From Thermoproteota archaeon (GTDB lineage Archaea; Thermoproteota; Thermoprotei; Gearchaeales; Gearchaeaceae), in assembly GCA_041640715.1 (NCBI GenBank), contig JBEPZU010000003.1, forward strand, positions 12,826-76,825: a stretch of 64,000 nucleotides of DNA, written 5' to 3'. This document shows, piece after piece, positions 1 through 64,000 of this stretch. The translations under genes and the position numbers were made by a program. Within the stretch, counting starts at the first letter, position 1. Every line of letters starts with the position of its first letter. The notes beneath the pieces are model-generated. The model had not been told where the DNA came from, did not search any database, and saw only the letters and a list, made by a program, of their open reading frames with translations.

Positions 1-454
1 ATATATTTTGTTATTCTCGTTAAGAATCGAAACGCAGTTGTAAACTAGCTTATCCCTTATTACTTCCATCGCATAATCATGTTTCAACCCCATTTCGTTT
101 AATAATTCATCCACTAGTTTTGAGAAACTTTCCATCTCTACGCTTTCGTAATGCTTAACAACTCCTACATGGTCCTTTCCTGCGAATAACTTCTCTACTT
201 TAGCTGCAAAGCTTAAGCCTCCTTCATTCATACTTTGACTTTTTCTTGCTTTGTCAAAGAGTGTGAAAGGAGATGTGCGGCTTTCCAAGCGAAATAGCCT
301 GCTTCGCTCAAAGGAAAATAGATGTACATCATGGCTATGACAGCAATATAAGCGATATATGAATAAAGAGATTCTAATGTTAGACCTAGATTATAAAAAG
401 TCATGAAAGTGTTTTAAGGCTTAAGAAAATATCCATACGTTCTGACAGGAGATG

Positions 455-817
455 CTACAGCTTCTCAAAGACGACTAACGTCTTAACACCGTATTGGCTA
501 ACCTTAAGCCTTAATAGAAAGGAAAGGGTCGGTCTGTCAATGGTTTTCGGAGAACGCCAGAAACAACAAGTTGAAGGGGCATTTGCGATTCCAGCTACAG
601 GTATTCCCTTCCTTGCACATGCCTCTACATCTATGTGATCATAACCTGTGCTTGGTTGTAGAATTAATTTAACCTTTTTCATAGCCTTGCACATATCTCT
701 AGTTATCTTCATCTTGAACGTGTGATCTCCCACTATGATGTCAGCTTCTTCAAGTACGCTCAAAATCTTTTCCATGCTTTCATCGTATAAGCTAACTACT
801 TTAATTTCTGCATTCAC
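455..817 (-). pseudogene. N-terminal fragment of a D-isomer-specific 2-hydroxyacid dehydrogenase, truncated or frameshifted.
   Basis: The first ~80 aa, ending in LILQPSTGYDHIDVEACARKGIPVAGIANA, match the catalytic-domain N-terminus of the D-2-hydroxyacid dehydrogenase family. The remaining 40 aa are nonsense and stop before any GxGxxG NAD-binding domain. Family-like peptide fragments appear in other frames of 1..455 with no start codon. Confidence 0.45.
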
Positions 818-1061
818 TTTGCTGATATAAGGCGCAAAGAGACTTTCTACGAGGGCTTCTGGTAAAGGAGAAAAAGAAGCGATTAAGAATTTTTCCTCGA
901 TTGTAATCCAATAGCGAATTTATGCAATATATTGCTTAATAATCAAAGATTTTTAGTTATTATCATTTGAAAGAGTAATAGTAAACGTTTGTTTCGTTCA
1001 AATTTTTTTATTCTCAAATTAAAAACTCTAGAAATAAAATACTAGAGGATCATTTTTAATC

Positions 1062-1595
1062 ATGGTTAAACCCTTTTTAGCGATGATTGCCGTGTTTGTA
1101 GCTACTAGTCTTGTAACTTATGCGTCTCTTCATTTAAATCAAGATAAAGGAATTCTAGATAGCAACCTAAAAACCGAAGCGGAAGTTTATCCTTTCAAGC
1201 TCACGATGATTTTGAGCAAAGATGATTTTGAATTGCATGAAAAGATCATCATTAATTGGATTTTAACAAACATAGGCAATAACACTGAAATAGCTTATTC
1301 CCCAGACTTTACTATTAGTTTTAAAGTTTACGATGAAAATTTCAATCTGGTATATTTATCTAAACCATGCTTTGAAATGACACCTGCATGCGCAATGCCT
1401 TATCGTAGCGTTGATGTTAAACCAGGAAGCAATGTGAGTGGTCAAATGATCTTAGATCCTAAGAACTTTGGTGAGAAAATCGTTGGACATAACTCTTATT
1501 TCTTATCAATTTACATAAGCGCTAAATATCTCCCAAGTCTTGGTGATGGAACCATAATAGAAACACCACCTATCAAAGTTACTTTTAAAATTTAG
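1062..1595 (+). CDS. Hypothetical secreted or membrane-anchored protein.
   Basis: 177-aa ORF with an N-terminal hydrophobic signal or anchor (MVKPFLAMIAVFVATSLVTYA) followed by a hydrophilic body. No recognisable catalytic motifs. Confidence 0.45.
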   Translation: MVKPFLAMIAVFVATSLVTYASLHLNQDKGILDSNLKTEAEVYPFKLTMILSKDDFELHEKIIINWILTNIGNNTEIAYSPDFTISFKVYDENFNLVYLSKPCFEMTPACAMPYRSVDVKPGSNVSGQMILDPKNFGEKIVGHNSYFLSIYISAKYLPSLGDGTIIETPPIKVTFKI

Positions 1596-1599
1596 TGAA

Positions 1600-1924
1600 T
1601 AATGACCGTTTTGGTAGCCGCCCTATAGTTTCTCTTATCCTTAAAAATATCGTTTATATCTTCTAATCCTTTATTTTTCAGAAATTCTCAACTTGCAAGT
1701 TTAGTATATATTGTACTTCAATTAATTCGTTGAAAAACCAATAATGCTTACTTGAATTTCTATCTCGCTAAATACGATATTAGAAATAGACGTATTGAGA
1801 TGGCTGCCTCCTAGACCAACCAATATCAAGAGACTACCATTGCTCAATATCTTTCTAGCTTGGGATATTCCACATCCTTAATTCCCAAAGGTTTTCCGAA
1901 ACCGGTGAGTACAACTGCTTTCAC
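1600..1924 (-). pseudogene. Decayed remnant of a zinc-type (MDR) alcohol dehydrogenase N-terminus.
   Basis: The minus strand has GTG at 1924..1922 followed by VKAVVLTGFGKPLGIKDVEYPKLERY and a TGA at 1846..1844. This is the classic MDR-ADH N-terminus. Downstream frames show only weak ADH-like remnants with multiple stops. Confidence 0.35.
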
Positions 1925-1950
1925 GATACTCTAAAATTTTATAAATTTCA

Positions 1951-2724
1951 TTATTTTATCTTTATTAATTTTTTAATCAACTCTGAATATGTTTCTACTC
2001 TTCTATCGTTCAACCTCTCTTTTCTAAAACCTTCTACTTTCTTAGGATCCAAATCAGCTATCAAGATGTCCTCTTCTTCTTTTGCTGAAGCAAAGATCTT
2101 AGGGATTACTACATCTTCTTTGATCTCGAAGTCTACGACTATGCTTTTACCTAGAAAACTAGGAGGTAAGAAAGTATTGGGAGAAGCTATATGAACCCTG
2201 TTTTCCAAAGCCCTTGTCAGAACATAAAGCTTCCAAGGTTCGTATCCAATATCTTTTATCCTAGAAGGTGCGAATATGATCTCTGCACCTTTGAGCACCA
2301 ATATCCTAACGACTTCTGGGTAGACCAAATCATTGCATATCGTTATTGCTATTTTAGTGTTGTTTAGTTCGAATACGTTATATTCTTCACCTGGAATAGC
2401 TATTTCCTTTTCTGCTTTGAACAAATGGACTTTATTTTGTTCACCTATGATTTCACCTTCACTATCTATCAGAAAGCTTTTAATCTCCCTCTTTCCTTTC
2501 TCTTCTACGTAATTACCTCCTGTTATGATTGCTATCTTGTTCTCCTTAGCTGCCTTTATGAAATGAGGAATGATTTCTTTGAAATTTTTAACGTGAATCC
2601 AATGCTCAGGTAAGCATGCAATCTCTGCTTCCATTGAAGAGGCCTTCTTTATTAAATTAATAGCGCGTTGCAATATCTCGTCTTTATCTCCTCTTGAATC
2701 AGGCTGGATTAAGGCTATTTTCAT
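1951..2724 (-). CDS. Carbon-nitrogen hydrolase (nitrilase superfamily).
   Basis: 257 aa. A Glu-Lys-Cys triad is recognisable in CLPEHW, KVHLF and ITICNDL, within a nitrilase-superfamily-like fold pattern. Confidence 0.75.
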   Translation of the reverse strand: MKIALIQPDSRGDKDEILQRAINLIKKASSMEAEIACLPEHWIHVKNFKEIIPHFIKAAKENKIAIITGGNYVEEKGKREIKSFLIDSEGEIIGEQNKVHLFKAEKEIAIPGEEYNVFELNNTKIAITICNDLVYPEVVRILVLKGAEIIFAPSRIKDIGYEPWKLYVLTRALENRVHIASPNTFLPPSFLGKSIVVDFEIKEDVVIPKIFASAKEEEDILIADLDPKKVEGFRKERLNDRRVETYSELIKKLIKIK

Positions 2725-2808
2725 GTCATGAGATTTCTCGAGAATAAATAAAAGCTTATTTACTTAGCTTCTATAAGATATATAGGAATATAGAGGATAT
2801 ACTTATGC

Positions 2809-2826
2809 GTTTATTTATATATAAAA
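2809..2826 (+). promoter_or_regulatory. Putative archaeal TATA/BRE-like promoter element for oxidase operon 1.
   Basis: An AT-rich tttatatataaaac element lies ~35-45 nt upstream of the ATG at 2858, in an intergenic region divergent from the nitrilase-family gene. Confidence 0.25.
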
Positions 2827-2857
2827 CTTTAAATACTTTAATTAAATTTAAAAAAAT

Positions 2858-3007
2858 ATGAAATCCCTTTTTGTAAAGAGTAAAGGAACACAAGAACATT
2901 TCGTACCTAAAGCTACAATAATTACACTAGCGATATATCTAGGTATATTAACAGTGGCGTGGATAGCTGTTTATTTAATTATGTTATCGAGGGGTGCTTT
3001 TGGTTAA
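2858..3007 (+). CDS. Unlisted 49-aa single-TM small protein, a candidate oxidase subunit IIa-like (CbaD-like) component.
   Basis: ATG at 2858 gives MKSLFVKSKGTQEHFVPKATIITLAIYLGILTVAWIAVYLIMLSRGAFG. The stop TAA abuts the subunit II ATG (taaATG at 3005..3010). It is below the 60-aa ORF cut-off, and a similarly placed ORF exists in the second oxidase operon. Confidence 0.5.
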   Translation: MKSLFVKSKGTQEHFVPKATIITLAIYLGILTVAWIAVYLIMLSRGAFG

Positions 3008-3457
3008 ATGGAGAAGCTAGAAGTATTTTTTGTAGTTGTTGTCTTGGCTTTCCTTGGTTTATTCCTTTCTTTGCTAGCATACGGAAACGTCATAGGGTAT
3101 ACTACTCCTACAGCTTGTACTATATTCCCAGAGGTGGAAATTTTTAAACCTTCTGTAGAAGAAATAGAACCGGGAGTTTACAGGGTTAAGGTCGTTGCAG
3201 CACAATACTATTTCCTTCCTGCAGAAATAAAACTGAAAAATCCTAAAAAAGTGATCTTTGAGGTTTTAAGCAAGGACGTCGTGCATGGTATTACAATAGA
3301 AGGAACAAACGTGAATTTGATGGTTTTCCCCCGTTACGTGGCTACTTTCGTATGGGAAGTACCCCAGTATATGAAAGGTACTTTCTTGATGTACTGCAAC
3401 GAATATTGTGGTTCAGGACATCAAACCATGTATGCTCACTTAATAATAGAGAGGTGA
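3008..3457 (+). CDS. Haem-copper oxidase subunit II (CuA subunit), B-type.
   Basis: 149 aa with a single N-terminal TM helix. The CuA ligand motif is present: H...CNEYCGSGHQTM. Confidence 0.85.
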   Translation: MEKLEVFFVVVVLAFLGLFLSLLAYGNVIGYTTPTACTIFPEVEIFKPSVEEIEPGVYRVKVVAAQYYFLPAEIKLKNPKKVIFEVLSKDVVHGITIEGTNVNLMVFPRYVATFVWEVPQYMKGTFLMYCNEYCGSGHQTMYAHLIIER

Positions 3458-3458
3458 G

Positions 3459-5072
3459 ATGATGGAAACAAGCTTCAAGACAGAGGATAGGTTTTCTAAG
3501 ATATCTATATCATTCGCCTTCCTAGTACTAGCCTTAGGAGGGCTTTTCGGTCTACTTCAGTTATTGACGAGGACTCCTTATTCACCGCTACAATTAGAAC
3601 CAGCTACTTATTACTTAAGCGTAACTGCTCACGGTGTGTTGTTGGCTATCGTATGGACAGCGTTCTTCATAATGGGCTTAGCAGCGTTCGTGATAACAAG
3701 GGAGCTAGGACAGAAAATTAACAGCGTATTACTTAACGTAGCTTTAATTTTAACATTGGCAGGAACTTTGATGGCGGCAATTGCCATATTAAGCGGTACT
3801 TCTAATGTGCTCTATACGTTTTATCCTCCTCTTAAAGCTAATGCTTTCTTCTATTTAGGAGCAGCTATATTATTAATCGGTACATGGATTTTCGCTGTAG
3901 CTATTTTCTTAGCGTTCTTTAACTGGAGGAAGAAGACAAAGGCTGCGATTCCATTAGCTACAATGGGAGTGCTTACGACTCTCATTGTATGGCTAGAGGC
4001 AACACCTGGATTGGCAATCGAAGTCCTTAAAAACCTAATACCCATGGCTTTATTCGATACGCCTGTAGATGCTCTTGAATCCAGGACCTATTTCTGGTAT
4101 TTCGGTCATGCTTTAGTCTACTTCTGGCTATTACCTGCTATAACTCTATGGTATTTCTTCTTGCCTAAGCTATTAAACACAACCATATATAGTGAAAAGG
4201 CGGCAAAAGCTGCTTTCATACTTTTCATACTTTTCTCCACACCTGTAGGATTACATCATCAATTCCAAGATCCTGGAGTTTCACCTCAGTATAAGTTCTT
4301 GCATACTGTATTGACCTACTTAGTGACAGTACCTAGTTTCATGACCGCGTTTAACTTGCTTGCTACAATGGAGAAGAGTTATAGAGAAAAAGGTGGAAAG
4401 TCTTTATTCGGATGGATTAAGCATCTACCATGGAAAGATGGTGTTTTTGTAGGAATAGCTGTTTCCATGATACTTTTTGCCTTCGGAGGAATTAGCGGGA
4501 TAATAAACGCAGCATATACTATTAACGCAGTAGTTCATAATACTGTTTGGGTTGTAGGACACTTCCATCTAACTGTAGGTACAGCTGTTACTCTAACATT
4601 CATGGCCGCTAGTTATGTTATAATACCTGCTTTGTTTGGAAAAGCGATGGTATTTAAACGTTTTATCTTAGCACAGCCTTACCTTTGGTTAATAGGTATG
4701 CTTATTTTCTCTACTTCGTTCCACGTTGGAGGATTATTAGGAATTCCTAGAAGGACAGCAGATATTTTATACGGAGGTTCAGCTCCTTCTAGTTGGATAC
4801 CGCTAGCACAAATAGCAGCGATAGGAGGTATTATATTGTTCATTTCAGGAGTGATATTCATCTTCAACTCAGGTTTCTCCTTGTTAAGAGGGCCAAGAGT
4901 CCAAATGGATGCAGGATCTTTATTTGAAAACAAGAACGAAGATCCTACCATTCTAGATAAACTCTCTATCTGGGTAGTTATCGCAATAGTTATAATCTTA
5001 GTGGCATACATCCTGCCGTTCATGGAGATTTATTCCAGAGGACTTTCGCCAGCCCCTCCAACGTTGCCTTAA
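3459..5072 (+). CDS. Haem-copper oxidase subunit I (ba3/SoxB-like).
   Basis: 537 aa polytopic membrane protein. Conserved His ligands are visible in HHQFQDPG and VVGHFHLTVG. The 1-nt spacing after subunit II is operon-like. Confidence 0.9.
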   Translation: MMETSFKTEDRFSKISISFAFLVLALGGLFGLLQLLTRTPYSPLQLEPATYYLSVTAHGVLLAIVWTAFFIMGLAAFVITRELGQKINSVLLNVALILTLAGTLMAAIAILSGTSNVLYTFYPPLKANAFFYLGAAILLIGTWIFAVAIFLAFFNWRKKTKAAIPLATMGVLTTLIVWLEATPGLAIEVLKNLIPMALFDTPVDALESRTYFWYFGHALVYFWLLPAITLWYFFLPKLLNTTIYSEKAAKAAFILFILFSTPVGLHHQFQDPGVSPQYKFLHTVLTYLVTVPSFMTAFNLLATMEKSYREKGGKSLFGWIKHLPWKDGVFVGIAVSMILFAFGGISGIINAAYTINAVVHNTVWVVGHFHLTVGTAVTLTFMAASYVIIPALFGKAMVFKRFILAQPYLWLIGMLIFSTSFHVGGLLGIPRRTADILYGGSAPSSWIPLAQIAAIGGIILFISGVIFIFNSGFSLLRGPRVQMDAGSLFENKNEDPTILDKLSIWVVIAIVIILVAYILPFMEIYSRGLSPAPPTLP

Positions 5073-5102
5073 ATTAATTATATTTTTTATCTTTATTTTT
5101 GT

Positions 5103-6368
5103 TTATATTTTTGTTTTTATTTCTCTAAAAAAATAAATCATTAAAATAGTATTAAGACTTCCACTTATCGTCATAAGAGTATATCTTATAAATCTAAAAG
5201 GCTCATTTGTAGTCAATTCTATATCTTTAGCATAGAAGCTTGCATCTATAGGTGCTAAAAATCGAATAAAAAACGGATTGTTAATAGCTATAAAAATGAA
5301 AGTATTAATAATTATAGCTATAAATATATTTTTTAATTTATTATCTTGATAAATGTTTGCAAAATAAATTATAGATAAAAATAAAAAATATAAAATATAT
5401 TGTTCATTAATTGTTTGTCTAAATATTAAGAAAATTATAGTAGTAATAAAAAAGGATCCTAAAATTTCCTTAAATTCTTTTGCATTATTCTTATGACGGA
5501 AATAAATAAAAGGAGTAGCTAGCGTAACAGGTATCCAAATATATGGTATGAATAAGGTGAAAACATAATATAAAGAAGAAAATAAAGAAGAATTTAAATA
5601 AAGTAAATAGTTTAATATCATGAATATATTGAACTGACCGAAAATTTTCTTGGCAAAAACATCTTCGACTGCGAGCAAAAGCTTCGTATATTGTTCGTTT
5701 AGATTAAGCATTGTCAATGATAGGAGAGGTAAGATTACGCCTAGGAAAAAGAAAACTGAAGCAAATTTCAAAAGAGATTTCCTGTTTTTCAGGAATAATG
5801 CAAAGTAAATGGGAATGTAGATGAAAGGAAGGCCTATTATCAAGAAGGCTAAAGTTATATAAACAAAGCTCATTTTAGATTCGAATTCTAACAAAGCTAG
5901 TAGGATGAAAGTTATGGCTAAGTTGTGGGGTATTCCCCAAATACTTGAGAATATTATAGGTATTGGATTGAATAACCAAAGCAATGCGGGTTTTACATCT
6001 TCATTCTTAAAGTACTTTGATCCTATTTTGTAGATCAGGTATCCATTGGCTACGTCTCCTATTATCATGGGTTGCTTGAGCATGAAGTAATAAAGGAAAG
6101 GCAAATCAATGCCTAATAATTTGTAAAGCGAATATGCTAAAGCTGAGAAATAAGCATAAAGAGGAGGATAAGCGATTCCTACAACTCCTTCATGCCAAAA
6201 GCTAACATCCGGATAAGCATTGATGAACTCATAAGGCCAATTTCCTTTAGCAATATGTTCACCAATTCTAACGAAAAGCTCGAAATCATAAGGATGTCCT
6301 GTCCAAAACGAGAATGCTTCTCTCAATAAAAGGGATAAAACTAGGGCTCTTTTGATGTCAAATTTCAT
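5103..6368 (-). CDS. Polytopic membrane protein, probably a GT-C-fold glycosyltransferase (PMT/ArnT/DUF2029-like).
   Basis: 421 aa with more than 10 predicted TM segments. The N-terminal loop, GHPYDFELFVRIGEHIAKGNWPYEF, resembles GT-C mannosyltransferase loops. Confidence 0.45.
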   Translation of the reverse strand: MKFDIKRALVLSLLLREAFSFWTGHPYDFELFVRIGEHIAKGNWPYEFINAYPDVSFWHEGVVGIAYPPLYAYFSALAYSLYKLLGIDLPFLYYFMLKQPMIIGDVANGYLIYKIGSKYFKNEDVKPALLWLFNPIPIIFSSIWGIPHNLAITFILLALLEFESKMSFVYITLAFLIIGLPFIYIPIYFALFLKNRKSLLKFASVFFFLGVILPLLSLTMLNLNEQYTKLLLAVEDVFAKKIFGQFNIFMILNYLLYLNSSLFSSLYYVFTLFIPYIWIPVTLATPFIYFRHKNNAKEFKEILGSFFITTIIFLIFRQTINEQYILYFLFLSIIYFANIYQDNKLKNIFIAIIINTFIFIAINNPFFIRFLAPIDASFYAKDIELTTNEPFRFIRYTLMTISGSLNTILMIYFFREIKTKI

Positions 6369-6384
6369 CTTTTGAAATTCAGAT

Positions 6385-8013
6385 CTAGTTTTCTACTACG
6401 TTTATGAATTCCCTTCTCTTTACGTCGAAGAGTCCTTTATCACTTATCTTCAGCTCTGGTATAACTAATAGACTCATGAAGGAAAGCGTTATGTATGGGT
6501 TCTTAAGAACACAACCTAGATTATATAGCTCTTCGTTGATCTTCACTAATTTCTCGGCAACTTGCTTAGGTTCCTCAGGGCTCATCAAACCAGCTATGTT
6601 CAATCTAAGCAAATCTTCTCTTTCCTTAGAAGCTAGAGAAAGTCCTCCACCGTTTTCTATTAACATGTTGACTGCTTTGCATAGCAATTTATCATCGCTC
6701 CCAACTGCTATTATGTTATGGGAATCATGGGCTATGCTAGCTGCAATCGCGCAATCTTTGAAGCCGAATCCTTTAACAAAACCTGTGCTTATGTTTCCAT
6801 GACCGTATCTCTCCACGACGGTTATCTTCAAGATATCTTTAGATGTATCTGTTTTCACCTCATCATCTATAACTCTCATTTCCTCAATCAAGTGTTTAGT
6901 TATTATTTGATCTTCCACAACACCTATTACGTTGACCTTTGTGCTTTTTCCCTTTGCTCTTATCTTTAGCTTATCTTCGGTGAGCAAATTCGCTCTCATC
7001 GTATTCCCAGTCACTTTGGGCTCTACTTTGAAAAGAGCTATTCCTTTTTCTGCTACTAATTTACCATCTACGAATACTTTTTCTATCTTCAAACTTCGAA
7101 GGTCATCAACGATCAGAAAATCTGCAGGATCGCCTTCTCTGAGCAATCCAACAGGTAGTCCATAATGAAGAACTGGATTCTTAGTAACGCTCTTCAATGC
7201 TTTCATCGGGTCTATTCCAAATTCCAAGACGGCCTTCCTTAGAATATAATCTAAATGCCCATTGATTAGGTCGTTGACTAAAACATCATCACCTACTAAA
7301 AAGCACTCAAATCCTTGATCTAGAAGTCTTATGAGTTCTTTCATGTTCTTAGCCGTGGACCCTTCTCTTATCATTATCTTAATCCCTAGCTTAGCCTTTT
7401 CCAAGGCTTCTTCGTAATAAACAGATTCGTGATCTGTCTCTATCCCTGCTTCTACATATTTCCTAAGTTTTTCTCCTCTAAGCATAGGAGCATGGCCATC
7501 TATCCTTTTTCCTAGTTTCTTTGCGATCTCTATTTTAGCCATCACATAAGGATCTCTTTCTATGACAGCTTCGTAATCCATCACTTCACCTAGAGCTACG
7601 ATCCTCTCAAGTTTGAAGATTTCCTCGATCTCTTTGACTCCTAGAGTTGCACCATTAGTTTCATAAACCGTAGCTGGTACACAAGAAGGTGCTGTGAAGA
7701 AAATTTTCATGGGAACTTGCTTGGAATCTTCTATCATGTACTTTATTCCCTCTATTCCTAGGACGTTGGCTATTTCATGGGGATCGGAAACAGTAGCTAT
7801 AGTACCATGGGGAAGCACTACTTCAGCGAACCTGCTAGGACATAAAAGGCTGCTCTCTATGTGAATATGAGCATCAACGAATCCTGGAATGATGTATCTT
7901 TCAAAAATTTTATCAAATTTTTTTATTTTAATGATCCTTCCTTCTTTTATTTCCAGCGAACCAGAATATATTTTATCTTCGAATAAATCTACGATATTAC
8001 CCTCTATTTCCAT
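6385..8013 (-). CDS. ade: Adenine deaminase.
   Basis: 542 aa. Hallmark motifs are IPGFVDAHIHIESS and SDPHEIANV, followed by C-terminal HD and HES stretches typical of the adenine deaminase family. Confidence 0.85.
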   Translation of the reverse strand: MEIEGNIVDLFEDKIYSGSLEIKEGRIIKIKKFDKIFERYIIPGFVDAHIHIESSLLCPSRFAEVVLPHGTIATVSDPHEIANVLGIEGIKYMIEDSKQVPMKIFFTAPSCVPATVYETNGATLGVKEIEEIFKLERIVALGEVMDYEAVIERDPYVMAKIEIAKKLGKRIDGHAPMLRGEKLRKYVEAGIETDHESVYYEEALEKAKLGIKIMIREGSTAKNMKELIRLLDQGFECFLVGDDVLVNDLINGHLDYILRKAVLEFGIDPMKALKSVTKNPVLHYGLPVGLLREGDPADFLIVDDLRSLKIEKVFVDGKLVAEKGIALFKVEPKVTGNTMRANLLTEDKLKIRAKGKSTKVNVIGVVEDQIITKHLIEEMRVIDDEVKTDTSKDILKITVVERYGHGNISTGFVKGFGFKDCAIAASIAHDSHNIIAVGSDDKLLCKAVNMLIENGGGLSLASKEREDLLRLNIAGLMSPEEPKQVAEKLVKINEELYNLGCVLKNPYITLSFMSLLVIPELKISDKGLFDVKRREFINVVEN

Positions 8014-8191
8014 AATCTTAAAACTAGCAACCTTCTTAAATATCCTAACTTAAAGTAATTACGAAAATTCATGGATGGAGATTTTCATGTCTCAAACTTC
8101 TTATACATTAACTTTATTTATTTAATCAATTTTAACTTATTAGATAATTTATCTTTTAAAATTTTTCTTTAATTTAGAAAGTCAATGATTG

Positions 8192-9484
8192 TTATTGTCT
8201 ATTCAAAAATACGGCCTTATTATTTCTCAAAAAATATTCTTCAGATAAGAGCACTTTGTCCCCGATTATCAACGCTTCCTTAGGTAAACTCCTTGAGTTG
8301 TATCTAGAAGCCATAGAATAACCATAAGCACCAGCGTTATGTATAGCTAATATATCTCCTTCTCTAGGCACTTTCATCTTCCTTTTCAAAGCGAATATAT
8401 CACCAGTTTCACATAGATTCCCTACTATTGTCACCTCAGCATCTCCTTCGCTATAAGGATCGTTGCAATTTATAATTTCATGATAGGCATTGTAGAGCAA
8501 GGGTCTTATCAAATGATTAAAACCGCTATTCACCCCTACTATGACTTCACCATACCTGATCTTGACGTCTGTTACCTCAACTAACAATAGTCCAGCGTCT
8601 GCTACTATGTATCTTCCAGGTTCAAAGGAGAGGGCTTCTATTTCTATTTTGCTCTCTTCTACTATTCGGCATAGTTTCTCAGAATAATAATCCAATGGAA
8701 AATCGTCCTGTTCCTTCTTATACCTTACTCCAGGTCCTCCTCCAAAATCTAAGAATTCGATTTCATGTCCTATCTCTTTAACTTCAAAGGCCTTCTTGAT
8801 CAATATTCTAGCAGTTTCCAAGAATTCATCAACTTCTTCCTTTGCTCTCCAATTGGAACCAACATGTTCATGCAACCCTTTAACTTTGAATCCATTTTCT
8901 TTAGCGAATCTCGCCACATCTTTGATTTCGTTTTCAGGTATGGAGAACTTGATAGGTATACCCTCATGTTCCTTACCTGCTGTAATAGTATGCCAGCTTT
9001 GACCTAGACCGCGAATTCCTGGATCTATCCTTATAGATATCTCGTTCTTCATGTTCAATTTCTGCATTTTTTTAAGGACAGATATCGAATCCACGTTTAT
9101 CCTTATCCTGTAATCAGCTATCCTTAGTAGATCCTGGTGACTTAAGCTAGAGCCTGTGAACAATATCTTTTCTTCTTCAAATCCTGTATTAATAGCAAGT
9201 TTGACTTCCTCAGGCGAGACCGCATCTATCCAAGATCCTTCTTCTTTTAGAAGATTTAGGATATTTGGATTTGAATTTGCCTTCATTGCATAATGAATCC
9301 TTACTTGTTTGTCTGTATTTTTCTTTAAGACATCATAAAATCTTCTATAATTTTCCAAGATCCTTTTCCCGTTATATACATAAAGAGGTGTTCCGAATTT
9401 ACCAGCAAGTTCTATCGCTGAATAACCTGCTATGCATAATTCTCCGTTTTTAACTTCAAGATGTCCTTTTATTTCCCACCACAT
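8192..9484 (-). CDS. lysA: Diaminopimelate decarboxylase.
   Basis: 430 aa. PLP-binding YAMKAN, EPGRYIVADAG and GNLCETGD are present. It is the last gene of the dap operon. Confidence 0.9.
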   Translation of the reverse strand: MWWEIKGHLEVKNGELCIAGYSAIELAGKFGTPLYVYNGKRILENYRRFYDVLKKNTDKQVRIHYAMKANSNPNILNLLKEEGSWIDAVSPEEVKLAINTGFEEEKILFTGSSLSHQDLLRIADYRIRINVDSISVLKKMQKLNMKNEISIRIDPGIRGLGQSWHTITAGKEHEGIPIKFSIPENEIKDVARFAKENGFKVKGLHEHVGSNWRAKEEVDEFLETARILIKKAFEVKEIGHEIEFLDFGGGPGVRYKKEQDDFPLDYYSEKLCRIVEESKIEIEALSFEPGRYIVADAGLLLVEVTDVKIRYGEVIVGVNSGFNHLIRPLLYNAYHEIINCNDPYSEGDAEVTIVGNLCETGDIFALKRKMKVPREGDILAIHNAGAYGYSMASRYNSRSLPKEALIIGDKVLLSEEYFLRNNKAVFLNRQ

Positions 9485-10274
9485 AGGCTTCCCCTCTTAG
9501 GATATACGCTACAGGTCCTTTCATGAATACTGTGTCATCATCATTAATCCTTATGAACAGACTTCCTCCTGGAAGTTTGACTTCCACTTCATTTGAGCAA
9601 AAACCTAGCTTATAGGCTACGAAAGAAGTGGCGCATGCTCCTGAGCCGCACGCTAAGGTTATCCCAACTCCTCTTTCCCAAACATTCAAGGAGATTTTAC
9701 CCTTGTTTTCTATTAAAGCGAATTCTACGTTAGTTCTATTAGGGAATTCTTCATGTTTTTCTATCAAACCTCCATATTCTCTCAGAAGCTTCTTCGCTTT
9801 TTCTTCATCTTCGAAGAAAACTATGAAATGCGGATTGCCTATGTTAGCGAAAATCCCTGAGAATTTCGCATCTTTAACCTTGATTTCCTTATTCTCTATA
9901 ATCTCGGCCTTACCCATGTTGACTCCTATCAGATCGTTTTCTATGAATACCTTTACCTTCTTAGCATTAGGCCCAACTTCTATTTCTTCTATTTCGCCTA
10001 TCAAAGATTTATCGAATAAATACTTCGCTATCATCCTTATTCCGTTACCGCACATTTCTGCTTCGCTACCATCAGGATTGAATATCCTCATCCTGAACCT
10101 TGTATCCTTGCCTTTGTTTATTACCAAAAGTCCATCCGAGCCTATTCCAAAGTTCTTGTCAGATAATCTAATTGCTAAGTCACTATAAACTGAGTTCAGT
10201 TCAGAATCTAGATCCTCGATTATTATGTAACTATTGCCCAAAGCGTGCATTTTGGTTATTTTTAGCTTCATCAT
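9456..10274 (-). CDS. dapF: Diaminopimelate epimerase.
   Basis: 272 aa. Motifs MHALGNSYIII, CGNGIR and CGSGACA include the two catalytic Cys. Confidence 0.9.
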   Translation of the reverse strand: MMKLKITKMHALGNSYIIIEDLDSELNSVYSDLAIRLSDKNFGIGSDGLLVINKGKDTRFRMRIFNPDGSEAEMCGNGIRMIAKYLFDKSLIGEIEEIEVGPNAKKVKVFIENDLIGVNMGKAEIIENKEIKVKDAKFSGIFANIGNPHFIVFFEDEEKAKKLLREYGGLIEKHEEFPNRTNVEFALIENKGKISLNVWERGVGITLACGSGACATSFVAYKLGFCSNEVEVKLPGGSLFIRINDDDTVFMKGPVAYILRGEAYVVGNKRTS

Positions 10275-11446
10275 AGGTTTTCCTCTATTATTTGGGAGGC
10301 CAAAGATATTTCCTCATCGCTAGCTGTTAAAGAGAATCTGATGAACTCATCAGCTTCATCCTTTCCTTCTTTTAACACTAAATATTTACCAGGTGTTGCG
10401 TTAATCCCTCTTTTTCTTTGTTCATCTATTTCGAGCAATCTCTTCGCGAAAGATACCGAATCTTGACCTATTTTAGTCCAAACGTATATCGAGGAAAGAG
10501 AATATGTTTTGAATCCTTTCTTCTTCAAAACTTTGGTCAAGATTCTCCTCCTTCTGTTATAGATACTTCTATTCTCTTCTACATGATTCTCATCGAGCAA
10601 GGCATGAACAGCTGCTTCTTGTATGGGATTCGCGATGCCTGAATCCATTTGTGTCTTTAACGCTGCGAAATATCTGATGAGATTTTCACCGCCTACTACG
10701 AAGCCTATCCTCAAACCAGTAGTACCGCTTCTCTTAGATAATGAATGAAAGGCTACGACGTTATCCCATGACTTAGAAGCCTCCAATATCGAAGAAGGCC
10801 TTTCTTCATCATATATTTCTATGTAAGCTTCATCTGAAGCGATTATCACATCATGATCACTAGCTAGGTCTATAAGTTTAGAATAGAATTCCTTCTTAGC
10901 TATAACAGTGGTAGGGTTGTTTGGGTAATTAATCCACATTAACTTTGGTTTGAATTTGTTGAATAATTCTTCTATATTTTCCAGCTCAGGCAAAAAGCCA
11001 TTCTTTTCTTTCAAATCATAATAGATTGGCTTACCTCCTGCAAACATCACGCCTGCTTTATAAGGCGGGTATCCTATAGAAGGCACTAATGCATAATCTC
11101 CTGGGTTTAGAAAAGCCATTGGGAAGTGAAATATCGCCTCCTTAGAACCGTTTGTGATGACTACTTGGTCGTCAGCATTTATTTCCAATCCAAACCTCTT
11201 TTTAAACCATTCACTCACCGCATTTCTGAGCTCTTTTATTCCTAGATACGGAGGGTATCCTGTATTCTTATATTTTTCAGCACCTATCTTTAATCCTTCT
11301 ACAGCTCCTTCATACAAATTTTTAGGATCTCCTACGCCTAGATCTATTACTCTAAATCCCTTCTTTACTGCATCGTTTTTCGCTTTGTCTACTTCTGCTA
11401 AGGAATAACTTAGGAAATTCTTTAAAACGTCGCTAGGTTCTATCAT
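10271..11446 (-). CDS. dapL: Class I/II aminotransferase, probably LL-diaminopimelate aminotransferase (DapL).
   Basis: 391 aa. SLSKRSGTTGLRIGFV matches the DapL SFSK-x-GFTG-x-R-x-G lysine motif. It sits between asd and dapF with 4-nt overlaps. Confidence 0.6.
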   Translation of the reverse strand: MIEPSDVLKNFLSYSLAEVDKAKNDAVKKGFRVIDLGVGDPKNLYEGAVEGLKIGAEKYKNTGYPPYLGIKELRNAVSEWFKKRFGLEINADDQVVITNGSKEAIFHFPMAFLNPGDYALVPSIGYPPYKAGVMFAGGKPIYYDLKEKNGFLPELENIEELFNKFKPKLMWINYPNNPTTVIAKKEFYSKLIDLASDHDVIIASDEAYIEIYDEERPSSILEASKSWDNVVAFHSLSKRSGTTGLRIGFVVGGENLIRYFAALKTQMDSGIANPIQEAAVHALLDENHVEENRSIYNRRRRILTKVLKKKGFKTYSLSSIYVWTKIGQDSVSFAKRLLEIDEQRKRGINATPGKYLVLKEGKDEADEFIRFSLTASDEEISLASQIIEENL

Positions 11447-12489
11447 AGATAACCTTTAGCCTTGAGAAATTCTCCTATCAAAATAGCTCCACCAGCTCCT
11501 CCCCTTATAGTATTGTTTCCCAATAAGACGAATTTGTAATCCAAGATATTGCATTTCCTTATTCTACCGACCACACTGGTCATACCATTTCCTATATCTC
11601 TATCTAGCTTTGGCTGCGGTCTATCTTCCTCGTTTCGTACAACTACTGGCTTGGCGTAAGAAGGTAGATTAAGCTTCCTTAGCGGATCGAAATCTTCTAA
11701 GCATCCTTTTAGTTCATCAATTTCAGGCTTTTCCTCAGTTTCTATTGAAACGACTTCCATATGTCCATCGCTTACGAATACTCTATTACAGCTTGCACTC
11801 ACTTTAATATCTGCCATCTTTATTCTATCTCCTTCTAGTTTACCTAAAATCTTCAAACTCTCCTTCTCTATCTTTTCTTCTTCTAAGGCTATGTAGGGTA
11901 TTATGTTATCTACTATATCTAGAGAAGCTACGCCAGGATATCCTGCACCGCTAAGGGCCTGCATGGTAACCACCATTACTCTTTTCAATTTGAACTTGTC
12001 ATGAACAGGCTTTAATGCCAAGCATAAATGTGTTGTAGAACAATTAGGATGAGTTATAATGAACCCTTTAAACCCTCTTCTCTTCTTTTGGACTTCTATC
12101 AAAGCGAGACTATCAAGATTTATTTCAGGTATTAACAAGGGGACGTCTTCATCCAATCTGTGATTCCTAGCGTTACTTATAACTATATAACCTTCTCTTG
12201 CGAATTCCTCTTCTATAGGTCCAGCTATGCTTGCATCTAATGCTGAAAAAACGATCTTGCAATTTAAGTTAGGAACACATTCCTTGACTTTAATTTCCTC
12301 GATTTCTTTGGGCATTTCATAAGATAACTTCCACTTTCCTTTCACAGCTTCTTTATAGCTTTTACCTGCTGACTTCTCAGAAGCCGCTAGTTCAGTTATC
12401 TGGAACCAAGGATGATTGGATAATAATCTAATGTATCTTTGTCCTACTATTCCCGTGGCTCCTAAAATACCAACAGGTATCCTATCCAT
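11443..12489 (-). CDS. asd: Aspartate-semialdehyde dehydrogenase.
   Basis: VGILGATGIVGQRYIRLL is the NAD(P)-binding motif and HPNCSTT carries the active-site Cys. The listed ORF extends to 12552, but the likely start is MDRIPVGILG at 12489, which overlaps the lysC stop by 8 nt. Confidence 0.85.
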   Translation of the reverse strand: MDRIPVGILGATGIVGQRYIRLLSNHPWFQITELAASEKSAGKSYKEAVKGKWKLSYEMPKEIEEIKVKECVPNLNCKIVFSALDASIAGPIEEEFAREGYIVISNARNHRLDEDVPLLIPEINLDSLALIEVQKKRRGFKGFIITHPNCSTTHLCLALKPVHDKFKLKRVMVVTMQALSGAGYPGVASLDIVDNIIPYIALEEEKIEKESLKILGKLEGDRIKMADIKVSASCNRVFVSDGHMEVVSIETEEKPEIDELKGCLEDFDPLRKLNLPSYAKPVVVRNEEDRPQPKLDRDIGNGMTSVVGRIRKCNILDYKFVLLGNNTIRGGAGGAILIGEFLKAKGYL

Positions 12490-13798
12490 TTTCAAAGAAC
12501 TCCTTATGTAATTCTCTAACGCAATGTTCAGCAACTTTTTCTTCCAAGGCAAAACCTAGGCTTATTTCAGAAGCACCTGCGGATATCATTTCAGCACTTA
12601 TACCTTCTCTTTCTAATACATTGAAAGTCCTCTCGATCACTTTAGGATTCTTAGTTACACCTCGTCCTACTAAAGCTAAGGTAGCCCTAGAATCCAATAT
12701 ATCTACTTTAGCTATTTTGCTCAATTCTTCATAGAGTTCTTCCTTGTAAAATTTCTCTTCAATTGTCAAGGAGACGTTTATCTCAGAAGTAGCTAGCATA
12801 TCTACAGGTATTTGGAGTTCATTGAAAATTGTGAACACCTTATGCAAAAAACCATGGACCATGAACATCTTGGGCGATTGTATATTTATTACTTTCATCC
12901 TGCTTTTTTTGACAACGGATATTACTTCGCCATATCTATTCACCTCTTCTTTTATTAAGGTACCCTTGAATTTGAGGTTAAAAGTATTCAAAACCCTTAC
13001 AGGTATCTCTTTGCTCTTCACGGGTATTATTGTTTTAGGGTGCAGAACTTTAGAGCCTAGGAAAGCAAGCTCGCTTGCCTCATCGTAATCAACTTCATCT
13101 AAGCTCCTAGCCTTTGGGCATAACTTAGGATCTGCAGTCATTATGCCATCCACATCTGTCCATATCTGGACTTCTTCTGCATTTACAGCCGAGCCTATTA
13201 TCGTAGCAGTATAATCGCTTCCTCCTCTGCCTAGCGTAGTTATTTTACCCTTTTTATCTTTAGCTATAAAGCCTGTAACTATGGGCAAAACATCAACCTT
13301 AGAGAAGAAATTAGCTAGATTCGAATATGATTCTTCTAGGACTTCCGCGTTACCGAAGTTAGAATTGGTTATTAAACCTATATCATAGCTGTTGAAAGCT
13401 TTGGCTTTTATTCCTCTATCATTGAAATAATTTGCTATTATCTTAGCGGAGAGCCTTTCCCCAAAGGACATCACCAAATCCAAGGTCTTAGCGTTTAGTT
13501 CTTTTAAGTAGGATATGCCTTTTAATACAATTTCAAGTTCCTCTAGTTCCTCTTTGATGATGTTTGGATTAAGACCTAATTCTGAAATTACGCTTTCATG
13601 TCTTTCTCTTATGGATGAACTATTGTAATTTCCTGAAGAGGCTTCTAAGGCTAGTCTTATCAAAGAGTCTGTAACACCATTCAAGGCTGATACTACGATT
13701 ATGAGTTTTTTGTGAAGTCTTTCCTTTACTATTTCAAAGAGCGTTTCTATTCTTTCTGCGCTACCTACCGAAGTTCCTCCAAATTTCATCACGATCAT
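12482..13798 (-). CDS. lysC: Aspartate kinase.
   Basis: 438 aa. MIVMKFGGTSVGSAERIE is the aspartokinase N-terminus. A C-terminal ACT-like regulatory region follows. Confidence 0.9.
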   Translation of the reverse strand: MIVMKFGGTSVGSAERIETLFEIVKERLHKKLIIVVSALNGVTDSLIRLALEASSGNYNSSSIRERHESVISELGLNPNIIKEELEELEIVLKGISYLKELNAKTLDLVMSFGERLSAKIIANYFNDRGIKAKAFNSYDIGLITNSNFGNAEVLEESYSNLANFFSKVDVLPIVTGFIAKDKKGKITTLGRGGSDYTATIIGSAVNAEEVQIWTDVDGIMTADPKLCPKARSLDEVDYDEASELAFLGSKVLHPKTIIPVKSKEIPVRVLNTFNLKFKGTLIKEEVNRYGEVISVVKKSRMKVINIQSPKMFMVHGFLHKVFTIFNELQIPVDMLATSEINVSLTIEEKFYKEELYEELSKIAKVDILDSRATLALVGRGVTKNPKVIERTFNVLEREGISAEMISAGASEISLGFALEEKVAEHCVRELHKEFFENG

Positions 13799-14544
13799 TT
13801 TAAGAAGATATCTCTGAATAGATCTCTGAACGAATAGAATCCTTTCTTATCTTTTATCCATTCAGCAGCTAAAATCGCACCCAAAGCAAAGCCTTTTCTA
13901 TTTTTCGCTTCATGCTTTAATTCTATGCTGTCATATTCGCTATCAAACCCAACGATATGCAATCCTGTTATGAAACCAGCTCTGAAACTAACTACATGTA
14001 GTTCTTCCTTCTCTATTCTCCTGTTTATCGTTTCGAATAAAAGTTTCTCCTTCCTTTTAACATTATTCAATATGATTTCCCCTATCGTTTTAGCAGTACC
14101 TGAAGGAGAATCTACCTTTTGTCTATGATGACCCTCGAGAATGTATATGTCATACCAATCAGCCTTGTCCATAAGTTTAGCAGTTTGCTCTATTAAGTAG
14201 AAGAATATGTTAACACCTATCGAGAAATTTGGGCTATATATAAATCCTATTTCGTTTTCTTCTATTATTCTTTTAGCTTTTTCTAATTCTTCATACCATC
14301 CTGTGGTTCCTACCACGATGTTTTTCTTCAACGAAGCTACTCTTTCTATGTTCCCTAAAACAGCTTTAGGGGATGTGAAGTCTATAGCTACGTCTACCTC
14401 CTTCATGGAATCCTCGTCTATGGATCTATGGGTTGCTTCAGGATCCGTCGGATCTATTATAGATGATACAATTATGCCCTTTTCCCTTGATACTTCATGG
14501 ACTGCTCTTCCCATTTTACCATAGCCTATTATCGCTATCCTCAT
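13795..14544 (-). CDS. dapB: 4-hydroxy-tetrahydrodipicolinate reductase.
   Basis: 249 aa. MRIAIIGYGKMGRAV, DVAIDFTSP and EGHHRQKVDSPSGTA are all present. Confidence 0.9.
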   Translation of the reverse strand: MRIAIIGYGKMGRAVHEVSREKGIIVSSIIDPTDPEATHRSIDEDSMKEVDVAIDFTSPKAVLGNIERVASLKKNIVVGTTGWYEELEKAKRIIEENEIGFIYSPNFSIGVNIFFYLIEQTAKLMDKADWYDIYILEGHHRQKVDSPSGTAKTIGEIILNNVKRKEKLLFETINRRIEKEELHVVSFRAGFITGLHIVGFDSEYDSIELKHEAKNRKGFALGAILAAEWIKDKKGFYSFRDLFRDIFLK

Positions 14545-15434
14545 TTCTTAGAAGGCAGATATTCCTCGTAAAGAGCCAACGTCTTCTTAACCTTCTCTAA
14601 ATTACTAGGTTGCAGGTTAGTTAAAGGAAGCCTACAAGGTCCAGCTTTCATCCCTGCGAGATTCATCATTGCTTTTATAGGTATGGGATTTGTCTCTACG
14701 AAGGCTGCCTTGAATATGGGAAGTAGCTTGTAATGGATGGATCTGGCTTTTTCGAAATCTCCCTTCAATGCACTTTCTACCAGTTCTACCACCAATCTAG
14801 GAAGTAGATTGCTTATAACAGATATTACTCCTTTTCCTCCCAAAGCCATTATAGGCAAAGTCAAGTTATCATCGCCGCTTAGCAAGATTATCCTATCTCC
14901 TAAGGATTCGATGATGTCCATGACCTGAGCCATGTTTCCCGTCGACTCTTTGATTCCCACTATGTTTTTCAACAAAGAAAGCCTGACCAATGTTTGAACT
15001 TCTAAATTAACTGCAGTTCTACCTGGTATGTTGTAAATTATTATGGGTATGTTAACAGATTCGCTAATACTTTTGAAATGCTGATAAAGACCTTCTTGTG
15101 TAGGTTTATTGTAATAGGGTGCCACAATTAACAAAGCGTCAGCACCTAGATCTTCAGCCTGTTTGGATAATCTTATAGCTTCAAGAGTAGAATTCGTACC
15201 AGTACCGACTATTACGGGTAATTTGCCATTGGCTTCATCTATTACAGTTTTTATTATGTTGATTCTCTCGTTTTCCTTGATGACAGGGGATTCTCCTGTG
15301 GTACCTAAAGGAACTAGACCATGAACACCATTTTCTATTTGATATCTTATGTTCTCCCTAAGTCCTTCATAATCTACTTCATAATCCTCTCTGAATGGTG
15401 TTATTAGCGCTGTAATACAACCAACAAATCTATC
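14541..15434 (-). CDS. dapA: 4-hydroxy-tetrahydrodipicolinate synthase; the 5' end is unresolved.
   Basis: The open frame continues upstream of the listed TTG start and reads RFVGCITALITPFREDYEVDYEGLRENIRYQIENGVHGLVPLGTTGESP...LLIVAPYYNKPTQ, a classic DapA N-terminus. There is no ATG, GTG or TTG in frame before the conserved region. The only ATG, at 15450, is in another frame, so the start coordinate is approximate. Confidence 0.8.
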   Translation of the reverse strand, partial: DRFVGCITALITPFREDYEVDYEGLRENIRYQIENGVHGLVPLGTTGESPVIKENERINIIKTVIDEANGKLPVIVGTGTNSTLEAIRLSKQAEDLGADALLIVAPYYNKPTQEGLYQHFKSISESVNIPIIIYNIPGRTAVNLEVQTLVRLSLLKNIVGIKESTGNMAQVMDIIESLGDRIILLSGDDNLTLPIMALGGKGVISVISNLLPRLVVELVESALKGDFEKARSIHYKLLPIFKAAFVETNPIPIKAMMNLAGMKAGPCRLPLTNLQPSNLEKVKKTLALYEEYLPSKK

Positions 15435-15464
15435 TCTTTCCCCATTGCATTTCCCTATTATTTA

Positions 15465-16241
15465 CTAATATTTAAATCTTTCTGTGTGCTTAGATTGATT
15501 TTTGTGTTTGAAGAATTCTTCTATGTTAGAACGTACTTCCTTATCAATCATGGCTTTGGCGAATGCTAAATAAGCTTTATCGAATATCTCATCGAAATTT
15601 TTCAGCAATTCAATCTTCATTTCCTTGATCCTTTTCAACGCGTTAATGTTAAGCTTCTTTATTTTTTCTATGACATCCTTCAACATAGCCTCCAAATCCT
15701 TTGCTATAAAATCTATTAGTCCAAGTTCCTTTGCTTCTAGCGCTGTGATTCTATCAGCAAACAGTATGTATTTAAGCGCACTTCTGTCTAAGAACAATAA
15801 ATAAAGAGCAGAAAGCTCCGCAGGGAACAATCCTATTCTAGGTCCGCCTGAACTGAAGAAAGCTTCTTCGGATGCTATATTTATATCGGTGAATATGAGC
15901 ATTTCCATATGAGCTCCTATTGCATAACCTTCCACCATGGCTATCGTGATCTTATTAGTATAAGCCAATCTCTTGAAAAAGCTGCTTAGCGACTTTGAAT
16001 ATTCCATAGCCTTCTCCAAGGATTCGGAGGCACGATATATTTCTCTCAAATCAACCCCAGCTCCGAACTTCTTGTCTTCACCTCTGAACACTATTATGTT
16101 GATTTCATCATCTTTCTCCGTTTCATCTAACAAAGAGTTCAATTCTGTAAGCATTCTTAAAGAGAAAGCATTGTTGCTCTTTTTCTCTTTGAAAGTTATA
16201 TATGCGATTCCATCTTCTTTTTTATATTCCAAAGACTCCAT
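15465..16241 (-). CDS. Enoyl-CoA hydratase/isomerase (crotonase) family protein.
   Basis: 258 aa. The crotonase-fold oxyanion region GAGVDLREI is present. It is the first gene of the dap transcription unit. Confidence 0.7.
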   Translation of the reverse strand: MESLEYKKEDGIAYITFKEKKSNNAFSLRMLTELNSLLDETEKDDEINIIVFRGEDKKFGAGVDLREIYRASESLEKAMEYSKSLSSFFKRLAYTNKITIAMVEGYAIGAHMEMLIFTDINIASEEAFFSSGGPRIGLFPAELSALYLLFLDRSALKYILFADRITALEAKELGLIDFIAKDLEAMLKDVIEKIKKLNINALKRIKEMKIELLKNFDEIFDKAYLAFAKAMIDKEVRSNIEEFFKHKNQSKHTERFKY

Positions 16242-16316
16242 AAGATTAAATCACTCAGCTAATAGTTAACGATCTCCGCTTTAGAAGTATATAACTACGA
16301 AAGTATTATTGAATTC

Positions 16317-16670
16317 ATGGATAATGTGTTATTTCATTCGTTGTATACTTTATTCTTGATAATTATAACATGGTTTCTTATCTCAATTCCAGTTTGGGTA
16401 GCATCTAAGATCGTTTCAAGAAAAGGTTCTTTAGGGAGAGCTATGATAGCAACTCTAGTCTCAATTATAGTATTCCTAGTTTTGTTTGGTGTTTTGTCTC
16501 CGATAAATAAGATTTTTGCTTCTCTAATAGCTCTTATAGGAATATTAGCAGTCTATAAAAGCGTTTTTGAAGTAGGCTGGTTGGGTGCTTTTTTGATAAC
16601 GATAATTAGTTTCTTGATTTTAATTGCTATGAGTTTAATCGCAGGTCTTTCTCTATTATTATTTTTTTAG
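16317..16670 (+). CDS. Small hypothetical membrane protein (3-4 TM).
   Basis: 117 aa, almost entirely hydrophobic helices. Confidence 0.4.
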   Translation: MDNVLFHSLYTLFLIIITWFLISIPVWVASKIVSRKGSLGRAMIATLVSIIVFLVLFGVLSPINKIFASLIALIGILAVYKSVFEVGWLGAFLITIISFLILIAMSLIAGLSLLLFF

Positions 16671-16700
16671 AAAAACTGAAAATACTTTAGAATTTCTAAA

Positions 16701-17387
16701 TTATCTAGAATGGCTTAGGATTTCTTTTAGGAATTTGGGTTCAGGTTGGACTCCGAGCAGGGTTGTTTCATCATTTATAACTATAGTAGGAACAGCTTCT
16801 ACGCCATATTTTATAGCCTCTTCTTCTATCTCGCCGACATCTATTATCTCGCTTAATATCTTATCGCTTTCTATTGCAAAACTGTTCGAAGTTCTAGCTG
16901 CCAGCGGGCAATAAGGACAGCTTAGCGTTATGAGAACCTTGATATGCACTGGTTTGTTCAGATTACTCAAAGCTACCTTTGTTGTCTTGGACAGTTTAGT
17001 TTGCCCGTTAGCTAAGTTCTTTATTGTTTCTATGAAAACCGTGAACTCATAACCTCCAGGAATACCTACATATCTTATGTTCCTTTTGTTTTGTTTCTCT
17101 AATACTATTGTAGGGGCATACTTAACATCATATTCCTTAGCCTTTTCTGAATTTACTTTATAATATTCAACTTTGACTTTATCGACGTTTTTAGCTATTA
17201 GGTTCAAAATAACTTTTAGGTCTTCACAATAATGACAAAATCTAGGATCGTCTAAGAATGTAACGAGCTTTACCTCGTCTTGGAGATCTGCTAAATTCTT
17301 AACAACGTATTCCTTTATTTCTTCAAGTTCCTCTTCGCCCAAATGTGCGTGTTCATGTTCATGTGTTCCTTCATGTTCCTCTTCCAT
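16701..17387 (-). CDS. Protein disulfide oxidoreductase (PDO, glutaredoxin-like) with a His-rich N-terminus.
   Basis: 228 aa with two thioredoxin-like units. The active sites are CHYC and CPYC. The N-terminal tail is MEEEHEGTHEHEHAHLGEEE. Confidence 0.75.
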   Translation of the reverse strand: MEEEHEGTHEHEHAHLGEEELEEIKEYVVKNLADLQDEVKLVTFLDDPRFCHYCEDLKVILNLIAKNVDKVKVEYYKVNSEKAKEYDVKYAPTIVLEKQNKRNIRYVGIPGGYEFTVFIETIKNLANGQTKLSKTTKVALSNLNKPVHIKVLITLSCPYCPLAARTSNSFAIESDKILSEIIDVGEIEEEAIKYGVEAVPTIVINDETTLLGVQPEPKFLKEILSHSR

Positions 17388-17452
17388 AGAGAAACTTTAT
17401 TCTTTCAACTATATAAGCTGATAAAATAGAAGGGGTAAGTTTTGAATTGATA

Positions 17453-18421
17453 TCATATTAAAGAAGGTAAGAAGTAAGCTAGAACAAGACCTAGAATTAA
17501 CAATAATCCAAATTGTCTGTTGAGCCAAAATGCTAGAGCAACATACCATACATCCTTCCTGTTCTGTCTATAGAGCTTTATGAAAATATACAAGGAAGTT
17601 ATTGAGAAGAGAACCAAAAGCGTTGTATATGGAAGAATACCTAAGATCGCTAGGAATATTACAGAAAGGTATGCTGATATCGCTATTGCAATCGATACCT
17701 TCTTAGCAATATTTAAACCCAATATTACAGGTAAAGTTTTAACGTTTTTTGCTTTGTCGCTGTCTAGTTTATCTATGTGCTTTCCGAATAATATTAGCAT
17801 GACCATTAGAGCGTAGGGTATTGAAGCTAAAAATATCTTGTGATTTAAGTTGCCTGTTAAAACGAAATATGTGCCGCCAACCATTAAAGGACCCCAAACT
17901 ATGAAGGTAGATATTTCTCCTAACCCGTAATATTTCAATTTAGCCTTTTCTTGATAGAAGTAACCAAATAACACTCCTAAAGCGAAGAACAAGATGACCA
18001 AAGGTCCCCTAATGAAAGTCAAATATATTGCAATCAAAAAGGCTAGTAAGAAATGAATCATTATAATCCTCTTAAGTGTTCCTATGCTATACAAATTATC
18101 CAAGACAGGATGCAACAAATATTTCGCTCTAAAATAATCTTTAGTATCCAATCCTTTTTTGTAATCATAATAATCATTCATTAAATCAGCTCCGCTGTGC
18201 ATCAATAATAATCCTATAAGACAAAGTATGAAGTAAAGAAGATTGAAACTTCCATCCAATAAAGCTAGTAGGCCAGCTATTAAAACTGATATTACCGTGA
18301 TTATGTCTATCACAGCCCTACTAGCTGCCAAATATTTAGACACGGGATCCAGTTCCTCGACTTTATCTGTTATCTTACCTTTCCAAACTATGCTATACCA
18401 TCTTTTGATTATCTTTTGCAT
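17453..18421 (-). CDS. UbiA-family prenyltransferase, MenA-like.
   Basis: 322 aa polytopic. The first Asp-rich motif is NDYYDYKKGLD. It is a paralogue of 31302..32219: YYGLGEISTFIVWGPLM here versus YKGIGELVVFIGWGPLM there. Confidence 0.75.
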   Translation of the reverse strand: MQKIIKRWYSIVWKGKITDKVEELDPVSKYLAASRAVIDIITVISVLIAGLLALLDGSFNLLYFILCLIGLLLMHSGADLMNDYYDYKKGLDTKDYFRAKYLLHPVLDNLYSIGTLKRIIMIHFLLAFLIAIYLTFIRGPLVILFFALGVLFGYFYQEKAKLKYYGLGEISTFIVWGPLMVGGTYFVLTGNLNHKIFLASIPYALMVMLILFGKHIDKLDSDKAKNVKTLPVILGLNIAKKVSIAIAISAYLSVIFLAILGILPYTTLLVLFSITSLYIFIKLYRQNRKDVWYVALAFWLNRQFGLLLILGLVLAYFLPSLI

Positions 18422-18457
18422 TAATTAAATAATAAAGATGAAGGGGATAATAATTAT

Positions 18458-19165
18458 TTGATGAGCGAAGCGCTGTACATGAAAGATAGTTATTTGAGAG
18501 AGTTCGATGGAAAAGTAATAAACGTCGAAGAGAACTATGTCGAGTTAGATAAAACCGCATTTCACCCTACTAGCGGAGGAGTAGCTCATGATGTCGGAAA
18601 GCTTTTCACAAAGGAAAAGGTTTATGTGGTGAATTCAGTGGTTAAGAAGGATTCGAGAATACTCCATTTAGTGAATGAAAAAGGATTAGAGATAGGAGAT
18701 GAAGTCCATGGAGTAATAGATTGGGATAGAAGATATAGGCTTATGAGGATGCATACAGCCGCGCATTTGTTGAGTTCTCTTTTCTTCAATAAACTAGGAG
18801 CCAAGATAACCGGGAATCAAATAGATGTTGATAAATCAAGGATAGATTTTAGTCTTGAGACTTTCGATAGAGCATTGATAGAATCGGTTGTTGAAGAAGC
18901 TAATAGGTTGATAGAGAAAGATGCAAAGGTTAAGGTATATTTCCTTAAAAGAGAAGAGGCCTTGAAAATACCTGGTTTGGTTAAGTTAGCTGAAGCCCAT
19001 CCTCCTGATTTAGAGATATTAAGGATAGTGGAAATAGAAGGAATAGATATACAGGCAGATGGAGGTCCTCATGTAGCTAGTATAAAGGAAATAGGTAAGA
19101 TCATATTGCTCAAAATGGAGAATAAAGGTAAGAATAACAGGAGGATTTACTATACAGTAACTTAG
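18458..19165 (+). CDS. alaX: AlaX-M type alanyl-tRNA editing protein.
   Basis: 235 aa. Zinc-binding HTAAHLL (HxxxH) and C-terminal GGPHVASIKEIGKI match the AlaRS editing-domain family. Confidence 0.85.
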   Translation: MMSEALYMKDSYLREFDGKVINVEENYVELDKTAFHPTSGGVAHDVGKLFTKEKVYVVNSVVKKDSRILHLVNEKGLEIGDEVHGVIDWDRRYRLMRMHTAAHLLSSLFFNKLGAKITGNQIDVDKSRIDFSLETFDRALIESVVEEANRLIEKDAKVKVYFLKREEALKIPGLVKLAEAHPPDLEILRIVEIEGIDIQADGGPHVASIKEIGKIILLKMENKGKNNRRIYYTVT

Positions 19166-19293
19166 ACTACAATCTTTAAGCAGCTTGCAATCTTACTTTT
19201 GTTTTATTGTATTCAAATATGTCTAAAATTATTTTCAATTTCAATTAAAACTAGAAAGATTATTCTTAAAAAACTCTAGTTATCTTAAATAAT

Positions 19294-20727
19294 TCAAATC
19301 AATAATTCTTCATCTATTTCTCTCCAGCTTGCTATATCTCTGAACACAAGAGCACTGGGTCTTAGATATCTTTTCTTAGTTTGATAATCTACGTAAACAA
19401 GCCCGAATCTCGGTTTGAATCCTTGAGCCCATTCATAATTATCTGTCAAAGCCCAGTGTAGATAGCCTCTTACATCGATTCCTTCTTTCATAGCTTTTGT
19501 GGCTTGGAATAGATGAGAGACTAGAAATCTAGGTCTTAGGGAATCTTCTGAATCGGCGATCCCGTTTTCAGTTATTATAATAGGGAGTTTGTATTTATTC
19601 CAGGCCTCTTTTAAAGCCTTGTAAAGTCCTTCAGGATATATTTCCCAACCTAAGTCGCTGCATCTTCTACCGTCTAGAGATAATCCATTAGGTCTGCAAA
19701 AGAAACCATAATTTTCTACGAGCTTGAAGCCTATGCGACCCTCAGCAGGTCTTACCACTATTCGGCTATAATAATTTAAACCTAACCAATCTAGATGACC
19801 TTTCATATCTTCCCTTTCTCCGATCATGAAAGAATTACCTTTTGTTATTAAGTCCAAAAAATCAAGGAGTACAGCATTGGATGTTTCAGCTGCGCTTAAG
19901 TATGGTTCTTCGCTCTTTAGAGGCTCTGCAATATTGAAAACGTATGTGATGCCCACTGGCTTCTTTGATACGGCTTTAATAGCTTCATATGCTCTAGCAT
20001 GTGCTTCTGCTAAATTTTTCGTTGCAATCATGGCTAAATCTAGGCTCAAATAACCTGGAGGAAAGCCTGATTTCACATCTAAATAGCCGGATGTATAAAC
20101 TATATTAGGTTCATTCATCGTACTCCACATATCTGGGATTTCTTCGAATTTCCAAGCAACATAAGCTGTGAACTTAACGAACTCTACTACTGTTCTCTTA
20201 TCCACCCATCCTGCTTTGCCTTTAGAAGTTTTCCTGAAATTCAAAGGTTCATGTATCCAAATAGGAAGTGTGAAGTGATTCAGATTTATTATTAATTTCT
20301 TACCTCTACTCTTCCAGTCTTCGAATATCTCTTTGTAGTGTTCCACTGCCTGCTTATTAGCTATCTTATCCAGCTCTTCCAAAGCTTTCTCCGAGACATC
20401 TACCCTTAAGATATCTCCTTTTTCATTTTCCTCTATGTCAACTTTTACATCAAAAGTCTCCTTGGGAAATACTCTGCTCCATTCGATTCCAAGTCTAGCA
20501 GCATTCATTGAGAGTTTATCCGCTATCTCGTGATCTTTTTTATATAAATCCCAATATGCAGGTCCTGCTTCAGGCAAATCTCCGCTTACTATTCTAGAAA
20601 TAATGTTCTCTTCATCACGGACCCAAGACCACCAATCAGAATTCGGATCTTCAGAGCCTTTCATTCCCATTTCGAACTGAAATCCAGATTCTGAGAATCC
20701 TAATAAGAAATCCTTAGGAATTTTCAC
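19294..20727 (-). CDS. GH1 beta-glycosidase.
   Basis: 477 aa. The acid/base motif is TMNEPN and the nucleophile motif is ITENG. Confidence 0.9.
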   Translation of the reverse strand: MKIPKDFLLGFSESGFQFEMGMKGSEDPNSDWWSWVRDEENIISRIVSGDLPEAGPAYWDLYKKDHEIADKLSMNAARLGIEWSRVFPKETFDVKVDIEENEKGDILRVDVSEKALEELDKIANKQAVEHYKEIFEDWKSRGKKLIINLNHFTLPIWIHEPLNFRKTSKGKAGWVDKRTVVEFVKFTAYVAWKFEEIPDMWSTMNEPNIVYTSGYLDVKSGFPPGYLSLDLAMIATKNLAEAHARAYEAIKAVSKKPVGITYVFNIAEPLKSEEPYLSAAETSNAVLLDFLDLITKGNSFMIGEREDMKGHLDWLGLNYYSRIVVRPAEGRIGFKLVENYGFFCRPNGLSLDGRRCSDLGWEIYPEGLYKALKEAWNKYKLPIIITENGIADSEDSLRPRFLVSHLFQATKAMKEGIDVRGYLHWALTDNYEWAQGFKPRFGLVYVDYQTKKRYLRPSALVFRDIASWREIDEELLI

Positions 20728-20751
20728 ATTATAATATTCATGACTGAGTAT

Positions 20752-22143
20752 TTAAGAAAACGTCAAGCCGGCTCTTTCTTTCAGCTTTTCTCTAAGTTTC
20801 TTCATATCTTTATGGTAAAATCTTAGAAGGGGTAACCAGAGCAACGCGCAGGGTATCCAAAATAATATGGTTACCAACAAACCGTAATACATCGCTTCAG
20901 ATTCACTTAGGTTGAATGAAGAATATATCGCCATGAAAGAAGCTGAGACCAAGGGGGCAAAGGCAGCACCTATGTTGTCTGTTATGCTGAATATTGAATA
21001 CAAAGAGCCTCTGTGCTCAGGTAAACTCACATCACTTAGCACTGTTGGAACGTTTGGACCTGAAAAGGAGGCAAAAACCAAGCCGATAAAAACTATCGTC
21101 AACAGAGGGATCAAGTCCAGGAAATCATTTGAGCCTTTAGGATAAGGGTAGGAAATCATGATCAAAAATATTGCAGTGCCCAACGATATTCCGCTAATAG
21201 GGACGAAAATCCTAGCATTGCGCTTACCTTTAGCTATGAAAAGATCTGAAAAAGCACCTCCTAAGAAATTCCCCAATATCATTCCTATTCCTCCAGCCAA
21301 GAGGACTATCGTAGCTAATTCCCTTTCTATCCCCCATCTGATGTTCATATACGTTATAGACCAATAAGGTATGCTTCCCCAAGGTACTGTTCCCGGTATT
21401 CCTTGAAGAAGTATGAAGAGAATCGTCTTTGTATCCTTTAAACTAGAGACGAATTCTCTTACGTTTATTTTATATCCGTATATTTTCCCTTCATCATATA
21501 GTTTCTTTATCTCAGGCTCTGAATAGCCAACTCTTATTTCCTTAATTAAGAAGAGAAAAAGAGGAACTAAAAGGAAATTCGGCAATGCTGCGATAATGAA
21601 AGATATTCTCCAATCAGGTAAAAGACCAGCCATTACCATCCCTGCGAGCGACCCTCCTCCTGTTGCAGCAGTTATGAATGCAAAGCCTCTACCTCTTTTC
21701 TCAGCAGGATAAATGTCTGCCACTAATGCTTTTGCTATAGGAAAAGATCCGCTCAATCCTATGCCTGTAAATGATCTATAAAATAGAAGTTCCCAATAAC
21801 TTCTGCTAAAGGCTGTTAGAAATGTGGGAATTTCTCCTACCAAAACTGCTATTGCTAGCAATTTCTTCCTACTAATTTTATCTGCGACATAACCCCAAAT
21901 GAAAGCTGTTGATATTCCTGAGACTGTAGTAACTGTACCTAATAGAGCAGCATAGAAGAACCAAGTCCTTTCATCCCCCAATATTAGTCCTTCATTACGC
22001 AAAGTTATAATCAATGGAACCACGAGATTTTGATCAACATAAAGAACAGTTATTATAGAGAACAATAAAAACGCAGCTAGTCTAAATGAATTTCCCATAA
22101 GACTTGTTATATTAAACGCAATTTTATTTAAACAATAGAGCAA
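20752..22143 (-). CDS. MFS transporter, likely a sugar importer co-transcribed with the GH1 gene.
   Basis: 463 aa with ~12 TM segments and an MFS-like two-repeat organisation. It lies immediately upstream of GH1 on the same strand. Confidence 0.75.
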   Translation of the reverse strand: MLYCLNKIAFNITSLMGNSFRLAAFLLFSIITVLYVDQNLVVPLIITLRNEGLILGDERTWFFYAALLGTVTTVSGISTAFIWGYVADKISRKKLLAIAVLVGEIPTFLTAFSRSYWELLFYRSFTGIGLSGSFPIAKALVADIYPAEKRGRGFAFITAATGGGSLAGMVMAGLLPDWRISFIIAALPNFLLVPLFLFLIKEIRVGYSEPEIKKLYDEGKIYGYKINVREFVSSLKDTKTILFILLQGIPGTVPWGSIPYWSITYMNIRWGIERELATIVLLAGGIGMILGNFLGGAFSDLFIAKGKRNARIFVPISGISLGTAIFLIMISYPYPKGSNDFLDLIPLLTIVFIGLVFASFSGPNVPTVLSDVSLPEHRGSLYSIFSITDNIGAAFAPLVSASFMAIYSSFNLSESEAMYYGLLVTILFWIPCALLWLPLLRFYHKDMKKLREKLKERAGLTFS

Positions 22144-22282
22144 AACCAGTTGGATTAGGAAAGATGGTTAGCAATAAAATATGTTAATTTCTTTAGAATT
22201 TCTAATAAAAAGTTTAAGTTATGCTAATTTAAATTAAACTGTTATACAGGATAGATTTAAGTTTCAAAGAGGATTTCTTCTT

Positions 22283-23497
22283 GTGATAGAAGAGATAAGG
22301 GCGAAGCTTAGCAGTTCTCTGCTCAATAGAACGATTATTCATTGTGTGACTTCCAGCTTCGCTATCTATAAAGCAATAGACATAGCAAGGTTCTTGATAA
22401 AGCATGGAGCTAACGTAATACCTGTCTTAAGTGAAAAAGCATCAAAATTGATAAATCCTATCTTGTTTGAATATGCTACTGGAAATAGACCTGTTCATAA
22501 AATAACAGGGAAAGTAGAACACGTTAGTCTATTCAAAGAAAACAAGGTAGACCTCGTATTGATAGCTCCTGCCACTGCAAATACAATAGCCAAGATAGCC
22601 AATGGCATCTCTGATAGCACAGTTACTTTAGTAGCATCTGTTGCGATAGGGCTAGGAATACCTATGCTTATAGTTCCCGCTATGCATGAACCTATGTATG
22701 AAAATCCGCTTATTAAATCAAGTATAGAGAGATTGGAAAAGTTAAGGATTAGCTTCGTAGAACCTAGGATTGAGGAAGGAAAGGCCAAGATAGCTACGGA
22801 AGAAGAGATATTCCTAGCAGTGATGAGATTGCTTCAAGAAAAACCTTTAATAGGTAAGAAGGTCCTCGTAACAGCAGGTTCAACAAGAGAATACATAGAT
22901 TCTGTTAGATTCATAACAAACGCGAGCTCAGGTAAAATGGGCTTAGCTATGGCTAAGGCAGCTTGGTATCTAGGCGCAGATGTTCTCTTTGTCCATGGAG
23001 ACGTGAAGATCGAAATACCTAGATTCATGAAATCAATCCATGTAGAGGACTCTGAAGAAATGCTCTCGGTCATTTCAGATATATTAGCTAAGAACAGAAT
23101 AGATTATTTTGTAGCATCAGCAGCTGTTGTGGATTTCAAACCAATTGCCAAAGTTGAAGGTAAAATAGATAGTAAGATAGAGAAACTTCAGTTAGAACTG
23201 ATACCTACTAAGAAAATAATAAAAGAAGTAAAGAAGATTTCTAAGGAAACAGTCCTCATAGCTTTCAAAGCTGAGTACGGGATGAATAAAAATCTCGAAG
23301 AATTGATAAAGGATTATGAATTTTGCGATTATATCGTGGTCAACGATATATCTAGAAAAGACATAGGATTTGGTAGTGATTTCAATGAGGTAATGTTTGT
23401 GGATGTTTCTAAAAGAAAGGTCAAAGAAATAAGTAAAACATCTAAAGATACGCTCGCTGGGCTCATATGGAAAGAAATACTATATGAAAGAACATAA
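22283..23497 (+). CDS. coaBC: Bifunctional phosphopantothenoylcysteine decarboxylase / phosphopantothenate-cysteine ligase.
   Basis: 404 aa. The N-terminal half is a flavoprotein and the C-terminal half is CoaB, with VLVTAGSTREYIDSVRFITNASSGKMG. Confidence 0.9.
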   Translation: MIEEIRAKLSSSLLNRTIIHCVTSSFAIYKAIDIARFLIKHGANVIPVLSEKASKLINPILFEYATGNRPVHKITGKVEHVSLFKENKVDLVLIAPATANTIAKIANGISDSTVTLVASVAIGLGIPMLIVPAMHEPMYENPLIKSSIERLEKLRISFVEPRIEEGKAKIATEEEIFLAVMRLLQEKPLIGKKVLVTAGSTREYIDSVRFITNASSGKMGLAMAKAAWYLGADVLFVHGDVKIEIPRFMKSIHVEDSEEMLSVISDILAKNRIDYFVASAAVVDFKPIAKVEGKIDSKIEKLQLELIPTKKIIKEVKKISKETVLIAFKAEYGMNKNLEELIKDYEFCDYIVVNDISRKDIGFGSDFNEVMFVDVSKRKVKEISKTSKDTLAGLIWKEILYERT

Positions 23498-24077
23498 ATC
23501 TGAAGAACTGTTGGAAAGACTAGCGCCCTTCTATGAAAGTTTATGGGCTCCTTTGGGAATGCTCATAACTGCTAGGAGGACTTACAGCTCTATAATGCAA
23601 GAAGCCGCTGATTTCTTGGATTGTGAAAGAATCTTAGACGTAGGAGCTGGGACTGGAAAGCTTCATGATTTCTTGCATTGTGAAGATTACGTAGCCTTAG
23701 ATATTTCCGAGAGATTTCTCAAAATTTTGAATAGAAAAAGGAAGAAGTCCTCTGCTATAAGGGCTACTGCTTTAAGATTGCCTTTTAGAAGAGAATCTTT
23801 TGAAGGAGTAGCAATGCTCTTCGTCCTTCACATGATAGAAGATAAGGATGAAGCTTTGAAGGAAATCAATCGCGTTCTTAAGAAAGGGGGTAAATTCATA
23901 TGTTCTGTTTTAACTCTCAATAGCAGAATTAGCATTTTACTATCTAAATGGTGGTCTATAGACCTTTTAACTAAAAAGGAATACGTGAATTTATTTTCAA
24001 GAAACGGCTTTAATGTTTATTCTCATAACGAGATAGGAGCATGGACAATTTTCAAATGTGTTAAAGATATTATTTAG
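23484..24077 (+). CDS. Class I SAM-dependent methyltransferase.
   Basis: 197 aa. ILDVGAGTGKL is motif I and VLKKGGKFI is the motif post-I/II pattern. Confidence 0.75.
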   Translation: MKEHKSEELLERLAPFYESLWAPLGMLITARRTYSSIMQEAADFLDCERILDVGAGTGKLHDFLHCEDYVALDISERFLKILNRKRKKSSAIRATALRLPFRRESFEGVAMLFVLHMIEDKDEALKEINRVLKKGGKFICSVLTLNSRISILLSKWWSIDLLTKKEYVNLFSRNGFNVYSHNEIGAWTIFKCVKDII

Positions 24078-24095
24078 CTCGTTTATTTTTGAATA

Positions 24096-24743
24096 GTGCG
24101 TATACTTAAGTTTACTAGCGAGCCTTTACATTCTTGGATTAGAGAGTTATTTAGGAAGCATAAGGAAACTTTAGAGGAGTTTTGTCTGTTTAATTGTAAA
24201 TTTTTACCCGAAAAAGAACTTGTGCAAATGCATTTTATTTTGGAAGCAAAGGGCGGAATAAAAGAAATATCGGAAACAATAAACAATTCAGAAGATGTTG
24301 TTCATTACGAACCTTTTGTAATCCGTCCTAATTTGCTAATAGGTTCTGTGTTGGTATCAAGATGCACACTCTGTGCTACTTTAGCTAAATCAGAATGTTC
24401 CTTCAGAAAAATGGTGAATAGAAAGGATGGAGTTTTAGAATGGGAATTAATAGGTTCGCCTAAACAAGTCTCAAGTTTATTGAAAGAAATCGAAGAGAAA
24501 GCAATCAAGATAGACATCAAATATATTGGAAGTATTGGAGGTAAGAAATCCAACCTTACCGAAAATCAAGAGAAGCTCCTCAAAATGGCTTATGAGCTAG
24601 GATATTTCGATTATCCTAGAAGGATTTCTTTAGAGGAGTTAGCTGATAAATTAAATCTAAATCCTTCTACATTAAGTGAAAAAATGAGGAGGGCGATTAG
24701 AAACTTGATTAAAGATCATATAGAAAAAAAGGATTTCGAATAA
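24096..24743 (+). CDS. HTH_10 (Bat-type) archaeal transcription regulator.
   Basis: 215 aa. The C-terminal LTENQEKLLKMAYELGYFDYPRRISLEELADKLNLNPSTLSEKMRRAIRNLI is a textbook HTH_10 domain. It is convergent with oxidase operon 2. Confidence 0.6.
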   Translation: MRILKFTSEPLHSWIRELFRKHKETLEEFCLFNCKFLPEKELVQMHFILEAKGGIKEISETINNSEDVVHYEPFVIRPNLLIGSVLVSRCTLCATLAKSECSFRKMVNRKDGVLEWELIGSPKQVSSLLKEIEEKAIKIDIKYIGSIGGKKSNLTENQEKLLKMAYELGYFDYPRRISLEELADKLNLNPSTLSEKMRRAIRNLIKDHIEKKDFE

Positions 24744-24747
24744 GGTT

Positions 24748-26400
24748 TTAGTAGAATATGGGCATTCCCGCTAATCTTGCAAAAGAGTAGAAGTAAAGCA
24801 ATAGCAGTATTAATCCGACTATTATACAGAGCGCTAAACTACCTGTTTTACTAGCCTTTGAGGTTTTTATCTCAAAACTCGTCATTAATCCTTCAAAGAC
24901 ATTTTCTTTCTGAGGTTTTGATAAAAAGATTGTGGCTACTATGTTGAAAACAAAGAGTATTCCTCCTATTATTGCGATCAGAGCTCCTACTATTATTAAA
25001 GGAGATACCCAAGTCCATTGAGGTAAGGTCATTTCAGGATAGAAGAAAGTCCTTCGCGGACTCCCATTAAATCCAGCTACAGACATGGTTGTCGCTAATA
25101 TGAGTATACCGAAGAAAAATACGTAAGGCTGTATCTTTGCTATTTTTACACTGTAGATTTTCTTCGAAGTTAAGGCAGGTATAGCATAATAGAACAATAC
25201 CATGAAGGCCATGGTTGTTGCACCTGCCACTAGTGTATGGAAGTGTCCAGGAACCCATAAAGTATTATGGTAATTTACGTTTGGCTGTAAAGTAGTTTGC
25301 GGTTGAGCAATAATTCCTCCAAAGCCTATAAGGATTAGGCTAAGAACAGTTGTGGATATCGCAGGATTGCTCCAAGGAATTTTTCTTATCCATCCAAATA
25401 GGCTGGTATGGCCTGAAGCTCTTATTACGCTCTCTATAGCTCCTGCTAGTGCTAGCCCGTGTAGTAATGTAGGTACTGATAGGAAATGAGAACCTACACT
25501 TCCACTTGCCTGCTTGAGCGCATAGGACCATCCTGGATCTACTAAAATATGATGACCTATACCAGGTACTACAAATATAGGATATAAGACAAATGCTATT
25601 CTTGCATATCTTTCATTAATGAATCTTATCGCTGCAAGACCTGTTCCTAGAACTACTAGAGCGTATAATACAGCTATCGTAGCTGATATATTAAGGTATT
25701 GTGCATCATGACCCAATCCCCAGAAATACCATCTGTACACCATTACATTCATAGGCATCAATCCTACTCTCCATAGAAGTGTGTAGAGCATTGATATTGC
25801 ACCTTGAATCACTACTGTCAAAGCTATGATCGCAGCTATGCCAGCACCCCATGTCACTAAAGGCAAAGAACCTGTATATGCTCCTTTAATTTTTGCATTG
25901 TAAATCGTCAAGAAGAATATTATTACAGCTATTCCTGCACCTAAAGCAAATAGCAAGTATCCTACATAAAAGAGAGGATGTGCAGCCAATGGAGGATATG
26001 CAGTAAATAATACGCTTGCGTTGCCTGAAGCTACTAGTATTTCTATCATTATTTGACCTATGAGCATAAAGGCAAATGCCATCCAAGCCAAACGAATTGA
26101 GTAGAGTTCTGAGTTCAACAAAACGGCCCCTGCGAAATACACTATAGTGATTTCAGCCCATATTATCCAGAATATCAGCATGTTAATTCCGTGTAACGTT
26201 AACCAAATATAGTAATTCTCGTGGGTTATCCCTAGTACATTTATCAAAGAAGAGACCGTAGATCTCCCTCCAGCTACGAATAAAGCAGCTATTCCTCCTA
26301 TGATTATTGATAGTAATGCCATTACTAAGTTAGCTGTTATTAGTAGTCTAGTCTTATCGTATATCTTAAGATCTGCCAAAGGAGATATTCTATAGCTCAT
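24748..26400 (-). CDS. Haem-copper oxidase subunit I, second copy.
   Basis: ~550 aa with VPGHFHTLVAG and other His ligands. The listed ORF extends to 26448, but the probable start is MSYRISPL at 26400, giving an ATGA overlap with the subunit II stop. Confidence 0.9.
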   Translation of the reverse strand: MSYRISPLADLKIYDKTRLLITANLVMALLSIIIGGIAALFVAGGRSTVSSLINVLGITHENYYIWLTLHGINMLIFWIIWAEITIVYFAGAVLLNSELYSIRLAWMAFAFMLIGQIMIEILVASGNASVLFTAYPPLAAHPLFYVGYLLFALGAGIAVIIFFLTIYNAKIKGAYTGSLPLVTWGAGIAAIIALTVVIQGAISMLYTLLWRVGLMPMNVMVYRWYFWGLGHDAQYLNISATIAVLYALVVLGTGLAAIRFINERYARIAFVLYPIFVVPGIGHHILVDPGWSYALKQASGSVGSHFLSVPTLLHGLALAGAIESVIRASGHTSLFGWIRKIPWSNPAISTTVLSLILIGFGGIIAQPQTTLQPNVNYHNTLWVPGHFHTLVAGATTMAFMVLFYYAIPALTSKKIYSVKIAKIQPYVFFFGILILATTMSVAGFNGSPRRTFFYPEMTLPQWTWVSPLIIVGALIAIIGGILFVFNIVATIFLSKPQKENVFEGLMTSFEIKTSKASKTGSLALCIIVGLILLLLYFYSFARLAGMPIFY

Positions 26401-26915
26401 GGTATCACCTCTATGATACCTCTCATTCCACCATGACCGTAGCCGCAATATTCATTGCAAATAATGTAGTAGGTACCTTCCTTGTCAAATCTTATATTAA
26501 ATTTAAAAGCCATTCCTGGCATGACCATGATATTATAAACTGCGTCTTCTCCTACCAATGAGAAACCGTGCATCACATCTGTGCTAGAAACCCAAATTTC
26601 ATATTCAACTCCTTTCTTCAGGATTATCTTAGAGGGTTCCCAATAGTATTGTTTGCCCGCTAGGTATATTGGTGTTCCTGGAGGAACAGGCTTGTCTGCA
26701 AATTCCTCCATAAAAGCTTGAACAAGCTTCTCATATTCCTCATGTTCTATAGCAATTGCTGTAGCTGGTACTGCATGTTTAGCATCTGCCAAAGGCCAAA
26801 GCAGAGTAGTTAGAGCTAGTATTATTCCGATGATGAATGAAAGTGCTATCCATAGCCTTTCCTCTTTGGTGAAAGGTTTATACCACTCCTCTATTTTCTT
26901 AGGTATTACCACCAT
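26397..26915 (-). CDS. Haem-copper oxidase subunit II (CuA), second copy.
   Basis: CuA motif H...CNEYCGYGHGGM. The true start is probably MVVIPKKIEEW at 26915. The 37-codon upstream extension in the listed ORF looks non-coding in this frame. Confidence 0.85.
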   Translation of the reverse strand: MVVIPKKIEEWYKPFTKEERLWIALSFIIGIILALTTLLWPLADAKHAVPATAIAIEHEEYEKLVQAFMEEFADKPVPPGTPIYLAGKQYYWEPSKIILKKGVEYEIWVSSTDVMHGFSLVGEDAVYNIMVMPGMAFKFNIRFDKEGTYYIICNEYCGYGHGGMRGIIEVIP

Positions 26916-26917
26916 GT

Positions 26918-27064
26918 TTATGGTGGAATAGGACCTACGGGCATACCATGCATAGAGACAACTTCGATTAACGCCCATACACCGTAGGCGAACATTATAC
27001 CAATTGCAATAGCGCCCCAGAACCATAAGTTGTCCAATAACGTTGAAGATACTTTGCTTGCCAT
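26918..27064 (-). CDS. Unlisted 48-aa single-TM small protein, subunit IIa-like, second copy.
   Basis: ATG at 27064..27062 gives MASKVSSTLLDNLWFWGAIAIGIMFAYGVWALIEVVSMHGMPVGPIPP. TAA falls 2 nt before the subunit II ATG. The region is locally GC-richer, and the arrangement matches 2858..3007. Confidence 0.5.
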   Translation of the reverse strand: MASKVSSTLLDNLWFWGAIAIGIMFAYGVWALIEVVSMHGMPVGPIPP

Positions 27065-27151
27065 ATGATTTCTATAAATTTTGGATATAGAAAAAAATAA
27101 TCCCGAATATATTTGGTATTTATTTATATACTAAAATATGAAAATATATAA

Positions 27152-28216
27152 TTAAATACTATTATTTTTCAAAATTTTATAAGATAATATGCTTAGCCTA
27201 CCAGCAAGCTTCCTGGTCACTTCGAAATAAGCTTTAGCTGCTTCACTTTCAGGTTCTGCTATCAATATAGGAATTCCTTCATCTGATAGTTTTCTTAGAG
27301 ATGGGTCTAAAGGAATGCTTCCTAGATAAGGAACGTTCAATTTATCAGCCAATTCTCTTCCTCCTCCTGAACCGAATACGTCTATTCTGTTCTTGCAATG
27401 AGGGCATATTAGATAGCTCATATTCTCAACTATGCCTAGTATATTATTATTCAGTTTTTTGAACATGGTCAAAGCCTTCATAGCTATAGAATAGGCCGCA
27501 GGCTGAGGCGTTGTTACCACTAATATGCTAGCATTAGGTAATAGTTGGGCCAAAGTCAAAGGTACATCACCTGTTCCTGGAGGTAAATCCACGATCAAAT
27601 AATCTAACTCACCCCAATCTACATCTGTAATCAATTGTCTGAGAGCTCCAGAAACTATGGGGCCTCTCCATATTAAAGGGGTATCTTCAGTTATGAAGAA
27701 CCCAATAGAAATCACCTTAACGCCATATGATATAGGCGGTAAAAGCTTTTTCCCATCCGTTCTAACAGGATCCTTTATGCCTAACATCCTAGGTACACTA
27801 GGGCCGTATATATCGCCATCTAATAGACCGACTTTGGCTCCGCTTATAGCTAATGCTACTGCTATGTTGCATGCTACAGTGGTCTTGCCAACACCTCCTT
27901 TACCGCTTGCTATAGCTATGATGTTCTTAACATTAGGTAGTATGTCTTCAGGCAATATCCTCCTCGATGGGAGTACTTTGGCTGAGGTCTTAACTTCTAC
28001 TTCCTTAACCCCCTTTATCTTCTTTAACTCATAGATTATGCTATCTTCGATTTCTTTTTTCAAAGGACATGCAGGAGTTGTAAGCTCGCACTCTACGATC
28101 ACTTTTCCGCCATCTATCTCAACCTTCTTGATCATCCCCATTTTAACGATGCTAACTCCAAGCTCAGGGTCTTTTATTCTGTCTAAGATATCCAATATCT
28201 CCTTTTCTTTAATCAT
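27152..28216 (-). CDS. Mrp/NBP35/ApbC-family Fe-S cluster carrier ATPase with an N-terminal DUF59 domain.
   Basis: 354 aa. The Walker A motif is AIASGKGGVGKTTVACNIA. An N-terminal MIP18/DUF59-like domain and a CPHC cluster-binding motif are present. Confidence 0.85.
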   Translation of the reverse strand: MIKEKEILDILDRIKDPELGVSIVKMGMIKKVEIDGGKVIVECELTTPACPLKKEIEDSIIYELKKIKGVKEVEVKTSAKVLPSRRILPEDILPNVKNIIAIASGKGGVGKTTVACNIAVALAISGAKVGLLDGDIYGPSVPRMLGIKDPVRTDGKKLLPPISYGVKVISIGFFITEDTPLIWRGPIVSGALRQLITDVDWGELDYLIVDLPPGTGDVPLTLAQLLPNASILVVTTPQPAAYSIAMKALTMFKKLNNNILGIVENMSYLICPHCKNRIDVFGSGGGRELADKLNVPYLGSIPLDPSLRKLSDEGIPILIAEPESEAAKAYFEVTRKLAGRLSILSYKILKNNSI

Positions 28217-28266
28217 TCAAAACGTAAGTAAAATACCATTTATTTAAGCATGAGAATCTTAATTTT

Positions 28267-29121
28267 ATGGATATACTTGCTATTTTATTTTTAACGCTAT
28301 TCCTATCTTCCCTAATCTTATCTATGAAGATCAATTACAATTTAGAAAAAGCCTTGACTTCAATAGTGATCCTTTTAATACTCACCATCTCTTCATGGGC
28401 TTCAGCTAGTCTAAAAGGAAGCACTTACATATTTTCAGTGTTTTTCATCGCTTTCGCTTATGGTTTCTTCGTAGTCTTATTCAGCTATCTAATAGGCTTA
28501 GTTTTAGGAGGTTACAAAGATAACTCTAAACTGGTCAATAGCAAACCTAACTTGAGCTTCATATTAGCGATAGCCATTGGCTGGGTTGTGGGATATTTCT
28601 TACCAGAACATCTGCCTTTCAAAGAAGCGATATTCTATGAGCTTCTCATCCTAGCAGTTTTTGCTGGTCTTGCAACTGGCAGGTATTTTTCAACGTATTT
28701 GCTCAAGAAGAATATCAGGACTTTAATTCTTAGCATAACTAGCGCTTTTATAGGAGGTTTCATCGCTGGTTATGTATTAGCTCTCGTGTTCAACATGGAC
28801 ATAAAGACTTCTATGGCTATTTCCTTGGGAATGGGCTGGTATACTTATGCAGGACCTTTGATAGCTAGCTATGAAGGGGTCTTGATAGGAAATATAGCCT
28901 TTTTAGCTAATTTCATAAGGGAACAGTTAACTTTCATCCTCGTACCATTTCTTAGAGGCAATCCGCATTCTTTGCTCTGTATTGGTGGTGCTACTACCAT
29001 GGATGATACACTCCCAATTTACATAGCGAAGCTAGGTAAAGAATATTCGATATTAGCTATTTCCAACGGCTTCCTTTTGACTTTGTTAGTACCTATTGTC
29101 TTACCTTTAATTTTGATTTAA
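28267..29121 (+). CDS. Polytopic membrane protein, possibly LysO/DUF340-type (lysine exporter-like).
   Basis: 284 aa with ~8 TM segments. GGATTMDDTLP resembles the DUF340 GGA-T/S-MDTTLP signature. Family assignment is tentative. Confidence 0.45.
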   Translation: MDILAILFLTLFLSSLILSMKINYNLEKALTSIVILLILTISSWASASLKGSTYIFSVFFIAFAYGFFVVLFSYLIGLVLGGYKDNSKLVNSKPNLSFILAIAIGWVVGYFLPEHLPFKEAIFYELLILAVFAGLATGRYFSTYLLKKNIRTLILSITSAFIGGFIAGYVLALVFNMDIKTSMAISLGMGWYTYAGPLIASYEGVLIGNIAFLANFIREQLTFILVPFLRGNPHSLLCIGGATTMDDTLPIYIAKLGKEYSILAISNGFLLTLLVPIVLPLILI

Positions 29122-29662
29122 AAGACCATAACACCTTCAAGATACAAAGTTAAAGAGAATCTCTCAAGGCCTGAGAACAATAATAAATAAGCTTGTAACA
29201 TGGCTGAGATCTTCTTGTGTGCGCCAAAAACCGAATTACACGAGAAGGTATAGTGCGATGTTGATTTGAAGCATTAGTTAAGTTGTTCAAAATCACGTTT
29301 AGAACGATGCTTCCAATCCGAAAAATGAATGCTATAATGCTGAATTTCCTAATCCTAATATCTAGCTTCATCAAGAGAAAAAAGAGCTAGCGTACCGAAG
29401 ATAGTAATATGAGGTTCAAGACTAGAATAAATTCTTTGGTAAAGATCGATTCGGTTTTTAATGTGATCATCCACACATCGAGGTTGGCAATAAAAGATGT
29501 CATTAAAACATAGAGAGCTAAGGTATTGTTCGAAGTCTCAGATATCCTTACTTAGAAAAAAACTCTGATTGGTGTTGTTATTAAAGAGTAAGCCACAAAC
29601 CGTGGTCAAAATAAACAAAACCATAACTTTAAATGTTATTTTAGAATCTATATTAACACGAT

Positions 29663-30700
29663 ATGAAAGCGGCTTTCATAAGGAGACATGGAGGCCCTGA
29701 AGTAATAGAATACGGAGAATTAGAAGATCCTGTCCCCAAGCCTGGTGAAGTACTCGTGAAGATATTGTTCTCTTCTATTAACAGGATAGATACTCTGGTT
29801 AGACAAGGTTATCCTGGGATAAAAATAGAAATGCCCCATATACTAGGCGTAGATGCGATAGGATATGTTGAGAAAGTAGGCGAAAATGTAGGTAATATAA
29901 ACAAAGGAGACATGGTCATGGTTTATCCCATTGTTAGTTGCGGTGTTTGCGAAAATTGTTTGAAAGGAATGGAGAATAGATGCACGCAGTGGAAGATGAT
30001 AGGATTTCAATATAGAGGGGCTAATGCAGAATATATAAATGTTCCTTCAAGGAACATCATAAAACTCGAAGATGGTTCAAATCCAGAGAAATATGGCGTC
30101 CTCCCGCTAGTACTTTTAACTAGTTGGAGATCTCTTGTTACATTAGGAAGCATAAATAAAGATACTACCATCTTCCTTTGGGGAGGCAGCTCTGGTGTAG
30201 GTACGATATCTATTCAAATAGCTAAGTATTTCGGCGCAAAGGTGATAACAGCTACAAGCTCAGATTGGAAAGCTGAAAAACTCAAGGCTTTAGGTGCAGA
30301 TTTGGTTCTCAATTATTTAAGAGATGACATACTGAGTAAAGTCAGAGAATTCACCGATGGATATGGAGTAGATTTAGTCATAGATCCTGTAGGTTCTGAG
30401 CTTTCTAGATCTCTCGACTTAGACTTGGCTAAAGTTGGAGGTAGGATAATATTTTACGGAGTTTGGAAAATGGATTCTTTTCCTATAAATTGGAGGAGGA
30501 TTTATTTGAAGCATTTATCGATAATAGGTTTTCATACAGGGGGGAAATGGGAACTAATGGAAGCCCTTAAGTTAGTTAAGAAAGGCATAATACAACCTGT
30601 GATTTACAAAACCCTTGATTTAGAAGAAGTTGCTAATGCCCATCGAATTCTTGAAAGCGGCGAAGTATTCGGTAAGATAGCCATAAAGATTTCTAGATGA
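29663..30700 (+). CDS. Zinc-binding alcohol dehydrogenase family (MDR) oxidoreductase.
   Basis: 345 aa. The structural-zinc Cys cluster is VSCGVCENCLKGMENRC. The NAD(P)-binding motif is GGSSGVGTISIQIA. Confidence 0.85.
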   Translation: MKAAFIRRHGGPEVIEYGELEDPVPKPGEVLVKILFSSINRIDTLVRQGYPGIKIEMPHILGVDAIGYVEKVGENVGNINKGDMVMVYPIVSCGVCENCLKGMENRCTQWKMIGFQYRGANAEYINVPSRNIIKLEDGSNPEKYGVLPLVLLTSWRSLVTLGSINKDTTIFLWGGSSGVGTISIQIAKYFGAKVITATSSDWKAEKLKALGADLVLNYLRDDILSKVREFTDGYGVDLVIDPVGSELSRSLDLDLAKVGGRIIFYGVWKMDSFPINWRRIYLKHLSIIGFHTGGKWELMEALKLVKKGIIQPVIYKTLDLEEVANAHRILESGEVFGKIAIKISR

Positions 30701-31305
30701 TCAAGATTCCTTCATTAGCTCTTCTTTTAGCTCCTTTAATAGCCTGGCCTTTAGTCTTCGTAGTATTAAGCGAGATATTCGTTTTCGCAATGCTTTTTGC
30801 TACGATAATTTTAGGAACGACATCTTATTTTCTATTCAAAGATGAAATTCGCAAGACTTTCGTAAGAAGCAATAAACTCACTGTTATTCTAGTAGGTTTC
30901 ATCGCTTCTTTACTACTTTACGGTATATTCTATTTAGGCGGATATCTAAGCAATTACCTAGGACTTGGCAACTTAGTTTCAAGTGTCTATGATATTTTGC
31001 TTGGAATTGATAGGATAGCCTTAGCTTTCTCTCTGATAGTAATAGGATTCATGGAAGAAGTATATTGGAGAGGTTTTCTTCAAGGGGTTTTCTTGGTAAA
31101 TAAAAGCTTTCCTTGGTTAATATCTTCGATATACTATTCGCTAGTTCACTTAGTGACTTTCAACGTGATCTTGGTCATCGCTGCTTTAATAGTGGGGTTG
31201 ATAACTGGTTATATAGCATATAGATTTGGAGTAGCGTCCTCAATAATAACCCATGTAGTTTGGCTTCAATTAATTATAGTAATATTTCCTATATTATTAT
31301 CATGA
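30697..31305 (+). CDS. CPBP-family (CAAX protease/Abi) intramembrane metalloprotease.
   Basis: 202 aa polytopic. EEVYWRGFL is the EExxxR motif and SLVHL is the FxxxH motif. It overlaps neighbours by ATGA on both sides. Confidence 0.7.
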   Translation: MIKIPSLALLLAPLIAWPLVFVVLSEIFVFAMLFATIILGTTSYFLFKDEIRKTFVRSNKLTVILVGFIASLLLYGIFYLGGYLSNYLGLGNLVSSVYDILLGIDRIALAFSLIVIGFMEEVYWRGFLQGVFLVNKSFPWLISSIYYSLVHLVTFNVILVIAALIVGLITGYIAYRFGVASSIITHVVWLQLIIVIFPILLS

Positions 31306-32219
31306 GTTACGTTAAAAGAACGAATTTAAGAATACTGATCGACGCTATTAAAATAAGTAGACCTTGGAGTTTCCTTATGACTATAACTTCGGTTTCTTTA
31401 AGTACTGCATATGTTTATTATGAAAAGGGCATTTTCGACTTATTGATATACTTATTAGTATTGCTAGGTGCAGTTTTAATCCATGCTTTCATTAATGTAT
31501 CCAACGATTATTTTGATACTTTATATAAAATAGATATACCTGGAGCTCCGACTACGAGATATAGGCCGCATCCAATAGTAGCTGGTTTATTCACTCCAAG
31601 ACAAACATTCGCAATATCTTTGGGGTATATAACTTTAGCGCTAATTCTAGCTTTAATCTTTTTGTTTTTCCTAGAAAGGCCTTGGATAATTTTAATAGCC
31701 GCCATAGGGGCGTTGATATCCTTTGAATACACAGCTCCCCCGCTTAGATATAAGTATAAAGGTATTGGGGAGTTGGTCGTCTTCATAGGATGGGGACCTT
31801 TGATGTTTATAGGCGCTTACTATGCCCAAACAGGCATAATTCCTTCAACCTCAATTCTCGTATCAATTCCGATAGGTCTTTACGTAGCATCTGTTCTCTT
31901 AATAGATGGAATAAGGGATTATGAATACGATAAAAGCTCCAACATAAAAACCTTGCCTATATTGCTAGGTAGAAATACAGCGCTAAAGCTTTATTTCTCA
32001 ATAACCACCATTCCTTTTGTAGCGGTAGTTTTACTCATCTTATTCAACTTACTTCCCATCACTAGCTTGATAGTATTCCTAAGCCTTCCTAGGCTGATCA
32101 ATTTGATGAGGATCTTTTCAAAGGAAGTTCCAGACATAGCTGCACCTCTTACTGCCCAATTCACCTTATTCTACGGTATTCTTTTAATTGCAGGAATAAT
32201 CTTAGGGGCGTTAATTTAA
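31302..32219 (+). CDS. UbiA-family prenyltransferase, MenA-like, second paralogue.
   Basis: Asp-rich motifs are NVSNDYFDTLYKID and DGIRDYEYD. The start is reassigned to MSYVKRT at 31302, giving an ATGA overlap with the CPBP stop. Confidence 0.75.
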   Translation: MSYVKRTNLRILIDAIKISRPWSFLMTITSVSLSTAYVYYEKGIFDLLIYLLVLLGAVLIHAFINVSNDYFDTLYKIDIPGAPTTRYRPHPIVAGLFTPRQTFAISLGYITLALILALIFLFFLERPWIILIAAIGALISFEYTAPPLRYKYKGIGELVVFIGWGPLMFIGAYYAQTGIIPSTSILVSIPIGLYVASVLLIDGIRDYEYDKSSNIKTLPILLGRNTALKLYFSITTIPFVAVVLLILFNLLPITSLIVFLSLPRLINLMRIFSKEVPDIAAPLTAQFTLFYGILLIAGIILGALI

Positions 32220-32241
32220 TTTTTTTGAATAAATCATACCC

Positions 32242-32766
32242 ATGAAAGAATCTAAAATTAGACCCGTATATGCTGAAGCCTTTTTCAAAGTATCGAAAGA
32301 TGACATCTCCTATTATTTAATTTTTGATTATTTAGACGAAGAAAGATATTACGAGAAACTCTTCAGAAAAGAAGAGGAATTGGATAAAGAAATGAATAAA
32401 TTATACTATAACATGCAGAATTTTCTAGACGAAGAAAAGGTGATTGTAAACGGTGAAAGATGCAGACCTAGGGTAAGAATGGTCGATTTAAATTTCAGAA
32501 ATGGTTATGATAGGGTTAGCATTGTTTTCTTGATAAGCTTTCCTGTAAAACTCAAAAAGAGGGGTAATTATTATGAAAACGAATATGCTTCAGAGGTTGT
32601 AGAATACAATTATAAAGTTTATTGGTTTTTCCCAGAAGGCAGCGAGATAATCGAAGTCGATATGGAGGAAGACTATGAAATTCTAGATAAGAGAATTTTG
32701 GTAATATATGGTAAAAAGGGCAATAAGAGCTCTGGATATGAAATGATCTCCTTCAATCTTAAATAA
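32242..32766 (+). CDS. Hypothetical soluble protein.
   Basis: 174 aa, charged and Tyr-rich, with no recognisable motif. Confidence 0.35.
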   Translation: MKESKIRPVYAEAFFKVSKDDISYYLIFDYLDEERYYEKLFRKEEELDKEMNKLYYNMQNFLDEEKVIVNGERCRPRVRMVDLNFRNGYDRVSIVFLISFPVKLKKRGNYYENEYASEVVEYNYKVYWFFPEGSEIIEVDMEEDYEILDKRILVIYGKKGNKSSGYEMISFNLK

Positions 32767-32787
32767 AATTTCCTGATAAGTAATACA

Positions 32788-34311
32788 ATGGAGAGGACCA
32801 AGTTAAATATTTCTTCTGAGATATTCAGGCATATTTACAATGAAGCAGAAGGTATACCTTTCTTCAAGGTCTATTTGAGTGGAGAATGGTCCTATTCTCC
32901 TTTAAGTTTTGAAGTAAAAAGTCCTATAGACATGAACGTGATAGCCAAAGTCGCAAAGCCTAACATGGATATGGTCAATTTAACACTGGATATTTTATAT
33001 AAGAAAGGGAGATGGGCCATCCGAGAAACTCCTGGAGAAAAGAGGCTTAGGATATTCAACAAAACTGCTGATTTGCTTGAAGAACATAGAGAAGACTTCC
33101 TAAATGTATTAATAATAGGTAACGGTAAGACTAGATCTTCTGCTAACGGGGAGATAAATGCCTCTATAGAAAGGTTGAGAAGAGCGGATATGGATATTAG
33201 GAGAATGTATGGAGAATACGTGCCTGGGGACTGGAGCAGTGAAAGTCTTGAAAGCGAAGCTACTATTAGGAGGGAACCTTTGGGCTTGGTGCTAGCAATA
33301 ACTCCTTTCAACTATCCTTTGTTCGATGTAGTTAACAAACTAGTGTATTCAGCTGTTGCAGGAAATGCTGTAATGATAAAACCCAGTCTTTTAACTCCTT
33401 TACCTGCGATAATGATAACACGACTCCTTGAACTTGCAGGATTTCCCAAGGAATCATTAGCCGTACTTACCATTTCAGGAAGCGAGACTGAAGGAATATT
33501 AAGCGATAAAAGGATTGCAGCCATAACTCTTACAGGTAGCTCTGAGACTGGTGAGAAAGTAATAAAGGCTAGTGGTATAAAGAGCTTCATAATGGAGCTA
33601 GGAGGAGGAGATCCTACTATAGTTTTAGATGACGCAGATCCTGAATACGCAGCTAGTAGGATAGCTATAGGTATAACTAGTTACTCAGGTCAAAGATGCG
33701 ATTCTATAAAGCTTATCCTTGTTGAGAAACCAATCTATGAAAAACTTAAACAAAGGCTTATAGAGGAATTAAAGAAAGTGAAGGTAGGAGATCCTAGAGA
33801 ACCAGATGTATTCATGGGGCCTTTGATTGAAGAAAACACTGCTATAGAAATGATTAATGCAATAGAAGACGCTACTTCCAAAGGAGGCAAGATACTCTAT
33901 GGGGGTGAAAGAGAAAAGAATTATGTTAAACCAACACTCATAGAAGCAAGTAGAGACAATGTGAAGGATATGTATCTTTATAAGAAAGAAGTATTTGCGC
34001 CTATAGCTTTATTGGTAGAAATAGAAAATCTTGAACAGGCCATAGATTTATCAAATGCAAGAAGATACGGATTGGATGCGGCGATCTTCGGGAATGACAT
34101 CAATAAGATTAGGAGACTGATAAGGATGCTTGAAGTAGGCACTATATACATAAACGATTATCCTAGGCATGGTATTGGTTACTTTCCTTTCGGCGGAAGA
34201 AAGGATTCTGGAATAGGTAGAGAAGGGATAGGGTATTCTCAGGAATACGTGATGGCTTATAAGACCATTGTTTATAGCTATAAAGGAAAGGGTATTTGGG
34301 AATATCTATAA
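32788..34311 (+). CDS. Aldehyde dehydrogenase family, possibly GAPN-type or glyceraldehyde dehydrogenase.
   Basis: 507 aa. FNYPLF, ELGGGDP (the ELGGKSP equivalent) and catalytic Cys in SGQRCDS are present. Confidence 0.85.
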
Positions 34312-34315
34312 ATAT

Positions 34316-35362
34316 TTAACTTATTTTCAAAGCTACTTTCAAAGCTTTTTTCTTCTCAGCCATCTCAAAAGCCTTAGGAGCCTCATCTAGACTTATATAA
34401 TCTGAAATCAACCTGCTAGGATCCAATCTTCCTCCTTTTATAAGCTCGAGCAAAGTAGGGCCATATTTTATTGGATCTCCTATGGAGAAATTAAGCCTCT
34501 TCTCTGTAAGCCAAAGTTGTCCTGCAGGAAATGTAGGATATTCAAGAACATGGAAACCTATCACAGAGATTCTTCCTTTCTTCCTAGCGAGCTCTATAGC
34601 AGTCAATAAGACATCTTGAGAACCTCCTACTGCTTCTATTACTAAATCCGCACCTCTACCTTCAGTCAAGTTCCTAACCTCTTCTGCTACGTTAGCTTTG
34701 CTAGCATCTATGACTTTCATTCCTAGTTCTTTGGCCGCATTCAACCTCCTCTCCACGAGATCTATGGCTATGACTTGGGAAGCTCCTAGGATTTGAGCGC
34801 ACATCCCCGCTAACAAACCTATGGGTCCGCAGCCTAGTATTGCTACAGTATCTCCTACTTCTATCCTTCCTTCTACAACCCCTGCGAAAGCGGCAGGAAG
34901 ACCATCGCTTACCATAAGAGCTTTTTCATCGCTTATTTCATCTGGTATCTTCATGAGCATCGTGTTAGCGTAGGGAACTCTTACTAACTCTGCATGAGCT
35001 CCTTGATAGGTTTCTCCATAAACAGGACCCATTCCGAATATGTTTATCCTTTCACATTGAGTATAGAATCCGTGTTTGCAGTACCAGCAATTTCCGTCTG
35101 CTATCCAACATGAGACTACGACTCTATCTCCCTTCTTGAATCCTTTAACAGCGCTTCCTACTTCTTCTACTACGCCGATGAACTCATGTCCTATTATGTC
35201 TCCAGGAGTTATAGTTATGTATCCCTTATAAACGTGCAAATCTGTGCCGCAAACACCAGCTAAGGTAGGTCTTACTAAAGCATCATCTTCTCTTAATAGC
35301 TTGGGTTTTTCGACATCTTCAACTCTTATATCATAGGGATTATACCATCTTGCAGCTTTCAT
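34316..35362 (-). CDS. Zn-dependent alcohol/polyol dehydrogenase (MDR family).
   Basis: 348 aa. GVCGTDLHVY, GHEFIGVVEEVG and the structural Zn motif CWYCKHGFYTQCE are present. Confidence 0.85.
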   Translation of the reverse strand: MKAARWYNPYDIRVEDVEKPKLLREDDALVRPTLAGVCGTDLHVYKGYITITPGDIIGHEFIGVVEEVGSAVKGFKKGDRVVVSCWIADGNCWYCKHGFYTQCERINIFGMGPVYGETYQGAHAELVRVPYANTMLMKIPDEISDEKALMVSDGLPAAFAGVVEGRIEVGDTVAILGCGPIGLLAGMCAQILGASQVIAIDLVERRLNAAKELGMKVIDASKANVAEEVRNLTEGRGADLVIEAVGGSQDVLLTAIELARKKGRISVIGFHVLEYPTFPAGQLWLTEKRLNFSIGDPIKYGPTLLELIKGGRLDPSRLISDYISLDEAPKAFEMAEKKKALKVALKIS

Positions 35363-35799
35363 GCTAAGAATTCGGTAGGTACTTTCTTAAGGGCATTGAC
35401 GAAGGCTGCCGATGCAGCGGCATTGGTTATCAGTTTGAATACATTGCCTTTAGCCTTAAGCCTTCCAGTCATGATCGCAGTGGTAGGTCCTAGTTCGCCC
35501 AAAGCTATTTTCTTCATGTTTTCATAACTTCCTGTCAAGATAATAGGGGATTCTTTTTCGTTAGGATCATTCAAGAATTCATAGGATCTACATTGACCAT
35601 GATATAGATCCAATCTTACAGTAATCTTATCTCGATTGAAATATTCTTTAACAGGTTGTGGGAGGTCTGTGACCACCAAAGTTATAGGATCTTCCCAGTT
35701 TTTAGCAGCATTGTTATATTCTTTATCAGAATTTAGAATTTGCATGAATGCATCGAACCATTCTTTAGATCCAAATATAAATTTTTTGGTGCTCATGTT
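35359..35799 (-). CDS. SCP2 sterol-carrier-like domain protein.
   Basis: IMTGRLKAKGNVFKLITNAAASAAF resembles the SCP2 C-terminal signature. The likely start is MSTKKFIFGS at 35799. It has an ATGA overlap with the upstream ADH. Confidence 0.55.
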   Translation of the reverse strand, partial: NMSTKKFIFGSKEWFDAFMQILNSDKEYNNAAKNWEDPITLVVTDLPQPVKEYFNRDKITVRLDLYHGQCRSYEFLNDPNEKESPIILTGSYENMKKIALGELGPTTAIMTGRLKAKGNVFKLITNAAASAAFVNALKKVPTEFLA

Positions 35800-35955
35800 G
35801 TAGATATCTTTTTGCTTAATATAAGTTTTCAATAGTTTAATTGTAATAATTCTGGGATTTACTAACAATTACTTTTATTACTATCTTCCAAGAACAAAAC
35901 TTATGTATATCCTTTGCTTGTTACCACTGCAGAGACGTTATCGCGTGAAGTTGGA

Positions 35956-36768
35956 TTATTCTAAGTAATTAGGTATTGAAGGGTATTTGTTCCAGAAATC
36001 AGGGTCATGGCATATCACTATCTTAGCTTTATTCGCCTTTTCCCAAACCTTTAGCTGCTTAACGAAGGTCAACCATTCATCGTAATCTGATAAAAGCCAA
36101 CCTTTTGATTCTAGCTCCAATTCCCTAGGTAAGTGTATATGATCTGCGGTGAAGAAGTAAGTATTGTTCTTTTTCGTTTTGACAGCAAGTACGGTATGAC
36201 CGGGCGTATGGCCTCCTGAGAAATAAAGTCTTATTCCTTCTGCTATTTCAAATACTGGAAGATCGACTATATACCAGTTAGCACCTTTTAGATCATTTAA
36301 GTTGGCTGATTGATAAGCCCCTTCCTTTCCCATCCATAATAACATCAAGGCTGTTTGTAATTCCTTTTTATTGACTATTAGCGGTGTCTTTTGATCTTTA
36401 AACAAATTAGTTTGACCTACATGATCGAAATGAAGGTGAGAGTGTATTACGAAAGCTATATCGCTTGGTTTAAGACCCAAGCTTGAAAGTTGCATTTCTA
36501 ATTTATTTCTTTCCTCAAACTTTATCACAGGGAAAGCTTCTAGTACTGCTTTAGTGTGGGTTTGCCATGCATCCGGGGCTACTCCTGTATCGAACAACAA
36601 ATAACCTATATCCGTATCTAGTATTGCACCAGTAACTGGGATTTCGACCCAAGCTCTCTGTGGGCTTCTTTCACTATATGTCATTGCTCCCCATCCGGGC
36701 AAAAACCAACCGCCATCTCCTGCAAGCCATCCAAAATCTGTTAAATAAATTCTTTTAACTACAGACAT
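35956..36768 (-). CDS. MBL-fold metallo-hydrolase, lactonase-like.
   Basis: 270 aa. The metal-binding motif is HSHLHFDHVGQ (HxHxDH), with downstream His and Asp ligands. Confidence 0.8.
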   Translation of the reverse strand: MSVVKRIYLTDFGWLAGDGGWFLPGWGAMTYSERSPQRAWVEIPVTGAILDTDIGYLLFDTGVAPDAWQTHTKAVLEAFPVIKFEERNKLEMQLSSLGLKPSDIAFVIHSHLHFDHVGQTNLFKDQKTPLIVNKKELQTALMLLWMGKEGAYQSANLNDLKGANWYIVDLPVFEIAEGIRLYFSGGHTPGHTVLAVKTKKNNTYFFTADHIHLPRELELESKGWLLSDYDEWLTFVKQLKVWEKANKAKIVICHDPDFWNKYPSIPNYLE

Positions 36769-36808
36769 ACCATAAAAAAGTTTTTTAGATATTTAAAAAT
36801 AAATAAAC

Positions 36809-38104
36809 ATGGCATCTTATGTTACGTATTCGCAATTTAACGACCCAGTTTTTACGATTTCTCTCCCACAAACAATAAAATTCGGTTATGGAGTAAGTAA
36901 GGAGGTAGGTTATGAAGCTAAGAGGCTTGGACTCAAGAAAGTTTTACTGGTGGTAGGTAAAAGACTTATAGAAAGTAAAATTTGCGAAGAAGTAAGAGCT
37001 TCTTTAGAAAACGAAGGAATAGAAGTTTCAATAACAGATAGAGTGAGGATAGAACCTGAAGATGAAGCTTTAATCGATGCTTATAAGGACATTAAGGACA
37101 AAGACTTGGACGGATTTGTAGCTTTAGGAGGAGGGTCTACGATAGACACGGCTAAGATGTTGAATTTGCTTTATACATACCCAAGACCTTTGGAGGATTA
37201 TATAAACAAACCTGTAGGTAAAGGGATTATACCTCCTGGACCTTTGAAACCTCTAATAGCTATACCTACCACTGCAGGAACTGGAAGTGAAAATACTAGC
37301 GTGGCTATACTCGACGTTAAAGAACTTAGAGTTAAAACTGGAATAAGTAATCCATACATGAGACCTACAGTAGCTTTGATAGATCCTTTAACTACGATTT
37401 CATCACCTCCAATGGTCACCGCTTCATCAGGATTGGATGTCTTGAATCATGCCCTCGAATCCTTCACTTCAAAACCTTATACAGCTAAGCCTTCGATAAA
37501 GAACCCTGGAGAAAGACCTGTTTACTCTGGTTCAACGCCTTTAGGAGATCTTTTCGCAGTTAAAGCTATGGAATGGGTTAAAAAATATATAAGAAGAGCT
37601 TTTGCAGATCCTTTAGACTTAGAAGCAAGGTATTACATGATGTTAGCCGCAAGCATAGCTGGAATAGGATTTGGGCATGTAGGAGTACATGTTCCTCATG
37701 CAATGGCATATCCTATTGCAGGTAATGTTAAAGGATACTATCCTCCAGATTACGAATTCGGTTACCCAATAGCTCCTCACGGAATATCCACTGCTATCCC
37801 AGCGAGCTATGCGTTTAGGTACTTGGTTCCTTATAATATAGATAAATTCAAAGAAGCAGCTAAAATCTTGACCGGCGAAGAACTGGAAGATGCCAAGGAG
37901 ATAGGCAATGCGATATTTGAATATTACATTAAACTTCTAGAAGAATTAAGCGTTCCTATTAACTTAGGAGAGATAGGTTTCGCTAGAGCAGATTTAGATA
38001 TTCTAGTAGATGGAACCTTAAAGCAACAAAGGTTGCTCGTATTATCCCCTAAAACTCTGACTAAGAAGGATTTAGAGAAAATATTCATAGAAGCGTTAGG
38101 ATAA
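36809..38104 (+). CDS. Iron-containing alcohol dehydrogenase family.
   Basis: 431 aa. GGGSTIDTAKM and the His-rich metal site HVGVHVPHAMAY are present. Confidence 0.85.
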   Translation: MASYVTYSQFNDPVFTISLPQTIKFGYGVSKEVGYEAKRLGLKKVLLVVGKRLIESKICEEVRASLENEGIEVSITDRVRIEPEDEALIDAYKDIKDKDLDGFVALGGGSTIDTAKMLNLLYTYPRPLEDYINKPVGKGIIPPGPLKPLIAIPTTAGTGSENTSVAILDVKELRVKTGISNPYMRPTVALIDPLTTISSPPMVTASSGLDVLNHALESFTSKPYTAKPSIKNPGERPVYSGSTPLGDLFAVKAMEWVKKYIRRAFADPLDLEARYYMMLAASIAGIGFGHVGVHVPHAMAYPIAGNVKGYYPPDYEFGYPIAPHGISTAIPASYAFRYLVPYNIDKFKEAAKILTGEELEDAKEIGNAIFEYYIKLLEELSVPINLGEIGFARADLDILVDGTLKQQRLLVLSPKTLTKKDLEKIFIEALG

Positions 38105-38327
38105 ATTCTCTTTTTCCTCATAGATCGGTTCTATTGCTTAATAATATTATATGACTTAGCAACCGTTAATTTCGAAATTAATAAAAATGTCTTCAGTGTA
38201 GATTATCTTATTAATCTTCGTAGTTTACCCCATTTTAGCAACTGCTTTTCATTCATGTTTTAAATTCTCAATAGAAGTTTTCAAATAATCAACGAAATCT
38301 TATTTGCGAAAAGAAGCATTAGAGTAG

Positions 38328-39887
38328 CTAAGCGGTCCTAAGGTATTCCTCTGGAATTATATTACCAATATTGAGTATTAGATGAGGATCGAAGGTTTTC
38401 TTTAATCTGGCCATTTGCAGCAATACTTCCTCGCTGTAAAGCAAAGAGATTAATGGCTTCCTAATCCCTCCTTCGATATAATACTTCTTACCTACGCCAT
38501 GCTCTGCGCTTATAGTCCCACCTAGCTCTACTGCTTTCTTGAGCAACTTCAAAACGTTTTTTTCAGCGATCCTTTGCTCATCATCATTTCTTGGTAAGAA
38601 GTTAAAATGAAGGTGGAAATTACCTATATGACCGAAGAGAACGTATTTTATCCCTGAACTTTTACCTACTTGATGATAATACTTATACATTTCTTCGAAT
38701 CCAGATTCAGGCACTGCTATGTCTGTTGCTATTTTACGCGTTCCATGTAATCTCAAGAACTCATTAACTCCAGCAGGTAGTGCATGTCTTATTTTCTTAG
38801 CTTCTTCAATTATAGAAGCTTCTGCATCGAAACTAGAGAGCAATTCGTTTAACATTTCCAACTGTTTCATTTCCTCATCTTCGTTTTTCGATTCTATTTC
38901 CAAGTCTATTATAGCTTTCGCATTAGCAGGTATTTGTTCGCTATACCTTTCTCTTAGAAAATCTAAGGAATTTTCATCGAAAAATTCTACAGCGATGACG
39001 TTCAATTCTTCTTCCCTAGCTTTCTTACGCATTAACTTAGAAAATCTAACTGCATTATATTCTTCTTTGAAATAAGCGAAGATCGGAGTTATCCTATTGG
39101 GCTTTTTTATCAACCTTACTTCTATCTCGCTTATGACCCCTAAAGTTCCTTCAGAACCTATGAACAAATCGATCAAATCATCGCTTATGAAATAACCTGC
39201 AGCGTTCTTCTCTACTTTAGGTATCTCATAATTAGGCAGTTTAATGCTCAGTTCTCCTTTGGAAAGTTTGAGTTTGAACTCTTTATCTTTTGCTAAGTTT
39301 TCACCTCTTCTTATTTCTATAACCTCAACTATCGGTAGCACTATTCTAAGCCTTTTAACGTAATCTCTTGTTGAACCATATTTAAAGGTCCTTGATCCTG
39401 ATGCATTAGTTGCTACGTTTCCTCCTAAAAGCGAGCTCTCTTCTGTGGGATCTGGGGGATAGAATAATCCTTTGCTTTCAACCATCCTTTTGAACACGTA
39501 CAAAGGTATTCCAGGAGGCGCCTTAGCGTAATATTCCCCTTTCTCATCAACTCCTATGATTATAGAATAAGTCCTGCCGAATTCGTTTGTCTTTATGAGC
39601 TCTTCATTTTTTGAAGCCTTAGCTCTTACTTCAGAGAACTCTTCCATTGAAACTATAATCCCTCCTAAAGGAACACGCGAACCAGTTATTCCTGTGCCTG
39701 CTCCTGAGATCGTTATTCTTTTAGATTTAGATATCGCTTCATTGATAACTTCAACGATCTCATGTTCATCTTCAACGATTATTAGCTCGTCGGCAAAACC
39801 TTTAATTATCCTTGATTCATCATATAAATACTTTTCAATTATTTCGTCATAATATCTTTTCATCATATTTAATTGAAATTTCCTCAT
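38328..39887 (-). CDS. FAD-linked oxidase (GlcD / D-lactate dehydrogenase family).
   Basis: 519 aa. The FAD-binding PCMH motif is ITISGAGTGITGSRVPLGGIIVSMEEF. The C-terminal FGHIGNFHLHFNF and SAEHGVGKKY match the family. Confidence 0.85.
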   Translation of the reverse strand: MRKFQLNMMKRYYDEIIEKYLYDESRIIKGFADELIIVEDEHEIVEVINEAISKSKRITISGAGTGITGSRVPLGGIIVSMEEFSEVRAKASKNEELIKTNEFGRTYSIIIGVDEKGEYYAKAPPGIPLYVFKRMVESKGLFYPPDPTEESSLLGGNVATNASGSRTFKYGSTRDYVKRLRIVLPIVEVIEIRRGENLAKDKEFKLKLSKGELSIKLPNYEIPKVEKNAAGYFISDDLIDLFIGSEGTLGVISEIEVRLIKKPNRITPIFAYFKEEYNAVRFSKLMRKKAREEELNVIAVEFFDENSLDFLRERYSEQIPANAKAIIDLEIESKNEDEEMKQLEMLNELLSSFDAEASIIEEAKKIRHALPAGVNEFLRLHGTRKIATDIAVPESGFEEMYKYYHQVGKSSGIKYVLFGHIGNFHLHFNFLPRNDDEQRIAEKNVLKLLKKAVELGGTISAEHGVGKKYYIEGGIRKPLISLLYSEEVLLQMARLKKTFDPHLILNIGNIIPEEYLRTA

Positions 39888-39933
39888 TAATAGGTTGGAA
39901 AAGTTTTTATTTTACGAACATTAATCTACGCAT

Positions 39934-40242
39934 ATGTCTGAGCAAATAAGCGAGAAAGAAGTCATTGAAGCTTTGAAGAATTGTTATGATCCTGAGATAC
40001 CTTTTAACATAGTAGATCTTGGATTGATTTATGGTCTCGAAATAGAAGATCAAAAAGTTAAGATAAAAATGACTCTCACTTCTCCCTTCTGCCCAGTAGC
40101 TCCTTTAGTAATAGAGCAAGTTAGAGAAGAAGTGATGAAGGTCAAAGGAGTAAAGGAAGTAGAAGTAGAGCTTGTATGGGAACCTAGGTGGACTCCTGAT
40201 AGGATGAGCGAAGATGCTAAACTCGCTTTGGGTCTTATATAA
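39934..40242 (+). CDS. DUF59 / MIP18-family (SufT-like) Fe-S assembly protein.
   Basis: 102 aa. CYDPEIPFNIVDLGLIY with a conserved Cys in TSPFCP. Confidence 0.75.
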   Translation: MSEQISEKEVIEALKNCYDPEIPFNIVDLGLIYGLEIEDQKVKIKMTLTSPFCPVAPLVIEQVREEVMKVKGVKEVEVELVWEPRWTPDRMSEDAKLALGLI

Positions 40243-40594
40243 ACAGAGATTTTTCATTTAAAGAAAAATTTACTTATAATCGAGATTTAAATATTGTTAT
40301 TTTAAATTATTAATATATTTCTATAGTTTATCCTCGTATAACTTTCCCATCTTTGATTAAATCTATTATTAAGGAGATCTTGTAATATTTCGTGACTTGT
40401 TTCTGCTCTATGAGTTTGATTGATAGGTATTGCAGAAGTAACTACGAAAATGAATGAAAATTAGAGCTGTAATTTCTTCTCAAACATCTTGAATCTTCAA
40501 TGGAAGTATCATAGAATCGATATTAATAGCTTTCTTGTTTACATCGTTAATCAACAATAGGTTAGGTTTTTAAATTATGAGCAAATAAATAAGT

Positions 40595-40888
40595 ATGGTT
40601 TTCACGTTCGAGCAAGCAACTGCTTTAGTTTTGCCATTTATAATAGGGTTCTTGATAGGTTATATACTAAAGCAATCCCTAAAACTATTAGGCGCATTGG
40701 TTGCTTTAGTGCTGATTTTACTATTAGCAGGATATATAAATATAGAGTTTCTTCAATTTGTATTTGCGAATTTGCTAAACTATGGTGCCAATGCTTTAGA
40801 AGCAGCTACAGCTGTAGGAGCGATTCTTCCATTCTCTTCTATGTTATTTATAATAGGTGTAGCTTTAGGTTTCTTGATATCTAAGTGA
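40595..40888 (+). CDS. Small membrane protein (2-3 TM) co-transcribed with dinB.
   Basis: 97 aa and hydrophobic. Its stop overlaps the dinB start (ATGA at 40885). Confidence 0.45.
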   Translation: MVFTFEQATALVLPFIIGFLIGYILKQSLKLLGALVALVLILLLAGYINIEFLQFVFANLLNYGANALEAATAVGAILPFSSMLFIIGVALGFLISK

Positions 40889-41982
40889 AGATAATCGCTT
40901 GTGTAGATTTGGATTATTTTTATGCCCAATGCGAGGAAGTATTAAATCCTAGCTTAAAGAATAAGCCAGTAATAGTATGCATTTTCTCAGGTAGAGGAAA
41001 AGAAGGAGGCGCAGTGGCGACTTGTAACTACGTAGCTAGGAAGTACGGCGTGAAGTCTGGGATGGCCATATCTCAAGCTAAAAAGCTACTCGAAGGAGTC
41101 GAGTCTTTCTTCATACCTGCGAGACTAGAGATTTATGAAGAAATCTCGAGGAGGATAATGGGAATAATGCGAAAATATGCAGATAGTTTTGAAGAAGTAA
41201 GCATAGATGAAGCTTTTTTGGACATAACTAAAGCATCAAAGGCAGATTTCGAAGTAGCAAAGGGGTTGATGGAGAAAATGAAAGAAGAAATATTCAAGAA
41301 AGAAAATTTAACGTGCTCTGTAGGAATCTCTTTTTCTAAAGTAATAGCTAAGATTGCCTCTGGTTTGAATAAACCTAACGGGTTGGTTGTGATAAGGCCT
41401 GAAGATTTGGAAAAGGTCATTTGGCTTCTTCCTGTAGAGGAAATTCCTGGAATAGGGCCTAAGACAAAGGAGATTTTGAACAAGCTTGGACTTTATACAA
41501 TAGGAGATCTAGCAAAAGCGAATGTTTTAACGTTAATTCAAGTATTCGGTAAGAAAACTGCAACTTACCTAAAGCTCGCGGCTGAAGGAAGAGATAAAGA
41601 AGAAGTAAAGCCAGCTGAGAAAGCTAAACAATATAGCAGGATGATAACGCTTAAAGAGAATACGTTAGCTTTAGCGGATATCCTTCCTTATGTGGAATCT
41701 TTATGCAAAGAATTATCTGAAGATCTCAAGATGAATAATAAATTGGCTAAGGGGATAGGTTTAACTGCGATATTAGCAGATCTATCTACCATTTCAAAAA
41801 ACAAAACTTTAGATCAACCTACTAATGATTTCAATAAAATATTCAATACAGCCAAAGATTTACTTCCAGAGCTAATAGCCAAATCCCGAAAGCTCTTCAG
41901 GAGAATATCTGTTAGAGCATATGGTTTAATAGATGTGAGCAATCTTGAAAATCTCGAACATTTCTTAGCTGATAGAATTTAA
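40885..41982 (+). CDS. dinB: Y-family DNA polymerase IV (Dpo4/Dbh-like).
   Basis: 365 aa. MKIIACVDLDYFYAQCEEV, SIDEAFLD and a C-terminal little-finger-like region are present. Confidence 0.9.
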   Translation: MKIIACVDLDYFYAQCEEVLNPSLKNKPVIVCIFSGRGKEGGAVATCNYVARKYGVKSGMAISQAKKLLEGVESFFIPARLEIYEEISRRIMGIMRKYADSFEEVSIDEAFLDITKASKADFEVAKGLMEKMKEEIFKKENLTCSVGISFSKVIAKIASGLNKPNGLVVIRPEDLEKVIWLLPVEEIPGIGPKTKEILNKLGLYTIGDLAKANVLTLIQVFGKKTATYLKLAAEGRDKEEVKPAEKAKQYSRMITLKENTLALADILPYVESLCKELSEDLKMNNKLAKGIGLTAILADLSTISKNKTLDQPTNDFNKIFNTAKDLLPELIAKSRKLFRRISVRAYGLIDVSNLENLEHFLADRI

Positions 41983-42444
41983 TTTTTTGAAGAGTTCAAT
42001 TATTTCTTCCTTGCTAACCCATGGGACTTCTAGGTATTCTAGTATTTCATCTTCGCTCATCCCTAAATTTTTGGCTTCTTCGATAGTGTATTTATACGCT
42101 TCGATTTCTGTGGGTCTCTCTACGTAGGTATAGTTATTATCGAATAGATTCATACCTCTTCTCCATTGTCTAACGTGTATCAACTCATGTAGAATGTCTA
42201 AGTAAAGATACCTTAAGTCTCCTTTCTTAATGTATTCTTTGCAAATGTATATTGAACCATCGCTGTCTTCTACCCACATGTAGCCTTTGCATCTTACAAT
42301 CCTTATTTTCACGTTTTTCTTCATATCTTCGAACTCGGATTTTAATACGTTCTTTACTATCCAAGAATCCTCCAATCCTGAGAATACTTCTTCTAAGCTG
42401 TACTCGCCTTCCTTTAGCTTCCTGTTTATTTTGAAATTCTTCAT
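41965..42444 (-). CDS. Small HExxH zinc metallopeptidase-like protein (SprT/WLM/minimal zincin-like).
   Basis: 159 aa. GSIYICKEYIKKGDLRYLYLDILHELIHV is followed by ERPTEIEAY, a gluzincin-like third ligand. It is convergent with dinB. Confidence 0.5.
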   Translation of the reverse strand: MKNFKINRKLKEGEYSLEEVFSGLEDSWIVKNVLKSEFEDMKKNVKIRIVRCKGYMWVEDSDGSIYICKEYIKKGDLRYLYLDILHELIHVRQWRRGMNLFDNNYTYVERPTEIEAYKYTIEEAKNLGMSEDEILEYLEVPWVSKEEIIELFKKLNSIS

Positions 42445-42476
42445 TTCCTTTATTTACTTTATACCAAATATATAGT

Positions 42477-43334
42477 ATGGATATTTTTATATTCCAACCA
42501 GTTTCTCGAACCACGAAACTTGTGATGCAAGTGGAAGAGGTTCTTGTGAGAACTGAAACTAAATACCAGAAAGTGCTGATTGGCAGACTTAAAGAATATG
42601 GTCTGTCTCTTGTGCTAGATGAATTGCTACAAGTAGCGGAGGCAGATGAAGCATTTTATCATGAATGTTTAGTCCATCCAGCTCTTTTGAGCTTAGAAAA
42701 CCCTGAAAGTGTCTTAATAATAGGAGGAGGTGACGGTTGTGCTCTTAGAGAAGTGCTAAAGCATGATGTCGATGAAGCTACATTGGTTGATATCGACGGA
42801 GAATTAGTAGAACTTTGTAAACAATATTTAAGGAGCATAAATCAAAATTCTCTGAAGGATAGGAGAGTAAGAATAATAATAATGGATGGTAAACTCTTCA
42901 TCGAAAAGCAAGAAAAGAAGTATGATTGTATAATCTCAGATTTAACCGATCCTTATGGTCCTGAAATATCAAGAGAACTCTATTCGAAGAAGTTCTTCGA
43001 AAAAATTTCTACTCTGTTAAGACATGAGGGTATCTTTGTTACTCAGGCCGGATCTGCCTTTTATTATGGTGAAATATATGAAGAAATTTTAAGGAATGCT
43101 GCAAGCGTCTTCAAATACGTTAAGGGCTATGAAGTTTGGGTCCCTTCCTTTGGTTATAGTTGTTCCTTCATAATCGCTTCAAATTCAAAGAACATAGAAG
43201 ATATTAGAGAAGAAAGCATAGAAAAATTGATTGAAAAAAGAAAATTGAAGCTTAGATACTATAACGCTAGTGTTCATTTAAGCTTGCTTAAAAGACCTGT
43301 TTCAAGAAACCCTTTAACGATCTCGAACCTTTAG
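42477..43334 (+). CDS. speE: Spermidine synthase / polyamine aminopropyltransferase.
   Basis: 285 aa. VLIIGGGDGCALREVLKH and IISDLTDP are present. Confidence 0.9.
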   Translation: MDIFIFQPVSRTTKLVMQVEEVLVRTETKYQKVLIGRLKEYGLSLVLDELLQVAEADEAFYHECLVHPALLSLENPESVLIIGGGDGCALREVLKHDVDEATLVDIDGELVELCKQYLRSINQNSLKDRRVRIIIMDGKLFIEKQEKKYDCIISDLTDPYGPEISRELYSKKFFEKISTLLRHEGIFVTQAGSAFYYGEIYEEILRNAASVFKYVKGYEVWVPSFGYSCSFIIASNSKNIEDIREESIEKLIEKRKLKLRYYNASVHLSLLKRPVSRNPLTISNL

Positions 43335-43412
43335 TTTTGCTTTAGGTAGAAGTTCATTGCTAAGACTAGATATTTTTCCCTTGTTTTTGCATTAATTTAT
43401 GTTTTGAAAGCG

Positions 43413-43985
43413 CTAACTTTTATTCATTTTCCAGATTTTTAGTTTTTCATCGTGGATGCCTAAGTATCTAAGGGATCGAGAAACTGATTGGTCTACTAAC
43501 TCTAATATATCCTTAGGCTTAGAATACCAAGGAGGTAATGGAGGGAATATCGTTACGTTAGGTAGTAGGGCTAGCTTTCTTAAATTTTCTAGATGAATAT
43601 AACTTAAAGGTGTTTCTCTTATGACTAATACAAGAGCTCTCTTCTCTTTGATGGAAACATCAGCCGCCCTCAACAATAAATTTGTAGATAAACCGTTTGC
43701 GATTCCTGCTACTGTCTTCATAGAACAAGGCGCTATGATCATACCATCAATTGGATAAGAACCACTAGCTATTGGAGCGTCAAAATCGAATTCATCGTAA
43801 TAAAAGTCACTTAGTTTTATCACATTTTCTTTATCCATTTCCATTTCATCTTTTATTACCTTAAAAGCTGAAGAAGTTACTACTAAATAACTTTCATGTC
43901 CTAGCTCTCTTAATCTTATAAGCGTCCTTATTCCGTATATTGCTCCAGAGGCACCTGATATACCTACTATAATTCTTTTCTTCAA
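43413..43985 (-). CDS. ubiX: Flavin prenyltransferase UbiX/Pad1.
   Basis: 190 aa. MKKRIIVGISGASGAIYGIRTL plus the family-wide fold pattern. Confidence 0.85.
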   Translation of the reverse strand: MKKRIIVGISGASGAIYGIRTLIRLRELGHESYLVVTSSAFKVIKDEMEMDKENVIKLSDFYYDEFDFDAPIASGSYPIDGMIIAPCSMKTVAGIANGLSTNLLLRAADVSIKEKRALVLVIRETPLSYIHLENLRKLALLPNVTIFPPLPPWYSKPKDILELVDQSVSRSLRYLGIHDEKLKIWKMNKS

Positions 43986-44974
43986 AGCTCACTCACCTCT
44001 TTAAGAATATTTTTAATTTCTTTAGCTGTATATCTTTTACCTAATAGCTTATCCAATATTCTAGATTTTAAAGATAATTTAGGTGAGCAACCACATGCAA
44101 AAGGATGTCCTCCTCCATTGAATTTTCTAGCTATAGGAAGCAGGTTTATCTCTTTATTTAATCCTGCATAAAATGAAACAGATCTGTTTGAATATATCAC
44201 TACCGTGAAATCTAGTTTATGCTCTAAGCTTGCATACTTACCGCTTATACTCCCTGGAAGCTTGCTTTTTCTAACATCTATTATCGCATATCTATAACCA
44301 TTTTTTGTGGTAAAGACTTTGAGTTTCTTTACGGTTTCTTTTATTTTACTGTCATTCTTTTCCTCTTTACTTGCCCATTTAATTATTTTTTCATCGTTAA
44401 TCCTTCCTTCGCTTAGAGCCTCAAATACGTATTGTAATCTCTTTTTATTTCTTATAGCTCTGTTTATGTTTATAGTTTCTTTTAAAGAATAGTTAGCGCT
44501 ATCTGCATCGTTAGCTATGATAACTAATTCATTTATCACTTCATCACTACTTTCTAAGGTTTTAGCTACAAGTTCGGCTGCACTTATAGTTGGTTCTACC
44601 ACGATCTTAGTTTTGTTTCTAAGCGTTTCTAGAGCTTTTTCGGTCCATTGATGATGGTCTATCCAAGTTATTTCACAACCAGATTTTATCAATCTATCAA
44701 GATCACTCGCTATAATTCTGAGATATTCATCATTTGGCGACAAATCTGAGATGAAGATCTTTTTGTCATTGACATTAAGAGATGATAAATGAAAGGGTAA
44801 GCTCCTAGGAGAAGAAGGTATGTAAAATCCCTCTTTGTAGTTTCTCTTTATTATTGATGCACAAATTATACCGTCGACATCATCGTGAGAAATTATTATT
44901 ATACTTTGATCTGTAGTTATTTTTCTTTTTTCCTTTCTTTTAATTAATTCTTTTATCTTTGAAAATATTTGCAT
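43982..44974 (-). CDS. DHH/DHHA1-family phosphoesterase (NrnA/RecJ-like).
   Basis: 330 aa. SHDDVDGIICAS is motif I, WIDHHQ is the DHH motif, and GGGHPFACG is the DHHA1 motif. Confidence 0.75.
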   Translation of the reverse strand: MQIFSKIKELIKRKEKRKITTDQSIIIISHDDVDGIICASIIKRNYKEGFYIPSSPRSLPFHLSSLNVNDKKIFISDLSPNDEYLRIIASDLDRLIKSGCEITWIDHHQWTEKALETLRNKTKIVVEPTISAAELVAKTLESSDEVINELVIIANDADSANYSLKETININRAIRNKKRLQYVFEALSEGRINDEKIIKWASKEEKNDSKIKETVKKLKVFTTKNGYRYAIIDVRKSKLPGSISGKYASLEHKLDFTVVIYSNRSVSFYAGLNKEINLLPIARKFNGGGHPFACGCSPKLSLKSRILDKLLGKRYTAKEIKNILKEVSEL

Positions 44975-46410
44975 TAGATGCGAATCAATGAGGCTCTATT
45001 TAAAATTTTAGACATGTAAGGGCCTTCGAGTGAATATCCGAATTTCCTATAATAACCCCTAACACCTATGGCGCTTATTATTACCATTTTGTTTATTCCA
45101 TATTCGAAAAAGGCAATCCTCTCAGCTTCAGCTAAAAGGGCTTTTCCTATTCCTTTGTGCTGCCATGCTTCTTCCATCCTCAATCCCACAGGAACAGCTA
45201 AACCATAAACATGGAGTTCTCTAACGATTGCAGCGCCTTTTGCTTCTTTTTTCCAAGAATTCTCTGGTATTCTTAATCTAAGGTAACCTATTAAGGTCAA
45301 ATCTTCGTCCTCAAAGGACAAGAAGTATTCATTCCCTCCAAGGGTTCTGATTTCCCTTCTAATTAGCTTTATTTTATTCGGCATTTTAATCTTCTCTTTT
45401 ATTTGTCTTATTCCTATTTCCCTACATCTAGTGCAAAGGCACCTTATTCCTTCTTTTTTTAATTTCTTATCGATATACTCTCTCAAATCTCCTCTTTTTA
45501 TACCTGCTATCACTAAGCTAGATGGTAAATCTCTTTGAACCCTGTTTATTCTCACATAAGGGGGGAGGAACTTTGTTACTTCACGCATTATTTCTGCCAC
45601 TTCGTCCTCTTGAATTGGTGAATACTTACCTTCAAGGTATTCTTCATAAAGCTCTGAACCAGGCATGACGAGCGTTGGGTAAATTTTAATCATGTCTGGA
45701 GAAAATCCCTCATTGTAAAATATTGTTCTAAATGTTTCGATGTCTTTTTCTTTATTAGAACCAGGCAGTCCTAGCATTATATGATAACAGACCTCAAACC
45801 CAGCATCTTTGAGTAACTTCGTTGCTTTTATAACTTCTTTAACACCATGGCCTCTCTTTACCCTTTCTAATACATCATCGAAAGTAGATTGAACGCCTAT
45901 CTCTACCCTTGTAACACCTAGTTCTAGTAATTCTTCTAATATTGTTTCATCCAACCAATCAGGTCTTGTTTCAACGGAAATGCCTACGCATTTTATCAAG
46001 GAATTTTCATTTTTGTTTATTTCTTCCTTATAATCAAAGTTTTCATTGTAATTCACTTTAGGAAAGTCATTTAAGGCTTTTACAGCTGAAGCTATAAACC
46101 ACCTTCTATAATTTTTAGGCAAGGCTGTGAAAGTTCCACCTACCACTATTATTTGTGATTTCGAAGGAAAATGACCCATTAGCAAATACTGCTTTAATCT
46201 TTCTATTGTTTGATAGTAGGGATGGAATGCATTCATCGCTGCTCTATTGACCGCTGGTTCTCCTATCAAATAGCTTTTAGGTCCTCCATAATTGGGTCCT
46301 CCGAAGCAATATGTGCATTTTGCTGGGCAATCAAAAGGAGCAGTTACAATAGCAACTACGGATATTCCTGATGCTGCTCTTATTGGTTTCTTTATCTCTT
46401 TTAATTCCAC
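44974..46410 (-). CDS. elp3: Elp3-like radical SAM / GNAT tRNA modification enzyme.
   Basis: 478 aa. The radical SAM motif is CPAKCTYC and the C-terminal GNAT region contains QHKGIGKALLAEAERIA. Confidence 0.85.
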   Translation of the reverse strand: MELKEIKKPIRAASGISVVAIVTAPFDCPAKCTYCFGGPNYGGPKSYLIGEPAVNRAAMNAFHPYYQTIERLKQYLLMGHFPSKSQIIVVGGTFTALPKNYRRWFIASAVKALNDFPKVNYNENFDYKEEINKNENSLIKCVGISVETRPDWLDETILEELLELGVTRVEIGVQSTFDDVLERVKRGHGVKEVIKATKLLKDAGFEVCYHIMLGLPGSNKEKDIETFRTIFYNEGFSPDMIKIYPTLVMPGSELYEEYLEGKYSPIQEDEVAEIMREVTKFLPPYVRINRVQRDLPSSLVIAGIKRGDLREYIDKKLKKEGIRCLCTRCREIGIRQIKEKIKMPNKIKLIRREIRTLGGNEYFLSFEDEDLTLIGYLRLRIPENSWKKEAKGAAIVRELHVYGLAVPVGLRMEEAWQHKGIGKALLAEAERIAFFEYGINKMVIISAIGVRGYYRKFGYSLEGPYMSKILNRASLIRI

Positions 46411-46465
46411 TATTTAAGTTTCATTCTTTGAAGAAATTAATAAGTATTTTAAGAAAAGGAAAAAT

Positions 46466-47392
46466 GTGAAAATAAGGAAATTTAAGTTTTCAGACCTAGC
46501 ATCCTTAGTTAATTTGTACAATAACTTCATGAATTTTGATCCTGATTTCGTAGAGCTAAATGAAGAGAGTTTTAAAGCCAAATTCATAGACATGCCGTTT
46601 TGCTCTAGAGATTTAATTTTCGTTGCAGAACAAGGATCAATATTGGGGTGTATTTTTGCCGATGTAGATCCTTTAATGGAAGAGAAGTTCAAGAAAAGGA
46701 TCGCAGTAATAGATTTATTATTAGCTAAAAGGGAAGTTTTCCATGAAGTTGCTTCATCTCTTTTGGACTATTTAACAGTTAAGTTAAGGGATTTGAAGGT
46801 GGAAGAAATTCAAGTTCATTTCGTAGCAGAAAACCTCGAACAAGAAAACTCATTTTATAGAGAAAATTTCGAGTTGTCTAGGGTGTGGTATTACATGGAA
46901 GCAGAGTCTAGACCTTTTATGTTAGAGGATCTCCCTGAACATTTTTCTTGGCAACATTTGAAATTTAAAGGCAGAAAAGCGAATGCTAGGAAATGGATAG
47001 AATGTTATAACGAAGTCTTCAAAGACCATCCTTATATGAGGCCTTTAAGATATGAGGAACTTAAGATCTATTCTCTTGAAGAGAACTTCGATCCTACGGG
47101 ATACTTTGGTATATTTAAAGATGATGAAAATAAGTTCATAGCTGAATGTTCTTGTGAAGCTGAACCTGCAAAAAACAAAGGAGTGATATGGACAGTTGGT
47201 GTGCTTAAGGAATATAGAAATAGAGGTCTTGGGGAACTTCTAGTTAAAAAAGCCATCGATTGGATTTATAACAAAGGCTTGAAAAAGGCATCCATACACG
47301 TAGATAGTCAAAACGAGATAGCCTTCAAGCTATATTCTAAGCTAGGGTTTAAACCTATAAGGAGGAGGTTATTCTATTCTAAAATCCTCTAG
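46466..47392 (+). CDS. Tandem-GNAT N-acetyltransferase (MshD-like architecture).
   Basis: 308 aa. The C-terminal GNAT has EYRNRGLGELLVKKAIDW...FKLYSKLGF. The N-terminal half has a second, degenerate GNAT-like region. Confidence 0.6.
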   Translation: MKIRKFKFSDLASLVNLYNNFMNFDPDFVELNEESFKAKFIDMPFCSRDLIFVAEQGSILGCIFADVDPLMEEKFKKRIAVIDLLLAKREVFHEVASSLLDYLTVKLRDLKVEEIQVHFVAENLEQENSFYRENFELSRVWYYMEAESRPFMLEDLPEHFSWQHLKFKGRKANARKWIECYNEVFKDHPYMRPLRYEELKIYSLEENFDPTGYFGIFKDDENKFIAECSCEAEPAKNKGVIWTVGVLKEYRNRGLGELLVKKAIDWIYNKGLKKASIHVDSQNEIAFKLYSKLGFKPIRRRLFYSKIL

Positions 47393-48559
47393 TATTCCTG
47401 TAATGCTAGAGAAAATAGAGTAATTTGTTCTAAGTTCTTTAATTGCACTTTCTCCTAGATTCTTCTTTTCTGCATAATCCCTAAGTTCGATCCAATTTTC
47501 TATAGCTTTTCTTACATTCAAATTATTTTCTATATTTTTAAGAAATTTTTTTCTGTAATATATAATTCTTTTTATTATATTTTTGTCATCTTCTCCTTTG
47601 TTTATTTTTATTTTCTTAAGTTTATTTTTTATTTTTTTATAATATTTTAATTTATTTTGATCGAAATTATAATCTTTATTTATTTTCATTGATAAGAAAT
47701 AAATTCTAATATCATCTACATCATATTTCTTGATTATTTCTCTGAAATATATTGTGTTCCCCAACGATTTTGACATTTTTTCTCCCTTGAATTTAAGTAA
47801 ACCGGTATGAAGGAAATTCCTAGATACAGGATATTCTCCTTTAAAATATTCTCCTAAAGTTAATATGTATTCGTGATGCGGAAATATCAAATCCTTAGCT
47901 CCTATATGCAAATCGCAATAGCCGCCTAAAACATAGTTTATTACCGTGAAATCTTGAAGATGCCATCCTATCATTCTTCTTCCAAAGCTCGTGTTTATTT
48001 CGCCATCTTTCAATGAATACCATAGCTTAAAGTCTGCTGGATTTCTTTTGTTCTCAGCAGGTTCTAATAAAACATTTAGTATTCTTTGTTTATCAATTCC
48101 TGAAAGTTTTCCTATGTTATTTGAAAGTGAAATATCGCAATATATTCCTTCTTCGAGTTCATAGGAATAGCCTTTTTTCATAAGATCTTGTATTATTCGC
48201 TTCGATTCCTCTGAAAGCTCAGAAGGTTTTATTGGAATGAAGTGCTTTATTCCTAGAACTTTCAAATCTTCATTTATTCTTCTGAAATATCTTTCTACTA
48301 TTTCGTTTTCATCGATTTTTTCTTGAATAGCTCTTTCTATTATTTTTATGTCCATATCGGTGAAATTGATAACGAAGATGGTTTCATAACCCTTGAATCT
48401 AAAGTATCTATTGATTAGGTCTGCTATTAACAGGACTCTTAAATGCCCTAGATGAAGATCATCATAAAGAGTAGGGCCGCAGACGAATATCTTTATGGAA
48501 TTTTCAAGGGGCTTGAACTTTTCGAATTTTCCGTGAATTCTATTGTATAATCTGAGCAT
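47369..48559 (-). CDS. Cysteinyl-tRNA synthetase-family class I ligase; short form with the zinc-site Cys replaced.
   Basis: 396 aa. FVCGPTLYDDLHLGHL is the HIGH region, HIGAKDLIFPHHE and EKMSKSLGN are present, and WHLQDF stands where CysRS has WHIECS. Only ~128 aa follow KMSKS. Confidence 0.7.
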   Translation of the reverse strand: MLRLYNRIHGKFEKFKPLENSIKIFVCGPTLYDDLHLGHLRVLLIADLINRYFRFKGYETIFVINFTDMDIKIIERAIQEKIDENEIVERYFRRINEDLKVLGIKHFIPIKPSELSEESKRIIQDLMKKGYSYELEEGIYCDISLSNNIGKLSGIDKQRILNVLLEPAENKRNPADFKLWYSLKDGEINTSFGRRMIGWHLQDFTVINYVLGGYCDLHIGAKDLIFPHHEYILTLGEYFKGEYPVSRNFLHTGLLKFKGEKMSKSLGNTIYFREIIKKYDVDDIRIYFLSMKINKDYNFDQNKLKYYKKIKNKLKKIKINKGEDDKNIIKRIIYYRKKFLKNIENNLNVRKAIENWIELRDYAEKKNLGESAIKELRTNYSIFSSITGILEDFRIE

Positions 48560-48595
48560 AAGCGGATTTATTTCTTTAGTTAATTAAATTTTATA

Positions 48596-48838
48596 ATGAA
48601 GTTAGTTTTAAAGAACGAGAAGGATCTCTTGAGATACATTTCTTCTTTGAATGTAGATGAAGGTTTAAGGATATTTCAAGGAGATTTTGAGTTCATCATA
48701 ACTAGGTATGACTTGAATTTCTACCTCGAAGTAAGGTTTAAAAATGGAGTATCTAAATTCATCTATAAAACTGAAAATGAAGTTTTAACTAAATTAAAAG
48801 AATTTTTAATTTTCCCTCTAACTATAGAATTTTATTAA
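48596..48838 (+). CDS. Hypothetical small protein.
   Basis: 80-aa ORF with no motifs; it sits between convergent neighbours. Confidence 0.3.
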   Translation: MKLVLKNEKDLLRYISSLNVDEGLRIFQGDFEFIITRYDLNFYLEVRFKNGVSKFIYKTENEVLTKLKEFLIFPLTIEFY

Positions 48839-48842
48839 AACT

Positions 48843-49571
48843 TCATCGATACAATCTTTGGCATCTAGGGCAGAAGTAGGATATCCTTCTCAAACTACCT
48901 AATCGCTTTACTTTAATCTTGGTGCCGCAGAATAGGCAATTTTTTCGTCCATAAATCATCGTGAAGCTAAAAAGGTTTAACCCATCCTTTCTAGCCTTAT
49001 AGAAGATCTTGCAAAAATCACGCATCCATCCAAGCATAAATCTAAGCTTTTCCTCTTTTATTTTCTCTATTTTTGAAGCTGGATGTATCCTAGCAGCGAA
49101 CAATGCCTCGTTTTTTATTATGTTTCCTACTCCTGGAAGTATGCTTTGGTCGAGCAAAATATCACAAACGTATCCTTTTCTCTTTTTCAATCTTGCCAAT
49201 ACTTTTTCAGGATTCCAATCTTTTGCTAATATGTCTTTAGCGTTAGCTCTGAAGTATTTGACAAATTTAACTGAACAATTATAAAAATAAACTTTGTTAT
49301 TTGTTTCTATGGATAATCTTATTCTTTTTTCATCTTTGGTTATTTTATTTATGGAATAACTTCCATACATAAGAAAGTGTATTTTTATAAACCCTAGACC
49401 TTTTATTTTTATTAATAGATTTTTTCCATGACTGTATATTTTTTCAATTTCTTTATTCAGCAATTCTTCAAAATTTATATTTCTAGTTCTGCCCCATGCT
49501 TTTTTGATTACTTCTCCTTTGAATATTTCATTTAGTTTTTCAGCAAGCGCTTTTACACTCGGGCCTTCCAC
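48843..49571 (-). CDS. Fpg/Nei-family DNA glycosylase with a non-canonical N-terminus.
   Basis: 242 aa. The H2TH motif is LLDQSILPGVGNIIKNEALFAARIHP and the C-terminal zinc finger is CLFCG...CPRCQ. The start is GTG, giving M-E-G-P-S-V instead of M-P-E-L-P-E-V. Confidence 0.75.
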   Translation of the reverse strand: MEGPSVKALAEKLNEIFKGEVIKKAWGRTRNINFEELLNKEIEKIYSHGKNLLIKIKGLGFIKIHFLMYGSYSINKITKDEKRIRLSIETNNKVYFYNCSVKFVKYFRANAKDILAKDWNPEKVLARLKKRKGYVCDILLDQSILPGVGNIIKNEALFAARIHPASKIEKIKEEKLRFMLGWMRDFCKIFYKARKDGLNLFSFTMIYGRKNCLFCGTKIKVKRLGSLRRISYFCPRCQRLYR

Positions 49572-49599
49572 TCTTATTTCCTTATTAAAAATGTAAGTT

Positions 49600-50325
49600 T
49601 TAAGAATTTTGTTTAATTATATTCATAAATTCAATCGCATCTTCAAACATGTAAATGTTATTGAAGAGGACGTATATTTCAGTAGCGCTCAATTTTTTTA
49701 TCATCCCATATAAACTCAAGAGGTCATCTTTGGTGTATTTGTAATTATACATTCTCTTCCCAGGAGGCGATCCATGCAATCGGAAATAAGCTATTTTAGA
49801 TTGAATCGCTGGGTTTGAAGCGAATGGATCAACACAATGTATTAAGTTGAATTTTTCGCATAGAGTTCTTATGTTTTCTATAGACCATCCTCTAAGCTCT
49901 ATAGCTATCTCTAAGTTATCTCTATCGATTTTAGAGAAGAAATTAAAAGCGTTTTTTATGTTTTTTTCATCATCCCTAAAGCTTGCGGGAAGTTGTAATA
50001 AACATATTTTAGCTTTTAATATTTTGCATATTTTCAACATTTCATTCCAAGAATCGAAAACTTCCTTAGTATCCTTGAGCTCACCGTAATTTTCGTTACT
50101 CTTGATTTTAGATCTCCTCCAAGTAGGACTCGTACTGGGATGCGTGATTCCTTGGAAACATTTTACTGTGAATTCAAAATCCTCAGGTGCTTCTTCTCTA
50201 AGTTTTTTAATCCTATCTTCATCAGGCAGATTATAAAAGGTTTCCTGAAGTTCTACCAACTTGAACTTTTGAAAATATATCTTTCTACTTCTTTGAAATC
50301 CGCAACAACCAACTTTTATATCCAC
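49600..50325 (-). CDS. DUF72 (YecE-like) family protein.
   Basis: 241 aa. VGCCGF, LVELQETFY, WR, FEFTVK and RLHG follow the DUF72 pattern. Confidence 0.65.
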   Translation of the reverse strand: MDIKVGCCGFQRSRKIYFQKFKLVELQETFYNLPDEDRIKKLREEAPEDFEFTVKCFQGITHPSTSPTWRRSKIKSNENYGELKDTKEVFDSWNEMLKICKILKAKICLLQLPASFRDDEKNIKNAFNFFSKIDRDNLEIAIELRGWSIENIRTLCEKFNLIHCVDPFASNPAIQSKIAYFRLHGSPPGKRMYNYKYTKDDLLSLYGMIKKLSATEIYVLFNNIYMFEDAIEFMNIIKQNS

Positions 50326-50372
50326 TAAAAATATAGTAAAAGATTTAAGTTTAATAATCTCTTACTTTCTTA

Positions 50373-50699
50373 GTGTTCGTCACAATTGAAGATCTGCAAA
50401 AAATAGATTTGCGTGTAGGTAAAGTTGTAGAAGCGAAGCGCGTAGAAAACACACAAAAACTGCTACTTCTCAAAATAAACATCGGAAATGAGGAAAGGAA
50501 CATTGTTGCCGGAATAGGAGATCAATACGAACCTGAATATCTTATAGGGAAGAATTTAATCGTGGTAGCAAATCTTAAGCCGAAAGTTATAAGGGGAATT
50601 GAGAGTCGGGGAATGATTCTTTGTGCAGTAGATGAAGAAGAAAATGTATTTCCTTTGACGACTATAGGAGAAGCAAAAGAAGGTTCTAAAGTTTATTAA
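50373..50699 (+). CDS. tRNA-binding protein (Trbp111/CsaA/EMAPII-like OB domain).
   Basis: 108 aa. LRVGKVVEAKRVENTQKLLLLKINIG...VAGI...LIGKNLIVVANLKP matches the tRNA-binding OB-fold signature. Confidence 0.8.
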   Translation: MFVTIEDLQKIDLRVGKVVEAKRVENTQKLLLLKINIGNEERNIVAGIGDQYEPEYLIGKNLIVVANLKPKVIRGIESRGMILCAVDEEENVFPLTTIGEAKEGSKVY

Positions 50700-50701
50700 T
50701 T

Positions 50702-51526
50702 ATGCTAGATTACTCTTTCTTAAAAGATCCTTTATTTTTAAAGAAATACGTCATAATCGAAGAAAACATTGCTAGAGAGCTCGAGAGATATAAAGATTCT
50801 CCCTATTACGATTCCTTAATTTACGCTCTTAAGGGTGGTAAGAGATTGAGACCTCTTTTATTATTGTTTTCTTCTGAATTCTTCCAAGAACCTCGTAAAG
50901 AGCCTTATTCAGCTGCTGTTTTGGTAGAACTTTTGCATACTGTCTCTCTAATTCATGATGACATAATAGATAAAGAAGAGACTAGAAGAGGAGTAGAAAG
51001 TTATTATCTCAAATTCGGAGAAGAACAAGCCATATTAGTAGCCGATTTCGTTTTGGGCATAGTCTTAGATCTTGCGCTGAGATATACCGATACAGAGATA
51101 CCTCATCTAGTTTCAAATACAGTCTTTAAGATGAGCGAGGGTCAATTGCTAGAAATTAGGAGTGCAAATAAAGAAAAAATATCTTGGGATGAATATCTTA
51201 GGATAATCGAAGGGAAAACTGCATCGTTATTCAATTTTGCTACAACCGCAGGAGCTATTTTATCGACTGAAAATTCGTTATATATTAAGAAGATTTCAGA
51301 ATATGGTAGGAATCTAGGTATTTCCTATCAAATTTACGATGACTTAAGGGACTGGAGTAAAAAAGAATATGTACAGAAATTGTCCGTAAGCGATAAAGAA
51401 TCCTTCCTAAAAAAGAAGCTATATCATCATCTGAATTTGGCCTCTAAATCGCTTGAAGATTTTCCTCATAGTGAAGCCAAAGAAGCTTTGATGAGGTTCA
51501 TCGAGATAGTAGTAAAAGTGTCTTAG
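50702..51526 (+). CDS. Trans-polyprenyl diphosphate synthase (GGPP synthase-like).
   Basis: 274 aa. The FARM motif is LIHDDIIDKEETRRG and the SARM motif is IYDDLRD. Confidence 0.8.
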   Translation: MLDYSFLKDPLFLKKYVIIEENIARELERYKDSPYYDSLIYALKGGKRLRPLLLLFSSEFFQEPRKEPYSAAVLVELLHTVSLIHDDIIDKEETRRGVESYYLKFGEEQAILVADFVLGIVLDLALRYTDTEIPHLVSNTVFKMSEGQLLEIRSANKEKISWDEYLRIIEGKTASLFNFATTAGAILSTENSLYIKKISEYGRNLGISYQIYDDLRDWSKKEYVQKLSVSDKESFLKKKLYHHLNLASKSLEDFPHSEAKEALMRFIEIVVKVS

Positions 51527-51544
51527 ATTGTGTTTTTAACGTAG

Positions 51545-52840
51545 CTATTCTATTCCAAGTTTCTCTTTGTAAGCATCGAGATCCAGGAATCCATGCCCGC
51601 TTATGTTCATCAATATTATTTTTTCTTCTCCTTTTCTTTCAGCTTTTATAGCCTCATCTATGCATCCTCTCACTGCATAAGCTGATTCAGCTGCTACTAA
51701 CCATCCTTCAGTTTCTAGGAATATCTTAGCGGCTTCAAATACTGCTTTTTCATCGATAGGATAGTATGTAGCGTCGACTATACCTTCTTCTCTTAGGAGG
51801 CTTATTATAGGTGCTGCTGCATGATATCTCAATCCATCTCCCTTTATTTCTTTGAATTCAGATTTATGTCCCAAAGTATACATCTTAAGCAAAGGAGTTT
51901 GACCAGCCACATCGGCGAAATCGTATTCGTATTTTCCTTTTACTAAATTCGGTGCGGCCTCTGATTGAACTGCTAAGAACTTGCAATCCAGCTTTTTATA
52001 GAGTACTTCTCTTATGAAAGGTAATGCTATTCCTCCAAAGTTAGAACCTCCTCCTAAACAAGATATAACTAAATTAGGGAAAAGGTCTATTTTTTTAAAT
52101 TGCTCTAATGTCTCTAAACCTATTATAGTTTGATGTAAAAGTACGTGATTTAAAACCGAACCTAGCGCATAGGCGGCTTTTTCTTCCTGTGAGGCTACTT
52201 CTAAACCTTCTGATATTGCTAAGGCGAGAGATCCTGGATGGTCTGCCCTCATTTTAAGGTATTCTCTTCCTATTTTAGTCTTATCACTGGGCGAAGGATG
52301 GACTTCAGCACCATATAACTTCATGAGGATTCTTCTCTGTTTCTTCCATTCGTAAACATTCCTAACCCAAAAGATTTCGCATTTCAAACCAAGAAGATTG
52401 GTAGCGTAAGCTAATGCAGTACCCCATTGTCCTGCACCGGTTTCCGTTACCAATTTCTCCTTCCCTTCCTTTAGGGCATAATAGGCTTGAGCTAAAGCTG
52501 TGTTTAATTTATGAGAACCTGGAGGACTTAGATCTTCTCTTTTATAGAATATTTTCACTTTTTCCAATCCCAATTTTTTTTCCAATCTAATAGCTCTATA
52601 AAGAGGTCTTGGTCTTCCTACATGCAAATAGAGCTCTATCAGCTCATCTGGTATTTTTATCCATCTTTCTTCTGAGAATTCTTGTCTAAGGCATTCTTTT
52701 ATCATCACCCTTTCTAAGAATTTCATCCTGGAAATTCCATCCTCTGGCTCCTTTGGCTTAGGCAAAGGTTTTGGTAGATCGGGAATAATGTTATACCAAT
52801 ACTTAGGTATTTCATCATCTTTTAAAATTATTTTATTCAT
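51545..52840 (-). CDS. TrpB2-type tryptophan synthase beta-like PLP enzyme.
   Basis: 431 aa. GSHKLNTALAQAYYALKEGKEKLVTETGAGQWG and GGGSNFGGIALPF are present. Confidence 0.8.
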   Translation of the reverse strand: MNKIILKDDEIPKYWYNIIPDLPKPLPKPKEPEDGISRMKFLERVMIKECLRQEFSEERWIKIPDELIELYLHVGRPRPLYRAIRLEKKLGLEKVKIFYKREDLSPPGSHKLNTALAQAYYALKEGKEKLVTETGAGQWGTALAYATNLLGLKCEIFWVRNVYEWKKQRRILMKLYGAEVHPSPSDKTKIGREYLKMRADHPGSLALAISEGLEVASQEEKAAYALGSVLNHVLLHQTIIGLETLEQFKKIDLFPNLVISCLGGGSNFGGIALPFIREVLYKKLDCKFLAVQSEAAPNLVKGKYEYDFADVAGQTPLLKMYTLGHKSEFKEIKGDGLRYHAAAPIISLLREEGIVDATYYPIDEKAVFEAAKIFLETEGWLVAAESAYAVRGCIDEAIKAERKGEEKIILMNISGHGFLDLDAYKEKLGIE

Positions 52841-52891
52841 AAACTAACATTCTATAAAAAAATTTAAGCTTTTTAGAAATAATAACCTTAA

Positions 52892-55800
52892 ATGGGTAGG
52901 CTTATACTAGGCATTCTAATTCTAATCATATTCATCCTTTCCTTCAACTCAAGTTCAATTTCTAAGAATAGCAATGGAGAAGCACTTACTGATCATTTAT
53001 ACTTGAGAAATCTAGGTCCTGAAATCCTAAAGCAGTTAGAGGAGAACAATTTCAGTTATGAAGACTTAGCCACTGGTTTGAAGATAAAAGGAACCGTAAA
53101 AGATTATGAAAGAACTTTTGGTATCCCTATTCAATTTGAAGATGGTAAGATTTCCTATCCACCCAAAAGCGAACCAATCTCCTTGAACTTTATGAGCGAT
53201 GAAAATCCCTATGAACCTTTGGTAGATTATGCAGACCAAGGTCTCTCTCCAGATGTCTTGAAGAGAGCCTATGGTATAGATAGGCTTCATTCAGAAGGAT
53301 ATAAAGGCGAAGGGATTAGAATAGCTATCGTAGTAGCCTATGGGAGTCCTACTATAACTGATGATCTAAGGCAGTTTTCTATTCAATTTGGTCTTCCTGA
53401 AGCAAACTTAGAAATAATATATCCAAACGGAAATCCTAATGTAGAAAATGAGAAATGGGCATTGACCACGAACCTAGTTTTAGAATGGATTCACGCAATA
53501 GCCCCTCTTGCGACTAAATACTTAATCGTTGCTAAAGATTCAGGTTCCAGCTTAGAAGATGCTATGGTTTATTCATTCACTAAAGATTATGACATAATAG
53601 TCTTTCCCTTCGGTAAAAACGAGAGCAGCATGGATAGAGGAGTCATGAATTACCTGAGTTACAATATAAGGAATATCGCCAACAAAGGAACTGTAGTTAT
53701 AGCTCCTGTAGACGATTCAGGCAATAACTTGATCTTGTATCCTTCTTCTGATCCCTATGTCTTGAGCGTAGGAGGTACTATGCTATACTTAGATAACAAT
53801 GGGTACTATGCCTATGAGAAGTCTTGGGACAAGAGTTTTGGATCTAAAAGTGAAGTCTTCAAAAGACCTCCATGGCAAGAAGTAATAGGGCTAGGAGAAA
53901 ATGACGGTAGAGCTTTCCCTGATGTATCTATGGCAGCAAGCAACGGATTTAAGATTTTCTTCAGAGGTTCTTTGATCAATCTAAAGGGCAATGCAGCGGC
54001 TGCTTCTCATTTCGCATCTCTCTTAGCTCTCTCATTCCAGATAGCGAATAAAAGATTTGAGAATTTAGCTAGGATGCTTTATGAGATTTATTCCTCAAGT
54101 TTTTATTCGGGTTTATTCAACGATATAAAGCTAGGAGAGAGGACTGCAGAAGGATGGGATTACGCTACAGGAATAGGTTCTACTAAGGCTTATAATCTTG
54201 CTCATTTCATAGCTAAGGAATTTCTAACACTTTCTATAAACTATAGCGGTGCAAGCTATCCTCCTTATTTTTTAATCGATAACCAAGCTTATCCTACGCC
54301 CATAAAGCTCAATCTGATGAGGAACTTTACTCATAGATTAGAAGCTCAAGAGTATTTGTATGAAAGCGGATTGAAGAGATATGCCTTTAAAGCTTGGAAT
54401 GGAAGTTTAGAAAGTAACCAAAGAGTTCTGTTCATTCCGATCGTTAAAAATTATGAATTAACAATAGAGTATAAGGTTCAGTATAACGTAATCGTCAATT
54501 CTAACTATAGTATCGTCACTGGTGCAGGATGGTATGACCAAGGCTCTATCATCACTATAAGCTTGGATAACACGATTAGTTATATCTCTAATTATACAAG
54601 AGCCATATTCTTAGGTTGGGAAGGGATAGGCTTGAATAGTTACAGCGGAACTTCCAAAAACTTCTCTTTAAGAGTAGATAGTTGGGTTATTGAAAATGCA
54701 ATCTGGAAAATTCAACATTTCGTTCAGGTAATATCAGATTTCTTCGGGAATAGTAGCGGTTGGTACGATGAAAAATCAAGATTTAATTTCACCATAGAAG
54801 ACCCTTATTACGTATCAGATGAGGAAAGATACATTGTGAAAAAATGGCTTGTTCTGCTCAATAATACAAATGCCTTTTACTTGGAGGGCAATGGGATAAG
54901 CCTTGAAGTCAATGCTCCTATGACAATAAAGCCTATTTTCATTAGGCAATTCAAGTTATCTTTCAGTTCTAATATTCCATTGGAGAAATTAAAAGGTTCG
55001 CTTTGGTATGATGAGAATTCTATAGCTCATTTCTATACTGAGTTATTTCTCTATGAAACTTCCAATAGAACAAGATACGTATTTTTATCCCTTTCCTTAG
55101 ACGGCGAAACTTTGAATACGAACGAGTTATACATCAAAATGGACAGGCCTCATCATATAGAAACAAATTATAAGGTTCAGCATTATATCTCAGTTCAAAG
55201 TCCTTTCTACACAATCTTTGGTGCAGGATGGTATGACCAAGGCTCTATCGTCACGATAAGCTTAAGCTATACAGAATATTACATAAACAACTCCACTAGG
55301 TATTATTTTAAGAATTTCAACGTAAGCGAATATTTGGACTTCAAAAGAAGCGATATAGCAATGTTGAAGATCAAGGTAGAGAAGCCTTTGCACATAGTTG
55401 CCAATTGGGTATTGCAATATTACGTATATTTGCATAACAGGTACGGCAATGCAATAGGTTCAGGTTGGTATGATGCTGGTTCAATAGCTGCTATTTCCGT
55501 AGAGCCAAGCTATATGCCTCTATCAGAGAAATCCAGATTGGCTTTCACCCATTGGTTAATAGATGACCAAGAATATTATGGTGCATTTGTGATCGTTGAT
55601 AAACCTCTTAGAGCGGAGGCTGTTTATTCTCTTCAATATCTAGTCAATATCGATCTCAGAAACATGAAAGACGAAAGAATCGCAGGTAATATTATCTTAG
55701 AATTTCTAGATCCGAGATTGAGAGTCTACTATTTTAATAATACTTCTGTTTGGCTAATAGGAAACGTATACTGGAAACTAAATAAAGTCATTTTGGAAGG

Positions 55801-56188
55801 AAGAAGCTTTAAAGTAGAAAACGTCAGCTTTTTCGTGAATTCTCCTTTGGATTTGAAGGTTAAATTAAATATAATTGATTTAGAGATCTTTGTGAGAAGC
55901 TTATTCGGTTTGCCCATTAAAGACTTCGAGATCGAGGTCAATGCTTCGAATTACGTCTTTAGGGTTTCTACAGATGCTGAAGGTAGGGCTTTAGTGAAGT
56001 ATGTGGATCCCGGTCAAACTAAGCTTCGTTATAAGACTATTTTAGGTTATGTAGAAGAAGGGATTGGAGAAAGCGATAATAAAGTCATTACAATTTTTTC
56101 ATTTTACCCTGATTTCTTCGTATTCTTGCTTATTGCTTTGCTAGGTTTCATGCTTTTCTTAGTTAGAAAATTGCAGAAATGGATTTAA
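52892..56188 (+). CDS. Secreted, C-terminally membrane-anchored sedolisin (S53)-like protein with four internal repeats; possibly catalytically inactive.
   Basis: 1098 aa. An N-terminal signal-like helix is followed by a prokumamolisin-like region and an S53 signature (GEGIRIAIVVAYGSPTITDDLRQFSIQFGLP ... DDSGNN ... SVGGT). Four ~75-100 aa repeats with G-x-GWYD follow. The C-terminal TM is LLIALLGFMLFLV, and there are about 18 N-x-S/T sequons. Confidence 0.65.
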   Translation: MGRLILGILILIIFILSFNSSSISKNSNGEALTDHLYLRNLGPEILKQLEENNFSYEDLATGLKIKGTVKDYERTFGIPIQFEDGKISYPPKSEPISLNFMSDENPYEPLVDYADQGLSPDVLKRAYGIDRLHSEGYKGEGIRIAIVVAYGSPTITDDLRQFSIQFGLPEANLEIIYPNGNPNVENEKWALTTNLVLEWIHAIAPLATKYLIVAKDSGSSLEDAMVYSFTKDYDIIVFPFGKNESSMDRGVMNYLSYNIRNIANKGTVVIAPVDDSGNNLILYPSSDPYVLSVGGTMLYLDNNGYYAYEKSWDKSFGSKSEVFKRPPWQEVIGLGENDGRAFPDVSMAASNGFKIFFRGSLINLKGNAAAASHFASLLALSFQIANKRFENLARMLYEIYSSSFYSGLFNDIKLGERTAEGWDYATGIGSTKAYNLAHFIAKEFLTLSINYSGASYPPYFLIDNQAYPTPIKLNLMRNFTHRLEAQEYLYESGLKRYAFKAWNGSLESNQRVLFIPIVKNYELTIEYKVQYNVIVNSNYSIVTGAGWYDQGSIITISLDNTISYISNYTRAIFLGWEGIGLNSYSGTSKNFSLRVDSWVIENAIWKIQHFVQVISDFFGNSSGWYDEKSRFNFTIEDPYYVSDEERYIVKKWLVLLNNTNAFYLEGNGISLEVNAPMTIKPIFIRQFKLSFSSNIPLEKLKGSLWYDENSIAHFYTELFLYETSNRTRYVFLSLSLDGETLNTNELYIKMDRPHHIETNYKVQHYISVQSPFYTIFGAGWYDQGSIVTISLSYTEYYINNSTRYYFKNFNVSEYLDFKRSDIAMLKIKVEKPLHIVANWVLQYYVYLHNRYGNAIGSGWYDAGSIAAISVEPSYMPLSEKSRLAFTHWLIDDQEYYGAFVIVDKPLRAEAVYSLQYLVNIDLRNMKDERIAGNIILEFLDPRLRVYYFNNTSVWLIGNVYWKLNKVILEGRSFKVENVSFFVNSPLDLKVKLNIIDLEIFVRSLFGLPIKDFEIEVNASNYVFRVSTDAEGRALVKYVDPGQTKLRYKTILGYVEEGIGESDNKVITIFSFYPDFFVFLLIALLGFMLFLVRKLQKWI
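54470..55560 (+). repeat. Intragenic tandem-repeat region (4 G-x-GWYD modules), including an exact 30-nt duplicate.
   Basis: ggtgcaggatggtatgaccaaggctctatc occurs identically at 54521..54550 and 55220..55249. The protein repeats are VQYNVIVNS..TGAGWYDQGSI, QHFVQV..NSSGWYDEKS, VQHYISV..FGAGWYDQGSI and LQYYVYL..IGSGWYDAGSI. Confidence 0.7.
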
Positions 56189-57471
56189 GCATAGATTATA
56201 TTAAACTCGAAACTGAGAACAAAAGTAAATTCATCCTCGAACCTTCTGCTGAGATTTGCATACCTTGTAGAGGAACACGTTATCTATGCGGTAGAAGTTA
56301 TTGTCCAATAATAGTTAGAACTATGAAAATGCTCAGGAGAATAGAACTGAGCAAAAGAATAATTGAAGGATCTTCGCCTCCAGCGGTTTTTGTAGGTAGA
56401 TTTGGTTATCCTAAGGTTAGTATAGGTTACTTGGTACCTCCTATAATAGGAGAAACAAGCCATTATGATCTTCCTGAATCGTGGAGTAATCTAAAGCTTG
56501 AAGATATATTGAACTTTCGTTTTTCCATGGTAAGAGGTTATAGAATAACTAATATCGAGGAGGCTAGGAATGAACCTAGTTGGCTTTTGAATCTGCAAGA
56601 AATAGCCGCCTCTAAACATCCAGTAGATATGGAGCTTAGACTAAAACGAATACCTTCGAAAAGCGTATTTCTCGATGAGATATCCCATCCCATGGGACCT
56701 TCTGCTATTCTTCAAGATCTTAGAATTTTCTCTGAAATCAAAATGGATGAGAAAATAGAGAAGGTTTATTATTCGAAAGACCTTAGCGCTAGAGAAGCGA
56801 TAATCAAACTTTACATGGAAGGAAAAGAGGTCTCCAAAATAGCCAAGGCATTAAGCGTTGGAATGTTAGGTTTTAAGAAAAGTAGAAAGCTTGTTCCTAC
56901 TAGATGGAGCATAACCGCTGTAGATGATACGATTTCAAAAGAATTGGTAGAGAGGATAAAATATTTCGAAACGATAGATAAGATCAGAGTTTATTTCAAA
57001 GAAAAGCATCTTAATAGGTTTGTCATAATAATGCTTCCTAATAAATGGTCTTACGAATGGATTGAATGTTGGTATCCGCATACTACTTGGAATTTGTACG
57101 GAAAGGAAGCAGAAGCTGAATCTGATTATGAAAGTTTCAAGGGAAAGAAAGAATATTCAAGTCTAGGCGGATGTTATTATGCAGTTAGATTAGCAGTCGC
57201 TGAAAGATTGAATCTAGAGAGAAGACAAGCTACGGTATTAGCGATAAGGGAAATATTGCCGGGATTCATCACATCCATCGGCGTTTGGTTCGTTAGAGAA
57301 AGCATTAGAGAAGTCTTAAAGGAGAAGTTTTTGGTTTTTGAAGACATTAAAGACGCTTTGGAGTATTCCTTTTCAAAACTTTTAATAAATAAGAATAAAA
57401 TAATAGAGAAGAGTAAAATTTTAAAAAATATATATTTTCAAACAAGAATTAAGGATTTCTTGATTAAATAA
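56179..57471 (+). CDS. nreA: NreA-like archaeal DNA repair protein (DUF650/DUF651).
   Basis: 430 aa. The N-terminus EICIPCRGTRYLCGRSYCPII and SPPAVFVGRFGYPKVSIG match the Nre N-domain pattern. It overlaps the end of the S53-like gene by 10 nt. Confidence 0.6.
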   Translation: MDLSIDYIKLETENKSKFILEPSAEICIPCRGTRYLCGRSYCPIIVRTMKMLRRIELSKRIIEGSSPPAVFVGRFGYPKVSIGYLVPPIIGETSHYDLPESWSNLKLEDILNFRFSMVRGYRITNIEEARNEPSWLLNLQEIAASKHPVDMELRLKRIPSKSVFLDEISHPMGPSAILQDLRIFSEIKMDEKIEKVYYSKDLSAREAIIKLYMEGKEVSKIAKALSVGMLGFKKSRKLVPTRWSITAVDDTISKELVERIKYFETIDKIRVYFKEKHLNRFVIIMLPNKWSYEWIECWYPHTTWNLYGKEAEAESDYESFKGKKEYSSLGGCYYAVRLAVAERLNLERRQATVLAIREILPGFITSIGVWFVRESIREVLKEKFLVFEDIKDALEYSFSKLLINKNKIIEKSKILKNIYFQTRIKDFLIK

Positions 57472-58144
57472 ATTTAATACTTAAATTCCATTTTCTTGTG
57501 TTTAACGATATATTCAAAATTGTTACTGTTATTGATTCTATTAAATCAGAAAGCCCAAGATCTCCTACATATAAAGGATTTAAGTGTTGATCTATATGTT
57601 TAGTGATCTCTAAGAATTTCTCTATTGAATTTTGATTATTAGCGCAATAAAGTAGGTCATAGTTTAGTATTGCATAGGGATCTGCCAATTTCTTAGCTGG
57701 TATGGTATGGAAAGAAGAAACAACCTTATTCGTATTTAAAATCTTACTAATTTCTTCAGCTGCAGATTTTGCTCCTGGTCTTATTAAAGAAGGGTTATAT
57801 ACGAATTTCCTATCCTGTTTAGAAACAGGGACTATAGGAGATATTATGACGGCTTCTTTATTAATTTCGCCTTTTATTTTCTCTAAGAATTCATAAACTG
57901 CATTTGGGGGTATGGATAATATTATTGCATCAGCTTCTTTTACAGCTTCCTCGTTTTTCATACCTTCTATTCTTCCTTTGACCTCATTTTGGTATGCAAG
58001 TATAGCTTTGCTAGCATATTCTTTAGCTTGGTTTATTGCTTTCTCCTTATCTCTAGAGCCTATAATCACGTCGTGGTATCTCGATAGCCTTATTGCTAAT
58101 CCTATACCCAGATCTCCTGTACCTCCTAATATTGCTATTTTCAT
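57464..58144 (-). CDS. NADP oxidoreductase, F420-dependent family (NpdG/Fno-like Rossmann protein).
   Basis: 226 aa. MKIAILGGTGDLGIGLAIRLSRYHDVIIGSRDKEKA is a near-textbook NpdG N-terminus. Confidence 0.6.
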   Translation of the reverse strand: MKIAILGGTGDLGIGLAIRLSRYHDVIIGSRDKEKAINQAKEYASKAILAYQNEVKGRIEGMKNEEAVKEADAIILSIPPNAVYEFLEKIKGEINKEAVIISPIVPVSKQDRKFVYNPSLIRPGAKSAAEEISKILNTNKVVSSFHTIPAKKLADPYAILNYDLLYCANNQNSIEKFLEITKHIDQHLNPLYVGDLGLSDLIESITVTILNISLNTRKWNLSIKFI

Positions 58145-58217
58145 GGTTTATATAACTGACAATTTCTTTTTTATTTTTTCGAAATGTTTATATAATTGTT
58201 TTTGGTTAGAAATTTTA

Positions 58218-59780
58218 ATGGTAAGAGTTGTTCTTACAGCAGATCGAACTCTTACCGGAGAATTCCATCACATTCCTCTGTTGGACTTCTTTAGTTGTGC
58301 ACCCGTAGAAAGGACTCCTCAATTCTTGTACGATTTCCTAACGGGTCAGGTTCCTACTTATAATGGTATATTGGTAAGGGCTCCATATCCTTTGAGAAAG
58401 TTAGAAGCCGGTTTGCTCAGAGGGTATAAACCAAGTGAGATAGCAGTCGTGCATGCAGATCATGTTCATAAGTACATTGATGAAGATACAAGAGTAGTAG
58501 CCGTGAATACGATGGACCCGCTTGGACTAGGACCAGTTACTATGATGTTTACATATGGAGGCTATTACACTGCCTATACTAAGTATTACTTCATAAAACT
58601 GGTTAAGACTGTAGCAGAAATTAGGAGGAAAAGGAATCTGAAGTTCAAGATCGTGGTAGGAGGAAGCGGGGCTTGGCAATTAGATATCAAGAGGCATTAT
58701 TTAGATCAACTCGAGATAGACCATCTAATAATGGGAGAAGTAGATCATATTTTACCGGATTTGTTTTATCAAATTGAAGGGAATGGTTTAGACAGGGTGA
58801 TAAAAGTCAGAGGTCATCCTAAAATAGAAGAAATACCGACTATAGTGAGGTCTGCAATGCATGGGTTTACCGAGGCTATGCGGGGATGTGGAAGAAATTG
58901 TCACTTTTGCGAACCTAACTTGAGATTTGGAAGATACATGCCTGTAGAGAAAATAAAGAAAGAAGTTTTGGTAAACTTACGTGGCGGAATTAGGAATGTA
59001 TGGTTACATAGCGAAGACATATTCCTTTATGAAGTGGAAGACAAGTCGAATTTCTATCCCAATAGAGATGCTTTAATAAGATTATTCAGTAGCATTATGA
59101 ATATAAAAGGAATAGTTCACATGAATCCTACTCACGGAACTGTATCAGCAGCCGCGGCTGATCCTTTGTTAATAAGGGATCTTTCTAAAATATTAAGGGC
59201 AAATCAAAGGAATTGGATAGGCATTCAATGCGGCTTAGAATCAGGTTCATCTAAGATATTAACCAATTACATGCCATTGAAAGCAAAACCTTTCGATGCT
59301 GAAGAGTGGTCTGAGGTGATATTTGAAGGAAACGCGGTTTTGAATGAGAATTATTGGTTCCCTGCCTATACCTTGATCATAGGCTTACCTGGAGAAAGCG
59401 AGGACGATGCATGGGAAACAGCTAGGCTAATAGATAGACTCGAAAAAGAACTACCTAAGCGAGTAGGGAATAAAGCTCACTTCACAGTGACACCTCTTAG
59501 TTTTGTTCCTATAGGCTTGCTAAGGGATAAAGACTTCTATAACGTAGATGAACAGATAAATCAGGCTTCCTTCACTGTAATATATAGAGCGTGGAGACAT
59601 ACAATACTCGAGCTGGTATCAGCTTCAAGATATGTATTCAGAGTCAATCCTTTATTCAAAGCCTTTATGATAGGTTTATCGATGTTTGGAGCTAATGTAA
59701 TTCTTAGAGTTATAGAGAAGTGGGGTGAAAAATTAGGTTTTGATGTAGAAAAAGCAAAAAGAATTAGTTGGAATAACTAA
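58218..59780 (+). CDS. Radical SAM protein with an N-terminal B12-binding-like domain.
   Basis: The CxxxCxxC motif is CGRNCHFC. The start is reassigned to ATG 58218 (MVRVVLTADR). The listed 57912 start would overlap the convergent NpdG-like gene by 230 nt with a hydrophobic nonsense peptide. Confidence 0.65.
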   Translation: MVRVVLTADRTLTGEFHHIPLLDFFSCAPVERTPQFLYDFLTGQVPTYNGILVRAPYPLRKLEAGLLRGYKPSEIAVVHADHVHKYIDEDTRVVAVNTMDPLGLGPVTMMFTYGGYYTAYTKYYFIKLVKTVAEIRRKRNLKFKIVVGGSGAWQLDIKRHYLDQLEIDHLIMGEVDHILPDLFYQIEGNGLDRVIKVRGHPKIEEIPTIVRSAMHGFTEAMRGCGRNCHFCEPNLRFGRYMPVEKIKKEVLVNLRGGIRNVWLHSEDIFLYEVEDKSNFYPNRDALIRLFSSIMNIKGIVHMNPTHGTVSAAAADPLLIRDLSKILRANQRNWIGIQCGLESGSSKILTNYMPLKAKPFDAEEWSEVIFEGNAVLNENYWFPAYTLIIGLPGESEDDAWETARLIDRLEKELPKRVGNKAHFTVTPLSFVPIGLLRDKDFYNVDEQINQASFTVIYRAWRHTILELVSASRYVFRVNPLFKAFMIGLSMFGANVILRVIEKWGEKLGFDVEKAKRISWNN

Positions 59781-60013
59781 TATTTCTCTATAACTACTGA
59801 AGTCGTTGTCTTAACTACTCCGGGTATATTAAGTATTTTTTCTTTAACTATACTGGACAATTCTGAAAAGTCTTTGGCTTCCACTTTAACTACTATATCG
59901 AATTCTCCTGTAACTGCGTAGGCTTCTTTTATACCTTCTACCTTTTTGACCTCGGTACCTACTTTGTCTATTTTGTTTGGTTCTGCTATTAGGAATATGA
60001 ATGCTTCTACCAT
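59777..60013 (-). CDS. Stand-alone Lrp/AsnC RAM-domain (ligand-binding) protein.
   Basis: 78 aa. GIKEAYAVTGEFDIVVKVEAKDFSEL...IPGVVKTTTSVVIE. Confidence 0.75.
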   Translation of the reverse strand: MVEAFIFLIAEPNKIDKVGTEVKKVEGIKEAYAVTGEFDIVVKVEAKDFSELSSIVKEKILNIPGVVKTTTSVVIEKY

Positions 60014-60093
60014 TTCTCTTCTTTATTAGGATTGGTAAAATTTAAATCTTTGGTTTATATTTATTAACTTCCTAGAATAGTTGTTCTTATAGA

Positions 60094-61125
60094 ATGTCCC
60101 AATTGCTAACATTTGGAGACTTAGCTTCTTTAGTAGTGAAGCCAAACTTATGTGTTAGATGCGGTGCCTGTGTTGCAGTATGTCCTCCGGATGTGCTCAA
60201 AGTAGATGAATATAGCTCTGAAGGAGCCCAATTGGTAGGAGTTTGCACTCTATGTGGATTATGTCCATTAGTATGTCCTGTATTACATCCTTATGAAGCT
60301 CCTCTTGAAAGACCTTTGGGGAATTATCTCGAATATGGAATATACAAAGCTGCAGATGAAAGCTTGAAAGCAACAGACGGTGGTGTAACGACTGCAATTT
60401 TAGAACAGGCATTTGAAATGGGAATAATAGATTCAGCCATATTAGCTACGAGGGATGAGGAATGGTATGCCAAGGCCGTGATCGTCACAAACAAGGATGA
60501 TGTCAGAAAATATGCCCAGACCATATATTGGCATGTGCCCATGGTTACTCCTTTAAGGACTGCTATAGAGAAGATGAAGTTGAAGAAAATAGCTATTGTA
60601 GGTACAGGATGTCAAACAGAAGCTGCTAGATTGATGGATAAGATACCCAAATTCAAAGGAAGGGTTGCTTTGCTTTTAGGTTTATTCTGCTCCTCTACCT
60701 GGATGAGAGAAGATTTCTTGGATATTGTAAGAGAAAAATTAGCTATAACTCCAAAGGAGATAGAGAGGATGGACGTTAAAGGAGAGCTAATTTTCAAACT
60801 AAAAGACGGAAGCATCAAAAAATTACCAATCGAGGACTTCGACGAAGCTATATTTGGTTCTTGTTTTGTTTGTCATGATTTCACCGCTGAGGTAAGTGAC
60901 ATTTCACTTGGTGCTAATGGGGCCCCTCCTGGATGGAACTTTCTATTGGTAAGAACTGAATTGGGTAAGCAGATTTTAGAAGCTGCTTTGAAGTCTGGTA
61001 AGATTATCAAAAGCAATGTCAAGCCTAAAATTAAATTTGTGACCAATAGGGCTATAGATCAAAAACTAAGAGAAATGCCTCAGCATATAGTTAAACAGCT
61101 ACCTATAATTCAAAGCAAAAAATGA
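60094..61125 (+). CDS. Coenzyme F420 hydrogenase/dehydrogenase beta-subunit (FrhB/FpoF)-family protein.
   Basis: 343 aa. Two 4Fe-4S motifs, CVRCGACVAVCP and CTLCGLCPLVCP, are followed by FrhB N- and C-domain patterns: GGVTTAILEQA, CSSTW and CFVCHDFTAE. Confidence 0.7.
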   Translation: MSQLLTFGDLASLVVKPNLCVRCGACVAVCPPDVLKVDEYSSEGAQLVGVCTLCGLCPLVCPVLHPYEAPLERPLGNYLEYGIYKAADESLKATDGGVTTAILEQAFEMGIIDSAILATRDEEWYAKAVIVTNKDDVRKYAQTIYWHVPMVTPLRTAIEKMKLKKIAIVGTGCQTEAARLMDKIPKFKGRVALLLGLFCSSTWMREDFLDIVREKLAITPKEIERMDVKGELIFKLKDGSIKKLPIEDFDEAIFGSCFVCHDFTAEVSDISLGANGAPPGWNFLLVRTELGKQILEAALKSGKIIKSNVKPKIKFVTNRAIDQKLREMPQHIVKQLPIIQSKK

Positions 61126-61130
61126 ACTCC

Positions 61131-61426
61131 ATGGAAATAATCGATAAAGGGTTGAATTAAATATCGACTCAGAAAACATCGAACTTCCTTTTCTAGCTGA
61201 AGAATTCGGTTTTAAAAAGGTATATTTATCGAAAGAAGGATCTCTAATTCTCGTTCTCGAGAAGAACGGTAAAACGTTGTATAAAGAGATAAAAGATATA
61301 GGGCGTTTCATAGAAAACGTTGATAGGTTCGAAGCACCTCTAGTTAGCGAGTTAATGCTCAGTATTCTTTATGAAAGGATTTCCAAAGCGAAAGAGGAGA
61401 TGGAAGAAGAATTAGAACATGCTTAA
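61131..61426 (+). pseudogene. Small ORF apparently split by a 1-nt frameshift (about 97 codons when joined).
   Basis: ATG at 61131 gives MEIIDKGLN followed by a stop. The adjacent frame is open for 86 codons (RVELNIDSENIELPFLAEEFGFKKVYLSKEGSLILVLEKNGKTLYKEIKDIGRFIENVDRFEAPLVSELMLSILYERISKAKEEMEEELEHA) with no start codon before KTL, and its codon usage looks coding. Confidence 0.3.
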
Positions 61427-61449
61427 ATTCTAGTAAGCTACTATTTAAT

Positions 61450-63213
61450 ATGGTTATATCTGATACAGAGGTTTATTCTATTAACAAACATCTCTTTGAT
61501 TGGGTTCATTCTGTAGCTAGAATTACTAAACCTTCTTCAATCTATTGGTGTGACGGAAGCGATGAGGAATATCGATCATTAATTAAAGAAATGCTCTTGA
61601 AAAAGATTTTAATAGAAATAAATCAAGATGAATTTCCTTACTGTTACTTGCATAGGAGTGATCCTAACGATGTAGCTAGAACTGAAGAATCAACCTTCGT
61701 TTGTACTAGGAATAAAGAAGATGCTGGACCGAATAACAATTGGATGCATCCTGAAAAGGCCAAAGATTTTTTGTTAAACATTCTCAAGGATTCGATGAGA
61801 GGTAAAACTATGTATGTAGTTCCTTATCTCCTAGGACCTTTTGATTCGAAATTTTCTAGAGTAGGAGTTCAAATTACAGATAGCCCATACATCGTAGCTA
61901 ATCTTAGAATATTAACAAGGATGGGCAGAATTGCTCTTAAAAAGCTTATCGAATTTAAGGATTTCGTAAAAGGGATACATGCTACGGTCAATCTAGATCC
62001 TAGATATCGTTTAATATGTCACTTTCCAGAGGAAAAGTTGATAATAAGCGTAAACACTAACTATGGAGGCAACGCCATACTTAGCAAGAAATGTCATGCT
62101 CTTAGAATAGCAAGTTATGAAGCAAGAAAGGAAGGGTGGTTAGCAGAGCATATGTTATTGATAAACGTAGAAGATCCTGAAGGCAGAATATATGGTATAG
62201 CAGGAGCATTCCCTAGCGCTAGTGGAAAGACGAATTTCGCGATGATGAAACCTTCCCTAAAGGGCTGGAAAGTATATACTTTAAGCGATGACATTAGTTG
62301 GTTGTTTGTGGATGAAAAAAAGAGACTAAGAGGCATAAATCCTGAGAAAGGGTTTTTCGCAATAGCTACTGGAACTAACTATAAGACTAATCCGATATTG
62401 ATGGAAACGATAAAAAGGAACACGATATTTACTAACATAGCCTTAACCCAAGATGGCTTACCTTGGTGGGAAGGACTTGAAGATCCGGGTCCTGATAAGA
62501 TAATCTACAATTGGAAAGGAGAAGTTTGGGATAGGAAGGGTCCTGCTGCCCATCCAAATTCCAGATTCACTGTACCGATAGAGCAATGTCCTATCTTGTC
62601 TCCTTTCTTCGATGATCCTAAAGGAGTAGAAATTTCGATAATATTATTCGGAGGTAGAAGGAGGAGAACTGTTCCTTTGGTCTTTGAAGCATTCGATTTT
62701 GTTCATGGTGTATTGGTAGGTGCCATGTTAAGGGCCGAGACTACAGCAGCAAGGGTAGGCAAAGTAGGAGTTGTGAGGAATGACCCTATGGCTATGCTTC
62801 CTTTCTGCGGGTATAATCTGGGGGATTACTTATCCCATTTCCTATCTGTGATGAAGAAGCTAGAACAAAAACCTAAATTCTTTAACGTCAACTGGTTTAG
62901 AACAGATGAAGAAGGTAGATATTTGTGGCCTGGATTTGGAGAAAACATAAGGATCATTAAGTGGATGATAGAAAGACTTAGAGGCGAAGCAGATGCTGTA
63001 GAAACTGCAATAGGATATGTTCCGAGCATAGATTCATTGGACTTGGAAGGTTTGGAAATATCTAGGAAAGATCTCGAGAAGTTATTTGAAATAAACGAGA
63101 AAGAATGGATTGAGGAATTCAATGAAACTGAAAAGTTCTTCAATATGTTTGGAGATAGATTTCCTAAAGAACTTTGGGATAAATTTTATGAAATTAAATC
63201 TAGATTAAAATAA
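61450..63213 (+). CDS. pckG: Phosphoenolpyruvate carboxykinase (GTP).
   Basis: 587 aa. The kinase-1a motif FPSASGKTNFAMM is present, with a PEPCK-GTP family pattern throughout. Confidence 0.9.
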   Translation: MVISDTEVYSINKHLFDWVHSVARITKPSSIYWCDGSDEEYRSLIKEMLLKKILIEINQDEFPYCYLHRSDPNDVARTEESTFVCTRNKEDAGPNNNWMHPEKAKDFLLNILKDSMRGKTMYVVPYLLGPFDSKFSRVGVQITDSPYIVANLRILTRMGRIALKKLIEFKDFVKGIHATVNLDPRYRLICHFPEEKLIISVNTNYGGNAILSKKCHALRIASYEARKEGWLAEHMLLINVEDPEGRIYGIAGAFPSASGKTNFAMMKPSLKGWKVYTLSDDISWLFVDEKKRLRGINPEKGFFAIATGTNYKTNPILMETIKRNTIFTNIALTQDGLPWWEGLEDPGPDKIIYNWKGEVWDRKGPAAHPNSRFTVPIEQCPILSPFFDDPKGVEISIILFGGRRRRTVPLVFEAFDFVHGVLVGAMLRAETTAARVGKVGVVRNDPMAMLPFCGYNLGDYLSHFLSVMKKLEQKPKFFNVNWFRTDEEGRYLWPGFGENIRIIKWMIERLRGEADAVETAIGYVPSIDSLDLEGLEISRKDLEKLFEINEKEWIEEFNETEKFFNMFGDRFPKELWDKFYEIKSRLK

Positions 63214-63253
63214 TTAAAAGTTTATATTGATGAAATAAAAATGCTTAATTAAT

Positions 63254-63604
63254 ATGGGGCAAACTAAAGAGAAACCCATCGCTGCTTTTGTGTTTTCTTT
63301 ATTGACAGGAATCTTCATAATAATCTGGGCTCTCATAATTACACTATTCGGTGTTTTCTTCTTATTTATAATACCATATCCTTTAGGAACGTTTGTTACT
63401 TCCTTAGGGATAATAGGCCTACTTTTCGGTGGTCTAGCTTTTTTAGGTTCTATTTTAATATATTCAGCGGATACTTCTAAAGTAACAAAAGGAGGTATTA
63501 TTATCTTACTAGTCTCGTTCTTTTCTTTGTTGTTTAATCTCAATGTATTTGCCTTCATCCTAGGTTTGGTAGGAGGTATGCTGGCATTACTTTGGAAACC
63601 TTAA
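63254..63604 (+). CDS. Small membrane protein (4 TM).
   Basis: 116 aa hydrophobic protein. It is preferred over the overlapping Lys-rich low-complexity antisense ORF at 63214..63558. Confidence 0.4.
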   Translation: MGQTKEKPIAAFVFSLLTGIFIIIWALIITLFGVFFLFIIPYPLGTFVTSLGIIGLLFGGLAFLGSILIYSADTSKVTKGGIIILLVSFFSLLFNLNVFAFILGLVGGMLALLWKP

Positions 63605-63816
63605 ATTAAGTAAGAAGAAAGTTTTTCTACATGCATTGGTTAAATCGAGTTTAAAATGAATAGCTAGTATTTCGAAGTTTTTGTAAAAGCCATGTTAAGC
63701 TATTGATGGCTAGATTCCTAAATTTACAAGAAGTTCGTTCATCTAGTTAGTGTTTAGAAAGAAAAAGGATCATTGTTATAGTTAGGCTTAATGCTTTTCT
63801 TATAGATATTTGATAT

Positions 63817-64000
63817 ATGGGCGAACTTGAATTCTTGTTGAAAAGCTTTGAAATAAAAGAGATCAAAAGGAAGGGATGGTTGAGGAAAGTGGGTATAGAA
63901 AACCCAGAAAGCGTAGCTAGTCATAGTTTTGGAATAGCACTCTTGGCTTTGGTTTTCTTAGACGATCCTGAGTTATTTAGGTTGCTAAAAATGGCTATAA
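63817..64000 (+). CDS. HD-domain phosphohydrolase (YfbR-like), 5' partial at the window edge.
   Basis: MGELEFLLKSFEIKEIKRKGWLRKVGIENPESVASHSFGIALLAL matches the HD-domain N-terminus (R-x-GW...PESVA-x-HS). Confidence 0.55.
   Translation, partial: MGELEFLLKSFEIKEIKRKGWLRKVGIENPESVASHSFGIALLALVFLDDPELFRLLKMAI

Follow-up and report, generated by a model that had tools for sequence, protein, structure and literature searches.

Does the short open reading frame (ORF) directly upstream of a CuA subunit II gene in a Thermoproteota archaeon encode a third subunit of the oxidase, and is that subunit related to subunit IIa (CbaD) of the Thermus thermophilus ba3 enzyme? The ORF lies in a 64,000-nucleotide stretch of DNA, hereafter the window, in which it is followed on the same strand by the genes for subunits II and I.

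2858..3007, forward strand: gene assigned as subunit IIa (CbaD/CoxIIa homologue), from the ORF itself, its orthologues and profile matches
3008..3457, forward strand: subunit II (CbaB-like), 149 aa, with one N-terminal transmembrane (TM) helix and a CuA cupredoxin domain, from PDB matches
3459..5072, forward strand: subunit I (CbaA-like) of a B-family heme-copper oxidase, 537 aa, from a Pfam COX1 match (E=3e-89)

The small ORF opens with an ATG at 2858 and closes with a TAA at 3005-3007, giving a product of 49 aa, MKSLFVKSKGTQEHFVPKATIITLAIYLGILTVAWIAVYLIMLSRGAFG, with a mass of 5.4 kDa (5398.5 Da unmodified). The peptide consists of a basic N-terminal tail (residues 1-18), a TM helix spanning approximately residues 20-44, and a C-terminal RG motif. 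The tail is hydrophilic, with four Lys or Arg residues and one Asp or Glu, and the charge distribution of the peptide is positive-inside. The 19-residue Kyte-Doolittle mean reaches its maximum of 2.33 at residues 24-43, and a hydropathy search along the 49 aa for a second hydrophobic segment found none. Coordinates and hydropathy thus agree with the initial annotation, which had described a 49-codon ORF with a hydrophilic N-terminus of about 18 aa and one TM helix. Its account of the junctions, with a TAA immediately before the subunit II ATG and subunit I 1 nt downstream, was likewise read in the sequence: the TAA directly adjoins the ATG at 3008 with a gap of 0 nt and in the same frame, and the subunit II TGA (3455-3457) is separated by 1 nt from the subunit I ATG at 3459. 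An alternative subunit I start at ATG 3462 would give a protein of 536 aa, and is the start used in the public call P0003.

Judged from sequence, the neighbouring oxidase is a B-family (ba3-type) heme-copper oxidase. The best PDB matches of subunit I were Thermus ba3 subunit I (E=1e-99) and Aquifex 7deg_A (2.5e-92), compared with E values of 2e-15 or worse for A-type enzymes. The metal-ligand His residues and the H217-x3-Y221 pair of subunit I are invariant in alignment A1 (H58, H217, Y221, H266, H267, H368 and H370). Subunit II contains the CuA motif H..CNEYCGSGHQTM, and its best PDB matches were the Thermus ba3 CuA domain and subunit II (E=3e-17 to 1e-16), with Aquifex 7deg_B also recovered, while A-type subunit II reached only E ~4e-3 in the same search. 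The Pfam COX2 match to subunit II was weak (E=4.6e-4), just under the cut-off. Scans of the window for Rfam families and tRNAs returned nothing.

The window contains a further oxidase operon:

24748..27064, reverse strand: second oxidase operon, with a 48-aa small ORF

A word-based homologue search with the small ORF of this operon found only the ORF itself, and there were no close relatives of the operon among the fetched loci.

Conservation in related loci

The size of the ORF is not significant on its own, as the AT-rich window holds many spurious ORFs of 30-60 aa; it is conservation, not length, that raises ORF 2858..3007 above chance. The initial annotation had proposed a comparison with related genomes, and in these the position, frame, sequence and tight junction with subunit II proved to be kept, in all the close relatives that were recovered as well as in Pyrobaculum. 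Locus L001 carries an 82%-identical orthologue with the same junction as the window, and homologues are found at the corresponding site in L003, L082-L090, L095 and L097. Orthologues with 33-82% identity abut or overlap subunit II, with gaps of -4 to +6 nt, in L001, L003, L082-L085, L088, L095 (Pyrobaculum-type) and L097. The Pyrobaculum aerophilum homologue is 41 aa long, with the sequence MASKKEFEAKGTLTVMLIYASIFAILWFVIYAITLARGIVG. Frame, length class and motif are kept down to loci whose subunit I is just 40-55% identical, and across Bacteria and Archaea. Values of dN/dS for the small ORF, which offers few sites, ranged from 0.15 to 0.69 and were below 1 in 7/7 pairs; those of subunits II and I were lower, at 0.08-0.26.

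The small ORF shares its frame with subunit II both in the window and in L001, with only the TAA between the two, and some B-family oxidases possess a two-helix subunit II (PMC3128077). The small ORF could on this basis be the first TM helix of such a protein, with the in-frame TAA due to an error in sequencing or a nonsense mutation of recent origin, or bypassed by programmed read-through. We regard this as very improbable. The separating TAA is found in two independent assemblies, those of the window and L001. In other loci the two genes stand in different frames, with an overlap of 1 nt (TAATG) in L082 and L088 and of 4 nt (ATGA) in L083-L085, or are spaced 3-6 nt apart (L003, L095 and L097). 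This variation in frame relation between loci indicates separate cistrons, which are therefore the conserved state, and it largely refutes read-through or fusion across the TAA. The peptide also bears the IIa signature (P-x-[G/A]-T, W and an RG end), which two-helix subunit II proteins reportedly lack (PMC3128077). In addition, the IIa and II helices of solved structures are parallel (PMC3141039), whereas a fusion through a short linker would tend to form an antiparallel hairpin.

Relationship to the IIa family

Searched as a single sequence, the 49 aa of the window gave no match to Pfam PF08113 at E values up to 10 and, by phmmer, no relevant match among PDB chains, probably owing to the short length of the peptide and the HMMER filters. 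With these single-sequence searches failing, it is a clade profile, together with synteny and a single weak pairwise alignment, that places the peptide in the IIa family. Profile A2, representing the archaeal small ORFs, retrieved as its top two PDB matches the Thermus ba3 IIa chains 1xme_C and 1ehk_C (E=2e-5), in an ungapped, end-to-end alignment reaching the C-terminal RG, followed by Aquifex IIa (E=0.058). The deeper profile A4, searched against 177,635 distinct PDB sequences, matched Thermus IIa at E=5.4e-9 and Aquifex 7deg_C at 6.9e-5, and nothing else significantly. PF08113 (CoxIIa) was matched singly by 7/10 and by 42/56 family members, with a best E value of 8.5e-10. A profile comparison with ba3 IIa, as suggested at the outset, therefore returned Thermus IIa as the best PDB match and family members that match the Pfam model. 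A search of NCBIfam found no model catching these peptides.

Pairwise alignment of the window peptide with Thermus IIa gave 8 identities over 30 positions without gaps, pairing P17..G46 with P5..G34. Reported hallmarks of IIa are a conserved Gly and Trp and the motif P-X1-3-G-T/A (PMC3128077). The signature residues W35, V38-Y39 and R45-G46 are all present in the window peptide, and its pre-helix motif reads P17-K-A19-T20, in which Pro and Thr are kept and Ala replaces Gly. This Gly occurs in 55/56 aligned family members, the window peptide alone having Ala; the L001 orthologue, 82% identical to it, has PKGT. Elsewhere in the 56-member family, the Trp is invariant (56/56) and the Tyr, the Arg and the Gly of the RG motif are retained in 53/56, 54/56 and 53/56 members, respectively. 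Conservation along the TM segment follows a helical periodicity, with a moment maximum at 90-100 degrees (shuffle p=0.012), a pattern that fits a helix with one protein-facing side.

A IIa HMM was used to survey 22,015 six-frame open segments from 97 B-family loci and the window. Single matches were obtained in 77 loci, all on the oxidase strand and none elsewhere, and in 75/77 the match ends 448-719 nt before subunit I, which is one subunit-II gene length upstream. Haloarchaeal loci (L047, L056, L059, L074, L079 and L080) were matched by the same HMM. Among 1.84 billion proteins, 119 cluster representatives match; all are 36-85 aa long, and the match lies at or near the C-terminus in nearly all of them.

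The failure of the single sequence at Pfam and PDB, and the ability of short TM helices to align by composition, would suit a genuine small membrane subunit of the oxidase that is a positional analogue, unrelated by descent to CbaD/IIa. Such an origin is highly unlikely, as the profile selects the two structurally defined IIa peptides and, at significant E values, no other TM helix from the 177,635 PDB sequences, the ungapped alignment is anchored on polar and aromatic residues (P, G/A-T, W, Y and RG) and not on hydrophobic composition, and intermediates connect the clade to PF08113. The small ORF codes for a conserved protein with homology to the IIa chains of the Thermus and Aquifex structures, and it sits at the usual site of the IIa gene, before a one-helix subunit II. 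We conclude with high confidence that ORF 2858..3007 encodes subunit IIa, the smallest and third subunit of a IIa-II-I B-family ba3-type oxidase in a Thermoproteota archaeon. The cbaD-cbaB-cbaA-like arrangement and IIa identity put forward in the initial annotation are upheld by the B-family partners, the shared position and the profile match to Thermus IIa.

Candidate expression signals and predicted role

Three candidate expression signals were read from the sequence.

2828..2835, forward strand: TATA-box-like element TTTAAATA, 30 to 23 nt 5' of the IIa ATG
2990..2996, forward strand: AGGGGTG, Shine-Dalgarno (SD)-like, spanning the codons for the conserved Arg45-Gly46, 11 nt 5' of the subunit II ATG
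3451..3457, forward strand: GAGGTGA, putative SD-like element for subunit I, overlapping the subunit II stop

The reading of TTTAAATA as a TATA box follows the general features of crenarchaeal promoters. A TTTAAA(T)A-type box is present about 25-32 nt before the start of the small ORF in L001, L082, L083, L084, L085, L088, L089 and L095, and the upstream DNA is otherwise diverged among the loci that share it. The element is likely the archaeal promoter from which a IIa-II-I transcript with little or no leader is made. From the layout of the sequence, the operon would be transcribed from this box, some 27 nt upstream, into a leaderless mRNA with the IIa ATG as its first codon. Subunits II and I would then be translated by tight coupling, through the 0-nt and 1-nt gaps and the SD-like GGTG motifs. 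AGGGGTG may serve twice, as the RG codons and as the SD for subunit II, and codon usage alone could explain it; L001, L082, L083, L085 and L088 have AGRGGTG in the equivalent position, 7-11 nt 5' of the subunit II start.

As the first cistron, tightly coupled to subunit II and with RG codons resembling an SD, the small ORF could also be a regulatory upstream ORF or leader peptide whose translation governs the expression of subunits II and I, with a product that does not belong to the enzyme. We give this very little credence, since a hydrophobic helix with a conserved face and an invariant Trp across phyla is unusual for leader peptides, and the homologues are stoichiometric subunits of the Thermus and Aquifex enzymes (PMC3141039, PMC8251803). 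That the ORF is a chance, untranslated open frame in an AT-rich promoter or 5' leader has next to no probability, despite the abundance of spurious frames of its size and the non-coding, AT-rich DNA before 2858, given the conservation of frame, length class and motif across two domains, the dN/dS below 1, the homology of the clade profile to a peptide resolved by crystallography and cryo-EM, and the lack of frame-breaking changes among the homologues.

For the subunit IIa product, homology predicts insertion as a single helix with the N-terminus in the cytoplasm and the C-terminus outside. This helix would lie parallel to the one TM helix that subunit II has and pack against subunit I, at the site taken in A-family enzymes by the first TM helix of subunit II. 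Its role would be structural and non-catalytic, anchoring or stabilising the I-II assembly and its lipid interface. The tail pattern ..K..EF.P.GT is conserved within the Thermoproteota clade and poorly conserved across the wider family. It is conceivable, though improbable, that a IIa with this long basic tail and the Gly-to-Ala replacement does more than fill the site of the missing helix, for instance by docking a clade-specific partner or a lipid or quinone, in the way that Aquifex IIa docks naphthoquinol. Such a docking role, if true, could throw light on how a CuA oxidase receives electrons in archaea largely without c-type cytochromes.

Annotation status and known systems

The exact 49-aa protein is present, without a name, in a public NCBI-derived set as P0001 (on a 98,206-bp contig). 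Public protein sets already include calls for all eight of the small ORFs looked up (8/8), most of them labelled 'hypothetical protein', and for this clade the suggestion that the ORF is unlisted and that such ORFs are routinely missed is not borne out. In the 90% cluster that contains the L083 ORF, a Thermoproteota relative carries the NCBI name 'cytochrome c oxidase subunit 2A'. The IIa family itself has been described: Prunetti et al. (2011) found IIa to be widespread upstream of one-helix subunit II genes, haloarchaea included (PMC3128077), and a literature search of partial coverage found no paper on IIa in Thermoproteota. The identification is thus correct but ordinary. It extends the published survey of bacteria and haloarchaea (PMC3128077) to Thermoproteota and leaves the view of B-family oxidases unchanged. 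The gain is one of annotation, in that the unnamed 49-aa protein and its 'hypothetical' relatives in Thermoproteota metagenome-assembled genomes and Pyrobaculum can be named subunit IIa (2A), and the oxidase should be modelled as a three-subunit enzyme. PF08113 misses the window sequence, and a profile including the archaeal clade would mend the naming.

A close counterpart is IIa of Thermus thermophilus ba3 (CbaD; 1EHK/1XME chain C, 33-34 aa), which likewise has one TM helix; in the Thermus enzyme this runs parallel to the subunit II helix (PMC3141039). As in Thermus, the window gene immediately precedes the genes for a one-helix CuA subunit II and a B-family subunit I, and the two peptides share, without gaps, P-K-[G/A]-[A/T], W-x-x-V-Y and a terminal R-G. 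They differ in that the window peptide is 15 aa longer, with 16 residues before the motif Pro compared with 4 and three extra C-terminal residues (AFG), and in having Ala where the motif has Gly; it also comes from an archaeon of the Thermoproteota and not from a bacterium. In the Thermus and Aquifex structures, IIa fills the place of the first TM helix of A-type subunit II (PMC8251803, PMC3141039). In A-family enzymes such as Paracoccus aa3 (1AR1 chain B), however, that helix belongs to the subunit II chain itself, has the opposite orientation (PMC8251803) and has no sequence similarity to IIa.

The B-family IIa of Aquifex aeolicus (7DEG chain C), with 41 aa, is of a similar length class to the window peptide and has the same motif set, and it too was an 'elusive', unannotated ORF, upstream of coxB2 (PMC3128077; PMC8251803). 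Its Glu39, just before RG, ligates a naphthoquinone at the dimer interface (PMC8251803). The window peptide has Ser44 at this position, where the family mostly has S, A or N, and with no Glu before RG an Aquifex-type quinol-binding role was rejected. Among Archaea, haloarchaeal CbaD (Natronomonas pharaonis ba3, Haloferax) and the halocyanin-IIa fusions occupy the same operon position (PMC3128077). Unlike the window peptide, haloarchaeal IIa is longer (53-78 aa, PMC3128077) or fused to halocyanin, and it ends in ...FVEFLGG/NGP as opposed to ...SRG. The window peptide resembles the 'RG-end' type of bacteria and Pyrobaculum.

Operon 1 and its partner subunits

Directly before a CuA subunit II gene, the initial annotation had placed an ORF with a hydrophilic N-terminus of ~18 aa and one TM helix, and had read it as subunit IIa (CbaD, CoxIIa), the one-helix third subunit of ba3-type (B-family) oxidases. 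Both features were seen in the sequence and the coordinates were exact: the subunit II ATG is the very next base after the small-ORF TAA (gap 0 nt), and subunit I starts 1 nt past subunit II. The operon, with gene order IIa-II-I, is isolated between a divergent and a convergent gene.

Features of operon 1 and its flanks
1951..2724, minus strand, CN-hydrolase gene, divergently transcribed
2828-2835, plus strand, TTTAAATA box, 30 to 23 nt upstream of the small-ORF ATG
2858..3007, plus strand, small ORF, 49 codons, ATG 2858, TAA 3005-3007, product MKSLFVKSKGTQEHFVPKATIITLAIYLGILTVAWIAVYLIMLSRGAFG
3008..3457, plus strand, subunit II ORF, 149 aa, one N-terminal hydrophobic helix, CuA motif CNEYCGSGHQTM, TGA 3455-3457
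3459..5072, plus strand, subunit I ORF, 537 aa, ATG one base past the subunit II TGA
5103..6368, minus strand, membrane-protein gene, convergent

Residues 1-18 of the small-ORF product are basic and hydrophilic (4 K/R, 1 D/E), and the peptide (computed mass 5398.5 Da) contains a single strongly hydrophobic stretch, with a Kyte-Doolittle mean of up to 2.33 over residues 24-43. Because the AT-rich window contains many spurious ORFs, the length of 49 codons alone is unremarkable, and the case for the small ORF therefore depends on comparative evidence.

Pfam analysis of subunit I revealed a COX1 match (3e-89). Its nearest solved structures were Thermus thermophilus ba3 subunit I (E=1e-99) and the Aquifex aeolicus B-family enzyme 7DEG (2.5e-92), with A-family enzymes reaching 2e-15 at best. 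Aligned with 15 relatives, some of them named at source as b(o/a)3-type oxidase of Pyrobaculum or ba3-type oxidase of Aeropyrum, subunit I showed no variation in its metal-ligand histidines or in H217-x3-Y221. Subunit II matched the ba3 CuA domain at 3e-17. By these matches, the partner genes encode a B-family oxidase.

Eight other loci, in which the upstream DNA is otherwise diverged, have a box comparable to TTTAAATA about 25-32 nt ahead of the small ORF; this would fit expression of the small ORF as a leaderless first cistron. Subunits II and I are preceded by Shine-Dalgarno-like motifs containing GGTG. At 2990..2996, the codons of the conserved C-terminal Arg-Gly of the small ORF (AGG GGT G or AGA GGT G) form such a motif, located 7-11 nt upstream of where subunit II starts, with the same position in L001 (a locus of assembly GCA_041641355.1), L082, L083, L085 and L088. 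The same bases may thus serve both a protein motif and a translation signal, or codon usage alone could account for the coincidence.

Conservation of the small ORF and homology to subunit IIa

The public protein collection contains the exact window peptide and an 82%-identical protein from L001, which has an identical TAA-ATG junction with subunit II. A small single-helix ORF was present at subunit II in every one of nine loci fetched via subunit I (L082-L090, 55-75% identical), abutting or overlapping it except in L086, L087 and L090, where it lies within about 35 nt, and also in a Desulfurococcales MAG, a Sulfolobales MAG and a Pyrobaculum-type contig. These ORFs share the pattern (P)-x-G-T ... 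Y/F ... W-x-x-V-Y ... R-G, with a C-terminal ...SGGGIS replacing R-G in L086, L087 and L090. Position, sequence pattern and tight junction are thus kept in related genomes.

The gap to subunit II ranges from -4 to +6 nt across the compared loci, and the two ORFs share a frame in the window and L001, overlap by 1 nt in L082 and L088, and overlap by 4 nt in L083-L085. Since gap and frame vary, the small ORF and subunit II are separate, translationally coupled cistrons and not one subunit II gene interrupted by a nonsense codon. Seven pairwise comparisons gave small-ORF dN/dS values of 0.15-0.69, below 1; values for subunits II and I were tighter (0.08-0.26), as expected if the small ORF encodes a short helix that faces lipid and carries a variable tail.

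As a single sequence, the window peptide had no match in Pfam or PDB. A profile of ten archaeal ORFs ranked Thermus ba3 polypeptide IIa first in PDB (1xme_C, E=2e-5; 1ehk_C, 2.2e-5), aligning without gaps as far as the C-terminal RG, followed by Aquifex subunit IIa (7deg_C). Seven of the ten matched Pfam PF08113 (CoxIIa) individually. Searching 1.84 billion representatives retrieved 119 proteins at E<=1e-3, all of 36-85 aa and nearly all with the match at or near the C-terminus. In a wider alignment, PF08113 was matched by 42 of 56 members (best 8.5e-10), and the 56-member profile matched Thermus IIa (5.4e-9) and Aquifex IIa (6.9e-5), with no other significant PDB match. BLASTP aligned P17-G46 of the window peptide with P5-G34 of Thermus IIa, ungapped, with 8/30 identities.

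Ala19 (codon 2912..2914) replaces the near-invariant Gly of P-x-G-T, uniquely among the 56 aligned members, and the L001 orthologue has Gly there; apart from this, the peptide conforms to the family definition. The observation of the small ORF is confirmed, and profile homology, B-family partners and conserved position support its cbaD-cbaB-cbaA-like reading, with the small ORF as a homologue of subunit IIa.

The position of the small ORF holds well outside this clade. All six reading frames of the window and 97 fetched loci, 22,015 open segments in total, were searched with the archaeal IIa HMM (E<=0.01). Exactly one match was detected in each of 77 loci, always on the oxidase strand, and none elsewhere; in 75 of the 77 it ends 448-719 nt (median 511 nt) before subunit I, which is one subunit II gene length. 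The sole match in the window lies at 2873-3004. In haloarchaeal loci L047, L059, L079 and L080 the match closes a long open segment at its C-terminus (about residues 135-313 of the segment), a layout consistent with the halocyanin-IIa fusions reported from haloarchaea (PMC3128077).

Two Aeropyrum ba3-type subunit I genes lack subunit II or IIa directly upstream and carry a different ORF there, of about 106-109 aa, Gly/Ala-rich and with several TM helices.

ORFs upstream of Aeropyrum subunit I
L096 (Aeropyrum pernix), 2505..2834
L004 (Aeropyrum MAG), 3505..3825

Because the IIa HMM had no match in either locus, and the upstream ORF differs, operon layout varies within Thermoproteota.

A second oxidase operon and assembly divergence

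The window contains a second, divergent B-family-like oxidase operon at 24748..27064.

Features of operon 2
24748..26448, minus strand, subunit I, E=1.6e-48 to Thermus ba3, 31% identical to operon-1 subunit I
26397..27026 as listed, minus strand, CuA subunit II, likely true start ATG 26915, 172 aa, one TM
26918..27064, minus strand, small ORF, 48 aa, single TM, MASKVSSTLLDNLWFWGAIAIGIMFAYGVWALIEVVSMHGMPVGPIPP

The 48-aa ORF ends 2 nt before ATG 26915, where a IIa gene would lie. The IIa motif is absent from it (hhalign probability 0.1%, no IIa HMM match), and word-based searching of 5.8 billion proteins retrieved no sequence besides its own. This ORF may encode an analogue of IIa that is either non-homologous or highly diverged.

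Alignment of window 1801..8000 with L001 revealed mosaic divergence: 3801-5400, which covers most of subunit I, and 6201-7800 are free of mismatches, and 1801-3400 (hydrolase gene, promoter, IIa, subunit II) has 4-15%, with dS of 0.16 for IIa and II and 0.013 for subunit I. The pattern suggests that strains recombined recently or that the MAG assembly is chimeric.

Proposed role and relation to known subunits

The subunit IIa family has been described before (Pfam PF08113, Thermus CbaD, Aquifex IIa), and the window ORF is a previously unnamed member of it, unsurprising to a specialist; its identification is useful for annotation. The initial annotation had called it unlisted and of a kind routinely missed, which did not hold for this clade: each of the eight small ORFs looked up is present in public protein sets, mostly labelled 'hypothetical protein', so that IIa genes here want names but have not been overlooked. 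No NCBIfam model covers them. The NCBI name 'cytochrome c oxidase subunit 2A' is carried by one Thermoproteota relative, MFZ8849624.1, which shares a 90% cluster with the L083 small ORF. A partial literature search returned no paper describing IIa in Thermoproteota.

In homologue structures, IIa is a single TM helix parallel to that of subunit II (PMC3141039), located where the first TM helix of A-family subunit II sits, in opposite orientation, and contacting subunit I and lipids (PMC8251803). By homology, the window peptide would be placed likewise, parallel to the subunit II helix and N-in/C-out, consistent with its positive-inside charge bias, and would serve as the structural 'missing helix' of the I-II assembly, with incorporation into the enzyme a prediction. 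Conservation of the TM segment was helically periodic (moment maximal at 90-100 degrees, p=0.012 versus shuffles), and the conserved face (L24, Y27, L31, W35, V38/Y39, L42/L43) is what would be expected from packing of one side against protein. In Aquifex IIa a specific Glu ligates naphthoquinone (PMC8251803); a quinol-site role was set aside because this position is Ser in the window peptide.

On the Pyrobaculum-type contig (L095, 1..4674), Rieske and cytochrome b genes immediately precede IIa-II-I, and SCO1/SenC, NosL and NosD follow, suggesting a bc-oxidase gene cluster, whereas operon 1 lacks these neighbours. The IIa survey reproduces on a larger sample that of Prunetti et al. (2011), who detected IIa in 27 of 36 B-type operons, each time beside a one-helix subunit II; their archaeal cases were haloarchaea without exception (PMC3128077).

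Follow-up and report, generated by a model that had tools for sequence, protein, structure and literature searches.

A conserved micro-protein gene precedes subunit II in an archaeal terminal oxidase operon and in the operons of related eNORs

Results

Gene arrangement of the two oxidase operons

The DNA analysed, called the window in the following, is a stretch of 64 kb from a Thermoproteota archaeon (Gearchaeales; Gearchaeaceae; GCA_041640715.1, contig JBEPZU010000003.1, positions 12,826 to 76,825). It carries two oxidase operons, and for both the gene order small ORF, subunit II, subunit I proposed in the initial annotation was borne out (operon 1 at 2858..5072, second operon at 27064..24748). 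In the second operon, located on the minus strand, the small ORF (27064..26918) codes for a micro-protein of 48 aa, MASKVSSTLLDNLWFWGAIAIGIMFAYGVWALIEVVSMHGMPVGPIPP. Its TAA is followed by 2 nt (AC) and the ATG of subunit II at 26915. Subunit II (26915..26397, minus strand, 172 aa; Pfam COX2, E = 7.7e-7) and subunit I (26400..24748, minus strand, 550 aa; Pfam COX1, E = 1.1e-55) overlap with stop and start codon in ATGA, and a Shine-Dalgarno-like site, GAGGTGA, lies ahead of subunit I at 26405..26411 of the minus strand. The gene of an HTH_10-family regulator (24096..24743, plus strand, 215 aa; PF04967, E = 7e-20) is convergent with the operon, the stop codons being 4 nt apart. The coordinates of the small ORF, the 2-nt gap, the overlap and the convergent regulator gene, all described before, were reproduced from the sequence. 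No Rfam family and no tRNA was detected in the window.

Operon 1 is located on the plus strand. Its small ORF (2858..3007, 49 aa) ends with a TAA that abuts the ATG of subunit II at 3008. Pfam matches were obtained for subunit II (3008..3457) and subunit I (3459..5072), and the latter matched Thermus ba3 with 337 bits (E = 1e-99). By its sequence, operon 1 is a canonical ba3-like B-family oxidase. The subunit II motifs differ between the copies, as had been noted, with CNEYCGSGHQTM in operon 1 and CNEYCGYGHGGM in copy 2. The degenerate pattern CNEYCG was found in the window at these two subunit II sites only, with 0 occurrences expected by chance.

Small ORF of the second operon

Each of the 23 archaeal orthologous loci examined has an intact copy of the 48-aa ORF just before subunit II. 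Its loss or disruption in close relatives, on which the initial annotation had made its reality depend, was looked for and found in none of them. Synonymous sites are saturated (pS 0.55-1.0), whereas pN is 0.11-0.38, and this although the loci differ in the G+C content of the ORF core (35 to 56%); 12 residues are invariant in an alignment of nine sequences. The distance between the stop codon and the start of subunit II varies among relatives (0, 1, 2 or about 10-13 nt). The reading frame therefore differs between relatives, and the two ORFs are separate cistrons and no frameshifted gene. A longer subunit II of 209 aa (26397..27026, ATG at 27026) was considered and rejected, with stops a few codons before the conserved ATG in relatives, for example L001, L003 and L008. 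In the syntenic locus L002 subunit II is annotated in such an over-long form, which hides the small ORF. The comparative data show the 48-aa ORF as a real gene under purifying selection.

A wider family was found with an iterated profile. In 87 of 89 sources there was exactly one match, on the same strand and just before subunit II; the remaining two are contigs that break off within 220 nt ahead of subunit I. The 87 loci with enough upstream DNA comprise 23 archaeal and 64 non-archaeal ones. The earlier view that the small ORF is genuine and did not arise by chance is thus upheld, the ORF being intact in 23/23 archaeal and 87/87 wider loci. A database-wide search with an alignment as query yielded 26 clusters, every one named hypothetical, and the full HMM scan for the family yielded 19 representative clusters. 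In a word-based homologue search the 48-aa ORF alone returned only itself. The signature of the family is D..(15)..YxxWxxxE, with D11, Y27, W30 and E34 at least 90% conserved in both archaea and bacteria. The archaeal micro-proteins additionally carry W14, W16, M38-H39 and P45, by which they differ from those of the eNORs. Their Met-His pair is invariant, lies just outside the membrane and is often followed by another Met; it is absent in the bacterial members.

Archaeal and bacterial micro-proteins had no meaningful match in Pfam or NCBIfam, and PDB sequence searches with both small ORFs and the family profile gave none. The peptide motif was not found in a literature search. A tblastn search of an intermediate family member against plasmids, aimed at the haloarchaeal cbaD on pNMAG01, gave no match. 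As far as the loci sampled show, the micro-protein family is uncatalogued and old, and always encoded immediately upstream of subunit II in eNORs and their Tyr-containing archaeal relatives. The distribution of K and R fits a predicted topology with the N-terminus inside and the C-terminus outside. This agrees with IIa of Thermus ba3, which runs antiparallel to helix I of the A-type subunit II.

Relation of the small ORFs to subunit IIa

The initial annotation regarded the small ORF of the second operon as IIa-like and assumed that both operons keep the same kind of micro-subunit. Neither assumption was confirmed. The alignment of the two small ORFs suggested there was carried out, and with BLASTP none was obtained at E <= 100. 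Profile-profile comparison of the 48-aa family with the IIa family (hhalign) gave a probability of 0.12%, and cross-HMM bit scores were about 0-6. The 48-aa ORF did not match Pfam CoxIIa PF08113 at E <= 10; the Thermus IIa control reached E = 4e-21. IIa is diagnosed by the motif PX1-3G(T/A) together with a conserved Trp (Prunetti et al. 2011, PMC3128077). Neither the 48-aa ORF nor any of its 86 relatives has this motif. The ORF family of operon 1 has it in the form xKG(T/A), which is PKAT in the window.

Only the operon 1 ORF resembles Thermus IIa, with a gapless alignment of 30 aa (27% identity, pairwise E = 1e-4), although it also failed to match PF08113. Eleven relatives keep it ahead of subunit II, where it has the motif xKG(T/A)..Y..W..VY..SRGG, and it is a genuine IIa homologue. 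Since the two small ORFs are unrelated in sequence, the operons have a common architecture, but different micro-subunit families. In position and topology the 48-aa ORF corresponds to IIa, lying directly upstream of a one-TM subunit II and being itself a single TM protein; because homology to IIa is not detectable, a shared role is argued from these two features only.

Subunits I and II of the second operon

In subunit II a single TM helix is combined with a CuA cupredoxin domain (H..C.E.C..H..M) containing CNEYCGYGHGGM and DVMHGF. The CuA motif is present in subunit II of all 87 loci, and two TM helices were found in none. In subunit I the residues H70, H231, Y235, H283, H284, H386 and H388 are invariant in an alignment of 15 orthologues. 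The features expected of an O2 reductase are present, namely six metal-ligand His and the HxxxY pair in subunit I and the CuA site in subunit II. GHxAQY was found in every archaeal orthologue, with GHDAQY in the window.

Subunit I of copy 2 matched Thermus ba3 with E = 5e-48. A PDB search with the enzyme matched only Thermus ba3 and 7DEG, none of its own lineage. Identity to subunit I of copy 1 is 32%, and copy 2 clusters with enzymes of the eNOR type, to which it is about 40% identical. In the literature, eNORs are diagnosed by a Gln that replaces the active-site Tyr (PMC8756737; PMC11214002). Read from the alignment column, Gln occupies this position in all 61 full-length subunit I proteins from the 64 non-archaeal loci, whereas Tyr stands there in the enzyme of the window and in every archaeal orthologue. 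Neighbour-joining placed the Tyr sequences and the Gln sequences in one clade each, and these two clades joined to the exclusion of the ba3-like group. The former description of the second copy as simply a diverged B-type paralogue has therefore to be revised, as the enzyme groups with the eNOR type and yet keeps the Tyr.

Promoter region and HTH_10 regulator

An A/T-rich TATA-like box, TTTTTTTCTATAT, was read from the sequence at 27085..27097 (minus strand; -33..-21 from the ATG of the small ORF), and in the relatives a comparable TTTTTAT box precedes the ATG by about 25 nt. The promoter is assigned because this geometry is the usual archaeal one, and we infer a leaderless or near-leaderless transcript starting at the small ORF. 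Next to the box, at 27100..27119 of the minus strand (-55..-36), lies the operator-like imperfect palindrome ATACCAAATATATTCGGGAT with the core CCAAATATATTCGG (27103..27116, minus strand). It falls inside the promoter region 27065..27150 named in the initial annotation. In the 64-kb window the pattern CCWWWNNWWTTMGG has a single match, at 27100..27119, against about one expected by chance, and no enrichment was seen for the 8-mer TTCGGGAT by itself. A single match is at chance level, so that the argument for the palindrome rests on its conserved position. Every other AT-rich relative has it at nearly this distance, with the 3' edge at -35..-39 in L001, L002, L003/L011, L008, L009, L010 and L022. 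In L005/L012, where the start codon is ambiguous, it lies further upstream. A second match in L022 is inside a coding region and was taken as chance.

The HTH_10 domain of the regulator is C-terminal and scores 71 bits (Pfam gathering cut-off 23.1). The N-terminal part contains CxxC-x7-C (C90, C93, C101) and had no match in Pfam; the AlphaFold model of the protein (single sequence, mean pLDDT 50) is too poor for identification of a sensor fold. The gene is the last of a coaBC-methyltransferase-HTH_10 string and appears to be co-transcribed with coaBC and the methyltransferase gene. Its orthologue in the syntenic locus L002 has 45% identity. In the 64-kb window it is the only HTH_10 gene, and near eNOR loci or operon-1-type loci none was found.

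Discussion

The second operon is best explained as follows, and as a whole we consider this explanation likely. The genes at 27064..24748 (minus strand) would form a three-cistron operon for a single-helix membrane protein, a one-TM CuA subunit II and a heme-copper subunit I, transcribed from the TATA-like box as a leaderless or near-leaderless mRNA. By tight translational coupling the micro-protein would be made in step with subunit II. It would be inserted with the N-terminus in the cytoplasm and the C-terminus outside, and may pack, through the conserved helical stripe of Y27, W30 and E34, against subunit I and the single helix of subunit II. The micro-protein would thus take the structural role of IIa in Thermus ba3, without detectable homology to IIa. 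The palindrome beside the TATA-like box would be the operator of a dimeric transcription factor.

This factor is most likely the neighbouring Cys-containing HTH_10 protein, and we infer that it may bind to the palindrome. The initial annotation named the adjoining HTH_10 gene as a candidate regulator, and the association is indeed non-random. Of 20 distinct archaeal loci, 14 have an HTH_10 gene in their flanks, and four different gene arrangements are represented, which is unlikely at a background of about one such gene per 64 kb. In the other reading, the gene is a bystander and the palindromes are bound by another transcription factor encoded elsewhere. This would account for six of the 20 loci, in which the palindrome occurs without an HTH_10 gene within 3-5 kb, and for the window itself, where the HTH_10 gene lies in a different transcription unit and no palindrome was found ahead of it (CCWWWNNWWTTMGG matching only at the oxidase operon). 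Against it, beside the frequent adjacency, stands the observation that palindrome type and recognition-helix type of the HTH_10 proteins change together across loci, even for two paralogous operons in one single-cell genome (L011 vs L016). Furthermore, the palindrome is present a second time in L009, ahead of the gene string that contains the HTH_10 gene. Membrane proteins of this locus were considered as NnrS-like, which Pfam did not confirm. Altogether the bystander reading is unlikely, although it carries appreciable weight.

The haloarchaeal HTH_10 regulators Bat, DmsR and NarO are comparable to the protein of the window, with a C-terminal HTH_10 domain, a Cys-containing putative sensor in the N-terminal part and genes that adjoin respiratory genes. 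Both NarO, in which the N-terminal part has a Cys motif, and DmsR regulate anaerobic respiration. In contrast, the candidate target of the window protein is an aerobic oxidase; its N-terminal region differs in length and lacks a Pfam match, and its host belongs to the Thermoproteota. Control by the HTH_10 protein would give this oxidase isoform a regulation separate from that of the ba3-like operon 1.

Concerning the micro-protein, the published rule is that a separate IIa helix goes with a one-helix subunit II (PMC3128077). The 87 loci, all with a one-helix CuA subunit II and the micro-ORF upstream, match this pairing for a missing helix. Rather unlikely, but to be weighed seriously, is a true and extremely diverged IIa (CoxIIa/CbaD), in which case both operons would retain one ancestral micro-subunit. 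Gene position, size class, single TM, predicted orientation and the one-helix partner are all alike in the Thermus thermophilus ba3 (PDB 1EHK/1XME chain C) and Aquifex aeolicus (CbaD, CoxIIa, PF08113) systems. Moreover, very dissimilar upstream ORFs were aligned as IIa by Prunetti et al. (PMC3128077), in a set including Magnetospirillum, whose cytochrome a1-like enzyme was assigned to eNOR (PMC11214002). Nevertheless, hhalign, cross-HMM scores, BLASTP and PF08113 revealed no relationship, and the PX1-3G(T/A) motif is absent. The conserved residues also differ, with D..YxxWxxxE in the micro-protein and KG(T/A)..W..VY..RG in the operon 1 family. In addition, IIa goes with the ba3-like B1 group, the micro-protein with eNOR and its archaeal sister lineage. 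The haloarchaeal ba3 operon cbaDBAC(+cbaE) of Natronomonas pharaonis is likewise of an archaeal B-type oxidase with cbaD before subunit II, and has additional small subunits (PMC3403918; PMC3128077). CbaD was aligned with IIa by a ProXaaGlyThr and Trp motif (PMC3128077); the micro-protein lacks it and is set apart by this published motif.

The micro-protein, with its own signature, is a probable third subunit of the oxidase, contributing one helix. Its role as an assembly or maturation factor, for membrane insertion or delivery of copper or heme and without being a stoichiometric subunit, is improbable. The invariant archaeal Met-His outside the membrane, often with a further Met, is reminiscent of Cu(I)-binding motifs. 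For related enzymes, the published preparations list two subunits only: for the ba3 of A. pernix, subunits I and II are the ones reported in the purification as cited in PMC3128077, and for the eNOR of R. marinus no small subunit was reported (PMC11214002). However, peptides so small are easily missed in preparations (PMC3128077). The bacterial members lack the Met-His, and the conserved stripe of Y27, W30 and E34 is located inside the helix. The strict one-to-one linkage and the coupling with subunit II in 87/87 loci fit a stoichiometric partner, as does the known pairing of one-helix subunit II proteins with a separate helix (PMC3128077).

The closest enzymes outside the archaeal clade are found in the eNOR operons of Rhodothermus marinus and Magnetospirillum (Murali et al. 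2024, PMC11214002), which share the one-helix CuA subunit II and, in 64/64 non-archaeal loci with upstream sequence, a micro-ORF of the same family in the same position. The window enzyme might be a nitric-oxide reductase like these bacterial relatives. All the closest non-archaeal relatives (36-44% identity) are Gln-type eNORs, and the micro-protein family and the context GHxxQ.(I/V/L)N are common to both. We regard this function as very improbable. The Tyr at +4 from the CuB His, the site of the cross-linked Tyr, is invariant in every archaeal member, where the published criterion for eNOR is Gln (PMC8756737), and the three CuB His and the CuA site are intact. With Tyr and all His ligands kept, the archaeal clade to which the window enzyme belongs appears to be O2-reducing and a sister group of eNOR.

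Negligible, finally, is the probability that the 48-aa ORF arose by chance or is a subunit II fragment produced by a frameshift or sequencing error, an idea for which the overlapping 209-aa ORF (26397..27026) and the long gene call in L002 could be quoted, but which is contradicted already by the comparative data, i.e. amino acids conserved at saturated synonymous sites, an ORF intact in 87/87 loci with varying spacing and frame to subunit II, and stops just before the subunit II ATG in relatives.

As a rule, B-family oxidases and eNORs are presented as enzymes of two subunits. Very small subunits regularly escape both gene annotation and purification. Papers on eNOR (PMC11214002; PMC8756737) describe two subunits and leave this small protein unmentioned. 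The pairing of a one-helix subunit II with a separate helix is already known (PMC3128077); new, judging from the family searches, is the uncatalogued micro-protein family common to eNORs and archaeal oxidases. Tentatively, and with more doubt than confidence, a wider proposal can be made. The D..YxxWxxxE protein may be an independent second solution to the missing helix, an unrecognised third subunit of all eNORs and their O2-reducing archaeal sisters that is older than the change from O2 to NO chemistry. According to the literature searched, the HTH_10 protein, whose type co-varies with that of the palindrome, may be the first dedicated regulator of a terminal oxidase isoform proposed in Thermoproteota.

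As the micro-ORF occurs in all 87 sampled loci with enough upstream DNA, a third polypeptide is predicted in eNOR. This enzyme is relevant to N2O emission and has no solved structure, and the micro-protein would be a concrete component for structural and expression studies. Having Tyr and Gln, respectively, and sharing the micro-protein, the archaeal clade and eNOR would be a natural pair in which to compare O2 and NO reduction and the transition between the two. In the literature searched, no published regulator was found for the choice between two terminal oxidases in a crenarchaeon; the palindrome and its putative HTH_10 partner would offer a testable handle on this choice.

Results and discussion

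Gene order and enzyme type of operon 2

Operon 2 is located on the minus strand, and its coordinates and gene junctions in the initial annotation were correct when the sequence was read again. The small ORF (27064..26918) has 48 codons with a TAA stop, and the ATG of subunit II follows 2 bases later at 26915. Subunit II (172 aa; Pfam COX2, E = 7.7e-7) has a single hydrophobic helix, on the N-terminal side, and its CuA motif is complete (DVMHGF ... CNEYCGYGHGGM). The subunit II stop and the start of subunit I (550 aa; Pfam COX1, E = 1.1e-55) overlap as ATGA. The same order of small ORF, subunit II and subunit I is found in operon 1, the ba3-like operon used for comparison (49-aa ORF at 2858..3007, subunit II at 3008..3457, subunit I at 3459..5072). 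G+C of the window is 35.9%; neither tRNA genes nor Rfam matches at gathering thresholds were detected across positions 1..64000.

The copy 1 enzyme is a canonical ba3-like oxidase and scored 337 bits against Thermus ba3. For copy 2 only 167 bits were obtained with this reference, and about 360 bits at about 40% identity with many bacterial proteins. These bacterial relatives carry GHxSQQ(I/V)N, in which Gln replaces the cross-linked Tyr (alignment column confirmed). Gln at this active-site position is diagnostic of eNOR (PMC8756737, section 2.7.1), a group of nitric-oxide reductases; the enzyme of R. marinus reduces NO, not O2 (PMC11214002). In the window enzyme and all archaeal orthologues, among them the more distantly related L023, the motif is GHxAQY(V/L/I)N with Tyr, and six of six His ligands are present. 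In a rough neighbour-joining tree one clade comprised the 21 archaeal sequences with Tyr and another the 61 sequences with Gln, and both were united as a clade against the ba3-like group. Based on the retained Tyr and His ligands and on this grouping, copy 2 is predicted to be an O2 reductase and sister to the sampled eNORs, a provisional placement since the tree has no support values. By sequence relationship operon 2 is a member of an eNOR-related lineage. The initial annotation described a diverged copy of the B-type oxidase; a simple diverged paralogue of ba3 does not agree with 32% identity to copy 1 and with the relationship to eNORs.

The 48-aa ORF and its family

Orthologous loci from eight encoding contigs and 14 genome loci were compared, originating from Thermoproteota, Desulfurococcales, Acidilobaceae and Aeropyrum MAGs and single-cell genomes, with subunit I identities of 53-67%. 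The 48-aa ORF had been proposed as real, with absence or disruption in close relatives as the preset test. This test was run, and the ORF passed: all fetched archaeal loci have an undisrupted member of its family that ends 0-13 nt ahead of subunit II. Twelve residues are invariant among nine small-ORF sequences. Synonymous differences in the 31-codon core are saturated (pS 0.55-1.0 vs 0.11-0.38 for non-synonymous sites), and G+C of this core ranges from 35 to 56% across loci. An alternative ORF of 209 aa (26397..27026), in which subunit II is extended upstream over the small ORF in a different frame, is ruled out by stop codons of the relatives just 5' of the subunit II ATG. A frameshifted piece of subunit II is excluded as well, since the distance between both genes, and hence the relative reading frame, varies among relatives. 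On these comparative data the 48-aa ORF is a real gene. In L002, the syntenic relative of the window, the gene caller took the long form (3375..4004) and the small ORF was hidden.

No Pfam model matched the small ORF of operon 1 or operon 2, including PF08113 CoxIIa, with which Thermus IIa as positive control was found at 4e-21. NCBIfam or PDB matches to the operon 2 family were not detected either. A database-wide word search returned 26 clusters, every one unnamed or 'hypothetical', and a full HMM scan 19 representative clusters. In most bacterial loci returned with the subunit I query, the archaeal profile weakly matched a small ORF at the equivalent position. After two iterations 87 of the 89 sources gave exactly one match each, in every case on the oxidase strand and immediately 5' of subunit II; the other two are contigs ending <220 nt upstream of subunit I. 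The CuA motif is present in all 87 subunit II proteins, and none of them has two TM helices.

D11, Y27, W30 and E34 are identical and >=90% conserved in the archaeal and bacterial sets. The spacing of the last three (i, i+3, i+7) places them on a single helical face. W14, W16, M38-H39 and P45 are restricted to the archaeal set. Lys and Arg amount to about 1.7 per 10 residues ahead of the helix vs 0.4-0.8 in the C-terminal tail, and this enrichment suggests an N-in, C-out topology.

In the bacterial eNOR-type loci L024-L088 a conserved small ORF lies about 500-800 nt 5' of the subunit I match and ahead of subunit II, in all sampled operons of this type having enough upstream sequence. Its consensus is HPlQrLMDNPWLLLxLGxxxPxxSYTxWGWIELxxxPxAxLP; neither a Pfam or NCBIfam model nor a mention in the searched eNOR literature was found. 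An intermediate subgroup (L089 709-891, L090 562-744, proteins P0153-P0158), in which NHY replaces the archaeal MH, is encoded directly 5' of a COX2-like gene. Provisionally, the micro-protein would be older than the split of the copy 2 clade from the eNORs. No paper on its peptide motif was found in a literature search that covered older bioenergetics work thinly.

The HTH_10 gene and upstream palindromes

The stop codons of the HTH_10 gene (24096..24743, plus strand; domain E = 7e-20) and of subunit I are 4 nt apart; the HTH_10 protein carries a CxxC-x7-C cysteine motif. With a local HMM of this domain the 64-kb window gave a single gene. Among 20 distinct archaeal loci, 14 have such a gene in their flanks, and no match was obtained in eNOR loci or operon-1-type loci. 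The arrangement is convergent downstream in the window and L002, downstream with one intervening gene in L003/L011 and further downstream on the same strand in L009. It is divergent upstream in L004, L013, L018 and L019, upstream on the same strand in L006, L007 and L015, and on the same strand right after subunit I in L014, L016 and L017.

Alignment of 90 nt 5' of the small ORF across archaeal loci revealed three palindrome types. Group A, CC-N9-(C/A)GG in A/T-rich context, is represented in the window by ATACCAAATATATTCGGGAT at 27119..27100. In the window, L001, L002, L003/L011, L008, L009, L010 and L022 this palindrome has its 3' edge at -35..-39 relative to the small-ORF start; in L005/L012, with ambiguous start codon, it is found further upstream. 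Group B (GAACATGTTC) occurs exactly once in each of L004, L006, L013, L015, L018 and L019, always within the spacer 5' of the small ORF. Group C (TTGGAC-N2-3-GTCCAA) was found in L014, L016 and L017, with a variant in L007/L020. The single match of the group A pattern in the window equals chance expectation, so the weight rests on the conserved position across loci with saturated synonymous sites.

The HTH_10 proteins are split in parallel with these groups. Those of group A are longer, with CxxC and the recognition helix S(T/S)xSE..RRA; group B proteins have KSxLSY.LRR and group C proteins (K/R)TGTM.MVRR. Two paralogous operons, each with small ORF and HTH_10 gene, are present in Crenarchaeota archaeon SCGC AAA471-B05 (L011, L016) and in MAG PSS.bin.19 (L018, L019). 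The two operons of AAA471-B05 differ in palindrome type, and each has the matching HTH_10 type. The link between regulator and operon proposed in the initial annotation is thus supported by comparative data, namely adjacency, positioned palindromes and co-varying protein types. These data fit a dedicated, partly autoregulated HTH_10 factor with the palindrome as candidate operator. An A/T-rich box at -33..-21 from the small-ORF start points to a leaderless transcript; the palindrome would then directly adjoin the BRE position.

L009 contains a second group A palindrome (ACCTAATATTTTAGGGAT, 2811-2829), 35-53 nt 5' of a co-directional string (2864-6903) of DUF2249-cupin, DUF59, a 389-aa membrane protein, HTH_10 and a 371-aa membrane protein, which suggests a small regulon containing the regulator gene itself. 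Membrane proteins of about 365 aa without Pfam match adjoin the HTH_10 gene in L003 (5658-6749, right after subunit I) and L009 (5788-6903). They are 54% identical, and no homologue was found in the window.

Upstream of the HTH_10 gene, coaBC (DFP/flavoprotein) and a UbiE-like methyltransferase gene complete a plus-strand string (22283..24743), overlapping or 18 nt apart, that looks co-transcribed and convergent on the oxidase operon. In L002 HTH_10 is the last gene after UbiA (probable heme O synthase), thioredoxin-like, MsrA and methyltransferase genes; the convergent genes overlap there by 4 nt, so antisense transcript overlap is possible. Directly 5' of operon 2, on the same strand, lies a gene for a NUBPL/Mrp-type Fe-S P-loop ATPase (27152..28216), followed by a LysO-type exporter gene (28267..29121, plus strand). 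Both neighbours also occur in L002, which makes the two regions syntenic. Thioredoxin-like and UbiA-family genes adjoin several orthologous operons (L001 5713-6384, L008 3254-4941, L002 7567-9287) and possibly encode Sco/TlpA-type CuA assembly factors and heme O synthases, respectively; none adjoins operon 2 in the window. AlphaFold prediction of the HTH_10 protein from its sequence alone reached pLDDT 50, too low for use. No paper on HTH_10 regulators of crenarchaeal oxidases was found, the older bioenergetics literature being thinly covered.

Relation to subunit IIa

Thermus IIa, the third, one-helix subunit of Thermus ba3, was used as reference after its sequence was checked against 1XME_C. 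The operon 1 small ORF aligned with it gapless over 30 residues (27% identity, pairwise E = 1e-4). Eleven operon 1 relatives carry the same ORF with xKG(T/A)...Y...W..VY....SRGG, in agreement with the published IIa signature PX1-3G(T/A) and Trp (PMC3128077). With reference to Hemp and Gennis, the authors restrict IIa to a single archaeal family, and they point out that purified A. pernix ba3 consisted of subunits I and II alone. The table in that paper also lists a Magnetospirillum sequence without the conserved Gly; the cytochrome a1-like enzyme of Magnetospirillum is an eNOR (PMC11214002).

The initial annotation assumed that both operons keep one IIa-like micro-subunit. Alignment of the two small ORFs contradicted this: BLASTP gave no alignment at E <= 100, the hhalign probability of the family profiles was 0.12% and cross-HMM scores were near zero. 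Operons 1 and 2 are therefore alike in architecture, with small ORFs of two families without detectable relationship. The 48-aa product is predicted to be, very probably, a third component that is IIa-like in role. The concept of a small third subunit has already been published, including the idea that a small upstream ORF provides the second helix for a one-helix subunit II (PMC3128077). The long-form call in L002 illustrates how micro-subunits of this kind disappear during annotation.

Follow-up and report, generated by a model that had tools for sequence, protein, structure and literature searches.

The window analysed here is a 64,000-nt stretch of compact chromosomal DNA from an uncultured hot-spring Thermoproteota archaeon that is kin to the YNPFFA single-cell genome. 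Between positions 40595 and 42444, the ORF list confirmed all three genes that an earlier note had proposed. A FUN14-like gene for a small membrane protein of 97 aa (40595–40888, plus strand) precedes dinB, which encodes a Dpo4/Dbh-type Y-family DNA polymerase IV of 365 aa (40885–41982, plus strand), and convergent to dinB lies the gene for a soluble minimal zincin, probably gluzincin-type, of 159 aa (41965–42444, minus strand). The coding sequences of dinB and the zincin gene overlap tail to tail by 18 nt (41965–41982, both strands), exactly as had been described. Among relatives this junction ranges from an overlap of 17 nt to a gap of 80 nt, indicating that tight packing is kept and that the overlap itself is not conserved. 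A T6 run (41983–41988, plus strand) sits immediately 3′ of the dinB stop codon, inside the zincin coding sequence. Oligo-T runs are transcription terminators in archaea, and this one is likely to be such an element, putatively used by dinB. On its other side the zincin gene diverges from a spermidine synthase gene (42477–43334, plus strand; Pfam Spermine_synth, 4e-51), which is also its divergent neighbour at loci L001, L002, L009, L012 and L089 and is missing from that place at L010 and L011. We found no Rfam match across 39800–42700.

Judged by its sequence, DinB is an ordinary Dpo4-type translesion polymerase with intact catalytic motifs. Matches in Pfam, NCBIfam and the PDB bore out the earlier Dpo4-like assignment. 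The IMS core (154.5 bits, 2.4e-45), the HhH thumb (IMS_HHH, 31.3) and the little-finger domain (IMS_C, 56.2) all exceeded their cut-offs and make up the full-length set. Dpo4 and Dbh chains in the PDB aligned collinearly over residues 3–357, with E values of 7e-73 to about 1e-72. The NCBIfam model PRK02406 was matched at 260.6 (cut-off 256), and PRK01216 gave 312 bits, under its cut-off of 339 bits. The motifs DLDYFYAQ (at residue 8) and SIDEAFLD (at residue 106) supply acidic residues that we take to be equivalent to the Dpo4 catalytic carboxylates D7, D105 and E106. The protein thus resembles Sulfolobus Dpo4 and Dbh, of the DinB branch of the Y family, over its full length, with all three Pfam domains and the acidic motifs in both. 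We saw no notable difference in the protein itself, which is routine; the coupled upstream membrane ORF alone is clade-specific.

That membrane protein is exactly 97 aa long in every clade relative. Hydropathy analysis placed three hydrophobic helices at approximately residues 8–25, 31–49 and 72–95, in agreement with the two or three transmembrane segments noted earlier. Comparison with four relatives gave pN/pS values of 0.16–0.37, which argues that the ORF is under purifying selection. The length of about 95 aa, the three hydrophobic helices and an end-to-end profile alignment are shared with FUN14 proteins (Pfam PF04930), but the window protein scored 12.8 bits and four homologues 11.9–18.2 bits (clade relatives 17.4–18.2), below the gathering cut-off of 22.5 bits, although the alignments span the whole 92-position profile. 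One distant homologue carries the JGI name Fun14. We rejected a general link between FUN14-like proteins and dinB, because the sole distant homologue adjoins succinate dehydrogenase genes.

The stop codon of the membrane gene and the start codon of dinB share four nucleotides (40885–40888, plus strand). The earlier note had read ATGA at this point; the overlap is real, but the sequence is GTGA, formed by the GTG start of dinB and the TGA stop of the upstream gene. All eight clade loci, in which DinB is 57–83% identical to that of the window, retain the overlap as ATGA or GTGA, with ATGA in five relatives, and the same gene order and start/stop overlap in 8/8 loci mark the pair as a putative translationally coupled bicistron. 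Outside the hot-spring Thermoproteota clade the overlap between the membrane gene and dinB is not kept. A TATA-like T/A-rich element (tttttaaatta, 40567–40577, plus strand) lies about 20–28 nt upstream of the membrane-protein ATG, and a comparable box is present at a similar distance in 8/8 clade loci. This element is a putative archaeal promoter for a leaderless two-gene transcript carrying the membrane gene and then dinB. No ribosome-binding site is evident for dinB itself, and we propose that the gene would be translated through termination–reinitiation at the conserved (A/G)TGA overlap, in which case the upstream cistron would set DinB output. Such coupling would not imply a joint biochemical function of the membrane protein and DinB. 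The arrangement would illustrate how the distal cistron of a leaderless archaeal mRNA comes to be translated; it is confined to this clade and its general interest is modest.

The convergent gene encodes a zincin, as its HELIH motif had suggested: the predicted fold is confident (pLDDT 94), its single domain fills all 159 aa, and the best structural matches are minimal zincins. The model has the minimal soluble zincin fold by which minigluzincins are defined, resembles BlaR1 (M56) and selecase slightly more than it does Spartan or Wss1, and shows neither hydrophobic helices beyond the globular fold nor a hydrophobic or amphipathic anchor. HELIH, the zinc-binding and catalytic motif H86-E87-x-x-H90 (42175–42189, minus strand; codons CAT GAG TTG ATA CAC), falls within helix 77–95, the active-site helix of the model. 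The next helix, 111–126, begins with PTEIEAY (residues 111–117; 42094–42114, minus strand), which contains E113 and E115. A G-x-I-Y-I block followed by HELxH had been cited as SprT/WLM-like spacing. The block is present, but a strand followed by the active-site helix is shared by zincins at large and does not single out SprT or WLM.

We measured conservation in 55 family members that are 26–61% identical to the window zincin. HExxH, D83 and E113/E115 are conserved at 95–100% (HELIH at 95–98%), and conservation over this range of identity argues that the motif is not a chance match. The window protein contains only two histidines, H86 and H90, and no further histidine column is conserved at 60% or more among the 55 members, which would leave an acidic residue as the third zinc ligand. 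It is probably E113 or E115 of PTEIEAY, as these glutamates are 96–98% conserved at the start of helix 111–126 of the model. The window zincin is acidic (pI 5.4, net charge −4), as is the family (median pI 5.7), and by composition and architecture the family carries no DNA-binding, basic, Zn-ribbon or PIP-like module.

The zincin belongs to a family of at least 587 genomic loci (285 representatives at 50% identity), mostly archaeal, with the signature YLDxxHELxH ... PTEIEAY. Neither Pfam, NCBIfam, PADLOC nor PHROGs holds a model for it, and single-sequence and profile searches against these collections and against PDB sequences returned no significant family. Public entries name its members 'hypothetical protein', with the one exception of an 'Anti-repressor SinI' that is a mis-annotation; the SinI matches in our searches are short, cover a single C-terminal helix and were rejected as spurious. 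The useful result of this work is that these minimal zinc hydrolases, a large group found mostly in archaea, are now delimited as one family.

Among characterised zincins, the minigluzincins (selecase MJ1213, projannalysin and proabylysin) are smaller, at about 105–110 aa against 159 aa. In them a histidine follows HExxH at a distance of seven residues, seen as HELLHLKYGKYH in the selecase alignment; the window family lacks it and instead has PTEIEAY 21 residues later. The window protein also has about 50 extra residues, in N-terminal strands and two C-terminal helices, and its sequence similarity to minigluzincins is not significant. In M48/M56 integral-membrane zincins (BlaR1/MecR1, BepA, HtpX and Ste24) transmembrane helices or TPR domains enclose or border the catalytic domain, whereas the window zincin is a free soluble domain. 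The crosslink proteases SprT/Spartan and Wss1/WLM have three-histidine sites and DNA-binding regions, and the window zincin has neither: the third histidine ligand of SprT-like proteins and Spartan is absent, the Wss1/WLM signature HExxHx5H is likewise missing, and composition and architecture revealed no activating DNA-binding element (basic region or Zn-binding subdomain). Pfam SprT-like (PF10263) gave no match to the window zincin at E values up to 10 and weak matches to 11 of the 55 members (best E 0.0029), no better than those to M78, DUF6782 or YgjP. The likeness to ImmA/IrrE (Peptidase_M78) consists of HExxH and a downstream glutamate, but the structural match is poor and the window zincin has no M78 match. 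The family thus fails the tests for SprT/WLM and does not group with ImmA/IrrE either, and the SprT/WLM reading of the earlier note is not supported.

Both neighbours of dinB are conserved beside it in relatives, the zincin gene also in Nitrosopumilales-type archaea, where the tail-to-tail pair recurs. The outcome that the earlier note had named as refuting its proposal therefore did not arise, and its interpretation is borne out in part. In Nitrosopumilales the zincin gene comes after those for NreA and thaumarchaeosortase, and the coding sequences overlap where thaumarchaeosortase (TIGR04297, 471 bits) ends and the zincin begins. Adjacency to dinB is limited to two monophyletic zincin clades. 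Between these lineages identity is only about 41% for DinB and about 44% for the zincin, and the remaining neighbours are mostly different; that the pair persists at such divergence is, by standard neighbourhood logic, a hint of selection. A recent joint transfer of the pair was rejected, because neither protein is closer between the two lineages than elsewhere (about 41–48% identity). Both lineages also retain CysRS within 1–8 kb, with the GNAT partner next after CysRS in Nitrosopumilales, and this shared linkage makes inherited synteny sufficient to explain the zincin–dinB pairing. Four other archaeal dinB loci had neither the zincin nor the membrane gene; at two of them unrelated genes overlap the dinB 3′ end by 4 nt.

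Beyond the dinB-adjacent lineages, the recurrent partners of the zincin are GNAT acetyltransferases, in operons and fusions, and NUDIX hydrolases. The GNAT partner, of about 250 aa, is translationally coupled or fused to the zincin; we found GNAT–zincin fusions as well as overlapping GNAT-then-zincin genes downstream of CysRS. Bathyarchaeia-type loci have a convergent NUDIX gene, and on high-GC contigs the zincin, tRNA_bind, NUDIX and GNAT genes form a co-directional string. The family thus keeps to a reproducible set of partners, namely NUDIX and fused GNAT, joined by DinB and NreA in two lineages. The window has a GNAT gene of its own (46466–47392), which is only remotely similar to the fused partner. 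Weak MshC and MshD matches gave rise to the idea of a mycothiol-like pathway, in which a truncated CysRS-like protein would stand for MshC, a two-domain GNAT for MshD and the zincin for an amidase. This idea was weakened by the Nitrososphaerales CysRS, which exceeds the cysS cut-off, and by the remote relationship of the window GNAT to the fused partner, and we found no literature that supports it.

We favour, with somewhat better than even confidence, an explanation in which the membrane gene and dinB are coupled, the zincin is a GNAT-linked zinc hydrolase and its position beside dinB is inherited gene order. The zincin would be a cytosolic, acidic, single-domain enzyme with a minimal zincin fold, in which H86, H90 and a PTEIEAY glutamate would hold the zinc and E87 would act as the general base. 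It would most likely hydrolyse peptide or N-acyl amide bonds, working with GNAT and NUDIX proteins in one housekeeping or housecleaning pathway. The zincin–dinB order would be the remnant of an old linkage group of CysRS, GNAT, zincin and dinB that ammonia-oxidising archaea also have, and any functional tie of the zincin to DinB would be loose at most.

The earlier note had raised the possibility that the pairing is functional in repair. Spelled out as a damage-tolerance module, the zincin would be an archaeal functional analogue of SprT/Wss1 that trims proteins or peptides crosslinked to DNA, or clears stalled repair proteins, and the neighbouring Dpo4 would then bypass the remnant, the tail-to-tail order being kept since the two act together. 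SprT, WLM and minigluzincins share one common structural organisation (PMC4559962), and SPRTN is linked to translesion synthesis, peptide remnants requiring bypass (PMC6945406). The two dinB-adjacent zincin clades are not sisters in about 80% of neighbour-joining bootstraps, and in ammonia oxidisers NreA and the zincin belong to one gene string, with endonuclease dU slightly further upstream, which gives the zincin a DNA-repair context; the weak SprT-like matches point the same way. We nevertheless consider this account unlikely. A third histidine is impossible in the zincin, the family is acidic and single-domain with no basic, Zn-ribbon or PIP-like module, and the zincin and dinB genes, being convergent, are not co-transcribed. 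dinB is absent from the fetched flanks at 49 of 80 genome loci and 52 of 80 metagenome loci of the family, just as the zincin is from the four other archaeal dinB loci. The common CysRS linkage suggests inherited order, and the GNAT fusions indicate a different biochemical partner.

A very unlikely alternative would make the zincin an ImmA/IrrE-like regulatory protease that responds to DNA damage by cleaving a transcriptional repressor, thereby turning on dinB and other repair genes. Peptidase_M78 is the most frequent weak match in the family (14 of 55 members, best E 2.2e-4), and a glutamate third ligand 23–25 residues past HExxH would resemble that of IrrE; DNA-repair neighbours in two lineages and an HTH gene two genes upstream of the zincin on high-GC contigs could be read in the same way. 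These points are outweighed by the missing M78 match in the window protein itself and by the lack of an adjacent or paired HTH gene (Xre/ImmR/DdrO-type) beside the window zincin or in the archaeal contexts examined, and the family resembles a widely conserved chromosomal gene and not one from a mobile element or stress island. Least probable of all, in our judgement, is a split M48/M56-like protease, made up of the zincin and a separate membrane partner, a part that the 97-aa protein would play in the window and thaumarchaeosortase among ammonia oxidisers. The overlap with the thaumarchaeosortase gene in Nitrosopumilales and the small membrane gene two genes from the zincin in the window clade fit this arrangement. 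Against it, the 97-aa gene is coupled with dinB instead of the zincin gene and runs on the other strand from the latter; thaumarchaeosortase and the 97-aa protein are not related to each other; membrane genes are missing beside the zincin at most loci of the family; and the zincin is without an anchor.

To our knowledge, archaea have no characterised equivalent of the SprT/Wss1 crosslink proteases, which makes a candidate beside a translesion polymerase noteworthy. A broader reading, to which we give little credence, would take the family as the missing archaeal damage-tolerance protease: a glutamate-type, DNA-independent-looking SprT/Wss1 analogue recruited through partners such as NreA or PCNA and not through a DNA-binding domain of its own. 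On the same reading the zincin would remove stalled or crosslinked proteins in advance of Dpo4, with GNAT and NUDIX proteins in the same genotoxic-stress response. A repair-protease role is possible but unsupported, and the evidence favours the different, GNAT-linked role over crosslink repair. The NUDIX partner could be a MutT-like nucleotide sanitiser, and in E. coli the GNAT gene yafP and dinB form part of one operon; the GNAT and NUDIX partners are in this respect compatible with a genotoxic-stress theme.

The locus has the three-gene arrangement described in the earlier note, which was correct on the coordinates: a membrane ORF (40595-40888, +, 97 aa), dinB (40885-41982, +, 365 aa, GTG start) and a zincin ORF (41965-42444, -, 159 aa), in a window that is AT-rich (G+C ~31-39% in 2-kb windows) with tightly packed housekeeping genes. 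The 18-nt tail-to-tail overlap of dinB and the zincin gene can be read from the sequence. The 4-nt overlap of membrane ORF and dinB also stands, but its reported ATGA is GTGA in the window, with ATGA in five relatives. The description of the polymerase as Dpo4-like was borne out: the 365-aa protein matches Pfam IMS, IMS_HHH and IMS_C as well as NCBIfam models for DNA polymerase IV, can be aligned over its full length with the Sulfolobus Dpo4 and Dbh structures (E ~1e-72) and retains the catalytic motifs DLDYFYAQ and SIDEAFLD. As a Dpo4-type DinB it is unremarkable.

The membrane ORF is a real gene: its pN/pS against four relatives is 0.16-0.37, and its product, with three hydrophobic segments, keeps a length of exactly 97 aa in each relative identified. 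At each of the eight loci of the window's clade (the window, L001, L002, L009-L012 and L089, including the YNPFFA single-cell genome AAA471-B05), which encode DinB proteins 57-83% identical to that of the window, its stop and the dinB start share four bases, and a T/A-rich TATA-like box lies ~20-30 nt upstream of its ATG. No obvious ribosome-binding site was seen upstream of dinB. We infer a leaderless bicistronic mRNA, from which DinB would be produced by termination-reinitiation at the overlap. At its 3' end the membrane ORF contains a TATA-like stretch, ttatttataatagg, which was considered as an internal promoter; the degradation of this stretch in L010 and L011 argues against that role. 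FUN14 matches to the membrane protein run end to end but are sub-threshold. Only five homologue clusters were found among 5.8 billion proteins, the most distant homologue adjoins succinate dehydrogenase genes rather than dinB, and the ORF is absent upstream of dinB at all four other archaeal loci examined, so that the coupling, although conserved, is local to the clade. Upstream of the membrane gene is a 350-nt AT-rich non-coding gap (40243-40594) with no Rfam match, preceded by a gene for an FeS-assembly protein in the window and by ferredoxin and FixC-like genes in L001, L002 and L089.

What is new here is the zincin, the polymerase being already known and the membrane coupling local. Pfam, NCBIfam, PADLOC and PHROGs hold no family model for the 159-aa protein, and the public names of its homologues are all 'hypothetical protein', save one mis-annotation as 'Anti-repressor SinI'. 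A word-indexed search returned 28 clusters; the family comprises 285 representatives at 50% identity (203 with E 1e-10 or better), with at least 587 confirmed loci in species-representative genomes and at least 595 in metagenomes. Hosts among the matches listed are mostly Thermoproteota sensu lato (Bathyarchaeia, Nitrososphaeria and the window's clade); others among the genome matches listed are Marsarchaeota, Micrarchaeota, Brockarchaeota, one Asgard genome, Thermoplasmata and some bacteria. Residues conserved in the family are Y81-L82-D83, H86-E87-x-x-H90, Q93, G97, Y107, P111-T112-E113-x-E115-A116-Y117, G128 and Y137-L138. An AlphaFold2 model from the family alignment (pLDDT 94.3, pTM 0.90) combines a small sheet and its backing helix with the HExxH helix (77-95), a further helix that begins with PTEIEAY (111-126) and a C-terminal helix pair. 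Among P0034, P0037, P0042 and P0053 we observed tandem zincin domains (proteins of 323-396 aa with two or three copies), and one of these members carries C-terminal AHSA1 and DUF3471 domains.

In structural comparisons, the zincin scored 7.8 with both BlaR1 (M56) and the VgrG2b effector, 7.5 with selecase, 6.9 with projannalysin and ArdC, 6.7 with Spartan, 6.4 with proabylysin and BepA (M48), about 6 with M1 aminopeptidases and 5.0 with Wss1. Foldseek placed selecase and projannalysin at the top (E 8e-3 to 0.06), followed by an M48 peptidase (0.06) and Spartan (0.08), and selecase/projannalysin was the sole match in a profile search of PDB sequences (E ~0.1). When 55 members were scanned singly, Pfam zincin matches were weak and divided among Peptidase_M78 (14), SprT-like (11), DUF6782 (10) and YgjP-like (4). 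These matches place the zincin in the minimal-zincin neighbourhood, which also takes in WLM and SprT domains (PMC4559962); this placement confers no specific family membership. The window protein has only two histidines and the 55 members share no further conserved histidine column, making impossible a three-histidine zinc site such as those of Spartan, Wss1 and the minigluzincins; the selecase histidine is seen as HELLHLKYGKYH in the alignment to the zincin. Conserved PTEIEAY glutamates lie 23-25 residues past H90 at the start of the following helix, and their position points to a gluzincin-type enzyme. With a median pI of 5.7 and a net charge of about -5, the family is acidic; it is also single-domain, without a DNA-binding appendage. 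The SprT/WLM-like reading of the earlier note thus failed on histidine content, charge, architecture and the weakness of the Pfam matches, and the zincin does not join ImmA/IrrE either (Foldseek E above 1 for IrrE/PprI). It is a new, well-defined family inside a known superfamily.

We compared neighbourhoods at 80 genome loci and 80 metagenome loci, with a few contig look-ups. The zincin gene is tail to tail with dinB in 8/8 loci of the window's clade and, among Nitrosopumilales/Nitrosotalea-type archaea, in 27 genome and 28 metagenome loci, which include a deeper subgroup (L144, L145, L150, L166) whose DinB is only ~55% identical to the others. Gene order in these ammonia oxidisers runs from endonuclease dU through a 128-aa opposite-strand gene, NreA, thaumarchaeosortase (TIGR04297, 471 bits) and the zincin to convergent dinB, the last two overlapping by 4 nt. 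In 27 Nitrosopumilales genome loci (L071:7049-8486 and 26 others) the thaumarchaeosortase gene runs into the beginning of the zincin gene, an arrangement suggestive of co-translation; in the papers covered, a full-text search for 'thaumarchaeosortase' returned no description of this pairing. In the remaining 49 genome loci, flanks of as much as 8 kb in either direction contain no dinB. In one context, of Bathyarchaeia type, the zincin lies downstream of an AmmeMemoRadiSam radical-SAM gene and a NUDIX gene is convergent; in L024:3908-6052 an intein bearing a DUF559 endonuclease-like insert interrupts the radical-SAM gene. Elsewhere CysRS, a ~250-aa GNAT and the zincin follow in order with 4- to 17-nt overlaps, or a two-domain GNAT is divergent, and true GNAT-zincin fusions occur (P0043, P0047, P0048, P0066, P0080 and L045). 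Probably bacterial metagenome contigs of 63-69% G+C (L135:200-3209, L142:4995-7998, L151, L153, L163) carry co-directional genes for the zincin, a 111-aa tRNA_bind protein, NUDIX and a 145-aa GNAT; M1 aminopeptidase, HTH and TPR genes lie upstream of this string and a convergent class I/II aminotransferase downstream. GNAT and NUDIX are therefore the recurrent partners outside the two dinB-adjacent lineages, GNAT also by fusion.

Each dinB-adjacent zincin clade was monophyletic in 50/50 NJ bootstraps, and the two were not sisters in ~80% of replicates. For DinB and the zincin alike, similarity between the two lineages is not unusually high, which makes recent joint transfer of the pair unlikely. 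On their own, these results would suggest selection for the pairing, and the functional link proposed earlier, a repair protease beside Dpo4, draws on the recurring adjacency and, in ammonia oxidisers, on the NreA context. The architecture, charge and metal site of the zincin and its GNAT/NUDIX partnerships speak against that role, which we consider improbable; they favour instead a housekeeping role as a predicted cytosolic hydrolase of peptide or N-acyl amide bonds.

Inherited gene order is the best explanation for finding the zincin next to dinB. CysRS lies within 1-8 kb of the zincin in both dinB-adjacent lineages, followed by the GNAT partner in Nitrosopumilales, and CysRS, GNAT and zincin are contiguous in Nitrososphaerales-type genomes; the simplest reading is an old linkage group of which different lineages retain different parts. 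A convergent gene packed tightly against the 3' end of dinB is nothing special: at 2/4 other archaeal dinB loci examined, unrelated genes overlap that end by 4 nt. Within the clade the dinB-zincin junction ranges from an 18-nt overlap to an 80-nt gap.

Other genes of the window were also noted. A 396-aa CysRS-like protein (47369-48559, -) without an anticodon-binding domain scores 253 bits against the cysS model, under the 340-bit cut-off, with MshC second best. Its gene overlaps tail to tail that of a 308-aa two-domain GNAT (46466-47392, +), whose best NCBIfam match, mycothiol synthase MshD, is below cut-off; the pair recurs in clade relatives L002 and L089. A homologue of NreA, a DNA-repair protein of archaea, is encoded at 56347-57462 (+), 14 kb from the zincin, and is 39% identical over 372 aa to Nitrosopumilales NreA; the ammonia-oxidiser NreA is two genes upstream of it. 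An Fpg/Nei-type DNA glycosylase gene (48843-49571) adjoins a DUF72 gene (49600-50325; together 48843-50325, -), and on a Bathyarchaeia contig a DUF72 gene (L091:5892-6797) is two genes from dinB. For the spermidine synthase ORF (42477-43334, +), an internal Met at residue 17 is the probable start, given that the N-terminal Pfam domain is matched from residue 14 onwards; the stretch concerned is 42477-42525, and with this start the divergent promoter region between it and the zincin would grow from 32 nt to ~80 nt.

Follow-up and report, generated by a model that had tools for sequence, protein, structure and literature searches.

A CysRS-derived ligase linked to a tandem GNAT acetyltransferase in a thermoproteote archaeon: a possible analogue of the MshC/MshD pair

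A review that considers CysRS paralogues with non-canonical roles names only two, MshC and CysRS* (PMC9437257), and Aravind and colleagues have asked if MshC stands alone (PMC2922099). MshC (L-cysteine:GlcN-Ins ligase; PDB 3C8Z/8HFM), from the bacterial pathway to the antioxidant mycothiol, is a CysRS-derived enzyme of ~400 aa that has no anticodon-binding domain and carries HIGH and KMSKS motifs; its residues C43, C231 and H256 bind zinc, and T46 and T83 bind the amine of cysteine (PMC9736012). Its partner MshD (mycothiol synthase, TIGR03448; PDB 2C27/1OZP), a tandem GNAT of ~310 aa, acetylates Cys-GlcN-Ins. CysRS* of Desulfobacterales, at least as the work of Mukai et al. 2017 is relayed in PMC9437257, likewise lacks the anticodon-binding domain, is coupled to SelC*/SelB* and charges tRNA. 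As for archaea, neither mycothiol genes nor mycothiol are found in them according to a 2020 review (PMC7278568).

The locus analysed here, from a hot-spring archaeon, brings comparable proteins together as neighbours. Within the window (the whole 64-kb stretch of DNA that was analysed), a CysRS-derived class I ligase of 396 aa with an ATG start (47369..48559, minus strand), recognised from its ORF, Pfam and NCBIfam scores and motifs, converges with a tandem GNAT acetyltransferase of 308 aa with a GTG start (46466..47392, plus strand), recognised from its ORF, family scores and AF2 model, and the 3' ends of the two ORFs overlap by 24 bp (47369..47392). This convergent arrangement had been correctly reported in a preliminary description, which overlooked the 80-aa ORF lying 36 bp upstream of the ligase as well as several changes in the ligase itself (E238 to Ile/Thr, E208 to Gln, and those in GRPGWH and HYR). 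The small ORF (48596..48838, plus strand), a conserved orphan, is divergent from the ligase, and the AT-rich spacer of 36 bp between the two start codons (48560..48595) is presumed to be their shared promoter region. No account of the three-gene module turned up in literature searches on mycothiol and other thiol pathways of Thaumarchaeota or ammonia-oxidising archaea (AOA).

Origin and active site of the ligase

That the ligase is of CysRS type, as first proposed from its motifs, is borne out by a 232-bit match to Pfam tRNA-synt_1e and by the presence of HLGH, FPHHE, KMSKSLGN and GWHLQDF. Its alignment with E. coli CysRS spans residues 1-395 of 461 and the C-terminal anticodon-binding domain is therefore absent, in keeping with the lack of a match to PF23493 or PF09190 (CysS_C) in the ligase; the Rossmann core, CP domain, SC-fold and helical bundle are retained. 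The short C-terminus is thus real, but it is not the distinguishing feature it was taken for, since lengths of ~400 aa are common in CysRS of TACK archaea scoring above the NCBIfam cysS cutoff, and many archaeal CysRS above that cutoff also do without the anticodon-binding domain.

A similar qualification applies to the loss of a zinc-ligating Cys (WHLQD in place of WHIEC), which had been singled out at the outset. Asp does occupy this position, but roughly one in two of the closest archaeal CysRS has it too: ~55 of the best 120 homologues are full-length CysRS (465-475 aa) that read WH[IV]ED and PHHEAE and, among the matches listed, Asp is also found at the position of E. coli C209 in ordinary CysRS encoded in genomes of Methanobrevibacter, Methanoregula and Methanomassiliicoccales. 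Sequence comparison indicates that the ligase descends from archaeal CysRS of this Asp type (TIGR00435; with short ~400-aa forms in Nitrososphaerota and Bathyarchaeia), and not from MshC. Overall fold and order of domains agree, Asp at E. coli 209, Ala227 and Ser115 are held in common, the signature columns match archaeal Asp-type CysRS by 25 to 3, and the Kimura distance is 1.82 to MshC versus ~1.16 to archaeal CysRS, MshC being more distant from the ligase than any CysRS examined. NJ phylogenies recover the ligase family as a monophyletic group (100/100) with a long stem; the nearest neighbour of this group differed between the 122-taxon and 234-taxon trees, so its placement rests on the signature columns.

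This family, of which 5.8 billion sequences yield just seven protein clusters, departs from its relatives at positions that short archaeal CysRS ending at the same point retain (E208, E238, GRPGWH, HGGA/G and HYR). Three of the four zinc ligands of CysRS (C28, C209 as Cys or Asp, H234 and E238) have counterparts in the ligase (C27, D203 and H228 only); the place of E238, the fourth ligand, is taken by Ile232 (Ile or Thr in 7/7 family members), Gln202 stands at E208, GRPGWH has become GM(V/I)GWH, HYR297-299 has become KIN, and R168, conserved in CysRS, is lost. In all, 29 of 82 near-universal columns (at least 93% conserved in ~225 CysRS) are altered in the family, among them Glu238, which is 100% conserved in those enzymes. 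The window ligase (253.4 bits), P0003 (222, labelled by PGAP only as 'class I tRNA ligase family protein') and P0007 (251) score 87-118 bits below the equivalog cutoff of cysS (TIGR00435, 340 bits), in contrast to short sister CysRS (361-419) and to ten further housekeeping proteins of the window, 10/10 of which exceed their own NCBIfam cutoffs. Composition has drifted as well: FYMINK, the share of residues with AT-rich codons (Phe, Tyr, Met, Ile, Asn and Lys taken together), is 0.41-0.45 for the ligase versus a window mean of 0.345.

Much of the catalytic centre is kept. Invariant in 7/7 family members are HIGH and KMSKS (the class I signature, as HLGH and KMSKSLGN), C27, T30, T67, W199, H200, D203, H228, H229 and E230, which include all the zinc/cysteine-site residues present in the ligase (C27, T30, T67, W199, D203 and H228), and the 105 invariant columns of the family alignment cluster at the ATP, zinc and cysteine sites. 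As the alignment reads, the residues for adenylation and cysteine binding are conserved and the active site appears to be under selection. The equivalents of C43, H256, T46 and T83 of MshC are all among those kept; both proteins have lost Glu238, have an aromatic residue at position 237 (FPHHEYS in MshC, FPHHEYI in the ligase) and retain the helical bundle. MshC differs in keeping GRPGWH and HYR, which are altered in the ligase family, and in having a second zinc Cys (C231) where the ligase has Asp.

Three linked genes that diverge fast and together

The 308-aa protein is a tandem GNAT with one acetyl-CoA site. Its AF2 model (pLDDT 94.7) has the two GNAT domains announced in the preliminary description, and its top structural matches are tandem GNATs: MAB_4324 (PDB 7Q3A; TM 0.84), glucosamine N-acetyltransferase (5KF1; TM 0.74) and MshD (2C27; TM 0.73, E 1e-16) in Foldseek. 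The linker motif NEAF(K/R)DH(Y/W)G is common to the GNAT family of the window and to MAB_4324 (sequence identity ~18%), to which the tandem GNATs 3TT2 and 5KF1 are related. The N-terminal domain reads as having no acetyl-CoA loop, and the C-terminal domain carries the sole such loop in the protein (RNRGLG), together with NEVFKDH, for which the family consensus reads NEAF(K/R)DH; its C-S-C-E strand and its Tyr290 are invariant. As modelled, this is the fold of MshD, a tandem GNAT with a catalytic C-terminal domain, in a protein of a different family: against NCBIfam MshD (TIGR03448) the window GNAT scores 59.7 bits versus a cutoff of 163, the C-terminal half alone matching. The ligase for its part reaches 167.5 bits against NCBIfam MshC (TIGR03447), the cutoff being 485, and the two are not orthologues of MshC and MshD. 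What survives of the suggestion that they are an MshC/MshD-like pair is the parallel in architecture and the shared loss of Glu238, and the best reading is that the pair may be analogous to MshC/MshD, with an independent origin. In actinobacteria, mshC and mshD are usually non-adjacent, unlike the adjacent genes of the window, and MAB_4324 is not known to be linked to an aaRS-like ligase.

The GNAT family comprises 12 protein clusters, and in two assemblies a T7/T8 homopolymer difference splits the gene by a frameshift. P0131, in which the GNAT is fused to a redoxin/AhpC-like N-terminus, was considered as a link to thiol redox and rejected, since the duplication IQAHFIQAHF at the junction, on a contig of 4.8 kb, makes it probably a chimeric assembly. 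The extra conserved small protein of the module, which MshC/MshD do not have, is known from four representatives; it carries a SLNVDEGLRI motif and an invariant C-terminal end (...FPxxxE-x-Tyr) and is predicted to adopt a compact alpha/beta fold that is nearest to B. subtilis YkuJ. The idea that it is a split-off C-terminal domain of CysRS was rejected on reading the protein, which seems beta-rich and lacks GIxLEDxxxGTxW, presumably the motif of that domain.

All three genes of the module have a common narrow phyletic distribution and occur on the same contigs; the block is intact in a member that is 44-45% identical despite rearranged flanks, and the 3' overlap of ligase and GNAT (24-36 bp) is preserved in all family loci. 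They are also the least conserved of 12 syntenic genes (mean identity 40, 51 and 52% versus 57-79% for the other nine). A GNAT neighbour was found at 0/153 control CysRS loci among the matches listed, these loci coming from profile scans of genome contigs (with the family alignment) and metagenome contigs (with the sister alignment). Among the matches listed, the genome-contig scan, which matched on the generic pattern [ED]LI[FY]PHHE, yielded ordinary CysRS loci and no family member, and the metagenome-contig scan was dominated by generic CysRS. The evidence supports what had been surmised from the window, that the linkage of ligase and tandem GNAT is genuine and not a matter of chance.

Similar linkage is seen in three sister lineages, where short CysRS-like genes are accompanied by a GNAT and/or a small-ORF homologue. 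In two Nitrososphaerales lineages the GNAT follows, and related genes in Nitrososphaerales adjoin the small-ORF homologue, and also the GNAT where the contig reaches far enough. These sister ligases resemble ordinary CysRS and pass the cysS cutoff, so the module may have arisen around a housekeeping CysRS. As for the surroundings, the GNAT has Elp3 as its immediate neighbour in every locus, and a gene for a Trbp111-like tRNA-binding protein lies close by; both are slowly evolving, ordinary housekeeping genes. Unlike what might be expected of a mycothiol-type pathway, no acceptor-building gene (MshA/MshB-like glycosyltransferase or deacetylase) is conserved in the block across family loci and flanks, and a GT4 gene 9 kb from the module occurs in one lineage only. 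PADLOC models of anti-phage defence gave no match to any of the three proteins at E <= 0.01.

Possible roles of the module

Our preferred reading, which is held tentatively, is that the ligase is an active, neofunctionalised descendant of an Asp-type CysRS, forming an accessory module whose other two parts are the tandem GNAT and the YkuJ-like protein of 80 aa. In such a module, (i) the ligase zinc would be bound by Cys27, Asp203 and His228, with the substrate thiolate as fourth ligand in a three-plus-one arrangement as in MshC, (ii) the ligase would convert L-cysteine and ATP to Cys-AMP, (iii) it would then hand the cysteinyl group on to an amine acceptor other than tRNA, which could be a small molecule or possibly the 80-aa protein and (iv) the C-terminal domain of the GNAT would use acetyl-CoA to acetylate a free amine of the product, as MshD does on Cys-GlcN-Ins. 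Cysteine as the substrate, an acceptor other than tRNA and the order of the reactions are inferred. Counting against an accessory ligase are (i) the lack of conserved acceptor-building genes in the block, (ii) the sister ligases, linked to the same module and yet above the cysS cutoff, (iii) the lack of a second CysRS in the 64-kb window and the 20-kb flanks of relatives, (iv) retention of the tRNA-contacting helical bundle of CysRS (which MshC also retains) and (v) the splitting of the GNAT by the T7/T8 difference in some assemblies.

The alternative that survives best, which we nevertheless disfavour on indirect evidence and consider unlikely, is that the ligase is the sole, unusually divergent CysRS of its host, a short Asp-type enzyme that charges tRNA-Cys, with the GNAT and the small protein regulating or assisting it (e.g. 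by acetylating the enzyme or as a binding partner). Such an enzyme would be expected to keep HIGH, KMSKS, three zinc ligands and the contacts with the cysteine amine, all of which are intact; CysRS above the equivalog cutoff include enzymes with Asp209 and enzymes of ~400 aa, the sister ligases of the same module type also score above it, and P0178 (409 aa, on contigs >1 Mb, without a GNAT neighbour) is housekeeping-like. A tblastn search of the window with canonical CysRS found the ligase alone, and no second CysRS was seen in these 64 kb of the source genome or in the 20-kb flanks of relatives, but this search covered <10% of the genome. Candidate companions, the best-scoring canonical CysRS P0017, P0010, P0008, P0011 and P0060 (the last in a bacterial gltX-cysE-cysS-sigH type operon), were set aside as coming from other samples or organisms with no link to the family genomes, and proximity of accession numbers, used for pairing proteins from one MAG, gave no pairs. 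What argues against a sole CysRS is the loss of Glu238 and 28 other near-universal positions, the failure to reach the cysS cutoff where other housekeeping proteins reach theirs, the compositional drift, and a rate of evolution exceeding that of all nine syntenic neighbours.

Less probable again, and in our view doubtful, is a specialised tRNA-dependent paralogue comparable to CysRS* or GluQRS, both without an anticodon-binding domain, which would aminoacylate a particular tRNA or modified nucleoside, the GNAT acetylating the alpha-amine of the aminoacyl-tRNA or using aminoacyl-tRNA as a donor. The truncation that the ligase has in common with CysRS*, as the latter is summarised in PMC9437257, fits this possibility, as do the SC-fold and helical bundle and the tRNA-related neighbourhood. 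In that same summary, however, CysRS* is partnered by SelC*/SelB*, whereas the partners of the ligase are a GNAT and a small protein; searches of the 64-kb window with ARAGORN and Rfam detected neither a tRNA gene nor any other RNA gene, and the family loci hold no SelB-like gene. The tRNA-related neighbours, moreover, are ordinary slow-evolving housekeeping genes, the GNAT is structurally nearest to acetyl-CoA-dependent small-molecule tandem GNATs and not to Fem-type or L/F-transferase-type enzymes, and HYR297-299 and R168 of CysRS are lost. That the ligase is merely what is left of a duplicated CysRS, decaying or non-catalytic and without any enzymatic function, would account for the fast evolution, the AT-biased drift, the subthreshold scores and the frameshifted GNAT, but is very improbable given that the ligase ORF is intact in all seven clusters, even where identity to the window protein drops to 44-45%, that the invariant columns lie mainly at the ATP, zinc and cysteine sites, and that gene order and overlap are conserved.

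Were the ligase the sole CysRS after all, a strictly conserved zinc-ligand Glu and about one third of universal CysRS residues would be dispensable for translation. If instead it is an accessory ligase, a bolder proposal, on which we would not yet rely, is that TACK archaea have independently evolved a counterpart of the MshC/MshD steps, the product being an N-acetylcysteinyl conjugate, either an as yet undetected archaeal low-molecular-weight thiol or the 80-aa YkuJ-like protein in cysteinylated or acetylated form (with its invariant C-terminal Tyr taking part in recognition), and the window family being the most derived version, with the ligase fully out of translation. An accessory ligase would in any case point to a new archaeal thiol or a new protein modification, and would represent a second, independent transition from CysRS to a ligase paired with a tandem GNAT, a clear case in which metabolism has convergently recruited an enzyme of translation.

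A divergent CysRS-type ligase

The 396-aa ligase ORF (47369-48559, minus strand) and the 308-aa GNAT ORF (46466-47392, plus strand), which lie in a window with a G+C content of ~36%, converge, with 24 bp of overlap. The ligase is a CysRS-type class I ligase (232 bits against Pfam tRNA-synt_1e), whose closest solved relatives are CysRS structures. Since it is alignable to residues 1-395 of the 461 in E. coli CysRS, its domains are the Rossmann core, CP domain, SC-fold and helical bundle, and the C-terminal anticodon-binding domain is missing. In the GNAT, there is one clear Pfam domain, in the C-terminal half, and the AlphaFold model (pLDDT 94.7) contains two; the top PDB matches of this model are tandem GNATs, that is, MAB_4324 (TM 0.84), glucosamine N-acetyltransferase (0.74) and MshD (0.73). 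The sizes, motifs, orientation and architecture given for both proteins in the preliminary description are thus borne out by ORF coordinates, Pfam, the E. coli CysRS alignment and the AlphaFold model.

The loss of the zinc-site Cys (WHLQD), which had been put forward as a distinguishing cue, does not hold as such because many archaeal CysRS have Asp at position 209. The zinc ligands of E. coli CysRS, C28, C209, H234 and E238 (numbering checked by alignment to the ligase), correspond to C27, D203 (within WHLQD), H228 and Ile232. Among the 120 nearest homologues, 53 have WHIEC/PHHENE and ~55 have WH[IV]ED/PHHEAE, the latter being nearly all of ordinary length (465-475 aa), annotated as CysRS and from Nitrososphaeria, Aigarchaeota and Bathyarchaeia. 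The Asp-209 variant is also found in CysRS of Methanobrevibacter, Methanoregula and Methanomassiliicoccales genomes. CysRS of ~400 aa are likewise common in TACK archaea, where they score 361-419 against NCBIfam cysS, above its cutoff of 340. A motif search picked up a GWNSPWG stretch in one Asp-type CysRS group (P0009, P0010, P0012, 472 aa; locus L016). Asp-type genes in this analysis are archaeal except for a 453-aa CysRS-like ORF (GWHIED/FPHHEAE) in the actinobacterium Streptomyces sp. ST2-7A (L033, NZ_JAJUWS010000012.1), which may have arrived by transfer or be a paralogue.

The ligase family comprises seven protein clusters among 5.8 billion sequences (389-401 aa, 44-60% identity to the window protein), beyond which scores fall sharply from 353 to 250 bits, with canonical CysRS next. 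The three members tested score 222-253 against cysS, all under the cutoff, and the sole annotated one is named 'class I tRNA ligase family protein' by PGAP. Comparison of ~225 CysRS gives 82 alignment columns with conservation of at least 93%; 53 of these are unchanged in the family and 29 differ, the latter including E238 to Ile/Thr, E208 to Gln, GRPGWH to GM(V/I)GWH, G225 to Ile/Leu, A240-Q241 to Leu-Leu, W254 to Phe, R168 to Leu/Ile and HYR297-299 to KIN. This divergence is not general to the lineage, since the other housekeeping proteins of the window that were checked reach their curated cutoffs in 10/10 cases. When 12 syntenic genes are compared over four genomes, the three fastest-evolving are the small ORF, ligase and GNAT (40%, 51% and 52% mean identity), the remaining nine ranging from 57% to 79%. 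Invariant in the family are HIGH, KMSKS, W199, C27, T30, T67 and H228, and four of these residues (C27, T30, T67, H228) are equivalent to C43, T46, T83 and H256, which in MshC contact zinc and the cysteine alpha-amine (PMC9736012). This preserved catalytic site points to a working adenylate-forming enzyme, whose second half-reaction or specificity would be altered.

A conserved three-gene module

The third gene, an 80-aa orphan (48596-48838), lies 36 bp upstream of the ligase, divergent from it, and just four representative clusters of it occur in a set of 1.84 billion proteins. GNAT clusters number no more than 12 and are found on the contigs that carry the ligase. Every family locus shows the order small ORF, ligase, GNAT, Elp3, DHH, UbiX, and this order is also kept in the 44-45%-identical member, whose flanks are rearranged. 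In sister lineages, short CysRS-like genes from two Nitrososphaerales/Thaumarchaeota MAGs (P0116, P0120) have a 250-255-aa GNAT directly downstream, with a 4-bp overlap in one locus, and this GNAT matches the family GNAT over 178 aligned columns (hhalign probability 94%). When a profile of the family small protein was run against 12,612 ORFs of all non-family loci, the four best matches were small ORFs by short CysRS-like genes, adjoining and divergent in L121 and L023, 2.7 kb off in L020/L021. These small ORFs have in common an xLDxDEG(I/V)R motif and, at the C-terminus, an invariant P-x5-Tyr. A GNAT neighbour was found at 0/153 control CysRS loci (crude profile), and P0178, a short CysRS on contigs >1 Mb, has neither GNAT nor small-ORF neighbours. 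The ligase-GNAT pairing noticed originally is therefore part of a conserved, narrowly distributed three-gene module.

Several observations concern individual genes. Two assemblies (L002, L003) of a genome that matches L001 at 99.99% identity have the GNAT gene broken into ORFs of 142 and ~185 aa at about 11565-11593 (L001 11582) by a T7 versus T8 homopolymer difference, reflecting either misassembly or a frameshift that occurs naturally. In P0131 (NCBI, 4.8-kb contig), a GNAT homologue is joined to a redoxin/AhpC-TSA-like N-terminus, but the duplicated IQAHFIQAHF at the junction makes a chimeric assembly more probable than a genuine thiol-redox fusion. Elp3 (tRNA U34 modification; radical SAM + GNAT; 44974-46410, minus strand, 586 bits), which always adjoins the GNAT in family loci, is without the N-terminal extension of other archaeal Elp3 (478 versus 539 aa). 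The window also encodes a 1098-aa ORF with a hydrophobic N-terminus (52892-56188, plus strand) and a complete DAP-pathway lysine operon (lysA, dapF, asd, lysC, dapB, dapA; 8192-15464), in which the dapA frame (14541-15464, minus strand) stays open for ~100 codons 5' of its first ATG/GTG/TTG, implying a non-standard start codon or a sequence error.

Role of the ligase

The best-supported reading is that the window ligase is already out of translation, or on its way out, with a role in an accessory module, where it would be a cysteine-adenylating enzyme acting with an acetyl-CoA-dependent tandem GNAT. We infer that cysteine is its substrate and that its acceptor is not a tRNA; no acceptor-building genes are linked to the module. 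The main rival, that it is the organism's sole, very atypical CysRS, is weakened by the sub-cutoff cysS scores, the changed columns, the fast evolution and the conserved module with GNAT and small ORF, but keeps some probability; no canonical CysRS was found in the 64 kb covered of this genome or the 20-kb flanks of relatives. A specialised tRNA-dependent role is possible, although the 64-kb window has no tRNA gene and the structural relatives of the GNAT act on small molecules.

Relation to MshC

M. smegmatis MshC, which reads GWHVECS and FPHHEYS, resembles the ligase family (FPHHE[YFL][IT]) in the loss of Glu238 and in an aromatic position 237. However, the MshC model scores the ligase at 167 bits (cutoff 485), and MshC is farther from the family (distance 1.82) than any CysRS examined (~1.16 for archaeal CysRS, 1.59 for E. 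coli CysRS); the distance between MshC and E. coli CysRS is 1.08. At the seven columns separating Cys-type from Asp-type CysRS, used for type assignment, the family has 25 matches to the Asp type and 3 to the Cys type. NJ trees recover it as monophyletic (100/100 bootstraps) with a long stem, and the lineage placed next to it varies between trees. Model score, distance and Asp-type columns rule out MshC orthology and make the likeness, judged from sequence, a convergent one. The MshC likeness originally proposed survives in architecture, not in descent.

The module shares the logic of MshC/MshD, a ligase plus a tandem GNAT, but its ligase derives from archaeal Asp-type CysRS and there is an extra small-protein partner. 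MshC and CysRS* are the only CysRS paralogues in one review (PMC9437257), while another, on archaeal thiols, reports no MshC in archaea and a single MshD InterPro match, from uncultivated samples (PMC7278568); our literature searches found no description of the three-gene module. We class the module with other aaRS-derived ligases that are paired with a GNAT, as a known kind in a new form.
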